A stretch of DNA of 61,681 bases, counting the filler, from Bipalium vagum (taxonomy: Eukaryota), in assembly GCA_037834085.1 (NCBI GenBank). It is 3 parts of 3 records of this genome, joined end to end, with 100 filler letters (N's around TTAATTAATTAA, not from the genome) between each part and the next. Parts side by side here need not be neighbours in the genome. Positions count along the whole stretch, not along the records: positions 27,421 to 45,536 come from JBBMKC010040427.1; 2 more parts are not named here. One strand, 5' to 3'. The notes below the pieces were generated by a model, which was not told the DNA's origin, searched no databases, and worked only from the letters and a program-made list of their open reading frames with translations. The translations under genes and the position numbers were made by a program. Positions 1-61,681 of the stretch are shown piece by piece; positions within the stretch are counted from its first letter, which is position 1; each line of letters begins with the position of its first letter.

Positions 1-73
<73 letters not shown>
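1..73. repeat. (AAT)n microsatellite at window start
   Basis: Perfect ATA/AAT triplet run. Confidence 0.98.
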
Positions 74-74
<1 letters not shown>

Positions 75-3000
75 CAAGTTTTTCTATTAATTATAATTAA
101 TTGATAATAATTAATACTAATTAATTAATTAATTATTAGTAGTACTTGATCTTTAACAATTTATTTATATTTGAATTCTTCTTCAACTTCTGAATCCCTT
201 TTTTCAATCTAGATATTACAGAATTCCTATTATATTAACAGATATTTCGCAGATTTTCTCGGATTTACACTTTGTATCCCCGATATCTTTTCTCTATTAG
301 TAAATCGAAAATTAACTCGGGAAATTTGTATATTTTTCATTTTAAATTAAATAACTTTTATTATGTGATGATTTTTAGAAACATCTAAGAGAATTCTCAA
401 GTGCTAAAATATGATACCTCACTTCTCAACCAAACGATTCATAAAATTTTGAGCAGAAAAGGAGAATTTATCTTTCATAAACTTTCGTTTTCCAGAACGA
501 TTTAAAATAGATAATTTTCTCCCATATTACTGACCTAAAATAATCAATTTTCACATTAAGTAATAAGATATATGAACTTATAATATTAATATTTTAACAT
601 TATATCTTAAAGTCTATTTTCTTATCTTTTTCTGTTCTTACATCATATTATTTACGTTACTGATCTATATAAATTAGCGAAGAATGTTTTTTAAAGAAAT
701 TTTCAGAATAGCTGGTAAGGAATTTCATGCAATATAGCTGGAATATTTTGTTTTTGTTTTAAATGATTAATTTAATCTCAAAGTAATATAATATTTAATG
801 ATTAGTATTTAAATAAAGATCATATAATTACATTCAAAATGATATATTAAAACAATGTTTATGTTAATTATGTATTTCTTGAAAATTTTTTACACTGTAA
901 ATAAGAATAGCAAAAACAACCAACCTGATATTGATTTTTAGCTTTACTTTTGAAACTAATAGTAAATATTATGTTAATTAAACTTAACCTATTAAGGTCG
1001 ATGCGCTCGCATAAAATGCTCCGCTAATTAAAAAAAATCACTTTGCTTGTCTTTTAAAAAAATTGCATAACATAAGAAATACTAAATTAACCTTGACGAA
1101 AGACCTGGAGTGATATCGAAGTTCAACCTTTATAAAATATCTGCTGAACTCAAGTAAATGTGAGTAAAAGAAAACATTTATTAATATCAAAAATAAATAT
1201 TACATTTATATTTTAATAATTTATTTATCTAAATTTAATTATTTTTTATATAGATATAATTAGAATTATTGTTTGTATAGTTTCACAATATTTTTCAAAT
1301 AACATTGAAAAAAATCATTTTGTGTTAATTAAAAACAGATTAAAAATACCACCCAATAAGTGATCCGAATTAAAAAGATAGTTGTTTATAATAACAAAAT
1401 TCTAGGATAAAATGTAACTAAATATATAATATAAATTATATTTAAAATAATCATTTAAATTGTTTTAATGTTTCACAATAATTTTTTAAACAAAAATCAA
1501 ATCTATTTTCACATGAACTGATTTTGTTTTAATTAAATAAATTTTTTTTCATTTGAAAATGATTTTAGATAATAAATGGAATTTTTATCTGGTTACATTA
1601 ATAAATATCATTGATGTTATATACGTAAATTTGAAGACACCAAATTTTTTAAAATTATTTTTCATTTATCATATTTTTGATGTAAAATTCTCACAAACAT
1701 TATTATTACCCCAGATAAACCATAGATTTTTGTTACAATGTTACAATGGATTTTATTACAGTACACGGAGAACATAATACAGAAATAATACTCCGGAAAA
1801 AGAATATAATTGATTTAGACTGCAGACAACGGTCTGATATAAAGATGGATTATTTCTATAAATTAAACTATTTAGAAAATATAAATAATATTTAAAAATA
1901 AAAAAATATAAATATAAAAAATAAATATAAAAATAAGATAAGACGAATATTTAAGAAATGTCATAATGATAAAATAATATGAATTTAATGACACCCTTTT
2001 ATCTTGATCATTGAATGTACTTAGGTGTATTTTAATAAAAATCCTCATTAAAGGATTCAATACATACCAGGAAAAATTAATAAAAATATTAATAATAATA
2101 TAATAAACTACTTGGGAAATTTTTTTATCATTTAAAATAAATGTAAATATTTCCAAAAGTTTTTATGGATCAAGTTAAGGAAAATGTCAATAAAAAGTAA
2201 AATATTATTATCACATTAACACTAATACATTCAACTTAACTAAACTGATATTTTAAGATTTCCAAAAGAGTCATAGGTACAAAAAAGGTTCCTGGACAAT
2301 TTTATAAGGGAAATTAAATATTATTTTTTGTGAACTGAAGAACACTTAAAAAATCATTATAATTATCAACAAAAAGATATGTTAGAAAAGTTAACTTGAA
2401 GAAATAGGAAGTGTAACAATTAAATATTAATTAATAATAATAATAATTTATAAATATTTTAAAAATAATTTTTAAAGTAATATATTATAATTTAATCCTT
2501 AATATAAAATAATTTTTTAATAATTTTAATAAATATAAAGGTTTCTTTTAAAAATTAACTAATTAAATTAATATTAATAAAGACATTTAATTAATTTGTT
2601 TAAACAAATTAATTTAAAAAAACAAGTATTGTTGAATTATTCAATTATTTTAATCGAATAAATCTGTTACCAAATTTTGATTTTATGAATTCAGAAACTG
2701 TTGATATCAGTAAATAACAGGAAGAATAATTTTTTAAATTGTGTGATGAAATACGTCCTAGAAATCAAAAGAATCTATTACAATACAAAAACTTGAAAAT
2801 TTGGAAAAAAAATTAAATCTATTCGAAAATTTAATGATCAAATACAGAATTTGTGAACAGAAGAAAAACCTTAAAGAATAAAATAAATAAACTGCAGATA
2901 AATTAATCCTGTCGATTTCGGACGAAAATAACAAAACGAGGAATAACTGTTTTTTATTAAATATAAAACTTGAGTAAAACTTTTACACTTGAAAAATTAT

Positions 3001-4050
3001 TGAAAAAAATATTAAAGTTGTTATAAATCAATATTTCAAAATGTGAACGTAATATTTCCATAAATAATGAATAAATTATAAGTGTAAATTGTAACTGTAT
3101 ACCAAACCAGAATTAATTTATAAAATATAATAATTAACTGTCAAAGTTGTACACAATTTTTTGTATTTAATATATATAATTCTTTTATTAACGTTCTAAA
3201 CATAAATAAACGTTTTAAACCAGAATACTTTAAAATGCATTATAAATGTAATTCGTTTTGATAATTTAAGAATTTGACAAAGTGATAAAATTATTTTCAA
3301 AATATAATATTAAAATAATTTATTTAAAAATATTTAAAGAGATAAAATAAAATTATCTAAAAGAATATTATATTGAGTATGAAATAAATATTTTTAAAAC
3401 AAAAGAAAATCTGTGCAATAAATATTGATATATTTTTCTAAATTAAAAATAATTTTTGAGAAATTAAATTATAATAATATTTATTGTAAATATATTTCAA
3501 TATGAATTATTTTTATAAAAAAATTAAATATTCTCATCAATTAATTATCTTAATTGTCTTGTATAACTTAATGTAAATTGTCAAATTTCAAATTCTTTTA
3601 AAAGAAAAATGAGTCTTAAACTTCATAAAACCCATAAAACGCATAAAATAAATTCCTAATTTATATTTATAAAAAAATAAATAATTTGTATTAATTTAAT
3701 ATAACATTCTTATTTGGATATTAAAAAAATTTTTTTTATAAAACAATTTTAAATATTGATGGAATATATAAACAAAAGAAAAAAAAGAATTTTCTGTAGT
3801 AATGAATAAATTTTATAAAGATCTTATTTACCAATTCTTTTTATCGAAATCAAAATAATATGCTTTAAAAACTTTTTTTTCTCTAATATCCTTTCTGATG
3901 CTGAAAGGTTCTTAGTACCAGTCGGAGGAGTACTAAAATTTGGCTAACTTATTCTCCATCCCCCTTTTGTCTAGGAATATTTTAGCTTGTCACCGGTTTG
4001 TGCATTTTATCAACTTTTTCATGACTAGCATAATATTCAAGTGAAATAAT

Positions 4051-4540
4051 ATTAGGGGTATCCATAAGTTAACATATATATGGAATTTAAGTAATATTAA
4101 TATTAAAAAATTTGTATTTTGTTTAAGTAAGTCAATATTGATTATATTTATGGCATTAATTTGATAATTTATGTAAGTTTACCAAATTATTTTTAGAAAT
4201 TATAATGGAAAGTAGATAAAATGCAAATACAGCACTGCATGTTGTTTTTGTTTAATGAGAGCAAAACTAGAGCAGTAGACGAGAGTTCATGTCATCAATG
4301 GTTTGCACACTTTAAAAGAGATGATGTTGATTTGAACGATGAAGAACGCGTTGGGTGGTCACATGAGATGAGTTTTGGGGTGACCTGGAAGCACTTTCGA
4401 AAGAGGATTTAACTCAATCGAGTGTAGAATTGGCAAGAAGGTTACATGTTAACTAGAGCACCATAATTCGATGGTTATATCAGTTGAGAAAGATTCATAA
4501 AGAAGGAAAATGAGTTCCCCATGATTTATCCGAGAAGAAA
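4051..4540 (+). mobile_element. Truncated mariner relic (5' part of transposase)
   Basis: TIR-like attaggggtatccataag at 4051; HTH-region peptide CHQWFAHFKRDDVDLNDEERVG; decayed WVPHEL motif (EGK*VPHDLSE) near 4510. Confidence 0.75.
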
Positions 4541-7479
4541 TATAATAATACATGAAATTTCTTTAAAATAGTATAACCAATAATATAAAATACTTTTTGA
4601 GAATACTATTAAACTTAAATCAGTTTATAATGTAACTATATAATTCTACCTACCGGTTATTATTTCCGTGCATTCAGTACAAGAATAAATGTACAGGGAT
4701 TAATGAAGACCACTACAGCATCTATAATATAACAGATAGGAAATGACGCTGGTAACTCTATTTTCTTTTATTTTAAAATTATGAAAGTCACTATGCACTC
4801 AATATATTTATATTAAATATCTAGACCATTTCAAAAAAAATTTTGAAAAAAAAGAATGAAATAATTACCAACTATAATAGCAATCACCATAGAATTAAAA
4901 AAAGGAACAGCCTTTTTTATTTATGTTGATTTCGTAGTTTCCTGCCTTTACGTTTTAATAATTTTATCATTGTCAAAAGTACGTGGATAAAATGAAATCA
5001 ATATTGATTATTTAGGTATAAAATATATTTTTATCCATTTATTTAAACAAAAAATTATATGAATATAATTATTTATTACTTTTTATTTAGAAAAAACTAA
5101 TTTTATTTAGAGCAAGGTTCTGAAAAGACATTTAAATATTGTTCACAGTAATTGTATAAATAAAGATTCAGACAAAGAATATCAAAGATAATTATGACTT
5201 GATATATTATTCATGGATATCATCATCCCTGAATACGAATGAAAAATACCATTAAAACCGACATATATAAAACCGATCAATTTTGTCACACATCAAAAAT
5301 ATCAAAAATTGATAGTTATGAATAACGCATTATTTTTGTTATTACAAAGTAAAAAGAAAAAAAATAGTTTAACAATAAAATCATGACAATATTTAAAATA
5401 TCTATTTTTTATTTAATATCTAAAATATTTATTTATTATCATTTATATATATAAATATAATTTATATCATCGATATTTAATTTGTTAAAAAAACCATATT
5501 CTCATATAATAGTATGATATAATATCATATGATTAAACAACTGATATATGAGACAATAATTTTGACGAAAAATTTAAGAAAATTCTTTTATAAAATCGGA
5601 AAATTCAAATGTTTTAAATTAACATATTATATTTATCTTGTTTTAATAAATAAATTATTAAATCATTGATTTAAATTAATCAAGTTGAATAAAAATTAAT
5701 TGACAATTTTTAAATGTTATTTTTAGTTTTATTGATTATTAAATAATTTATTTCAATAAAATTTTCAGACAAAAGATAATGTTAAACCAGAATTTATGAA
5801 ATTTTCATTCACGAATTCATTGAAAAAGATCAATGTTACATACACATGAATAGTTTCAAATAAATGTACAAATGTATCAATTTATCTAAGAATAAAACAC
5901 TTTTAATTGCAAGCCGCAGAAAATTGGGAATCAAAGAAAAGAAAAAATAATTATATAATTATTCCCTTTTTTCTTGGAATGGTAGAAAAATATTTATCAT
6001 ATATATATTTCACATAATTAATTTTTGAATTAAAACAAAATTTAATTATTGTTCGATATTCAGAAAAAATAATAAGACAAAACCAAAAAATCCAACTTTT
6101 TTTTCTAGACAATTTTTAGAAGTTACTATACATTAATAAAATAAAATTATTTTATATTTTCATATTACATATATTATGTTATATTTTATTATAAAATATT
6201 AAAACATCAATTTATTTTATTCAGGTTCATGGGAAAAAAAGATAAATGAGTTTGGACAAATAATTAAATAGATTGTATTTAAAAATATTTGACTAATAAT
6301 ATTCATAAAAAATAAAATAAAAATTATGTAAATTTTATTTTTAATTATGGATTATTATAATAAATTGATATTAAGTTTTATTAAAAATATTTTTTGCTTT
6401 TTTATTTATTCACTGTACATTTATTAAATAATAAAAATAAAAAAAATAAAAAATAATAATACATTAAGATGTGTAATATATTTGTTCGAAAAAGAATTAT
6501 TGCTAAAATTCGTGAATAAAAATAAGTTCGATTTGATATTATATTTTATTTCGTTAAATATAAAGGTTAAATAATTCTTAATTACTAAAACATTAGTCTT
6601 CTTTCTCCAAAATTTGTCGGTTACCGAAAAATTGCTTTGAATTAAATCACCACAGAAAACATTGTTTTGAGCTGTTTTATGTAGGCAGCAATATTAATAA
6701 TGACTACGGATATTTAAAATCCGAAGAATGCTGTTCTATCAAAGTCGCTAATGGTTTCAAATTTTGAGTGTAAAATAAAGAATTTTTAGTAACAAAAATT
6801 ACGAATGAGAGTAACACTTAGCAGACTTATCAGGATTCTCTTAATAGGTAATATGATTAATAAATAATTAACATTTCCCTTAATAAAATATTAGGTTAGT
6901 GTGAAAGTAATGTCTCATTATATATAGAATTATTTTATAAAATTTCACAAACTGCAAAATTTTTTATATATTGCAATAATTTCTCTAATTATTCACGACC
7001 ATTAACCATGTTTCAGGTATTAAATTAATCCTCTTGAAAAAATCCTATCTTGACCTGAAACTTTCAAATAATACAATATCCGCATCCTGCTCCAACCTAA
7101 CTTATCCTTTAAAAATAAACATTCTACGATATTTTATACAGCTTTTTATTGTTTCTAACAAATTTTGTGTTAATATAGTCTTTCATTCTCAAATTCCTTG
7201 TCAACACCAATCAGACCATTATAAAATCTTACGAATCTCTATAGAGGGCACAAGAAAAGTTCTCGAAATTGTCTTGTCCTTTTAAAACGTCATATTTGAA
7301 AAAAGAAACACATATGATACTAATAAATATGAAATGTAACTTAATTGAAGCGCTATTTTATGGAGTTCAAATAAATGAAACTAATTTTACGATGATAACA
7401 TGACAATCATATAAATTATTCCATTTGCGATTCATAAAATAATTTCCTTTTTTATTAACATGATATAAACCAGATATAT

Positions 7480-7890
7480 AACGTCATATACAGAGGTACT
7501 TTAATCTTCTGAATCTGTATGGTTTGCAATTTTTACAAGAGATGACATTAACGATTTGATATGGCAGCACGATGATACATAACCGCACTTCCCATAAAAC
7601 TATAGCTTGATGTTTATTTCCCTTTATATGGATCGGACGACGGAGTCCAGTTGAGTGCCAACCACGCTTTCCGGACCTTAAACTCCAGATTTTTTTTTAT
7701 TTGTTATTTTGAAGAAAAATGTTTATGAAACCAAGCCAAAATAACATAAATTATCTGAAAACCTCAATTATTCAATCCTGTGCTAAAATAACTCCTGGTA
7801 TGTGCGTGAACGTTAGCATAAGTGTTCCATACAGAATTAGACGTTGCATCGGTGCTAATGAGGCTCAATTTGAGCACATTTTAATTAAAT
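7480..7890 (+). mobile_element. Tc1/mariner (rosa-like) transposase C-terminal relic
   Basis: Broken translation WQHDD..PHF, WIGRRSPVECQPRFPDL, KKNVYETKP, YRIRRCIGANEAQFEHIL matches the WIGRxxxxxWPPRSPDL and R..CI...G.HFEH pattern. Confidence 0.75.
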
Positions 7891-8814
7891 AAATGTTATT
7901 ATTCTGTTCTTATATATGATAACATGATAAGAACAAAAAAGAAGAACAAATGGATAAAAATAAAAGATAAAAGATCTTAAGAAAGAATTGTGGAAGACAG
8001 AATTTCAATATGGATGTGATTGGTAAAAGTTATTTTTATAAATGGCAAATAATTGGAATTCCTTGATAAATTTTATCAAAAAAAATATATCACGTCAATT
8101 ATCCCATTAATTAAGTTATTAAATTTATTTTCTTTTATTTAAAAAAGATTCATTTTATATTTTGTTTTTTGTTTAACATTCCATTATTTAAATTATAACT
8201 TGCCTTAGTGGATGAGCATTGGTTTATTCTAAAAAACCAACAAACCACATTTATGCTTAACACTACTGAAATTTCACAAATTATTATTTAATGTAACGTT
8301 ATTTAATAAAAATATAACTATTTTAATCAATATAAATTCAGAACAGTGACTATAGATTTCTGGTTTGAAATAAGCAGAAGACCAATACTTCTGTATAAAA
8401 ATAAAATAAAATTGAAATATTTTAATTATTATTTTTACATAATTGTTAAATTGAATCCAACTGGTGATAAACAGGGTTATTAATTTACATTCCTTTAATA
8501 ATAATTTGTTATCTATGGTTCATGTGCAAATGTTGATCTATCGCTGTATGAAACCAATAAAGTGATCTGAAAAATTAAGCAACAAAAATTGCAGTTTATA
8601 ATTTATATATGACCTGCATTGTTTTCATGTTACTAAAATAATTTTTGATGAAATATTTGTGACACTAGCGTTAATTAGTAGTATCAGTTAATGTTCACTA
8701 ATGAATTTATTTATTTTGGATCATAAATGTAGAGTACGTTAACTGATAGAAAGAACAAACAAATTATGAAGATAAAATCGTGTATTAGAGAAAATGAATT
8801 CATTATTTTTAACG

Positions 8815-9520
8815 TAGAGATCCAATTAAAAAAAATAAACATGGACAAATAATATAATAATATAATAATTGGCGGAACCTCCTTTAGTCTTGATAACTTC
8901 TGCAGGTCTTTCTGACACGGAACGGGTTAGATTAGGTAACCACTGTTTTGGGATCTGATTACATAAAGTTTTCACGATATATAGTCTCAATCGGTCTGTA
9001 TTATGCATGAAGGATTTCTTCAGCAATCCTTTCAGACCATAAATTTTCTATTGAATTTAAGTCTGACCAATGTGGAGAAAAGTCTAGCACATTCCATAAT
9101 TGAATCGAAATTCAATTTTTCATCCTTTGTCTTTTGTGACACAAAGCATCGCCATGAAGGAGAATCCATGAATCGACATTCTTAAAATACTGCTGCTGTA
9201 TCGATGATACTTGAACATTTCCAAATAAAAAATATCTTTTCTCCTACAATTAAACATCCTATCATTGTTATTTTTGGAGAACCCTTCACTTGACATGGCC
9301 ATACCAGATTCCGATCGATGAAATCTAACGACAAGTATTTAAAGGTATTAAATGTCTAAGTATCATCGTTACTGCATCATTGTTTTATTGAATAAGAATG
9401 AGGATTCGTGGATTCTTTTTCACGATCAGATCTCGTTGATGAAGGTAGTAAGCCATGACTCAGATTGTAAACGAAGTTTGATTACACAAACAAAACTCGA
9501 GTTTTAAATTTTTTAACAAA
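8815..9520 (-). mobile_element. Degenerate Tc1-like transposase relic
   Basis: C-terminal IPKQWLPNLTRSVSERPAEVIKTKGGSANYY resembles the Tc1 IP...NL..SMP.R..AVI.AKGG.TKY ending; many stops and frameshifts upstream. Confidence 0.7.
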
Positions 9521-11087
9521 ACAATATTATTTTGATTGTTTTAATCTTTGCAATAATACTTTCTAATAGATAAAAAGGAAAAAAATATAAATATAAATAT
9601 TATAAAAGTAATTATAAGAAAAAATTATTTTATAGTCGTGTATGGAAACCTATCGTCGTTTGATTAGAAGCTTTAAAAAGATAAAATCTTTTAAGACTAA
9701 AAGTGAAAAATAATAGAATTGTTTTTCATTATATTTTCATTAAAAGAAACCTTAGAAATTGATTTATTTGATTGAGTAATACATATTTAAATAATAATAT
9801 TTAATTATAATAATATCAGTAAATTTTTTTATTTCCGTTATGTCCATACTGAGCAAGAAGTGTTACTAAGTCCTTAAAAATCAGGTGGAAAAAATCACAT
9901 TATTCATTACAGAGTTAAATATTCAAAAAGAAAAAAACATTCATTATAAGAAATTTTAAGGGAAAAAATCACAAATCACAAACTAAAAAAATGTTAATCA
10001 ATTGAAAGCGGGCTTCAATGACTTATACTTTTTATTTCGCTAATTATTTTATTGATTTCAAATTAAAAATAAATAATGAATAATATCGATTAATTTATTA
10101 TTAATAATAATTTATTAATTTAATGATTTCTTGATATTAAAAATTGCACGACTTAAAAATTCCTAATAAAGTTATTTCATTAAATTTTTCTATTTAGGTC
10201 TCACAAATTGATTTTTTTATCATTGATATTTATTTTTTTATTTATTTCTTTTATGATAGAAAAATACGATTTAATTCCAGGCAAAAAACAATTGAGCTTA
10301 ACTGAATAATTTTCAAAAGGAGCAATTTGAAAAAGTAAACCAAAAATAAAAGAAAAAAAATTAATATTACTCCGAGATTTCAGAGAGTCTGGCTAACAAT
10401 TGATGGATTTAGTTTAAATATTTACAATTATGACGAATTGTTTTACGCTGAAGATGCAATGCTTTTCAACAAAACCGGGAGAGAAAAAGTTTCTGTGTGA
10501 TTTCTCTATCAATGGAAATTGAAAGAGAACAGATCAAATGAAATCAAACTGAAAAAGAGACAGAAAATGGCCGAACTAAAGCAGTAAGCATTGCTAAAAT
10601 ATGCCGTTCATAATGCTTAACAGTATTACTAGTCAATTTTTACACTAATTTTCCAAATAAGTTTCTCATCTAACACAATGAAATATTTGTAAAAAATAAA
10701 AATTAATAATAAATTTTCAAACCATTCACAAAATAATGACAATATTTTAATATGGATAAATATTTCCATCATTTACTGGAGATTAATTTCGACGTTATTT
10801 TTTCAGTTGAATTAAAAATGGTAAAATGTTTTTTTGGAAAAATAATTTTTAAATAATTATTATGATTAGAGTTTATATTTTATGTGACTTTATTTATCTG
10901 AATTTTCGTTATTATCAATTTTAAAATAAAAAGTTTAAAATACGCAGACTTTAATTTAATTTTTATAATATTTATTCTTGGAAAATTAAATTTGACTATT
11001 GTAAACATGAAACCGTTAATTTAGAAATGTCACATTTCTTTTTTTTCACAATTATCGAATCAAATTTTATTATAAAAAAATACTTAC

Positions 11088-11350
11088 TTGTAATAATGAT
11101 TCCGACAAAATAATTTATTATCCTTTAACATGAAGCATGATTCTTCTAATATCTCTTCACAAATAGAACACAGAGCACAAGATTTGTGCCAGAATGTTTC
11201 ATTGAGAGAAAATAGATATTTATCGTTTATTGCTGCATTGCAACCAGTGCAAATGGGATTATCAACCTTTTTTCGTTTTTTAGTAAAATCTACCGATAGT
11301 TTTGCCACTGAATTCTTTTCACTCCAATGTATATTTTCAAGATTTTTCAT
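11088..11350 (-). CDS. First coding exon (LIM1 domain) of a probable LIM-homeobox gene, most similar to Lmx1-type
   Basis: Full LIM zinc-binding pattern CTGC-x-WHKSC-x2-CSIC-x-FCRNH; LNETFWH resembles Lmx1a LNDSFWH; ends at phase-2 donor AA|GTAAGT (11087 downward), where LIM-HD genes have an intron after LIM1. Later exons not found in the window. Confidence 0.8.
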
Positions 11351-11899
11351 CTATTTTGAAATTCTTAAATTAATTTTAGAATTTCAAATGTCATAAATCT
11401 TGTCATAAATTAACATGTTAAAATGATATTATGTTTATAAAATTAAAATATTTAACCTTGTGAAAATCGTAAAAGTACATATTATTACTTATTATAAACA
11501 AATATATGATAAATGGCTAGAGTTAAATATATTTAGCTTAAATATTATCAGAAAACGATAAATATTAATAATAATTATTAAAATATTAATTTACAGTTTA
11601 TTTTAATTTTTTTATCCTTAACAGATTGTATTTTAATGTTTATTCAAATTTATAGTTTATACGTATATCAATTCTAAGTTTAGACTTGTTATTATCCTCT
11701 ATTTTATGTTTTCCTAATTGAAATTTTAACTATCTCTTGTTTATACAAATATTTGACCAAAATTTTTAATAAAAACTTTCAGAAAACCTTAAGTCTTGAA
11801 AAAAAACTGGTTTCTAAAAAGAAATCTTAACTATTCGAAGATTTTTAATTTAAGACAGTTGGCAACCTTTTTCAAGTGAAATTTTCGATTAGCTTCAAG

Positions 11900-12170
11900 T
11901 AGATCTGAAGCTCACTGGAATTATCCTAAAACTTCAAATTAATATTATCAAACTCTCAGTTTAGTTTTCAAAGATAGAGTCCTCATCTCTAAACAACCGA
12001 AACCACCATATCGACAAGACTTTCTGATGAGAACAAAAATCTGAGCAAATATGTATTTCCTAAAAATTGGTAAAACCGTGTTTCTCCAAAATTTGCAAAT
12101 ATGAAACCAAAACTCATTTTTGTACAAAATCTCTAAAAATTTCCAAAACATTGTAATTGACATAAAACGT
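11900..12170 (-). mobile_element. Possible L1/Tx1-like LINE ORF2 post-RT relic
   Basis: NTVLPIF..AQIF and RKSCRYGGFGCLEM weakly resemble the L1-clade VLP..Y..Q and K..GGLG motifs; heavily decayed. Confidence 0.3.
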
Positions 12171-13039
12171 ATTTTACATCTCGTTTTTTAAAAAATTTTA
12201 ACATGAATGTTTTTATTTTCTGTAGATGCATTACTTTGATGACAAATGAATAGATGTTATTGAAACAGTGAATCCATTCTAACTATTGGGTCGAGATTGT
12301 GGAGCTGTGATTTATTATGAACTATTAAAACCATCAGTGCTGCAAAGATCGAGAAAGATATCGAAATATCAGTAACTCAACTCCGCCAAGTTGAGTTGTG
12401 GTTCACCAGTTTTTTAAAAGTCTGTCAGGATACTATCGATTGAACTATACCTTGCATTGGGTCTCACTAAATCTATTCTTCCGATAAATTTCATTTTTAA
12501 TCTTTGGTGAACATTTCTTGCACTAGATCCCTGATCAAACTCATTCAGGACACATTACCTAATATGTCGCATCTATATTTTGATATTTAAAAGTGTGTCT
12601 AGCAACCATATTATTTAAACAAATAACCGATTAAATATCAACTTAATAATTAAATCTAATTTTATTTATAAGCGAGTAATTTAATATAAAATTAATGCCA
12701 TTTAAATGGTATTTGAAAACTTACCAGTTCCTATTTTTGGGACACTTAATATTATTTTAGGAAATGATATATAACATATTGATAATAATTATTTTGTAGT
12801 ATAAATTATTTATACATTTAAATGGTTCTTAATTTTGACTGATTCTTATACACTTAAATACTTAAATAGACCTAATCTATAATTGATCTAATATATTTAA
12901 AATTCCAAACAGATTCTGGTTGTTCTTTTTCTTCTATATAATTATTAAACCTATAGTCTCTTACTCTTTTTTTTTAAAAATTGAAGAAATAAGAAAAATA
13001 ACTTCATTAACTTTAAAATATATTTCAATTCAAATATGA

Positions 13040-13960
13040 TTTTTTGATTAAGTTTTAAAAATTGTTTCATTTAAATGTTGATCACCAGAGTTTTCGCAAA
13101 TTTGTACTATTTTTAATACATTTTTCAATACTGACTGCAAATGTTTTCGTCGGTATTGCTAATGTTTTGGATCGTATGGTGTATTTTAAGTTAGTTAATG
13201 TTTAAGACTTATTATCATTAACCTTATCTTTCAGATAACTTCAAAGAAAAGTCAGAAACTGTAAAATCTGGCGACTATCGAAAATGTGAATGTTTCGATA
13301 TTAATCGATTAATGAAAGTTGAAATCAGGAGTTGTACTGTGGCTCCATCCTGTTTGAACCAGGCATCCTCAACTTTATTTGCAAGATTCGATATAAAAAA
13401 AACTTTGAATCATCTTTCGATATCGATTGCCATTCACCGCAACCGTCATACCATTTTCTTCAAAAAAATAAGTACCAATGATTCTATTCGTGGAAACCAC
13501 ACACCAAACCGTTACCTTTTATGGGTACAAAGGGTGTTCATGTAAAATCTGTGGATTTTTAGTACAAAAAAACGTATATTTTGTTTGTTGACGTAGATGT
13601 TAAGTTGGAAATGAGCTTCGTCACTCATCCATAAATATCTAAAAAACGAACCATCATAAGAATTTGTATTGAATAATTGACGGCTGTATTTTAGGCGCAA
13701 TGGGTAATCATTTAAATTTTGGACTAATTGAGTCTTATAAGGATATATTTGTAAATCTGCTTAAAATTCTGCTCAATTACGGATTCATGTCCAACTGAGT
13801 ACACCGTTTTCGACTTGAAGTTTTTGTACCCTTCTTTACACTCTGTCTTACAGCATCAATATTTTACTATTAATCCTTAAAGATATTGTTCTCCATGGTC
13901 TTCTGACAACTGCCAATATCCCAGTGTCTTCAATTTTTTGCACCAGTGGAGAATGGTTAG
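13040..13960 (-). mobile_element. Decayed rosa/DD41D-like Tc1/mariner element
   Basis: WMSDEAHFQLNIYVNKQNIRF, KVTVWCG, VNGNRYRKM, WFKQDGAT and SPDFTVSDF motifs, broken by stops and deletions. Confidence 0.85.
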
Positions 13961-14524
13961 TTTGGAAAGCAAATTTCTTGTTTTGTAAAATCTTCTACAT
14001 TTCAATTGTGTTTCGGAAATACTTCTCTCCCTTTCAAGGTAAACTACTACTATTTTGATTCTTTCTTCCGGGTAAATTTCTTCATAATTAATTTTGTTTT
14101 TAATATACGTTATTCAGATAAAAAAATTAAAACAAGTATTAGAATAAAAAAAATATTGACTTATTTCATTACTAATTATTTTGTTGTTTAGAATAAAGTT
14201 CATACATTATTTTTTATTATCCTTGTAACTTCATCTATATTAAATGGATAAATATGAATTTGATAACAAAATTTATCTTTAAGAAATTTTAAATAATGTT
14301 TCAAAAAGTCTACCAAATAATGAAAAACGTTTTTCTCTTTCCCACCTTTTTTAATAACTACATTTTCTTTATAACACTTCTATTCAAATATAAAAAATAT
14401 AATTAATAATTTATGTAAAGCGTGCTTAATTAAAATATTTTTTAATTATTTAATATAAAATGTTTGTTTAGGACATACATTTCGAAGAACATTAGTAATC
14501 TTATTCTTAAATAAAGTATTTGTT

Positions 14525-14603
14525 TAATTTATCTAAAAATTGTGAATAAATACATTTCTATAATTTATCTAAAAATTGTGAATAAATACATTTCTATAAT
14601 TTA
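14525..14603. repeat. 36-bp tandem duplication
   Basis: taatttatctaaaaattgtgaataaatacatttcta occurs twice head-to-tail, plus a partial third copy. Confidence 0.9.
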
Positions 14604-15080
14604 GTTAAATAAATAAATAATATTGAATTTTATTTAATAAAATTTTCTAGTAGAAATATCATTTATATCGATTTAGTACGTGAGAATGTCTTATTTCAAT
14701 AATCATTAATAAATACAAATAAGTTTCGTAATAATATGAAATCGTAATTTGTTTATATTATTCGAGTAAAGGAAATTCATAAAACAGTAACATAATCTTA
14801 TATTTAATATCATTTATTTGAAGAAGTAAAATAAAGTCCTGTGAAATAAAGAAATAGCTAAACTAAAGTTGATAAAAAGGTTGTAACAAAAAGTTATGAA
14901 GAATCTTTTTTCTTTTTCTCCATTTAGTCCTTTTCTGTAGGTTAAAAAATCTAGCACGAACCTGAATTTCTTTCAACTTAGTTTGTTTTAATTATTTAAT
15001 GTATTATTGAATTAAATAACATTATTAATTATATTAACAAATATTTTAAAAACTAAACCTATTTATTTTAAATGATAAAG

Positions 15081-16285
15081 ATTAGGTTGTTCGGAAAGTA
15101 ATTGAGTTTTTTGAAAGTATGTATTTTCTTCATATTTTAATGCAATAAAAATAATTTTTAATTATTATCGCATTATAGATTTTAATAAACGATATGTATA
15201 TATATACTATGATATATTTTTAATTTTGTTTAAATAAAACAGGTTACACATTTAAAATGAATGTAGAAAAGACCCATTTCAGACATTTGTTACTTTTTTA
15301 TTTCTAAAAAGTAAAAATGCAATTGAAGAAAGGATAAAATGGTAGAAGTTTATGGAAACAATGTTCTGTCAATTCCCCAATGCCTGTACTGGTTTCAAAA
15401 ATTTCGTTTCGAACCACTTAGTGACAGACCACTCAAGACTGATGAAGGAAAGATAATGGAATTAGTAGAAGAAGACAGACAAATTACGATACGAGAGATT
15501 GCTTAAACATTAAATTTATCAAATTCAATCGTTTATTATCATTTGAAAAGAATGGGTCTTATTTCAAGGCTGGATTTATGGATACCTCAATTTCTTAAAG
15601 AAGGGGATTTGTTGCATCCCATTGATATTTGTAACGTCAACAAATGATCCATTTTTAAAACGCCCAATAACGAGAAATGAATTTTATACAGCAATGTAAA
15701 ACATAAACGATCATGGTGTACAGATGATGAGTCTGGTCAAGTCCCAAATACTCATTAAAAGAAAGTAATGCTTTCTGTTTGGTGAGATTTTTTCGGAATA
15801 ATTTATTTTGATCTTCTACTGAACAATGCCACAATAGATTCTATAGTGTAATGCAATCGACTGGATGAATTTAATGAAGCAAAGATAGCTAGAATTTATT
15901 AAGAGAAAAGGTGTTATATTCCAGTAGTATAATTTCCGACCTCACACATGTTTGTATACTCGTCAGAAGCTGTTATAGCTTGGATGAGATGTGTTGCTCC
16001 ATCCACCATATTGACTATCTGATTAATATCTCTTTAGGTAATAACAAAATTTTTAGGTGGTTAAAATTTCAGTTCCAATGAGGAGATCAAAAATCACTTA
16101 AATCAGTTTTTCGTGCGTAAAGATGTAATCTTCTATGAACGTGAAATTCTTTAACTCTCCTAAAGATGACAAAAGGATTTGGACCAAAACAGTCAATATG
16201 TAATTGATTAAAATATATGTTTACCACAAAATAATTTGACTTTGGTTTTTATCAAAAAACGCAATTATTTTCCGAACAATCCAAT
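15081..16285 (+). mobile_element. Full-length but pseudogenised mariner element
   Basis: TIRs attaggttgttcggaaagtaattgagttttt / aaaaacgcaattattttccgaacaatccaat; transposase starts MNVEKTHFRHLLLFYF, has WIPQFL (WVPHEL variant), VMLSVW*D, RPH, LLHPPY and ends QNSQYVID*. Confidence 0.92.
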
Positions 16286-16745
16286 AAAACTCATTTAAAA
16301 ATAGATTATTATTATTCCTCGTATGATATTATTATTGTTGTAAATGAGATGAGTTTGTACGTTTTTTGATAAGTTTTATGTGATCATATATAATGTATTT
16401 ATATGTAAACGTTATTTAAACTTCATTAATAAAATATCTTTGATTTATATAAAACGAAATACTTTTATATCTTGTAAAAAATTGCTTCTTATCAATATAA
16501 ACTTTTCCTTAGCCTTCTGAAAAGAATATCTTATCTAATGAGCAGCACAACAGTTTTTGTAAGTTCTTTGGGATTAGTTATCTGTGGAAAAAAATATTAT
16601 TGAATTTTCTAAATTATTTTATGTTATTGACCATGAAGAATTACAATATCCAACTAAAGCTGATACTTAGACTAACATGATAACCTGCCTGGTATTTCAA
16701 TAGTTGTGAATTTTTCATATTGTTACGGTTTACATTGGTAAGGAA

Positions 16746-16810
16746 ATAATAATAATAACAACAATAACAATAATAATAATAATATTAATAATAATAATAA
16801 CAATAATAAA
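16746..16810. repeat. Imperfect (AAT/AAC)n microsatellite
   Basis: Mixed aat/aac triplet run. Confidence 0.8.
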
Positions 16811-18169
16811 ATAATATAAAAAAAATAATGATAATAAATTTTTTCTCAATAAAATTTATTCCCAATTAAGTTTAAGTTCGAATGGCACGTAAATTACTTT
16901 TATACCCAAATAGAGCGAAATTGATTTTTTCTTCTCTGTCTGAGTAGCAGAAGTTATTTGCAAGAGAGAAGATTCATTGCAGGTGCTACTTAGTTCTAAG
17001 ACCTATAATTGACTTGTAACAACCATAAATATAGAATCGAGGGGTTCCAATATAATTTGAGTTAGTTTTTGATTTTGAAAAAAATACTGTTTTTGGTTCT
17101 GACATAGAAAGAATTTGAATTTAATGTTAATTACGAAAATGTTATCGATATTGATATTTTTCTGTCCCAAGTAAGCTCGATAATTGATATGTTAATTTGT
17201 TTCAAGAATTTTACTAAGGCTCTTATGAAGTTTGAAGTCAGGAAAAAATTTTGTTTTTTTAACAACGATAATTGATTCCAATATTCATTGATTTTAATCT
17301 TATTATTGTTTTATTTTTATTTACTGACATTATTATTTTGTGTTGAGATCTTTTGAGTTGCTAGGAAACACTTGAGATAGACATTTGTGATTTCATAAAT
17401 ATTCATATTTTATGAATTGTTTTGAGGCATTGACTGAAGAGAATTATTATGTATTATCGAACACAACTATAAGATTCTTGGAATCAGATATTAAGTAAAA
17501 TTTAGTTATTATAAAATATTTACAAGATTATTTATGTTATTTAAATAGTTTTAGGTGTTTTTGAATGTTTTTTGACTGTGTTTATATAATTTAATATTAA
17601 CACCGGTACACAATAGTTTATAGAATAAGAATCAAACAATTATGAAGAAAATGCGTTTAAAAAGAAAATAGACCAATGGGACCAGGACTGAAATCTCAAA
17701 GAGCAATGTTATTTTAAATGTCCATATAAGACATGAAACTTCGGATTAATTTTTTTCATAAGTAAAAATATAATTATTTGTATTACTTTTAATTTCGTTT
17801 ATTTTTAATTTTACTTCAAATCCACGATTAATTATATTAGAAAGAAGTAAAAATGTTATTTTTGGCCATGTGATATATTACAAAAAATATTTTTTGTAGA
17901 AGTATTGTTTATTATTTTATAATATGAATTCTTAATATTTAATTTTCAATTTTTAACCAATTTACTATAATGAAAAGATATTTAATGTGATCGATTTTAC
18001 ACAATGAAATCGAAATATTAGGTAAATGATTTTAGTTATTAATGACTTTAGTTATTTTTGTTATAAATTCAAAAGAACAATTTATTTTAAACATCCGAAT
18101 ATATAATGCAAGTTTATATGATTTTAGAAAAGATATATTTAAATAAAAGCTTTCAGATGGTGCAATAAA

Positions 18170-18860
18170 TGAGTAGGTCAAAATTACATTTCACATATGT
18201 TTTAATATTTTTATTCGATATGTGAAAATCATTAGAGGAAGTACTTCAAATTCTCGAGGAAACATGATGATGAGATTCCATCGTTGTCAAACTGAAAATT
18301 TTTGCCTCGCAGATTTAAATCAAGCGACTTTGATTAGAATGATAAAGAGAGACAAGACCAACCAAATGAATTTGAAAAGAGTGAACTTCAGGATTTTTTG
18401 AATGACAATCCAGCTCTAAAAGAAAAATAGATGACTATGACACTAAATAAACTTAAATCAACAATTTCCAGGTGTCTGTTTGCGCTAGCAAATTTTAAAA
18501 GAAGGGAAATGGGTCCCTTATAATTTAAATGAAAGTGCTATCTGTAATCGTTTAAGTATCTTTACTTGCCAGGCAGAGAAGAGTATTTTTTGTTTCAAAT
18601 TGTTACGGGCGATAAAAATGGATATATTTGTATAATTCTGTGCGAAAGAAATCATGGTTTAATCAAGGACAGACATCACTGTCCTCCACTTAGCACAATG
18701 ATTATGATAAATTATTCTTTGTTTTATAATTGGTGGGACATGGAAGATGTCGTATACTATGAACTTTTAAAATAAAGAAAAAATTACCGAGGAGCAATAT
18801 CAAGATCAGCTAAAAAGATTATATGAAGAATTGCTTAAAACAGACCTTAAATATCAACAA
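18170..18860 (+). mobile_element. Truncated mariner transposase relic
   Basis: GKWVPYNL, FLFQIVTGDK and WWDMEDVVYYELLK motifs with frameshifts. Confidence 0.85.
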
Positions 18861-20594
18861 ATTTAAAAGTTGTTTAAAAAATCTTAAAATAGTAATCAAA
18901 TTAATAATCAATTTCAATTTTCAGTTTTATTGTATTTATTGATATCCTTTACTTAGATTTATATAAATTAACAATTTTCTTTATTAATCAGACGTCTTTA
19001 GACACTGCAGCAATAGGTAATTATATATCAATGACCATGAAATCAAAGAGAAAATGTTTAATAAAACTCTTGAGAGAAAATTTACTATTAATAATATTTG
19101 ATTAACTTTTATTTATTATTTTCACTTTTATGTTATTATTATTATTAGAGTTTTGTAAAAATGATTTATTAATCTTAAAAACCAATCTTATTGTTTTGCT
19201 ACAAAGAGAGTTATAATACACAGGGCTAGGGTTGATTTCAGAAATGGGCTGATTTTACAAACAATCTTTAATCATTATCCTTATTTTACTATCTGACGAA
19301 GACCTTCTATTGTTATTTAAATCAGCAGTTATTAAGGAGAAATAACAAATTTTTATCCGGTTGCAAAAAAAAGATTTATGTCTCTTTTGAAATAATACAA
19401 ACTCTAAAAATTGGTAAGACTAACACGATATGGTTGTTCTTATGATTTGACAATCTTTTTGGTTATATATAAATAAATAATTGATGCGAAAGAAAATATT
19501 TATATAACAAATAAAAATTATAAAAATAATTTTAAGCATTAAAAGAATAAAACCTTAAACCATAGAAAATTTTTTAACAGGTATCAATCTTCACATATCA
19601 CATTTTTAGAGAAATTTTTTATGTAAATATAAATGACTTCTTTAAAACAAAATATTTTTGAAAATTTTCTTAAATTACTTTTATGTCACTTTAAACTAGT
19701 TACCATTTTTAAAACAAATAATAATTTATATGAAATATAAAAATTATTAAATATATAAAAGCGAAAATAGAGATCTATTTAAAATATTTGTACTAAGGAA
19801 TTTACTACCCTAAAACAGAATATCGTTAAATATTTTATGAATAGTCATATGAAGGCCTGCAATAAATTAATTATATCAAAACAAAAATAATGCTTTTTAC
19901 CAGAAACTTTAAACAACGACAATATGTTTATTAATTGAACAGATAGGAATAAATGTTTCCTACAATGCCACTCCATTTAAAAAACAATTTCATGATATCA
20001 TCTTTATAAAAATTTACTGAGTTCTAATCGAATAATTCTTGAATGGAGATATTTGCAATTTCATAAGAAGCGAACTTTTCCGGCAAAAAGATATTGCAAT
20101 GTCAGAAGCAGGTTATAATAATAAAATGAAATATCTGGACTGTAAGAAAGAAAAAATAAAAGTTCACACTCAAAGTTAGTAATCTCCAGGTCGGTAGTCT
20201 TTGCGTTATGCGGCCGTGACATTATCTTGATTAATAATTACTACATTTCTACTATCTATCTTTTTGCATCTATCTTTTTTTTGAAAATCCTCGGTCATTG
20301 TTTCATTAGGTTACTGCAGAATGAACTGTATAATATACTTAGTGGATTAGTGACTACATCATATTATTATTTTTACTGTATTGAATATTTCACAGTGATT
20401 TTAGGTTTATGACAATTTGAAAGCTATTTTACGACTGGACTTGTGGTACATGATCTTCCTTTTCCTTTTCATTTTCTTTCTTGGAAATAAGCGTTTGGCA
20501 TAATTCAATTACCCTTCTTTTGTGGTCACGGTTAGTTTTAAGGCTTTTTTATTCTTATATATATTTAAAATAATTTTTTAAAATTAATTAATCC

Positions 20595-20880
20595 GAGAAA
20601 ACGTTGACAATCCATTGGCTTTTATTTTCTCCTGTTTGAATATTGATATCCGGTTGCCGCTCTTTTATTAATAACGATTCGCATATCTTCCGTTCATCGT
20701 TATTATCAAAATTATTCATAATTAGTGGAAATTCTTCAGCGTTACCTTTACCTTTTCGCACAGTACCGTTTAAAGAATAATCTAAAACTAATTGCTCTGC
20801 TCAATTGGGAATGTTCAATAATACGTCTTTGAGGTGACGCTGTGTCTTCCTATGATTAGGCTATTACACCCATGATATTT
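20595..20880 (-). mobile_element. Penelope-like element GIY-YIG endonuclease relic
   Basis: Minus-strand frameshifted peptide IG-KTQRHLK-RIIEH ... ERKICESLLIKERQPDINIQ matches the Penelope YIG.T.R.L..R..EH and E...I....P.LN motifs. Confidence 0.7.
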
Positions 20881-21412
20881 AAATTCATATATGATATTAG
20901 CTTATATTATTTTCACCCGATTAAGGTTTAAAAACAATTTCCTAATAGAAAATTTTAATTTAACACTGAAATTTAGAACATTTAAGCTACTAAAACACAT
21001 TGACAAAAAAAATGATCGATATTTTTTTAAAAATTTAATTACAAGTAATAGGTTATATATTTTAAAAATATATTTTCAGATTTTAATTAAATATATATAA
21101 TATTAAATTAGAAAAATTATACAGAAAAAGAAGAATTTAATAGAAATTTTGAAAAATTAAATGCATATTTTAATGAGTTTATTAAAATATTTCGAAATAT
21201 AATTAACATAGAACGGTCAAGTATTAATAATCAGAATTCTAATTATTTCCTTGAATCTTTTTATACATAAATTATATCGTTCATATAAGATTGCTCTTTA
21301 AACAGAATTTCATTTGCATTGTAAATCCTTGTTTTTTTATTGGACAAAATTAATATTAAATCATCGGATCGTTATTTTCAATAACAAAAGTGTTGTAAAA
21401 TAATTTAGTCTT

Positions 21413-22187
21413 ATGTTGTCAAATCTTGAGAGTTTTCATGAATATTCCGGCCCCACCTATTCTCGAACCTTATCATCCACCAGAGATTTGGAAATAACTA
21501 AGCCGCTTTTGTTAAAATCATATGTATCACAGACCTCTAATAAAACGGTAAGCGTTACATCAGAAGAACAAATTCAAATCAATGGATATAAGATTTCAAC
21601 AATGACTGACCATAAGAGTGAAGTTATCCCAATAAACCTTGTTAAGCCTCCCAGAAAAACAACTCGGAGAGAATTGTTTCTTATTTTGACATGTGTTTTT
21701 CTTTCAATTTTGGTATTAATTGTTACTATAATAATGATCAAATGTTTGACAGTTCAAAATAATACTACTTATCCTGTTATCGATAATCCAATTTTACTTT
21801 GCCTCACCGCATCCTGCCTTCGAGCAACTTCAGAAATAGCTGATATTATGGGAAACAGTATCAATCAGACCCAGTTAGCTTGTAATAATTTAGAGAAATT
21901 TGCTTGTGGAGAGTGGATTGAAAACTCAAGACTACCCCCAACCAGTATACTGTGGAATCCTTTGGAAGAAATGCGGTATACTCAATTAGAAAAATTAAGA
22001 AACATCCTTGAATCAGACTTGGGTAATTTAGAAATTACTGACTACAGATGGAAATTTCAAACTGCTTTTGAAAAATGTATTAATAGAGATTTGCAATTCT
22101 CCAGAGTTGGTTGTGGAAAATCTTACAATGTTGAAAGTGATATTGAAGAGCTTTTACAAATGCCTCAATTAAAAAGAGACTCTCTTG
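21413..22187 (+). CDS. First exon of a neprilysin/ECE-like (peptidase M13) type II membrane protein
   Basis: Cytoplasmic N-tail, single TM (LFLILTCVFLSILVLIVTIIMI), then the M13 N-terminal Cys pattern LCLTASCL...ACNNLEKFACGEWI...KLRNILE...FEKCIN; probable phase-1 donor G|GTAAAA at 22188. Catalytic exons not in this contig. Confidence 0.8.
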
Positions 22188-23009
22188 GTAAAAATTTATT
22201 AATTATAATTTTAATATATTCGATTCGTAATTAAAGGATTCATATACAATTATCAAATTTATTCAGAGTATTGAAAACATTTATTTATTAGTTTAGTTAT
22301 ACTTAAATATAACAGTTATACGTAATTTATTTTCGTAAGTTAGATAATCGATGATCAAATTCGGTTTGGTCTTGTTTTTTTTTAATTGCTTAATTATAAT
22401 TATTTTAAAGGTGAGCTAAAATAAATTTTTAAAATTTTTATTTTATGGTATTAAGTTACTAATTTTTATTTAAATAATTTATTAACAAGTTAAGAGTTCT
22501 CACCAGGTCTATAAGTATTGATTGCTACACATTTTCTAGGGTTATAATGTGAATAAGATTTTACTTTTAGAAATTTAGAGTCAATCATGTCCAGAAATAA
22601 AACATGTTCAGTACTTTTCGATCTGAAAAACAGCAATCAAATATTTAATCAAAAAAATGTTTTAAAGGCAGATATAAAAATAATTTTCAAATATTAAAAA
22701 TAAAGTTAAGCAGAACATCATATATATGTTAAAAAGAATTTGGTATTTAATATTTAAAGTTGTTTTTTTACCAACTGTGATCATTGACTTAAAAATTCTA
22801 AATAAATTGTTATGTTTGTTAAAATCAATAACTCTAGACATGAAAAGTACTATTAACATTCTCAGAAGCGATGGTTATAAAAACTAACAAAAGTTTTAAA
22901 ATTCATGACCTTCAAAATTAAAAATACCTATTTCAAACACAACCTCGTCAAACCGAATTTCAACCATAATCGATAACTATATATATATTAAATAAACAGA
23001 TATATCAAA

Positions 23010-23165
23010 TATTATGTATATATTATTTACTTTATATATTATCAAGTATAAACGAAAAACATCAGTTAAATAACCCATTAATTCATTATTATGTATATAT
23101 ATTATTTACTTTATATATTATTAAGTGTAACTGAAAAAATATCAGTTAAATAACCCATTAATTCA
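23010..23165. repeat. Imperfect ~78-bp tandem duplication
   Basis: attatgtatatattatttactttatatattat...atcagttaaataacccattaattca occurs twice. Confidence 0.8.
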
Positions 23166-23943
23166 ACTCATTAAAGTCGTCATTTATATTGGAACTTAAA
23201 AATTTTGTATGTCTATATTTCTAGATTTTACACCCTTAATTCGAAGTATTTTTATGTAAATAATATTACTATCATATACGTATATGTCTAAGTACAAATT
23301 AATTAAAATATTCTACAATTTTACCGAATTACTTTTTAGATGAAATATCTCTTTCAAATTTTATTTTTCAAATTTTAATAAATCAGAAAAAAAAAATTTT
23401 CGAATAACCATTCACTAATGAATGTCTGAATAAAAGGATCTTTATTATGACAGTGGTTCAAAAAATCGTGAAAACTTAAACAAAGAATGATATATATTTA
23501 AATATTATAAAGCTTATTTCTCAACATAGCCTACCCAGTAATCTTTGTTAAACATTTCAAAAATTTTATGTTCTTTCTTTCGTTTGTAGTAAGATATATA
23601 AAAATCTTCAAAATAGACTTTCACTGCATTGATCAAGAAATAATTCTTGTTTTAATTTCGTAGTTATCAAAAACTACAACGGAGAGTACAAATTTAAGGG
23701 ATTTCTAAATTCATTAGAACAAAATTCTGTTAAAAAATCATAACTAATTTCGATTGACGGGGTAAACCTCGAATTTTATTTCTGTAATATATTTATATAA
23801 TATATCCTTAAATATTTTAGGAGCACATTACAGGCATCTTTAATATTGGAAAATACTTAATTTTTAAGAAATTTATATCTTTGCAAAAATTCACAGATTT
23901 TATTTATCGAATGTATTTATTATCTGAACAAGAAGTTTGATTA

Positions 23944-25253
23944 ACGGGTGGCCAATAAAGAATGATAAATTGTTTAAATACATTATTTTTAAACTAAAAA
24001 GTTTAAATTTGAATTATTAATTGATTTAATTTATGCCAAGGTTTTTAATATCTTGCAAAATAAACATACGTGTTTTTTAGCAATATTTTCTTTTAGATAA
24101 TGACGTATGAGAGCTGTGTAATAAATTTGATAAAAATCATTTATAAAAATGGAAAAACACAAGAAGAAATTTATGAAGATGTAGCAAAAACAGTACCAAA
24201 GTCCACTATTTATAGATGGACTAAACTAATAAAAGAGGGGAAATCATTAATTGCTCGAAATTTCCTTGGACGTCCAAAAACCATAAGAACAGAAACATTT
24301 ATCAAAAAAATTAACAGAAACCTTACAACAAACAAAAAAAGAAATCAGCTAGAAAGTTATCTTTAGATTTCAAATGTTCAAGAGGAACTATTGGAAATAT
24401 TATACATAATGACTTGGGATTTAAGTGCTACAGGAAAATAAAAGTTTCATATCTATTTGAGTCCCAACTCAATAGACGGAAGACGTGCTCATGTTGGTTA
24501 AGAAAAAGATTTAGTAAACAGGCAGTGAATAAAATTATGTTTATTAATGAAAAATCTTTTGATGCAGATGGTCAGTTTAATCCACGCAACGACGTCGTTT
24601 ATGCTGTGTCTAGAAAAATTGCAAATTTAAAAGGTGGACTTTTTCCAAAAAGAAAATATCTTTTGAAAGTGATGGTATGGGCTGGACTGACATATCAGGG
24701 TCCGACGAGACCTGTATTCTTACCAACAAAAACATTTTTTGATACAAGATTTTATATATTAAATGTACTTCCAATCGTTGCAAAATATGGAAGGGAGCTC
24801 ATTGGAAGCGATTTCATATATCAACAGGATGGTACTAGCTATCACAGAAGCAAAGAAACGATTGCGGCATTCAAAAAGAATGGTATTTCAAAAATAGCTC
24901 CAAATCATTGGCCGCCAAATTCAGCAGATCTTAGTCCTCTTGATTATTTCTTTTGGGATGAAGTATCAAAGAGACTGAAAACAAAAAAAATTGAAAATCC
25001 TACAAAACCGATTGAAAACATTAAAGAAACAATTGCAGAAATTCCATTAAATATGATTCGCCAAACCATCGATTCATTTCTACAAAGAGTTTTGACCATA
25101 GACAGGCACAAAGGAGGTTTAATAATAAACTGTTTTAATTAAATAAATTTTGGTTTTATTCTTTATTAAATACTTTTAATTGAGTTAATTTAACATTATG
25201 CTGTCTATGCCAAACGTCATTCAAAGAATTATCATTCTTTATTGGCCACCCGT
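23944..25253 (+). mobile_element. maT (DD37D) Tc1/mariner element, nearly intact
   Basis: Perfect 25-bp TIRs ACGGGTGGCCAATAAAGAATGATAA with TA on both flanks; 37 residues between QQD and SPLD. Confidence 0.95.
24100..25142 (+). pseudogene. maT transposase pseudogene (frameshift plus first catalytic D replaced by N)
   Basis: ORFs 24100-24366 and 24414-25142 join across a poly-A frameshift near 24340; FINEKSF stands where the family has F(T/S)DEK. Confidence 0.88.
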
Positions 25254-25255
25254 TA

Positions 25256-26352
25256 TTTGCTTTTTTTCTGAACTGTGCAATCCCACTTTCATAACAATGC
25301 TTCAAATCTGATTGTCTCCTTCGTTGATTTGTTTAATTTATTAAAAATAACAATGTTGAGGATTCAAACAAGGCTCTGTTTTATCAAATGATAACTTGTT
25401 GAAATTTAATTAAAAACAAATTTTTGTTTTTTATTTCGAAAAATCCTTCACATATTTTCTGAATCTTAAATTTATAATGTATACATACAATCTACAGATT
25501 TTAGAGGTGTGTTTCTCACAAGGTTTTTTAATAAGTTGTCAATAAATGAATTCCATGACTTTGATACAAGACAGAATTTATCAAATTTTATATTGTTTCC
25601 TGTCACTTTTAATATTATAACATAAATACCTCATTATTTCTTAAAATCTATATCTGGGCATTGTTTCATTCAATAATGGACATACTCAAGATAAATCCCA
25701 CATACCTTTTATTGGCAAAGTTTTTCCTCCTATTATACCACAAGAAATAATAAGACCTATAATTTTTTTCAATTCCTCTAAAGAAAGGAACCATGTCATA
25801 TTTTGATTTACTGTTGAGCTTCACTAATTGTGCTCTTTTGAATGATTCTAAGCATTGACTCATTAAAACAATTTCAAATACTGAAAGTGGGCTATTTTAT
25901 TCACATTTCTTATGGAAAAGTGGTGGATCCAGTATTAGCCCTCAGAATATTTTGTTGTAATTTCTTTGATTTCTTTATATCACTCTCAATAGTATCATAA
26001 TCTTCATCCGAGTTTTCTTCTGAGTAGCTTACCTCAGACATGCTCTATGACATATTTTGTAATTTTTAGAGTTTTTCGGTTATTCTTGACATTTTTTCAC
26101 GCAGTATTAAACATTTTTATATTTTTATATTTAATAACATATTTTATATTTTATAATAAATTTATAAACATTTTCGTCAGTTGACGCCTCAGGTCCTTTA
26201 AGAACATATTTATATATAAAAATTTAAATGGTGGAAAAAGTTAAAAATTGGAGGAAACATTATATATGCCGAATTAGGAGAATTCATAAAATGTTTTAAA
26301 AAAATGGTGCACTATTAGACTTGAAACCGTTTTCTTCATGGTCCTCTTAGTG
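25256..26352 (-). mobile_element. Decayed piggyBac (PGBD4-like) element
   Basis: Minus-strand SPLSVFEIV..ESMLRIIQ, ETMPRYRF*EIMRYL and DKFCLVSKSWNSFIDN; terminus TTAA|CACTAAGAGGACC at 26356-26340; subterminal gcgtcaactgacg. Confidence 0.7.
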
Positions 26353-27244
26353 TTAATAATATATTTAATTAATGATCTTAATATTACCAGTAAAAATATT
26401 AACCACAAAGTTCAAATAAAAATCAAGGTACCAGAATATCATAAATATATAATTTTTATAAAAAGTAAAGTTATCATTGTTTCTATTCGATAATTTTGTT
26501 GAAATATATTTTTAAAATATATGTGAAATTTTGATTAAATTATTTATATAAATAATGCACATATACTTATATCACTTTAACAATTTTGTTTTTATTAACA
26601 GAATGGATCTAATTTTAAAATGGAGACAGAGAAAACATAAAATCAAATTCAGCATTAAAATATTGAATAATCTTAATTAATAAAATATTTTATTTCGTTA
26701 TTTTAAATATCTTGTTAAAATAACTCTCAGAATTTTGTTGAAGAACTTCAACTGTAATTAAATATAAATTAAAAAACTTGGGATACGTACTTTAACCAAA
26801 TGTAAGTAATAAAAATATCAATATCGTATATGAAAAATGTAATTATTTCTACAAATTAATAACTGAAAAATGTCAATTAAAAATTTCGAATTAAGAAAGA
26901 TCATATTGAATCGATTTTTCCCTCTTTTATAATTACTCTTAGTCAATTACAATATTGGGGCTTTTTGTTTTGTTCCCATAATATAAAAAATTGTGACTTC
27001 CTTGTGAGACTGATCTTATTAATTAAAAATGGAAAAAAAATATATAGAGGAAACCTTTTACCGAACTAGGAAAGGAATTAATTGTAAAAAAATAACGATA
27101 TCGTTATGTAATTTAAAAGAAAAAAATTAATTGACATTTGAAAGTATTACTAGATAGAACTATTAAGTGTTTATTTTATTTCATAACATCATTCCCTCTT
27201 TTTGAAAATTAAAAATGAATTTTTTACAATCAAAATCAATTAAA

Positions 27245-27320
27245 ATAATATAATATAATATAATATAATATAATATAATATAATATAATATAATATAATA
27301 TAATATAATATAATATAATA
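27245..27320. repeat. (TAATA)n microsatellite at contig end
   Basis: Perfect pentamer run abutting the gap. Confidence 0.97.
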
Positions 27321-27420
27321 NNNNNNNNNNNNNNNNNNNNNNNNNNNNNNNNNNNNNNNNNNNNTTAATTAATTAANNNNNNNNNNNNNNNNNNNNNNNN
27401 NNNNNNNNNNNNNNNNNNNN
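27321..27420. other. Artificial contig spacer (44N-TTAATTAATTAA-44N)
   Basis: 12-mer with stops in all six frames, centred in exactly 100 nt; identical to 45537-45636. Confidence 0.97.
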
Positions 27421-29064
27421 AAATTTAGAAAATAGTAACATTAAGTTACTATAATTAAAAATATAATAAAATAAAATAATATAAATAATCAAATTAATTT
27501 GGTAACGGCAGAAGAAAAATAAACTCAGGACAGCAGGTGCAAAATATAGAAGAAAGGTGAAGTCTACAAAAGGAGAAAACCCACAGATTTCTGTCATAGA
27601 GCCCGCAGATTTCGAATATAGAAAAGTTCAACTACCAGCACAATGTTCAACATTTTCCATTAGCTACAAAGTTGCATTTCCTCAATCCAACAAGGACAGA
27701 ATACAAAATTAATGAAAAACTAAGGAGTCATTTTTACGAATAAAAGATAAGCAGTCAAGTTCCCGTGAAAACCAGGACGCAAGGATTCCGCTACACAATT
27801 TCATCAGTTATACTAAGTATTATTATTATTTGTGTAAAGATCAGTAGATTTAATTAGAAATCTAACTAAACTTTTGATTAATTAAAACATAATAATTATT
27901 TGTTTCACACTAGAAATAGGTGAAACGATTCCCAAATAAATCAAAACACTTAACTGTAATTTGAATCAAATTAGAAGTTAAAGGTTTACTAATTAAATAA
28001 AATAAATACTGTGGAGACTCCAAGATCAACAACAAAATCAACAATCCCAAGGATCCCACGGACAACAACCCCAACAACTGCAAAATCAAAGCCAACAAAG
28101 CGTGATCCAATGAAAATAATATTATAATACTTTTACATTATTATCCTTCGCTTAGTGATCCATTAACGATAATATGATCCTTTCTGTATGATATTTGATA
28201 AATCTGTAGAAATTTTTACTTATGGTGGCTTTATGCAAACTTTCGATGATCGTTCGTTTTTCGCCGTAATGTTTTTTTTGTAATCTTACCTTGAGCTCTG
28301 TTTAAAATGTTCCTATTGTAAATGACCACTTGAACCAAATGATTAAATGAAAATGTTTTACTGACCATATTGACAAAAATGTTTTGGAATTGCAAAAGTT
28401 TATTAATTCTTCAGACGTTCCACCTTCAACCGTAACTCATGAGGAAAATTAAAAAAGGCTAAACTTTATTGGACAGTCTTTTTTTATGCGGTAACATTGT
28501 GTTTGATTTATAGTGAGTGATGTTGCTGTTGTGGTCGTGCGACAGGTGTTGCAGAGACAACAACATTAATAACAGGCCTATTCCATTGGCTTTTAGTCAG
28601 ACAAGTGAGATGGAGAGAAGTCATATCAAGTCTGGAACAATTTTTTCCACTTTGGCTGAATAACGAAAATTTTTGAGGAAGAGAATTCAGGCCTGCCTGT
28701 GGGAGAAGGTTGGACAACGTTCGCTCTCTCCATTTCTTTCTTTATTGACTTTATTTTATGCTTTCTTTTTTCAAAAGAAGTAAGAATTTTTTATTCATAA
28801 TGATAATGAATATTTACTATAATAATAAATATAAATCATTGTCAGTTATATATCCTTTCGTCCAATATAGCAGCATTTCCAGTTAGTTTACATAACCTTG
28901 TTTTATTTAATGACATTTAACATTTTATTTTCTCTAAAATACTTAAGTGCAGAGTCATTTTTATGATGTCATTTTTTATTATTTAAACAAAATTTCAAAT
29001 TTTTTTTTGAATTTAACAGGTAATTTTAATTCAAAATTTTTTTTAAAAAGTGTTCAAATTTTAA

Positions 29065-29169
29065 AGTATACAGGTTTTCAATTAACACAGGTGACAATAC
29101 GGAATTAAATGTTCATATAAAAGAGGTGTTCAGCTAACAAAGGTGTTCATTTATGCAGGTTTCACTGTA
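29065..29169 (-). mobile_element. pogo/Tigger-like TIR end
   Basis: Minus strand reads TA|CAGTGAAACCTGCATAAATGAACACC, with repeated aggtgttca subterminal motifs; partner TIR not found. Confidence 0.5.
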
Positions 29170-29289
29170 ATAAAATCACTTTAAAGCCCTTAAATCAGTC
29201 AGAATCGATATCACATAATTGTCACTTTATTTTGACTAAAATAAAAGTATTTAAAAGTAAATTGTTTTCTCATTCATTTTAACAGAACA

Positions 29290-30945
29290 CATTTATAAGC
29301 AACCTTCAAACGTTAAGGCCTAAGTACCACAGTAAGCTCCATCTTTAACATCAGCTTATCCCATCTCTTAGGATCTTAACAGGTGGATGAGTCATGTGGG
29401 CCAAGTTCGGCTTTTGGGTTTCTCCTCAATGAATCTGCGATACAATAAAATCATGATTACCAATATACTGCCTACAACGCATTGGTTTTTCATGATTAAA
29501 GAACGGAGTAATAATTTAACGCTAATTTTCGTCCTATGAACATTGTGAAGGATAGAGACATCCACTGTAGGCTTTGCATAATTGTGGTAGAAACACAAGC
29601 TCACCCACACCAACCAACAGCGAAACACAATCACGTGTTAACGCTGTTGTATAACTTTCTGAGGGACTCGGAATTGGACCTAGATATGGATGTCCAGATT
29701 TAATTCTCAGATTCAAGGACAAGATAGTTATCAGTCTCATCGACCTCAAAGTGTCATATGATGAGCACAGTAAGTTCTCTGAAGGTCGTAAAAGAAACCA
29801 GAAGAAATATGAAGGACTCGCTCAGCAAATGGCACTTGCAACCCACAACAAAGTCAATATCCGGACTATTAATCTCGGGTGCCTGGGCTCCTGGGATTCC
29901 GAGAATGATAACGTGCTCCGCCGACTTGGGTTCAAGGAAATGAACATACTCAGATTATCAACCGATATGATTGCGTCCGTTACCAAATTTACATTTTTGA
30001 AAAAACTTTAAAAATTTCCCTTTTAAAAAATAAATAACCTTAAAAGAAAAATTTTAAAGAATCTTAAAATAAATTTTAAAAAATTTTATTAGGAATTTGT
30101 TTTGTTTTTGTTTGTTTTTATGGTTTTTTAATTTTAAAAATCTCTTTTTACTGAAACTATACTTTTTATTTTTTTATTTCATTGTTATTTTTATTGAAAT
30201 CATAAGTAATTTTATCTGTCTCTTTGATGTATATATTTAATCGTAATTCTATCCAGGGCTCAGGATGGGATTACATCGAGGACTGCTTAATGGCCCGAAG
30301 TAGTTTGACACCCAAGGTTCTTGGGTTGAGAGCAAAAAAGGCAATAAGTAACTCCCAATAATTGAATAAGGAATTGCATACTGACTCATTCGCTCATATA
30401 TACGGCGATATCCTGAATCAGTCAGACTGCAAGGCTCAAGACAGGATGGTGAGAAGGGTTAAAGCAGTGAGATGATAATTTTCTTTATATTTTTGTATTT
30501 ATTAGTTTATTTTGTAAAAAGTTTTATGGTGATGAGTCAATAAGGGTTTTAATGTATAATTTTCCTGGAGGGACTATTTATAAAACTTAAGACATAAAAA
30601 CACTTATTAGTTTATTTCGATAAACACACAAACAAGGTCTTATTTCTTTTTGTTGTAATGTGATATTGCTTATGACTTAGGGTATAGATTAATTTCGAAA
30701 CATCTGTTGGGATCTATAGAAAAAGAGGTCGTAAACAATTCGAAAACAGATCACAAAGGAACCGGAACCACAAAAAACCAAACAAGAGCTGATGGACAGT
30801 GATTCCCTACAGCTCATTATTGACATGTAACAATTGATTAATTTTTGTGAATTTGCATGAAAAATCCTTGTTAGGCTTACTCTCCTTTTATTATGGACTT
30901 ATTTATGTAATTTTATATGATATTTTATATTTTAGCAAAAATAAA
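29290..30945 (+). mobile_element. 5'-truncated RLE non-LTR retrotransposon (NeSL/Utopia/R5-like) with putative long 3' UTR
   Basis: Frameshifted peptide THWFFMIKERSNNL (cf. WRFIHRARLN), zinc knuckle CRLC...ETQAH, KHN (RHN), PD/IDLKV, QKKY and LGCLGSW...N..LRRLG; coding ends at 30011. The 3' boundary is uncertain and set at the AATAAA near 30940. Confidence 0.8.
30243..30432 (+). ncRNA. Candidate structured RNA element (four hairpins, possible kissing loop), probably the retrotransposon 3' UTR
   Basis: Stems 30243-54/30263-74, 30280-88/30298-306, 30310-16/30320-26 and 30374-91/30415-32; the G-U pairs in the first two stems form only on the plus strand; loops GGGCU and GGCCC are complementary. 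Confidence 0.5.
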
Positions 30946-33707
30946 AATATTTAAATTATAAATTTGTTTTTAATTAAAATATAATAATAATATAAATTGT
31001 TGGTTGAAGTTAATTAAAACGTAACCCAAAAAATTAATAAAAGATATTAAGATGAATAATCATCATGTAAAAAATAAGAAAATTTCTATAAATACATCAA
31101 TATGAATGAATATTAATATGTGGAGTGATATATTTAGTAAGTTCTATAATATAAGAACTTGTCTAAAATAGCAAAAACCCACATATTATTCTATTAACAG
31201 AAAGTTTTATTTTAAACTAATCAATAGATCAGTAATGTAAAAATCAGGAGTATATAAGCTCTTGGTTTTCGCATTAAATTCGCACTTAATTTCGTCTTAA
31301 CAAGTTACAGTCGGTAATAAATAAAGGTAAATAAAATACGCTTTTGCTATTTTAAAAATCGATCTCTTTTGAGTCAAATAAATTAATTAATTAATACTTG
31401 ACGAATGCAGAGCAAATACTCTGCTTATATATTATTTTCATTATAATTATATTTTCTTATTTCCGATTTTGTTCTCTTAGCAAATCGATTCTGTTTCGCT
31501 CTAGGCGACAGAATGCGTATTTTTGACATCAGTGCTTTTTCGGTTATCATAAAACCAAGAAGATATTAATTAATTAAATATCAGATATTATTGCTTAGAA
31601 GAGTTACTTGAAAATAGAAAAGTTGTTTTGAAAAAAATTTTTTGTAATAAAATCGTCAGTTGATTATAGTTAGATTTATTTCGTATTTTAGAGAACTTAT
31701 TTGTTACACTACCTTTGAAGGAATTGGTCAACTCATATCTAACCTATATTAATAGAGTTAGCATTTTATATTTTCAAGATTAACACTTACACATCTAATA
31801 GGTGATGGATTGAGGGAGTTATAAATAGTTCCCTCTAGACGCAGTTAAGATGATTTTTTTTTGCACAGCTGAAGATTGGAGAAGAACATCAAGTATTTTT
31901 TATGTTTTTAACCCCTCCCAATTTGCTGCCGATGACTGGCTAAAGAAAAAGAACTGACGAGTAATCTGATGAAGAAAACTGCCAAAGGATGGTTTTAAAA
32001 TCAAAAAACCGACGAATATGGTCAGAAAACGCTTTCATAAAATAAATGTTGCTTTTTTCTACTTATTTGACATAATGTATATTAAATATTTTTATAAACT
32101 TACTTATTAATGCTATCCAGTAGTTTTCAAAAGTTACTATCACGTACACAAATATAAAATTTATAGTTTGTCATATCAAGAGGTAAATTTTTTAATAATA
32201 ATATTTAAAAATAAAACTATAAATAAATGACTTTTACAAAATGATTTTATTAATGATTAAGAGTTAAATGAGATGAATTCAAGAATGTAAATTTTATTAT
32301 TTCATTGGGATAAAGTAAGTTTTTTATTTTTACGTAATAATAAACGAGTCATGACAATAAGCAGGGTGATATATTATTTAAAATTTGATCGATTGATATC
32401 TGTTTTATTGTATCCACTGATAGATGTATCTTATTCTGATTGTCATAATAATGAATGTTTACGTTGTCCAAACTAATTTTTGTTACACCAATAGTCAGAG
32501 TCAGATCAAAACGTGTGGTATGGTATCAACTTAAAAATTCAGGAATTTAAAAAAGCTAACGAGTTTGTAATTTTTATATTTCAACTACCCTAAAATTCCT
32601 TAGATAAGAGCGGTTTAATTTTTAAAGATTTTGGTCAATAATTTCAGATTGATTGCATGATAGAAAATATTTCAATTGTTTATAAAACCAAAGAAAACAA
32701 CTACAAAAGTAACAATAATTTAATTTTATTTCAAATTTGTACATAATCATCATCGGTTATATCCATACTGGAAAAATCGTTTTAAAAATTTTTTTAAAGT
32801 ATATATTTTTCGCCTTAAAATTCTCTATTTATCCCTGTTTGTTTTATGTAGTGCTATAAGCGTATAAATCTTATGGAGTCAAATTTATATTACCAGAGTC
32901 GATTAGGAAGATAAACTCTCAGTCGACGGTTGTGTATTTAAATATATTTTCCGGTAAGATACAGGGTTTCTATCGGTTGCGATAAGAATTAAAGTTGAGA
33001 GTCTGACACACCTAGATTTTGTCAATTATTTCCTTGAATCTCATGGAAATTTCAACAGAATGCAATTCAAAATTTACAGGATATAAGTCACTGTTCATAT
33101 TTTTTCTATTTTCATTGACTACAGCATTCTTCCCACGGAAAAATGTTTTATTTAAATGAAGGTCCCCGTACTCACTTGATTAAAATTTTTCAAATAAATG
33201 CAAAATTATGTTTTCAGATGGAATTTTAAAAATTTTCTTGTACACGCCACAAGATTTGAATAAAAATGAAAAATAACATTGATTGAAAGTATTGATGAAA
33301 TTTTTTTGTCAAAAAATGATTTTTTGTTCTCAAAAAATAAATTACCAAAACAATTAAAATAGAAATATTTTTAAGATTTAATATTTGTAAATTTACGGAT
33401 ATAACGATTTCAATTTGAGAACAGCGTAAATTTTGTTGCTTCAAATTAGTAAAAATTTCTAAAATATAAATTGCTTTAATTTTCAGGAAAAAACCGTTTC
33501 ACTGTCAAATTTAATTAGATCATTAAAAAACTCCATTAATAATTAATATTTAAAATGAAGTTAAAATTCCTTGTTTAACTGGTTAAATATAATTGGTTAA
33601 TCTTTATTTTCCATTTTAAAACCGAATGAATTTTGTTGTTGAAAATTTTATTTAGTGAGCACTATCGATTGATAAATATTGAATTTTTCCAGGCCATTAA
33701 ACAAAAA

Positions 33708-36416
33708 ATGAATAGAAATTTCATTTCGATTATCGTAATATTGATTTTATGTGTCAGCAGTGAAAGTAAAGGTCAAAAACCAATAATCAAAGAACACCCA
33801 TTGAATGCGTACGGATTGAGCTTGCAGCGTGTCAATTTGCGTTGTCTAGCCTCCGGTAATCCCCCACCCAGTTATGTATGGTACAAAGCAGGAAAAATCG
33901 TTGAAAGTTATAAAGACAAGCCCGTTACGTCGAATCGAATTGCGAAAGATAACGAACTGCTCTTTTTTCATTTGGACACACAAGATGAGGACGTTTATTA
34001 TTGCAACGCTTCCAATGTTCATGGATGGACGATTTCCAATAACGCCAGCGTAAGAGTGGCGTTTCTCAACAAAGACATAATTGGACCGGAGCCCAAGACG
34101 GCCAGCGTGGGCGAGACAGTGCTGATGGAGTGCAAGCAGCCTAAAGGAGTGCCGAAACCGTCTATTATTTGGAAGTTCAACGGCAACGTTATCGAACTGA
34201 ACAAACGCGTTAGGGTTTTGGATACGGGGGATTTGCGGATCGACAAAGCCAGCAGAAAGGACAGCGGTCGATATAATTGTATTGCCAAGAACTTTGCCTT
34301 CGAGCGAGAGTCAACATCCGCCCTGCTGACCGTGCGTCAGAAACCTTTCTTCAAAATAGCTCCCAGCAACATCGAGGTCAAGGTCAATGAAGCGGCGATT
34401 TTCCCCTGCCTGGTCGACGGCGATCCTAAACCGACCATCAACTGGCGCCGGGACAACAACAAGCCAATTCCGAGCTCGCGCGCAACTCTTATGCATGACA
34501 ACGGAATGCGAATTGATAAGGTCCAACTGACGGACAGCGGCAGTTACATTTGCCAGGCAACCAACTCGGCCGGCGTTATTGAGGCCTATGCAAAGCTCAA
34601 CGTCGTGTCGCCACCGGGGTTTATCGAGACACCCGACAATCAGAAAGCCAATATCGGAGATTCCGTTCGTTTCGCATGTCGTGTCACCGGATCGCCGACA
34701 CCGAGCATCCTTTGGATTCATAACGGAGATCATTTCATTGGCAGCGATGAGGAAATGTCGCCTAATGTCGGAGGGGATTCCGGGGGTCGCGTTTCTGGGA
34801 GTGGTGCCAGAATTAGGGTTTCAAAAGACGGAAGCCTATCGATCAATCCAGTAAAGATTTCCGATTCGGGTAAATATGAATGCAAAGCCTCCTCGTACAT
34901 GGGTAAAGTTCAAAGTTCGGCTTTCCTGGAAGTTGTCGACGATTTTTCTCGACTTTATTTGCCACCCGTTATTGAGTTCGGACCGCAAAATCAGACTTTG
35001 ACAACAGGGCTCACCGCGACGTTTAATTGCGTTCCGAAACGATCAAAGAATGAAGATGAACAGGTCGTTTTCAATGACAGCAGTCAGCGCGACAACGGTG
35101 CCGTTCGTATAACATGGTTGCGAAACGGACAGAAGTTGACTGGAATTTCCGATCCTCGCATCATTCAAATGACCTCTGGAACGACTATCAAAATCAACTT
35201 GCTCCATCCCGGTGATGCTGGTAATTACACTTGTCGAGTCGATCGAGAAAACGGAGCATCTTACACGATGTGGACAGCGCAGCTGCGCATTTTGCCGTTA
35301 GACAAGAACGATTTCCGCAATTCCATTCAACAGACGACAAATGATATTCGAATGTTTCCGGCGCCGGCGACCAATTTTGAAGTAGTAGAACGGGGAGATT
35401 CGTGGATTGCTTTCAAATGGGATGCTCCGTCGTTTTCACCATCGTCTTCTTCATCCTCGTCTTCTAATGATGATTCCCCTATTAATGGTGCCAGTGGAGT
35501 GATTGGCTATTATCTGATTGAATATTCGCCATACGAATCGCGACAAGGTTGGTACATGCACCAGGTAATGATGTCATCACCGGGTAAGGTTACCAATCTT
35601 CATCCGAATACGGGATATCGATTCCTGATCCGATCAGTCAATGATATTGGGATCGGTCGTCCAAGTGTGATTCCATTTGTCGTCTTCACAACGAAAAAAT
35701 CAACTTCGTCTGTTGCTAATTTCGATTACAATGAACTAAAGTCGAAAATCGATAATGTCATCTGTGATGGTTTGAGAATGAAAAGCGTGTCTACAGATCA
35801 ATTGACGATCATTTGGAACGTTATCGGACCCGTCCAAGCCTTGAAACTATTATCTGGGTTCATGAGCAAATTTAAAAAGGTTCCGCTTGGTCGCTGTTTG
35901 GCCAATAACTTCAATCACAATAGCAACAACAAAGCCAGTGGGTTAGGAACGGGGGTGAACAGTGTTTTCATGGAACATTGCAGCTTGTCTGACAATTCTT
36001 TGCATCAGATTGAGACCGATATATCGAATGATCCAAAATCGATTTTCAATGAAGAAGGACCGGATCAAATTAAGTTGGTACCACCGGGTGGCTCGATGGA
36101 ACGGAACGATCACAGCGTTGCATATACGATTATTTCGAATTTGGAACCGTTCTCGTGTTACGAGGTCTACGTTCAACCATATTTGGACTATCCAAAGTTT
36201 GGTAGAATGACCGGCGTTGCCAGCAAGCCGATAACGATTCTCACTTATGATTCCGTGCCGACAATGGCACCAACCGATCTTACTGCTCGTTGGTTGTCCA
36301 ACACTTCCGTGGAGATCAAATGGAAACCGGCTCCAAAACGCTTTGTCAACGGAATTTTAAAGGGATATTCCATTCACATTATTGGCAACGACACCAACAC
36401 TACCAGATCAATAGAG
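33708..36416 (+). CDS. robo: Roundabout receptor, coding exon 1 (signal peptide, Ig1-5, FN3-1, FN3-2 and most of FN3-3)
   Basis: Signal peptide MNRNFISIIVILILCVSS; five I-set Ig domains (e.g. DEDVYYC, DSGRYNC, DSGSYIC, DSGKYEC, DAGNYTC); Robo-type PPVIEFGPQNQTL Ig5 start; FN3 motifs; phase-0 donor GAG|GTGAGA. Confidence 0.93.
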
Positions 36417-39400
36417 GTGAGAACGGAAAATTTTCATTCATCTATCAGATATAATAATAATAATAATACAAATAAAAATAACTGATCAGCTTTACTAAGA
36501 AAAATCAGTTAAAATATTTTATTAATTATTGATTTACATTCAATAATATTTTTATTGATAATTTAGTTTGATTAATTATAATTTTAAATTTTTAAAATCA
36601 ATTTAATGTATAATCTTAATTAATTTTTAAAGTAAAAACAGACCCAGTTCTTTTAAATAAAAAAATAATATTTTACATTAAAATATAAAATAATTATTAA
36701 AAAAAATATTTCCATATACTTCAATCACAAAGATATTTGCTGGGCTTTTTCTGTGGCTGGGAAATATTATTTTCGACTGGGCAACCAACCCCTTCCCCGA
36801 TTTCACCCTCCCTCAAAAAGTCATTATTGATTTTTATTCCTGTGCTACCAAATCTAAACTGTCAATGAGATTATGCGAAAATTTTCCTTTCATTATTTTA
36901 CGTTTTGCAATCATCTTGAACAAAAAAACCCAAGTTTTTGTGCTGGCCCAAAATGATGATTTTATTGTGGTTTTTGTCATTGCGTGAAAGGGCTGAGCTA
37001 AGCGGAACACTTTCACAATCTTCATGACAATATCCAGATTCGTTTATCGGACGGCGAAAGATGGTGATAAAGTTCACAAATTGTGCCGCTGTAGTTGATT
37101 CTTGATCATAGTGAAGTCACAGAGGTGGTCTGGTCATGCAACGAAATTTCCTTCGCCGTGGATGGGGAAACGGTGGATTCCCTTCCACCAGTTCCCCGAA
37201 TTAATTAGCCTAATAAAATTTCTTTAATCATGTCCAATGTTTTGGCACCTCTCGCTCTAAGAAGGATTCCTTTGGTATATTTTCATTCAGATTCTCCAAT
37301 CCAATTCCGTCTTTTTTTATTTTTTAATCAAGTGGTGGAGAAAATAATATTCACCGAATCATTTGTGTCACTTTTTTTTCATTAAATTTGTAATTATTAT
37401 TCAATTTCAGTGAGCTTCCAACATCCTTTAGAGGGACACTTGATCGAAAAATTTTCCATTAAAAATAATCTCATTCCATTAAATTTAAAATTGTCCATTT
37501 GATAACATCAAGGAAGACATTTTCAAATCAATATTGATTGAAATTTAAATAAAATATTATTGATTTATTACAATATAAAAATATAAATATATATTGATTT
37601 TTAATTTATAATAATAATAAAATTATTATTATTACTATTAAAAATTATTATTTGATCATAAATGTTCTCAGTCTCCTAAAAGAAATGAAAAAAAAATCTC
37701 CGTTTACTGGTACTCCTTCCATTAATGACATAACACTGTCCCACCAGGTCATCTCTGTTTTATCAGTGACGTAACTGTCCATGATTCTGAGTAAATAAAT
37801 CTCTGATGATGCTGGTACTGATGCTGGTTTTCGTGCCTGTTTTATTGGAATTGGTGACGTTTTTCTCTCTTAAATATCTTATTCATTCAAAACACGAACT
37901 GATACGAATGTAAACAAAATCGAAAAATTGGCAAATATTTACACTGGGAAGGCTGTTGAGAAACAGAAGTGTTGGAAGGAGAACTCTGAGATAAGTGTTT
38001 CAATGAGAATTGTAATGTTTTTGGTGGGCAAATGAATTGGGAAAGAAGTCGTTTTCGAGGAGGAGTTCATTATTTCTCTTTCGTGCGGCCCCTCTATCAT
38101 ACCCCAATGAAGATGACACGGTTTCCGTCTTAGCAATCATTAACCGCCACCACTTTAACAATAGCAATAACTGTCGCAGGCGCCGACGTCGTAAAAGGTA
38201 TAATCAAAAACAAAGGAAAGAATATTGCTACTTGAGACTGAGAATTCTTTTTGCTAATAATTATTATGATAATTATTATTACTACTTTTAATTGCGGTAA
38301 AAGTATTAATAATTATAATTATTAGGAAAATGGATATGAGTCATATTAAAATATTAATACTACTACTAATATTATTAATAAATGATAATAATCATAATAA
38401 ATAAATAAAAATAATAGTAATAAAGCAATGATAATAAAGTAATAATAGTAACAGCATGTAGGGCAAGCCAAAATACGGCTGAATCTACTGTTAGAAAATA
38501 TGGATTTCAGGGAATTGTCTTGTGCCATTGTATTTTCTGCTATTCATGCTCTTTCCCGGCCTCGTTCGACTTTGGTACATGCAAACACCATTTATTACAA
38601 TTATTATGATATTATAGTTTTATGACAAATTACATTCAACATTTCTCTTTTTCTCTATTTTCGTTACCATGGCCACGATATTTGCGAAGGTGACTATGCA
38701 GTCGACTCACTTGAATCGTGATGACGGCAACAATGATTCTCACTCGCAGTAATAATATTGATAATTAGTAATAATTATATATTTTATATTTTTAGCAATT
38801 ATTATTAATTCCTGGATTTCTTTTCCCTCTCCATATACATGTAGTATTAATAGTAAATTCCTTATTTAAACTTTTTTAAAATTATTTTTAAAGTAATTTA
38901 TTTGCAAATAATCGATTTTCAATTTCATTATCCAATATTATCCAATAGAAGGATATCCTTCATTTAATTGATTGAACAAATATTATATAATAATAATTGA
39001 TTCATTTTGATATTATTATACTTGAGATCGATTGCGTAAATGTTACCAGTAAAAATTACTGTTTCTACCATGTTAATTTTAATTATTTTAATGGAATTTT
39101 TGGAAAACTGTTGACTGTGGAGAAAAATTGTTCTCCGTTTAAAATTGCCATTGTTTTAATAACTGTGAGAATTGTGAACAATCGATATCTGCCTTTCCAC
39201 CAAGGAAATAGCTTTACTCCTTTCATAGAAGACGTCAGACCATATTAGCAGTCTTGGAATTAATAGCAATAATGAAAATAATAATAATAATAAATAATTA
39301 ATTAATTGATGATAATAAGTCTAAGCAATATTTCATGGGATTATTTCATGTTTCAGAATTTCAGTGTAGACCATTATTTCGATAGCTAAGCATTTTGTAA

Positions 39401-39960
39401 TGTATTATTATATTTAATAATAATAATAACGATAATTAATATTATTCAGTGTAATTAACAGAATACAGTTTGCTCCTCGACTGGAAAAAATAATAAAAAG
39501 ACTAAAAATTAGTATAGTAAATATTAATAAGACTACTAATGAAAAAGACCTCTGTTTAAATAATCATTATTTTGAGAAGGAAATATTCCCCTCGTCAATG
39601 ACCTAGTTCATAGAGTACCATTTGCTTTTGATTGTTTCTTTTTACTTATTTTATTTGTCACCGACGTTTGATTCCTTTTGGTAATCAATAAACCTGTTCC
39701 TATGATCTGCCACTACCTTCTCGTTGCCCTTATCAAACATCTGGATGTCTGTACACTTGAAATCCCAACATATTTCATGTTATTTTCCGACTACAAATTT
39801 GGTCTCATTTCCGTTTAGTAACATTTCCGGAGTACGTACTTTTAGGAATATCAATTATATAATTCATTTGATTTATATTATTATTATTATTATTAATAAT
39901 ACTAATATTATGATATTTTTTTAAAAATAATGATTTTTCTTCCAATTTGTTCAAATTCAG

Positions 39961-40669
39961 GTAAATCCGAAACGAACGTCCATGCAAGTACAAGATCTGA
40001 TCCTGAATATGCCGTACGTTGTGCACATTGCTGCTGTCACTTGTCAGGGTGAGGGTATCCGATCAGCAGGGCTACTGTTAACGGCCTCATCATCGATCAT
40101 GACAATGAGCCCGATACTGATCGATAAAAAGTTTGCCAGTGCTCATAGTGACAAATCGGTACAGGCTTCCGTAACGAAGCAGCCTTGGTTTATCGCCATC
40201 GTAATTATTGGCACTTGTCTGTGGTTTATGATCTGTGGTTTCATTTTGGTTGTTTGTCGAAATATGTACTTGCGCGGTCTGATTTACAAGTCGGGTTACT
40301 CGAATGGAACAAAGCTCATTTCAAACAATGCAAACGGCCAGCCTCCTGACAGATCATGTAACAATCGTTTGACGGCCAGCGATCATCAATCAGCTTCTGT
40401 TGTCTATAGCAATTGTAACAGTCACAACACGAACAGCGCAAACTCGAGTGGGGCCGCAGTTGTCTACAGAGATTCCATTAGTCTTCAACCGCTCATAGCT
40501 GCCCCGGCAAATGCCAGCAGTAACAAGGAATATAAATCAAACACAACTACAGTAACAGACACTGCCACCAATTCTTCTTCAATGCTCAGTCCCATTATTC
40601 CCAGAAATAATCCAAGAAAATTCCAAGACTCCAGTTCGGGGAGTAACAGTACATGCAAAACTTCAAATA
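39961..40669 (+). CDS. robo: Roundabout coding exon 2 (end of FN3-3, transmembrane helix, start of cytoplasmic tail)
   Basis: Acceptor ttcag| in frame with exon 1; YVVHIAAVTCQGEGIRS completes FN3; Robo-type QPWFIA before the TM; phase-1 donor A|GTTAGT. Confidence 0.9.
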
Positions 40670-40674
40670 GTTAG

Positions 40675-40677
<3 letters not shown>

Positions 40678-40718
<41 letters not shown>
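40678..40718. repeat. (ATT)n microsatellite just after the exon 2 donor
   Basis: Perfect triplet run. Confidence 0.9.
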
Positions 40719-43700
40719 TAGAATAATAACGATCATAATAGTAATAGTAATAATAATTATATAATATAATTTTTATTGATTTTTTATTTATATTTTTATG
40801 ACTAAATATTATTATTATTTCAATTAAAAAGAATAATAATTATTAAATAAAAAAATAATAATACCTGAAAGCTGTTCCAATCCATGTAATATTAATCAAT
40901 ACAAAAGTACTGTCTCAAAAAACAAACAGAAATCTTTTCTCAGTACATTTCGATTTTAATTTTGAAAAAATCGATTTTGGCCGAGTGATCTGAGAAAGCA
41001 GTGCTGACGAATCCATTGGCATAGGGAGTAGTGGGAACTTTTAGCAGAGTGCCCGTAAAAAGGAAGTGACAATTTTGGTATTGTCAAGCCCGGCCCTGGG
41101 TCGATATTTTGACAATTTTTCTCCAACGTCCCGAAAGATTATCGACGTTTATTGTTGAATTTCAATGTTTACTGATGCTGGTGCTGTTGCTGGAATGTCA
41201 AATACATATCTCCGTGCTGGTGAGATAGGACGGACACTGTAGACGATTTCCCATAAATTATTACACTCCTGGCCTTTTATCTTGTCTTGTTTTGGTGATG
41301 ATTGACCGACCGACATGGAAATGAATTTCCTAAGATTTTTGCTGGGATCTCTTCTTTTATCAGCGATCAATATCTGATAAGCTCTTGTCCCTTTTTTCTA
41401 ATTATCTGAACTAATTTTTGAAGAAATATCTGAATTCATTAATGAAATATAAATCATTTTAATATTATCAGCACATTAATTATTATTTTTAGGAATATCA
41501 TAAAAATGTAATTATAATTATGGGGAGTTTAACAGGTCGTGGATATTTCTGATTTCCAATAATTATAAATAAAATGGTAATTAAATAACCTTAAAAATCA
41601 GAATAAATACTTAAAAATGAAGTTAAAATCATAAATTTTTAATTTATTTATAATAATAAAGAATTTTAATTAAATCAATATTTAGATAATTGAATTTTAT
41701 ATTTAAACTTAATCAATAAATAAAGAATAAAATTCCCATGGTGTGGTAATTAAAATATTTCCAAGCTTCAGATTTGGAACGGCATAAAAACTAATAAATT
41801 TATGGTCAAAAAACCTTTGGTAACATGACAAGAACCATCATTTTTTTATTTTTCTTAATAATTTAGTTAATTATTATAAATAAATAATCATTAAACGAAA
41901 TTAATATTGCCATAATATTACTAATAACGTTTACATATTACTAGTAATATATTAATTCTAATTCGTAATAAGTGTAAGAGATTTATATAATAATTTAATA
42001 ATTAAAAAAAACTTTTTAAATCTTTGTTTTTTAATTTTTTAATTTAAAAATAATTAGAAATAATATTATAAACATAAAGGCATTATAAAATAATATTTAT
42101 CATTTAAACTATTATAATAAAATATTTATTATATTATAAATTAAATAATTGATTTTATTTTTTTATTTATTAAATAAAAATAACTAACAAAATATTTTAA
42201 ATAATTAGATTTATTATTTTAATCAATTATAAATTATGCTGTAATATTAGAAGGGTTTCACTTAAGAAAAAGTTGACAGGGTTAATATTATTTCATTAAT
42301 TAAATGAATGTAATTTCATTTTTTAAAAGTTAATTAATAATTAATTAATTTTTATTTATTTCAATTAATAATTGATTTTTTTATTAATATTAACTCATGT
42401 TAATTAATATTAATTTTATTTTATCGGAAATTTTTCCACTTTATTTTTCCTGGCCGTTTCTTGTAAATTTCCGTTTCTCATGGGTTTTTGCGGAACTTGA
42501 TTTCCTGTCGCCCGATAATTGTTTTCCACAACCTTTACCGAAATCCTTTCCCACATTCTCCGTCAATTAACTCTCTGCTGGTTTTTCCACCTGTGTCGTC
42601 TGTGCTTCGTGATAGGGCTCATGTTTCATCGTTGTTTACATTAACTCGTTCAATAATAATGTGATTCAATCCCGTCAGAGACTGACGGGAAAAAATATTA
42701 TTTACATTTCCTTCACGTCGTATTTTCCATGGCAAAAAACTAATGTAATCCAAGACCAAAGAGATGCACACCAGTGGTACACAAATCACGTCCGATTGAT
42801 ATCTGCTCTTGTCACTAAAGAATTTTGCGTCGACAAAACACACCAAACGCCGTAACACTCACCAGCACGTTCCGGGACTCGTCAACTCGGGAAATGACGG
42901 CAATCATAATAACAAGCTTTGACATCTCTCTCTTTATACTAGCACTATTGGCTTTCTTTCATTCATTCATTGATTTTAGCACCGCAATTGAGCAGCGTAA
43001 CTTTAGCCATCATGAGATGGCACATCCTCGCACCGGTGATCACTCTCGATACCACCGGTCACTATCGTTTTACCAAATTGTTCAATGTCGTACGTGTTGC
43101 AACGTGCTGTGTTGACTGTCACGTAACTCCTGGTCGATTATCATTAATTGCTATATAAACATATTCATATCGATTTTCACCATTCTCTTCTCTGTCTGCT
43201 CTGTGTCTAAGTATGACGTCGATGGTCGTGGTGGTAGTAGTACCAGCAGTATAATTGATCTAGAAAATTTACGACTCTCGTCTGGCTTGATAGCGGTGAT
43301 GGTCGCTTTTTCTTGAACAATGGTCTCTCCGGATATCTGGCTGTGGTGTGGAGCAGGTGACCTTTATGGCAGCTTTGTCTGCTTAATGGTTCTAATCCGT
43401 TCCTGAAGTCCATTAATGAAAGCCATCGGTCTTATCGAGAGCAATAAAATAGTGTATTGATATCAAATTGGTAATGTGTCTCGCTGGAAACCATTAGGCC
43501 AAGCACTGTCACAGGCACACAAGAACATAAGAACTGCGCTCAGTTTGTTCTCAAGACCCTTGAAAGCAGAAATGAACGCGCTGAAATTATATTTTAAAAA
43601 TTTATTATATTTTTTACATAATATTTATAAATAAATATTAATGGTAAAATCAAAGTTTAAATCATTATTGTTCTTATTACATATTAAAAAGAGAAGGAAT

Positions 43701-43842
43701 ACAAATAGTTTTCTCCGACGATTTTCTCAAAATTACTAAAAATATAAAATATTATTATTATTAGATATAAAATATTTCATAATTAATAAAAAATGTGCAC
43801 AATAAATAATAATAATTACCCTGTAAAAATTAACCGAAACAG

Positions 43843-44052
43843 TCGTCAATATTCCCTCCAACAACGTGGAACCTTATGCAAGCACCTCTTTGCTCCATCA
43901 AGTCATTGGCAGTGGAGCTATGAACAATCACAGCAGCCCCGTCTCCTACCCCGTCCACAATAATTATCTCGTGCAGTTCTCAGACTCCAGCGCCATGGAC
44001 AACAGTTCCAGCTCTCAGAATAACTCGACGAATTGGTCACTTAACACTCCAA
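43843..44052 (+). CDS. robo: Roundabout coding exon 3 (CC1 motif)
   Basis: Acceptor aacag| is phase-compatible with exon 2; EPYASTSLL matches Robo CC1 (PYATTxL); probable donor A|GTTGGT at 44053. Confidence 0.8.
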
Positions 44053-45536
44053 GTTGGTCTTATTTTTTCGAAAAAAATATTTATAAAAATTACATTTTAT
44101 TTTTATTTATTCAATATTTTATTATTATTATTATTATTATTATCGATTATTGATTATTGATTATTAAATTTTTTATGAGAATTTAGGGAAGACGATTTTA
44201 TACTTTCTTCGCAATATTTTTAAAATTTGAGTGATCAGATATAATAGTTATTTATTTTCATTGAATTATTATTATTTTTTGTTCACAGGGTTTTTAATTT
44301 AAATAGATTTTCTTTTAATTTAAAATTGAATTAATTTTAATTGATTTTCTTTTAATTTATTGGTGATAATTTTGTTGTGTTGTCTCCTCCAACCTTAGCA
44401 CTCCTCTCTTCTCTACGGTATTCCTTATAGAAACGTTGAATACTTCTGCAGTGCTCTATCGTGTATCTTTCTCACTTTCAAGGGTCATTTCTCATTATGA
44501 AAATATTTTATATTCCCTCTTTTGTTTACACTACCTGACATACGATCTAAAACCATGCAAAGATGATATGAAAAATGTCAGTGTAAATATATATAAACAT
44601 GGAAATCATCAAATTAATGATAAATGAAAATCAATGAAAAATCGAAATCCTTAAACAAATAATCGATTTGAATTAAAGTTAAATCTTCCCCAGTTAAAGC
44701 AAATCTTTTTAGACCAAAACCCCTTCATAAAGCACGAGGATGTGTACTTAAAGATGTTACAGATTATTTTTGACCTCATTAATAATATTTATATTATTTT
44801 ATTTTGCTTAATTTATTATTTAATTTACTTTTCAAATATTATGGCCTTGTTTAACAATAATAATATTTTTACTTATAATTTGTTGGTGATGCCACAGGTA
44901 TTATTTGTTGTTTTAAAATTTTTCTGTTATCCCTTACGAAATGTAATGAGAGAGAGTTATTGATTTCTTTCACAATTACCAAGGAGAAACTTTCGAACAC
45001 ATATGAATATTGTGAGTTACCCCGGTGTCCGTGACATCCCCTGCATTTCCTTTGCCAAATATTGATCTAAAAGACCTGCCAGAAATGAAGTCACATTGAG
45101 AAATGAAATCCATTTCCAACAAAATTAATCTTCTCTCAATTATTATTGTTGTTGGCAGTCGTTGACTGCTTGTTACGATTCATTAGCGATTGATGTGGCT
45201 CCATTTCCGACCTCTTTCCAGGTGTCCCCTCCCTCTTTCATGTTGGCTTCTCCTCCATGCTCAAAGGATAACAAATCCCCGTGACCTGAATGACCACGGT
45301 TCCATTCCTTTAAAATGTTGCCTATTACACAATAAAATCATTAATTTTACTTTTTTTTACTATATATCAGATATTTATTAATATTTTCAATAGTTATTAT
45401 CTTCCCTCATTTATTAAATTTTTATATATTTCGTAATTTAATAATTTAACATTTTCCTTTTTTATCGATTTTTTTAAAATCATTATTAAAAAATATAGAA
45501 ATTTTTCTAAAATTTTTTAAAGATTTATATTGATTT

Positions 45537-45636
45537 NNNNNNNNNNNNNNNNNNNNNNNNNNNNNNNNNNNNNNNNNNNNTTAATTAATTAANNNNNNNN
45601 NNNNNNNNNNNNNNNNNNNNNNNNNNNNNNNNNNNN
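45537..45636. other. Artificial contig spacer (44N-TTAATTAATTAA-44N)
   Basis: Identical to the first spacer. Confidence 0.97.
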
Positions 45637-47010
45637 ATAATAATAATAATAATAATAATAATTTACATAGTTTAATCCTTTAAAGGAATTGAAATAGGAA
45701 TGAAATAGTTAATGATACACTAAGGACCATTTAATTTATCCTGTAATGTTAGTTAAAACTCGTTCACCAGTCCACGAAAAGGAAACAGATTTGAACTTCA
45801 GAAATAACAGATGACTTTCATTTTCATATTACTATTTTTATGGATTTATCATTTTTTGTATAGATAAAAGTGAATTTGTGCCTCATTTGGCTTTTAGAAA
45901 ATAAAAGGGACTTCGGAATAAGCGTGACAACTATATTTTTATGACAATCACATAAAAGTGAATTTTTGTTTAAAAATATCAACTTCTAGCAAAATGAAAG
46001 TAAAAAAATAATATTTGAAAAATAATAAGGATTTGGCTCATGAGTCCATTATATTTATTTGATGACTTAGTTTTACATACTGATATTATTAAATATTTTA
46101 TTATAAGTTTTCATGTTTAATGAACTATTTGTTTAGGTTCTGGGTTTCGGCTTTTTGAGAGGTAATAAATTTTCAATTAGATATTATTTGGAGTTTTTCA
46201 TGTTTTCTGACGAAATTATTATAAAAATATTTTCTTAAAATATTTTAAATAAATATTAATATAATATAATATATATAAATTATATAAGATATGTATTTTA
46301 TTATGATATATATTCTATCAGAATATATAAAAATTAAATAAAATTATAATAAAAGAATACTATATTCAAAGTACAAAATTAATTACTTCCACATTATTAT
46401 TATTATTAATTGTAAAATAATAAACTAATGCATTTTATTTTTCTAATTTCGTTCAAAATAATACTTTTTTATTATGATTATTATGATTATTATTAATATT
46501 ATTAATATTATTTATATTATTATTCACTTTCATATAAAAATACATTTCCCTATTAGAAATTATAAACAATAACTACCTATGGACACCATGACAACAATAT
46601 CCAAACATTAAGAATATGTTTCCAAACACCAAATTACAAGTAGCAATTAATGGAAGAAGTCTTCTGAAATTAAGTACCTACTAAGTTGCTTTTTAATAAT
46701 CCCTAAAAATTAAAATAAGTAAATCAATGTGCTTCCTCTTTGTACGCAAACTGTATCAGCTTTAATATCATCACAGATATTGACAGTTCATTGCTTGGTG
46801 AATTACCATAGGAAAAGCTTATCTATTAAACTGAGAGCAAGAAAACAAAATATTTTTTTAAGTTACGAGATAAAAAAATTTTCTATTTCTTTTAGAAAAA
46901 ATTTATATAATCTATGTTAGATTTATTTTACTTCTTTTTAATTTGACATGGTTATTAAATATATATTATATAATGTATACGTATAGTAATAATACGGGTT
47001 TCTAAAATAT

Positions 47011-47230
47011 TACAGGGTGACCAGAAATAACCCGTCCTTAAAGTTTCAGTCATTTTACATAAAAACTAACATTTATTATAACAATTTTTATAACATATAT
47101 TTTTTTCACAATATTAGCTAACATAATTAAAATAGTTGAAATGATGTGAGTATAATAGCAAAATGCTTCACTCGATCTGTAAGGTATTTCCTTGTGAAGG
47201 TCACGTCTGTAAAACGAAGTGGACTCTCGT
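47011..47230 (-). mobile_element. Tc1/mariner terminal fragment
   Basis: TA|CAGGGTGACCAGAAATAAC TIR-type end next to a decayed transposase-like C-terminus. Confidence 0.45.
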
Positions 47231-48084
47231 TAATTGTTTTTTTTTATATGGAGATTAATTATATAAGTAGAGCAATATCAGCAGACTGTAAAAAAATGAA
47301 TTTTTCAAAAGAAGGTTAGAGTTGGTATTCGTCAAGATATGATAGGATATTTAGAAAATTTTCCCGCTCTATCATAGAGATTCAAAAAGTGGCAGCCGAT
47401 AATATTTTATTACATGAGAGGACAGAAGAAAATCTGATGGCAAAAAGCTTTGATCAGATATATTTCTACTGCAGATATGTATTAGCCAATTTGAAAATAA
47501 GGCTGAATTGAGAAGATTGGAAATTGTTGAAGATATTAAAGATGTCGATAAATTATTTAATGAAATTCACAAAAGAATTTGGAACAATTTAGCTCTGTTA
47601 GGAGGTATTGTATGTAGCTTTGTTAATCAGTGCAGATTATATCAGATTATTTTGTATGCATATGATCGTCACTGAATTAATGAATGCTCAACCAAAAGAT
47701 TAATGAAATGTGGAACGTGTAAAGATTGGAACATATCAGCAGGCCTTGTGCTAAAAAAGTCTTTTGGGTTTTGCTTGTAAAAAATGATGGTACGTACGTC
47801 GTAAATTTTCAGAGTATAAGTCTCACAGACATGAAAGTACTGATCTTCAAACTTTAGAATGTGTAAGGGTCATAAAACCCATAAAACCCATTCCTAAAAT
47901 GACAAATTATTTAATGAAATTTGCAAAAAAACATTCGGATTGATTGAAACTAAAGTAGTTCATTGACTTTCGGTTTTAGAATTGCAATATTTTAAAAAAT
48001 TTTCATTCTATAATTAAAAAATGAGTTCTTATTTTTATGTTGTTGAGGTGAGAGATCCGGTTGATATATAGAACTTGAAATTGA

Positions 48085-48250
48085 GATCAGCCCAAATACG
48101 AAAATTTCAATTGGATATTGAAATCATTCATGGAGTAAGTGCTTATTTTGATGGACTGGATCAATCTTTTTATAAATAAGGAATTAATAAATTTGAGAAA
48201 CGTCGGATGAAGTGTATAAACCTACTTGGGGGTTATGTTGAAAAATAAAC
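48085..48250 (+). mobile_element. mariner transposase C-terminal fragment
   Basis: AYFDGLDQSFYK*GINKFEKRRMKCINLLGGYVEK*. Confidence 0.8.
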
Positions 48251-48266
48251 TTAGTTCTGTGTAAAT

Positions 48267-48940
48267 ACAGTGCGACACAAATTTATTTATGCACCAATAA
48301 AATTTTTTTTATTTTATAAATTTATTTGTTTTAATTTGTTTTAATTTTGTAAAGCCAAAAAATCAAAACCAAATAGATATTTTTATGAAATGTATTTTAT
48401 TTAACTGTGAGGAATAGTGTTAGCCAAATTGTCACCACTTTGTTGAACACAAAAATATGGTCTTTTAGTTGAACCTTCCGTAATATTTGCCCAGGATTTT
48501 TTGTGAAATTTGAGATATTAAAAGCGAATGTTGGATTTGAACTATTCCAGGTTATGTGGTTAATTAACACACACTTTTTCTTTAAAATACCTCTAAAGAA
48601 AAAAATCTGAAATCGTAATATCTGGTCATGAAAAATTTGAAAATTTCGATATTAATCGATTTTGAAATTTTTTTTCAAAATTTTTATAGTGGCTTGTACA
48701 TATTGAGAAATAACCCCATCTTACTGGAACAGTATGTTATTTTCCTTTTTCAATTGCGGAAACGAAACTTCTGAAGCATTTCCCATTATATTTCACCGTT
48801 TTCTACTTTCAACTGTCAATCATGATCTTCCAAAACCGATAAAACTAAATATTTAAATATATTATTAAAAGACGAGATTGATAAAAAAATATTCAAAAAT
48901 TGCTTGGTTCACCAAAGGTACAACTCGGTGGGATATAATA
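48267..48940 (-). mobile_element. Internally deleted rosa-like Tc1/mariner relic
   Basis: TA|CAGTGCGACACAAAT end; minus-strand PDITISDFFL*RYFKEKV and CVQQSGDNL motifs. Confidence 0.6.
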
Positions 48941-49351
48941 ATTTAATAAAAATAAATATAATAATAATAATATTTATAATATTAATAAAATCTCAATAAT
49001 ATTATTAATATTAATTACATTTATATTACTTAGCAATCAACAGGATCTAATGACCTTTTTATCAAATATATTTATATTAATGCCTCTAAATTAAATATTT
49101 AAATTATCAGTGAAAATTATTTACACTTTTTGTTAGAAAATATTTGTGTCAGATCATTTTTATTATATTATTGTCGGTATAAATTCTTTATTTTAAAGCA
49201 TCATTATTATTATTATTATTATTATTAAATTTATTATTAAATTTATTATTATTAAAGTAATAATATTATTATCAATATTAATAAAATGTCAATCTTATTA
49301 AATATGAAAAATAAAGGAAAACCTACAGTTTTCATAACATTTTAATGTTAG

Positions 49352-49626
49352 CTGAATGGTGTATGAATGTTCCCAGTATTCCATTTTCAAAGATGACAGG
49401 GATCGGAACCTATCTTTCTAGTGCTGTTTCAACGGATAGAACGCTTTGCGGAAATGAATGTTACAGTCTTGGTATGACCTATGCAGCGGTTTGGAAGAAT
49501 ACTTATTGTTTCTGTTTGAACGACATCAAAGACACCACAAACATTACAGACTTAAGCAAGTGCTCCTCATCAGATGGTCTCTTTGTTAATGTTGTAGCCA
49601 AAACTGATAATACGTTATACAACTAC
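49352..49626 (+). CDS. Polycystin-1-like protein, WSC-domain exon
   Basis: CGNECYSLGMTYAAVWKNTYCFC...SKC fits WSC; ttag| acceptor and |GTATGT donor. Confidence 0.8.
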
Positions 49627-49675
49627 GTATGTTTTAATAAGGTTTTGTTGAAATTATAAATTTATTTCAATAAAG

Positions 49676-49897
49676 ATCAAGTTCCAACCCGTTGTTAACA
49701 CAAATTCAATTAGTTTTACACCTGATATCTATTTTGTTGAACCAAAGGAAACCAAAATAGGATTTCAGTACAGTTATGATGATAGGAATAATATTTGGGA
49801 ATACAGTTCGACAACGACTCCCTTAGAAAGAAATGTATATAGTCCGGGTGTTTACGAAATACGAGTTCAAGGAGTAAAACAAGATACATTATCAAAG
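49676..49897 (+). CDS. Polycystin-1-like exon (PKD-like, YSPGVYEIRV)
   Basis: Open 74-codon phase-0 exon between a 49-nt and a 44-nt intron; absent from the ORF track. Confidence 0.8.
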
Positions 49898-49941
49898 GTA
49901 AAAAATATTACAATGATTATTTTTATTGTTTTTTTGACCAG

Positions 49942-50122
49942 CTTACCGAAACAAGCGGACAGTTTCTTTTTTACGAAAAAATATCTAACATGAATTTAAC
50001 TTGTCAGCCTTTGGGTATAATGTATCTTTTAGCCGACTGTTTTCTTACACTAAGTTCTGGAAGTAAAGTTATTGGGAATGTGACAATAGACGGTGTCCTT
50101 ACTGAAAGCGTATCATTGCCTG
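49942..50122 (+). CDS. Polycystin-1-like exon
   Basis: ccag| acceptor in frame; G|GTAACA donor. Confidence 0.78.
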
Positions 50123-50165
50123 GTAACAATTATTATTTATCAAAAATTTTTATTTCTGCGATCAG

Positions 50166-50329
50166 ATATACCATGGGAACGAATTGGCTCGGTGCCGTAT
50201 TTTTTTAAAGGAACTTTTACACAACTTTCTAAAGCAGGCATTAATATTGTTAATTCAGTATTTCAGAATCCTGGAATTGTTTCATATATTGAGATATATG
50301 CTGCCCAAGTTTCATCTATTGATATTTTA
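50166..50329 (+). CDS. Polycystin-1-like exon
   Basis: Follows a 43-nt phase-1 intron; donor |GTGAGT. Confidence 0.78.
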
Positions 50330-50732
50330 GTGAGTTCGCATTTTGTGATACTTGATTTAAAAGAAAGTGAGAGTGGGTATCAAAAAAAACGATAAATTAT
50401 TTTAATGTAATACAAATAATAGTAAAATATAATAAAATTAATAAACTTAAATAATATAATAATACATAATATTTATAAATAAATAATTATATTCATAATT
50501 ATAATTATATATTATTATAAAAATTTTATTAAATCTAATTACAATCAAAAAATTAATTTTAGTATTATCATTATATTATTAAGTTTGGGAATTTTTTATA
50601 TCAGTAACAAAATTTTAATAAATTAAATTATTTTAAAATATTTTATTAAAAATTCTATTTATTAAAATATTTCTTAATCGATTTTTTGCAATTATTGATC
50701 ATAACCAAATTTATTAAATTTCTCATATAAAG

Positions 50733-51202
50733 CTTTTGCAACCGAGCTGTCCATCTTATTATTGTCTCTCAAATACAAATTGCAACTCAAATCCATTTTG
50801 TTCAAGACAATTTCAGTGCAGTCAGACTTATTGTCCTTTATCTTTGGGATGTTCTGAAAATTGTAACAATCGTCTGTTGAACACCGAAAATATAACAACA
50901 CTGTCTGTTGATTATAAAATAGTGGAAAAATTTACTCAGAATTTGGCTAAAGTTGGGTATCAGACAATAACTCTCACTACTCCGTGGTCTGTGAATGCAG
51001 GCTACAGGATCGCCTTTCATTCCCAGAGTACCGATGATGTAATTGCTTCTACCACTGTTAGACCGGGCGAAGTGGGAACCTTTTACTACAATTTCCATAC
51101 AACAGCTGTTGGAACAAATCTGCAAGCCAGTTCATTTTCATTTGTGAACATCGCTCATCAATTTTCAGCCATCTCCCGGCCTTTAAGAAATATCAAATTC
51201 AA
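50733..51202 (+). CDS. Polycystin-1-like exon with a Cys-rich segment
   Basis: In-frame aag| acceptor; phase-2 donor AA|GTAATT. Confidence 0.78.
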
Positions 51203-51330
51203 GTAATTTGATGAATAACTGTCATTGACATATGATTATTATTTATTATTTTTAAAACTATTAATTATTATCTATTATTATTAAATTTCAAATCAAATTT
51301 TTAATATTTATTGAATAAAACTGATTACAG

Positions 51331-51512
51331 GTTTATGTTTAACTCCACCGGTAAAAGAACTGTTTCCATGAATTTCCAAACACAAGACAAAGTGGATGTT
51401 CAAGTATCCTCAAGCATTCAAATCGGGCTCGACATTAATGATACCTCTTTATCCAGTGCTCCAGTAACCGTTACAGATACAAATTACATGTTTATTATGA
51501 ATCCACACACAG
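51331..51512 (+). CDS. Polycystin-1-like exon (PKD repeat part)
   Basis: tacag| phase-2 acceptor; FNSTGKRTVSM; G|GTTTGA donor. Confidence 0.78.
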
Positions 51513-51630
51513 GTTTGATTCATTATTGCTAGCTTCTTTCAGAAAAAATTAAAATATGACTGCAATTTTAATCAAAATAAATAAATAAATAATAATAATA
51601 AATAAAATATAATTATCAAAATTGTAACTA

Positions 51631-52772
51631 TAGATTGCTTGTGAAGTTATGAAACCGAAAATAAAATGTGATTTTCTTAATGAAAGTATTATTATTGAAG
51701 TCTCTTAACAATTCAATACACTTAGTCTAGTTGTTCGCCAGTAATTCTATGTTAAGCTCAAAGAACTATTCCGAAAGTGTGCAAAATACTGATCTACGAC
51801 TGCTATATCTTATTCATTTGATAAAAGATGCTTCCCAAAAGAAATTGATTTATGTTTCTGAAAAGGTAGAAGACAGTTGTAGCCAAATCTGCGAATAAGG
51901 TAGTTGTTCAAACAAATAATAATTTCATTCTTTTAGCTTTGCCATTGACAAAACACTTGTATGAACACGTATAATATTTCTAATAAAAAGATGTTTATGT
52001 CTTCTGTAAACCAGACTTGTTTGGACGCATCATTGTATCCATTAGGTCTAAAAGACTTGTATTTTCCTTAATTAATACGTTTCTCATAAAATTTTGGTTA
52101 CCCTCATTTTCTTTACTGTTTTTCTCTTCTCAGCTGCTTGTTAATGAACATCCAGCCCCATCCCAATGTAGACTTTCTCATCTCAATTAACAACAAAACA
52201 GTGGGAAATCTCAGTTTCGTCCATAGCTATGAGACGACGCATAAAAGTCTTTTTATTTTTATTAAAAGATACAAATGGTGCTCTTCAATTTGCTATTTCA
52301 AGAGATAGGTAAGAATGAGCACCTCTTTTTCAAATGCAAATCTTTCAAACTATGACGAACTTGCTTGTATGAGATGAAAAAGGTTTTAACAATTTAAGGT
52401 GTAGTCACACTTTTATCTTAAAGTACAATTTCATCAATATTTTTCAAATAATTCCGAGGTTGAGGCACCTTTATGAGGTCTACTGCGTGCATCATCTTCG
52501 ATATTTCTTTGACATTTGAACTCCAAACCCCACAGTGAAAGTCAAATCCCTCTAATAATTCAAGCATTTCACTGAGATGTTCAAATGCAATTATTCCTTC
52601 CAGAACAAAAAAAAAATCAATTTTTCGATACTAAAAGTAAAAAAGACAAATAAAAATCATTTATGTGCTGAACAGTAATATATGATTTGTTTAAACCAAA
52701 TTTTACGTTGAAATATATTTTTTTCAAACCTTGTTTCATGGGTGTTGCTTATATAAATTTACACACAACCTA
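51631..52772 (-). mobile_element. Decayed irritans/Himar-like mariner in an intron
   Basis: Degenerate TIRs (tagattgcttgtgaagt / atttacacacaaccta); DDARSRP, RLIAMDETEI, VDQYFA and TKCIEL motifs. Confidence 0.8.
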
Positions 52773-52964
52773 TATCATTACTATTTATATAAATAATAAA
52801 TAATAACATTATTAAGACTCATAAAATTAACTTATTTAAAATTCAAGTCTGTATTTAATAATTTTATATAGAGAAATGTTTTTATCAAATTATTTTTTAT
52901 TTTAAAAACTATTTCCTTATTAGTATCCTTTTAATGAGGTGACCCTTGATGTGTGATATTTTAG

Positions 52965-53396
52965 GTGATAATTTGAATTACTATTGGAATTTCGGCGATG
53001 GCACTACATCCAATTCAACTGTACGTAATCAAAGTCATGTTTACACTAAAAGTGGTACTTATAACGTTTCCATAACCGTTTTCAACTCTTTAACATCGAA
53101 AACACAATATTTCTTGCTCTCCGTAAAGGAGACTGTTAAAATACAGTCTGTCAATGGAACATTTGCTGCCAATGCAAATGCGCCCATCAAATTTACAGTT
53201 TATATGACCAGTGGGACAGGTTTCAATTGTACCATAAGTGGAGACGAATTGGTGAATATAACACAGCCATCTTCCAATCTGATCTTTACCGTTCAATGGG
53301 TCACAGATGGATCTTTTAATGTTACAATGAAGTGCTTTAATGAATACAGCAGTGACTCGAAATCGTGGATTCAAAATATCGTTGCAAATCTCTCCG
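52965..53396 (+). CDS. Polycystin-1-like exon, canonical PKD domains
   Basis: YYWNFGDG...HVYTKSGTYNVSITVFN is the PKD signature; phase-1 ends ttag| and G|GTGAGT. Confidence 0.92.
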
Positions 53397-53693
53397 GTGA
53401 GTACAGAAAATTAGAAAGATAAACTTCTCTCAATTAAAATGTAAATAAAACACATTCCAGTTTTATATGTATAAAGTTTAAGCATTTATGTTGTAAAACA
53501 ATAAAAGTGATACATACTTATGAAATTGGTAAATAATTTTTTTATTTAAGAGGAGACAAAACCCTAACTTTTTTAGTAATTATGCAATATTTTCCTAATT
53601 TTTTGTTATATTTTCTTTTCTGTCGCTTTGCTGAAGCTTTATGATAAATACTTACGATTTCGATTTATTAATTGAATTATTTTTTTTTAACAG

Positions 53694-53982
53694 GATTGGC
53701 ATTTCAGAAGCTTGGAGGTCCAGCTTTTGAGTTGACCCAATTGGGCTTTACTTGGTTATCTGGAAAAAATGTTTTCTTCCAACTGATGATCGACAACATT
53801 TCCAAAGTCATAACGAAAGACGAGTCGACAAGAATAGGATTATCGGAAAACTTTACAATGTCGAAAATGGGAAATGTCATTGGAGTCCTTAGAGCTAATA
53901 ACTCTGTAACGGACTTGATTCTTGTTGCAAACTTAACATTTTCTGAAAGGATAAAAGGACTTCAAATCACACCTAGTTCAAT
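53694..53982 (+). CDS. Polycystin-1-like exon
   Basis: aacag| phase-1 acceptor; phase-2 donor AT|GTTAGA is compatible with the next exon. Confidence 0.8.
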
Positions 53983-54161
53983 GTTAGAATAATTTTGAAT
54001 ATAATTAAGATAAATGAAAAGAAATTTTAATATTATTTTATTTATTTATTGTTTATATATTATCATAATTAAATCTCTGTATTCTTATTAATTGTTGATA
54101 TATTGTTTTAATATCTCCTTCTTATAATTATTATAAAAAATGAAAGATAAGACTTTGAAAT

Positions 54162-55238
54162 TATAGGGTGGCGCAGTCAAACCTTAACATTTGGTAAACC
54201 AGCAAACATAATCATAAGTAAACTTTTAGAATGAATAACATTTATATTCAAGAACATTTTTATACAAAATTTTAACAGAAAGTGGTCTTTTCGGAAAAAG
54301 TGCGTAATTTTTGTCGAAAGTGTTTAAACAAGGTTTTTCCTGACTCAGCAGCAATTTTCTTAGAAATGCGTGTCCAGATTCGTTTCATTTTTGGTATACT
54401 GTCAACTGGTTAATTCAACATGTGATATCTGTGCTTACAAATTTTTCAATTGGGCGTAACTGTGGCACATTCGGTGGGTTCTGTTCTTTAGAAACAAAGT
54501 TGACGCCCTATTTCCTGAGTTTGGCCGTCACAATGTTACAATAATGCGAAGTTGCCAGGACAGGCCAAAATCCAACAGGCCTTTGAACATCCAACTTTTG
54601 TAAAAACGGCAAAAGACGCTTTTCAATAGATTCTTTTAGATAAATTTCACCATTAACAGTACCATTAGTCAAAAACAGCTCTGAAACAGGTCCATCTTCT
54701 GTCAACGCTTTCCAGATCATAAACCTTTTTTCAAATTTACCGGTTTCCTCTGCTTCTTTCTGCTACGCAATCCAACTGCTTCTTTCACTTTCTGATAGGT
54801 ACTAAGACTCAGATGCAACTACTTTGATGACACACGCTTTGACAGTGATCTGTTGTTTTTCGCGTGCTTCAACACTTTTCTTTGGGTTCTGGGACTGTTT
54901 ACAACTAGTTTACGACCTGGTATTGGCTTGTAATCTGTTACACCAGTCTTCAGAAAGCGTGATATCACATTCCGGATTGTTCTCTCTTTAATACTTTGCT
55001 GCCGAAAGTGATTAACCGTAGCCAGTTTATTTTATGAATTTTCTTGGAAAAAATCAATAATTGCCTCGGCGTTAAATTCGAGTTGCTATCTCTTATTCTA
55101 GAGGATTATCACTAAATAAATTATTCAATAAAAAGATCAATACGATTTCAAAAATTTCTTTGTTTTAGTTACTATGTAGCATAATCTTTCATACCAATTG
55201 TTAGAAGTGGCGGCATCTATATATGGGCCACTCTTTAT
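54162..55238 (-). mobile_element. Decayed DD37E (ITmD37E-type) Tc1/mariner element in an intron
   Basis: FWP(V)LATSHY...GVNFVSKEQNPPNVPQLRPIE gives 37 residues between the (mutated) D position and E; TIR-like tatagggtggcgcag at 54162; the far end is approximate. Confidence 0.8.
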
Positions 55239-55971
55239 TTTATTAAATTAACCCCTTTAAATAAAAAATGGGACTTTTTTTAATGATACATAAAAAATGA
55301 ATATATTAGATATTAGATAAAGGTAAAAGATATGAGGTCGTCCTAAAATCCTTTATTTATAAAAAGGATTTTAAAAATTTATTGACCTCAAACCTGACTA
55401 TCTAGTCCAGTGTATGGTGAACTTCGACACCTTTTCTTGTATATATTTCAGGTTCATTTTTTTAAACAATAATATATTCTTTGCTTAAATTTTTGAGAAT
55501 TTTGAACAACAAGATTTTTTTTTGTTTGTACAGCTTCAAATCTGCCCAAAATTTTTTATTTGGCCGCGCTTCAGAGACATTTGGGGGTTATTAGCTCTTC
55601 TTTAACAATATTAAAACGTTGTTAAGAACATTTCAAAACATTAGCAACTTATTTTTGAACAATTACATAGGGAATTGTTCAATTATTTGATAACCATTTC
55701 TTATTTGATTTCGTCACAAATTTCGGTAGACGACCACATTCTTTCACCAGTTCAACACACGATATTAGACGATACACTGTTGATTTTAGCAACAAAACTT
55801 CCTTTAATGTATATTTTTATTATAAAAATTTACAAACGGTTCTTGAGAGTTCTTTCTCAAAATGTAATTAATTCAATAATACTGATATATTTATCTTACT
55901 CTTATATATAATTTAAAACAGTTTAACTTGCTTATCAAGGTAGTTTGATTTATTTAAACAAATCATATATA

Positions 55972-56797
55972 CGTGGGTGAATCAAAAAGTAAAGATACAA
56001 AGCGTTTAATTTTTTTCATAGATAAGCAGTAAAACCATAATACGTTTTAACTTGTTTGCTACAATAAAATACGAAATATTGATTAAAGGAATATTTTTAT
56101 ATCAATTTTAGATAAAAAACATGGAGCCTGTTTAAAAGATTGCACCAAAGAAGAAAAAAGGTCTGTTATTCGTTTTTTACATGCAGAAGGTGTTTCTTCA
56201 GCTGATATTCACCGAAGAAGGCTTGCCCAAAATGGAGTAAATTGTTTTAACAGACAAAACGTAAATAAGTGGGTAAACAAATTCATAAATGGACGAACAA
56301 GCCTAAAAGATGAAGATCAGTCCGGAAGATCTGAAATATCGAAAACAGTTGATAACATTGAACGAGTTGAAGAAATGATCAGAAAAAACAGGCGACTTAC
56401 AGTTGCGTAATTACAGAAGGCATAATTATTCTGCATGTCAATGCAAGGTCTCATATTGCTCAACTAACAATGCAGACCATGAGAATTTTAAGTTATTGGA
56501 ACATCCTCCATATAGCCCAGATTTGTCACTATGTGACTTTTAGCTATTTAGATCCATGAAAGAGGAATTACGAGGAAAAAATTTCTACAATGATGATGCA
56601 GTGAAAAAAGTGGTGCAAGATTATTTGAATGCAGAAGACAAAAACTTCTTTGCTAAAGGAAAGAAGTTAGTTGACAGGTGGACGAAGTGCATTGAAAAAA
56701 GTGGTGATTATGTTGAAAAATAATTGTCTGTATATGCTATAATCTTTGAAAATAAAATAATATAAAGCCTGTATCTTTACTTTTTGATTCACCCTCA
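55972..56797 (+). mobile_element. Internally deleted irritans-type mariner with intact TIRs
   Basis: 28-bp TIRs (GGGTGAATCAAAAAGTAAAGATACA core) and TA flanks; RSVIRFLHAEG...RRLTV is joined directly to LHVNARSH...HPPYSPDL...RWTKCIEKSGDYVEK*. Confidence 0.93.
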
Positions 56798-57282
56798 TAT
56801 ACTAAGTTTACTTTTTAAAAAGTTTCATTTTTCATTTAGAGGTCGTAATATTAAGTCCGAATAAATGAATTCAAGTGATTCTTAATAATATTTTCTAATT
56901 AATTTTAGTTTTAAAATATAAAATATATATTTAAAATTATGTAAAAATTTAATATATATGAAACTAAAATTGTATTTCATATAGGATTTTTTTCTTCTAT
57001 AATGACTTAAGGCCTAAAATTCTATAATTTTTCATTTAGACCGAAGAAATGTTAACATTCTTTTAATTGAAAAATATAATCATGGTTTTAGCAACAATGT
57101 TATTTGACTTTTTCAGAAACAATGTAAGACTATTTCTCATAAAAAATTCTTTGAAATTCTTTAGAACATTTTCATTTTAACAAATGTTCTATTAAAAAAA
57201 GTAATCAAAAGACTTGTTAAACCAACTAAATTAATTTATTTATCTGTTTACATTTAATTTTTATTGATAATAATTTATTAAG

Positions 57283-57589
57283 TAATATCAAAAATGGAAC
57301 AGACGTAAAAATAACCATAACTTTGACCACCGGATCGGGAGTGACGACTACCACAGATTATTCCGATGGCACTAATGACACTTTCTTATCATCGTTAACG
57401 TCTCGGTGGGACAATACATACGTTCCAAGTCATACTTTTAAAAATATTGGAAATTATAACATTTCAGTAAATTGCACCAATATTGTTAACACTGAAATTG
57501 CTTGGGTGATGGTTTATGTACTGTCTAGCTTAGGAACTTATCAAGTGGTCACCAATAATCAATTTCTGAAAAAGTCGGACAATTTGGAA
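57283..57589 (+). CDS. Polycystin-1-like exon (PKD domain)
   Basis: TDYSDG...HTFKNIGNYNISVNCTN; phase-2 acceptor and |GTATGA donor. Confidence 0.88.
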
Positions 57590-58149
57590 GTATGATTTAT
57601 AATTGTTCCGAGATTTTTAAATAACTTTTTGAGAAAAATGTAATATAATATAATAATATATATCATATATTAGGTTGTTACATAATTTTTATGTCTATTA
57701 AATTTTATGCTTCTCTTATGGTATCAATTTTATTTAATACCAATATTTGTTTAAAATATCTTTTTAGCTATATAAAAGTACAGTAATGTTTTGTATCATT
57801 TCATGTTACATCAATCAGACAGCCTTGAAATGCATTATCAAGTCGATCAAAAGCAATATTTCTTCCAAAGAAAGTTGCCTAAGCGGTCGAGGAAATTTTT
57901 AATGTGTTCTTAAAAAGTATTTTGGTCTGGACTATTACAAATTAATATTACAAGAAATTCGAAAATAACGCATTTAACCTTGAAACAACCCAATATATTG
58001 GCAGGCCATTGTGAGCAATTGAATGTATTTGTGAAAAAGGACTGTCACCAAAAATGCAAAGATCTATCTCAGAAGTTTTACTTGTTATTATTACCAAATA
58101 AGATCAAGTAGAAAAATAATAAGAATCCAAAGTTGATTATATTAGGTCT

Positions 58150-59330
58150 AGAAGCATGATTTTGTCGTTTTGACTTGTTTTTAAAAAAGTAGATATTTAA
58201 ATAGTCAAAACAATTACATTCACATTTTCATGTAGAATCATTCCCATCATTCATAACAACATCTTTCCAAGTTTTTGTAGATTACCGTCATGAAAAAAAA
58301 TTTTTGATTTTGTGCAAACCCACTCGTTAAGCCAAATTGGACCTCATAATTTTTGAAACTCTTCTCTGACAGATAACATGCCATCGAACGGAACACTAGC
58401 AATCTGATGGAGTATTATCTAGAGAGTGTCGCGGGTAGATTAAGGCATCCCACTTCATCTGTTTTATCGTCTGAGCAACGGATTTTGCAACATGAGGCCG
58501 AGCGTTGTCATTGAACATTATTATCTTGTCATGTCTATCAGCCATTCTGGTCTTTTGGCAAAGTTTCTTCGTTTAATCTTACATGATGTTGTTCATAATG
58601 GTTAGCATTATTTTATTCTCAAACTTTCAGTAATTCATGGTATAAAATACCTTTGTGATCCCACCATATGCATAGCAGCACATTTTATTCTTTTTGCTAT
58701 TGAGTTTGTCGGTTGCCCTGGATTAACCAAGGATCTTTTATGTTTTGGGTTGCTGAAAAAGATTCACTTTTTATCTCCCATAATTATGCTAAGCAAGAAT
58801 GATTTTTCTTTTATTCTTTTCGATCAAAATGTTGCAAATTCTTATCCGCTGCTGCTTATTTCTTTCCAACAATTGATTAGACATTCACTTTCCTTCCTTC
58901 TGAATCTGTCCCATATCACTCAAACGTTTTGAAAAACTTAGTGAGTAACATTCAGTGTAGTTAATTGTATTTGAGATTGGGCATCATCTTCATTCAACAA
59001 TGCTTACAAATCATAGTCTTCAAATTATTTTGGCTGGTGTCCGTAGGGCTTGTTGTTCAAATCAAAGATACCGTCCTTGAATCTGTTAAACCAGTTCCAA
59101 CAAGTTCTTGACAGCTATAAGCCTCTATCATTAATTTTATTTATGCGTATCACTAAAATTTTTGTAAATAAAATAGAAAAAGCAATGCTTCCCAATTATG
59201 TTATTTTTCAGTACCAAATTCGTCATCTGAAATGAAAATTATTAAATTATTTAAAAACGTGTTTTATTATTTTTTTAAACGTGTTTTTTTTATTTAAAAA
59301 CATATTCTTACATTATTTTAGATAGCGCTT
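58150..59330 (-). mobile_element. Decayed mauritiana/Mos1-like mariner in an intron
   Basis: WFNRFKDGIFDL, LLNEDDAQSQ, WDHKGILYHELLK and NDNARPHVA motifs; boundaries approximate. Confidence 0.85.
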
Positions 59331-59375
59331 AAAATGTATATTTAAATACCAATATAATTTACATTTCTTAAATTA

Positions 59376-59736
59376 TTAGGTCTACAAATATGACTCCGCC
59401 GTTTTTAATTTTTATAATTAAAAATTAAATTAAATTAGTTTTTTGTATATTTGTTGGTATTTAAATAATATTCACTTTGAGCGCTAATTATAATAATATA
59501 ATAATTTTTTAAACATTTTGCACATCATTAATTATTTACTATTTTAGGTGACAATATTTTTGTGCCGGAAAATAAGCATTTGTGGGAAGCTTTATTATTT
59601 TTATTTAATTTAAAGAAAATGCTGCCGAAGCATATAAATTACTAGTACAGGCTTATGTGAACAATTCTTTAGCTTTTAATATAACTAATAAAAATTATAA
59701 AAAATAAAAACAGCAAAATCAAGGTTGTAGACCTAA
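59376..59736 (+). mobile_element. mariner-derived MITE-like deletion derivative (361 bp)
   Basis: TIRs TTAGGTCTACAA / TTGTAGACCTAA with TA flanks; keeps only FVPENKHLWEALLFLFNL..NAAEAYKLLVQAY. Confidence 0.88.
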
Positions 59737-60212
59737 TATTTTAGAAATCAATCACACATTTCTAATGCATGCTTTTAAAGATTTCTTAAAACATTTTTTG
59801 TTTTTTATTATTATTCATCAAATTATCTAGACTTATTAAACGAAAAACAAAAAAATTCGAAAAGTTTGACATTTACATCTTAGAATTAGAAAATGTCGGA
59901 AGTTATACATTAATGTCAATGTCAAATATTATATTATTTCAGGTCAAAATTAATGTAGAAATAAAATTAAGTTTAGAATATTAATATTTTTTTAAATGAC
60001 AATAAACATTTTCTAAATCTTTCTTTTTCAAAGACTCTTCAACAATCAATTTGATGAATTATTCTTTATACCAATTTATATAAATTTGATACTTATTCAG
60101 ATTGGACTAAATTAGTTTTGAAATTATTTGATATTTATTAATAAACAATTGACAAGGATAATACCATCTGAAAAGTTATGAAAATCATTACCATTTACCA
60201 CTTTATATTCAG

Positions 60213-60579
60213 CTAACAATGAAAAGAATATCTGGAGATATAGCAACAATGGCCAACATTACCATAGATTGGAACGACGGTCAAAAGACCGTGGTACCAT
60301 ACACATCGTTTAATGAGACTGCATTATACACTCATCAATTTAACAATAATGGCAACTACAATGTGACAATAGTGATTCAGAACCCAATTAACGCAGTGGT
60401 AAATTTTGTGATTATAAAGGTGATAAATCCTCTCACGAATTTAAAATGTGACAATTTTCCACAAAATGTTGAAACCGGTACACCTACGGTCTTTCAAGTT
60501 TCAGTCGGAAGCGGTGACAATGTAGTATTATCTCTGATACCAGGAGATGGAGGTTCTGTGCCGAATAAGACAGCAAATG
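60213..60579 (+). CDS. Polycystin-1-like exon (PKD domains)
   Basis: IDWNDG...HQFNNNGNYNVTIVIQN and LIPGDG; ttcag| acceptor, G|GTAGGC donor. Confidence 0.9.
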
Positions 60580-60629
60580 GTAGGCACTTGTTTTAAAAAA
60601 TATAAAGAATAATATTTAAACAAATTCAG

Positions 60630-60794
60630 AATTTAATTTCACCTATACTTACAATACGGCCACAAATTATACCTGGAGATCAGATGCCTGCAATGAGCTT
60701 GGTTGTCAGAATTGTACTAAATTCATTCAAATACAAAATAAAATCAACGCAAACGATTTTCAAGTAACAACTAATGGAGACGTGGCTGTAGGAG
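60630..60794 (+). CDS. Polycystin-1-like exon
   Basis: Follows a 50-nt intron; FTYTYNTATNYTWRSDACNELG continues the PKD fold in frame. Confidence 0.8.
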
Positions 60795-60880
60795 GTTTTT
60801 AATATTAATTTAATATTTTTTAATATTATTTATTATTACACAAAAATAAATTTAATTCCATAGAAATATATTAAAAAATA

Positions 60881-60942
60881 AGTTATAATATAATATTATA
60901 GTTATTATATATAATATTATAGTTATTATATATAATATTATT
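60881..60942. repeat. ~21-bp AT-rich tandem repeat, about three copies
   Basis: agttattatatataatattat unit. Confidence 0.7.
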
Positions 60943-61083
60943 ATTATTATATTTATTGTCTAATAGTTGTATAATAAACGATTTTCAAAATTCAGCCGAT
61001 TTATTTTCTTTAAATTCAAGTAATATTTTTAAAATTAAAAAACCATGTTTGTAGTAAATAATCAAATTTTCTTGATATTTTAG

Positions 61084-61298
61084 ATAACATAAAAACTACT
61101 ATTACATTCAATGGAACAACATTTCCAACAGGTGCAACACTGACCTTGACTTTTAGCGATGGATCTCCTCCAGTTGTAATTGCTCTGACTCAAAATATGA
61201 TGCCATACACCTTACCGAAAAATATAACTACAACCGGATACGGAAAAGTATCGGTTAATTTACAAAATCTAGTCAGTTCATCCAATTATAATGCAGAT
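61084..61298 (+). CDS. Polycystin-1-like exon (PKD domain)
   Basis: LTFSDGSP...GYGKVSVNLQNLVSS; ttag| acceptor, |GTAATT donor. Confidence 0.85.
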
Positions 61299-61343
61299 GT
61301 AATTTTAATATCAAAATATTATAATTTTATCTATCATTTATAG

Positions 61344-61592
61344 TATGGAGTTTTCCAAAAATTTTCTAATTTCAAAGTAGATGTTTCTTGGGGACCTTCA
61401 AGGTCACCTGGTTATGGCGCCAATCAAAGTACATATCCACTTAAACAGCCACTGTACTTTCGACCTAGTACAACAGGAGCTGGAACGGTCATAGGATATA
61501 CTTTTACTTATAGTTCCCAAGCAAATTCAAGCGATAAAGGTTCTTACAATACTACTGCGATAAATGGTGAAATAAGTCATACATTTACTTCG
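61344..61592 (+). CDS. Polycystin-1-like exon (gene continues past the window)
   Basis: Open 83-codon exon after a 45-nt intron, ending ISHTFTS|GTAAAG. Confidence 0.82.
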
Positions 61593-61609
61593 GTAAAGTA
61601 TTTTTTTAC

Positions 61610-61681
<72 letters not shown>
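61610..61681. repeat. (ATT)n microsatellite at window end
   Basis: Perfect triplet run. Confidence 0.98.

Follow-up and report, generated by a model that had tools for sequence, protein, structure and literature searches.

In a 61,681-nt window of Bipalium vagum DNA (three parts of assembly GCA_037834085.1 joined end to end), we found that two adjacent hairpins follow a decayed C-terminal fragment of a restriction-like-endonuclease (RLE) non-LTR retrotransposon ORF on the same strand of one part (record JBBMKC010040427.1, positions 27421–45536 of the window, hereafter the piece). On balance, we think that the hairpins belong to the 3′ UTR of a 5′-truncated, mutated and dead copy of an R2/NeSL/Utopia-group RLE retrotransposon, in which the domain that they open would most likely be an RT recognition signal. 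Overall, we regard the locus as an ordinary retrotransposon tail with RNA structure.

According to this reading, the 3′ end of the element's sense RNA would be formed by a structured domain of ~233 nt (30243–30475) that holds hairpin 1, two further stem-loops, and either hairpin 2 as a local fold or a long-range closing helix in its place. The domain headed by hairpin 1 would be the cis signal that lets the RT pick its own RNA for target-primed reverse transcription, a role that we propose by comparison with R2, in which the protein positions the template by binding to stem-loops in the 3′ UTR of its own RNA. The 3′ UTR reading does without a kissing contact between the two hairpin loops, which an earlier description of this DNA (the initial annotation) had proposed and which finds no support. 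The features are collected in Table 1.

Table 1. Positions in the window of the RLE remnant, the island downstream of it and the predicted folds.
Feature	Position	Strand	Description	Evidence
RLE ORF C-terminal remnant, decayed	29524–30011	+		Translations, phmmer, tblastn, alignment A1
Zinc-knuckle region	~29524–29691	+	One reading frame	
PD..D.K endonuclease domain	29694–30008	+	Different frame from zinc knuckle	
RLE ORF stop codon	30009–30011	+		Translation
AT-rich spacer	30012–30242	+	Stop codon to island; length differs among copies	
GC-richer structured island	30243–30475	+	233 nt	MFE, depth, homology edge
Hairpin 1	30243–30274	+	Stem GUAAUUCUAUCC/GGAUGGGAUUAC, 12 bp including 2 G-U; loop AGGGCUCA, 8 nt	
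Hairpin 2	30280–30306	+	Stem GGACUGCUU/AAGUAGUUU, 9 bp including 3 G-U; loop AAUGGCCCG, 9 nt	
Closing helix, 5′ strand	30282–30296	+	ACUGCUU 30282–30288 and UGGCCC 30291–30296	Predicted
Closing helix, 3′ strand	30456–30468	+	GGGUUA 30456–30461 and AAGCAGU 30462–30468	Predicted
Hairpin 3	30310–30326	+	ACCCAAG/CUUGGGU, 7 bp	Predicted fold
Hairpin 4	30374–30432	+	Long interrupted stem: UUGCA, CUGACU, AUUCG, AUAU and partners	Predicted fold

An RLE retrotransposon remnant lies upstream of the hairpins

The hairpins start 232 nt downstream of the end of an RLE ORF whose remnant is split over two frames with stops and contains the motifs PDLILRF..IDLKVSYD..KKY..LGCLGSWD. The initial annotation had related the hairpins to RLE retrotransposons, and the decayed RLE C-terminus directly upstream on the same strand bears this out. 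When we searched 1.84 billion representative proteins with phmmer/HMMER, we found 68 matches (best E 2e-18, identity 28–48%), which fall at the very C-terminal end of proteins of ~1060–1140 aa, with the identity spanning only ~90 residues. In alignment A1, D15, D30, K32, N48 and Y52 are invariant and GxLGxW is kept. With the RLE fragment as query, a word-indexed search of proteins returned no match, the database evidently being without the contigs of this organism.

With tblastn and 18 full-length relatives as queries, matches were confined to 29524–29993, and RT homology upstream of the endonuclease was found nowhere in 27421–29523. Since no RT remnant precedes the endonuclease and the frames are broken, this copy is 5′-truncated and dead. 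One relative (P0018) has a clear N-terminal Peptidase_C48 (Ulp1) domain, then RVT_1, with the RLE match at the C-terminal end; another (P0008) has RVT_1 in the middle of the protein and RLE at the C-terminus, with a C48 match just below the Pfam cutoff. Judged by these domain matches, the nearest full-length relatives appear to be Ulp1-RT-RLE proteins with a NeSL/Utopia-like layout, and we assign the remnant provisionally to the R2/NeSL/Utopia group. Directly past the stop codon, the minus strand has a further hairpin (30011–30055), which is AT-rich, is 18 bp long and includes G-U pairs.

Both hairpins are present on the sense strand and exceed chance only weakly

The initial annotation described two adjacent hairpins, of 12 bp with two G-U pairs and of 9 bp with three, and we found its coordinates, stems and loops to be correct throughout. 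The hinge AUCGA (5 nt) separates the hairpins; together they contain 21 pairs, 16 of them Watson-Crick and five G-U, with no mismatches. When the 64-mer 30243–30306 is folded in isolation with RNAfold, its plus strand adopts exactly these two hairpins at –22.4 kcal/mol (z –2.99). This energy was not matched by any of 200 shuffles. The minus strand of the 64-mer has a z of +0.16 and is no better than shuffles; the strand asymmetry of folding is real.

We scanned the piece in 64-nt windows at 32-nt steps on both strands, with 40 dinucleotide shuffles for each window. A z of –3 or lower was found in 24 of 1128 windows (2.1%) and a z of –4 or lower in seven; because about 2% of windows reach a z near –3, the score of the 64-mer is not rare within the piece. 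In raw folding energy, the 64-mer comes about 15th among 4514. The lowest energies of any 64-nt fold in the piece (–26 kcal/mol) occur at 37133–37200 and 42997–43070, mostly on the minus strand, where the sequence is GC-richer. We also counted stems that run uninterrupted for 12 bp or more, with G-U pairs permitted and a loop of 3–12 nt, and found seven in the piece as compared to 4.2 expected from composition-matched shuffles (shuffle maximum 8); hairpin 1 is the most GC-rich of the seven. The initial annotation had read the G-U pairs as a sign of selection on RNA folding. The bias itself holds, as all five non-Watson-Crick pairs are G-U on the plus strand, and a two-sided binomial value of ~0.06 for 5-to-0 makes the step to selection suggestive only. 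The hairpin pair is thus beyond chance only weakly.

These numbers bear on a different explanation, to which we give clearly less weight and which is still the closest competitor: that the sense-strand hairpins of this tail have no role of their own and are inverted repeats that a decaying copy contains by chance. With the same limited probability, such fortuitous hairpins would have been singled out here as the most GC-rich ones in an AT-rich stretch. The frequency of windows with z of –3 or lower and the seven long stems where 4.2 are expected agree with this explanation; the five non-Watson-Crick pairs that are all G-U on the sense strand of the ORF speak against it.

In a longer context, hairpin 1 is predicted to be retained and hairpin 2 to be replaced

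We used partition-function folding of eight sequence contexts to obtain pair probabilities. Hairpin 1 has a mean pair probability of 0.86–1.00 across all eight contexts, a stability that counts against hairpins of no role. For hairpin 2, the mean pair probability falls from 0.90 in the isolated 64-mer to 0.70 in 30200–30400 and 0.21 in 30230–30340, and it is 0.00–0.01 in every context that contains 30456–30468. With these positions present, hairpin 2 is predicted to be lost, as its arm and loop find their partners there: ACUGCUU is predicted to pair with AAGCAGU, and UGGCCC with GGGUUA, in a closing helix that takes up most of the hairpin 2 loop. This helix is predicted to bound a multi-branched domain that encloses hairpins 3 and 4. 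Hairpin 3 has a probability of 0.93–0.96 in contexts that extend to at least 30400 and of 0.49 in 30230–30340. The folding models therefore present hairpin 2 as a local alternative fold only and, of the two hairpins, hairpin 1 alone as a robust fold.

The whole island (30243–30475) has an MFE of –69.1 kcal/mol on the plus strand (z –2.77) and of –58.5 kcal/mol on the minus strand (z –2.53). As with the 64-mer, folding thus favours the sense strand of the ORF, in support of the 3′ UTR reading; that the minus strand of the island likewise exceeds shuffles in structure counts against this reading.

Private letters make the studied copy look more structured than its family

To describe how other copies differ from this one, we used contigs of one public sequencing run and considered the best-supported 40 of 259 differences, each of which is borne by 11–18 contigs. 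The letter G30256, in loop 1, is private to the studied copy; the other copies have C in 462 of their 514 depth units (~90%; 14 contigs). C30283 reads U in 271 of 310 depth units of other copies (~87%), which gives a fourth G-U pair in hairpin 2. T30321 is A in most copies, and with A hairpin 3 drops to 5 bp and an A-A mismatch. When ten majority letters were placed in silico into the non-coding 233-nt island, for energy evaluation only, the energy of the 64-mer was –20.1 kcal/mol as compared to –22.4 kcal/mol in the studied copy.

All three private letters (G30256, C30283 and T30321) make the studied copy appear more structured than the family majority, a bias that is expected when structure is read off a single sequence. 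This inflation is a further point in favour of hairpins without a role. Pointing the other way, if weakly, the stem of hairpin 1 has none of the best-supported 40 of 259 differences as a majority difference in its 24 positions, where about one would be expected.

The island is multi-copy and is joined to the RLE ORF in a second contig

Contigs that match the window perfectly give a single-copy reference depth of ~20–25. Summed contig depth is 420–455 over the hairpins and 664 over 30407–30473 (range 420–660 across the island), corresponding to ~20–30 copy-equivalents of the island at an identity of at least 80%. The last ~70 nt of the island are more widely shared than the hairpin part. Over the RLE ORF, summed depth is 1400–7500, which is 5–10 times that of the island, so that most ORF copies within 80% identity are without the island tail.

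Two contigs define how the island is placed. A 258-nt contig is 83% identical to 30245–30473 and then diverges from the window, which puts the 3′ edge of the repeat near 30473. A 461-nt contig from another copy is 85% identical over 29707–29973 and is then joined to 30408 onward; the end of the ORF and the island are thus linked twice independently. In this second contig, the hairpin part (29974–30407) is missing or, judged by the length of the contig, is replaced by at most ~134 nt, and its apparent absence from another copy again fits hairpins that do nothing of their own. The spacer varies as well, in that other contigs skip 30042–30163 or have gaps. Within the piece, we found no second copy of the hairpin stretch, and exact-pattern scans of metagenome, viral and prokaryotic genome contigs for further copies gave no match. 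The contigs of relatives (L001–L005), including the 3′ flanks of the nearest ones (L003–L005), have no DNA similarity to the studied tail. On the whole, we take the island to be, most likely, the domain that ends the 3′ UTR in one subfamily.

It is improbable, in our estimate, that the island instead lies outside the retrotransposon, either as an unrelated adjoining repeat or as the multi-copy target of a site-specific NeSL/Utopia-like element; the element would then end, on the same low estimate, in the A-rich stretch just past the stop codon. In the NeSL/Utopia group, RLE elements typically insert at specific targets, and their 3′ UTRs adjoin truncated target genes (PMC4640811). An island outside the element would agree with this, with the sharp fall in depth right after the stop codon (from ~1400 to ~200, with a minimum at 30005–30138), with an island depth 5–10 times below that of the ORF, and with the A-rich sequence at 30012–30090. 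However, the second contig joins the ORF end to 30408 in the same order and orientation, and the depth of ~400 begins at ~30139, already within the AT-rich spacer, and not at the edge of the island. No known RNA gene was matched, and the genome is AT-rich throughout, so that an A-rich stretch is a weak sign of a tail. At the 3′ edge of the island itself, we found no poly(A), microsatellite tail or known target gene in the sequence or in the Rfam scans.

Known RNA classes and the proposed kissing loops

We ran Rfam cmscan at E ≤ 10 on 27421–45536 and then, with laxer filters, on 30150–30560, and found no family at 30243–30475 beyond noise (RUF1, E 4.9, on the minus strand at the island; mir-4899, E 1.1, elsewhere). 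The initial annotation had matched the hairpins to no known ribozyme class. Rfam contains an R2 3′ UTR family, and an R2 3′ UTR RNA element recognizable by covariance model was rejected on the scans at E ≤ 10, which were without a match at the island. Self-cleaving ribozymes (hammerhead, HDV-like, twister and others) were likewise rejected, with no Rfam match and no CUGANGA on either strand of 30150–30560, and the suggestion of an undescribed ribozyme thus finds neither a ribozyme-family match nor a hammerhead core behind it. ARAGORN predicted no gene in 27421–45536, which sets aside a tRNA gene or a tRNA-derived SINE. Short ORFs across the island, including one of 45 aa, have no Pfam match, and we take the island to be non-coding. 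Terminator-like or unusual promoter-like sites were looked for and none were found. The mir-4899 match is weak, far under the gathering score, and coincides with a near-perfect palindrome on the plus strand at 42656–42705 (CCCGUCAGA..ACUGACGGG).

The two loops were proposed to kiss because they are complementary. In the studied copy, GGGCU of loop 1 (30256–30260) and GGCCC of loop 2 (30292–30296) can form a run of five pairs at –9.4 kcal/mol. A run of at least five is found in 6% of shuffled loop versions and in ~10% of random loops with the composition of the island, and the duplex energy is matched by 0.1% of such random loops; the energy is rarer than the run length because both loops are GC-rich. 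With the C that most copies carry at 30256, the run is 4 bp at –5.8 kcal/mol, and a length of 4 bp is found in 27–32% of random loop pairs. Thus, with the family majority letter, loop-loop complementarity is at chance level and the proposed contact is not supported. Most of the hairpin 2 loop is predicted to be bound in the closing helix, so that the proposed kissing partner would be occupied elsewhere; hairpin 2 itself is out-competed by the long-range helix in the folding predictions.

We therefore regard a kissing-loop tertiary module, acting as an RNP signal or as a new self-cleaving ribozyme, as very unlikely: the energy of its five consecutive pairs, its stems of similar length with a short hinge and the pseudoknotted 3′ UTR elements known in R2Tg (PMC12222951) would fit it, but the majority C reduces the pairing to chance level, hairpin 2 and its loop pair elsewhere with a predicted probability of ~1 in the whole domain, the Rfam and CUGANGA searches gave no ribozyme, and in a dead copy private letters are not under selection. 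It is just as unlikely, on present evidence, that the RT signal of the NeSL/Utopia-like family is a two-hairpin loop-loop module where its 3′ UTR domain begins, with GGGCU (loop 1) and GGGUU (30456–30460) alternating on GGCCC as a conformational switch. In the literature that we searched, we found no kissing-loop signal in the 3′ UTR of a non-LTR retrotransposon.

Comparison with known elements

In R2, the 3′ UTR RNA is bound by the RT for target-primed reverse transcription (PMC11194090, PMC12222951, PMC10499050). The R2Bm protein depends on a core of two stem-loops with a single-stranded hinge, within a 3′ RNA of ~250–280 nt (PMC11194090), and the R2Tg protein (zebra finch) binds a structured, pseudoknotted 3′ UTR element of 67 nt (PMC12222951). 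The studied tail resembles R2, with its Bombyx helices H1/H4 and hinge, in that a single-ORF RLE element has a structured 3′-terminal RNA of ~230–280 nt, and in the succession of a first stem-loop, a short single-stranded hinge and then further stem-loops. Unlike R2, the island has neither sequence nor covariance-model similarity to the R2 element and no rDNA flank, the ORF remnant lies nearer to NeSL/Utopia-like proteins with Ulp1, and the hairpins are at the 5′ edge of the domain and not at its 3′ terminus. For sense-strand RNA structure within what is most likely a 3′ UTR, an RNP recognition signal is a reasonable candidate for the functional class of the hairpins.

The Ulp1-RT-RLE layout has been reported for the nematode NeSL and for Utopia-1_TSP (PMC4640811). 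As in these elements, the zinc knuckle and the PD..D.K endonuclease of the remnant align with proteins that combine an Ulp1-like protease, RT and RLE. In contrast to NeSL/Utopia, the studied copy is without the N-terminal and RT parts, its identity is only 28–48% over ~90 residues, and the Rfam scans found no spliced-leader or U2 snRNA target beside it. Among the relatives, L003 and L005 (with proteins P0008 and P0070) have a common conserved hairpin immediately 3′ of the stop codon. The AT-rich Logan contig with P0018 (L004:4250–4436) ends in a (CUA)n microsatellite 170 nt past the stop codon. This ending resembles those of microsatellite-associated RLE elements.

In stringent LINEs such as zebrafish LINE-2, a 3′ UTR stem-loop specifies which RNA is copied by the protein of the element (as cited in PMC11194090). 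Hairpin 1 could, by analogy, act as such a recognition stem-loop; unlike the studied element, stringent LINEs carry AP-type endonucleases and have their signal adjoining the 3′ tail.

Surroundings in the same record

Very high-copy repeats are found at 29000–29200 and 30809–31000, with summed depths of 50,000–98,000 and 5,000–10,000, respectively, as compared to ~20–25 for single-copy sequence. Three contigs join ~29169 to ~30925–30972, so that 29170–30966 would be one inserted block; the joint at ~29169 may be spurious, as only 20–22 nt fit on its shorter side and these are AT-rich.

On the same strand as the RLE fragment and 3.3 kb downstream of it, there is an uninterrupted ORF of 950 aa (33633–36485) with five Ig domains (I-set/Ig_3) and one fibronectin type III domain. 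In the Atlas search, the clusters closest to it were contactin, neurofascin, neuroglian and DCC, which shows a contactin/neuroglian-like metazoan protein, and its GC content is ~50% as compared to a background of ~27%. Presumably, this ORF represents one large exon of a cell-adhesion gene of the host. Another ORF on the plus strand (39982–40674) encodes 230 aa from an ATG, has no Pfam match and has (ATT)n microsatellites on its flanks.

Implications

The value of the locus is mainly for annotation: it contains a dead fragment with a predicted structure and places an RLE 3′ end 3.3 kb upstream of the presumed Ig/FN3 exon. If the domain is the recognition signal of a NeSL/Utopia-like element, it would be one more example of how RLE retrotransposons select their own RNA, a question of current interest because work is under way to adapt R2 proteins to gene insertion.
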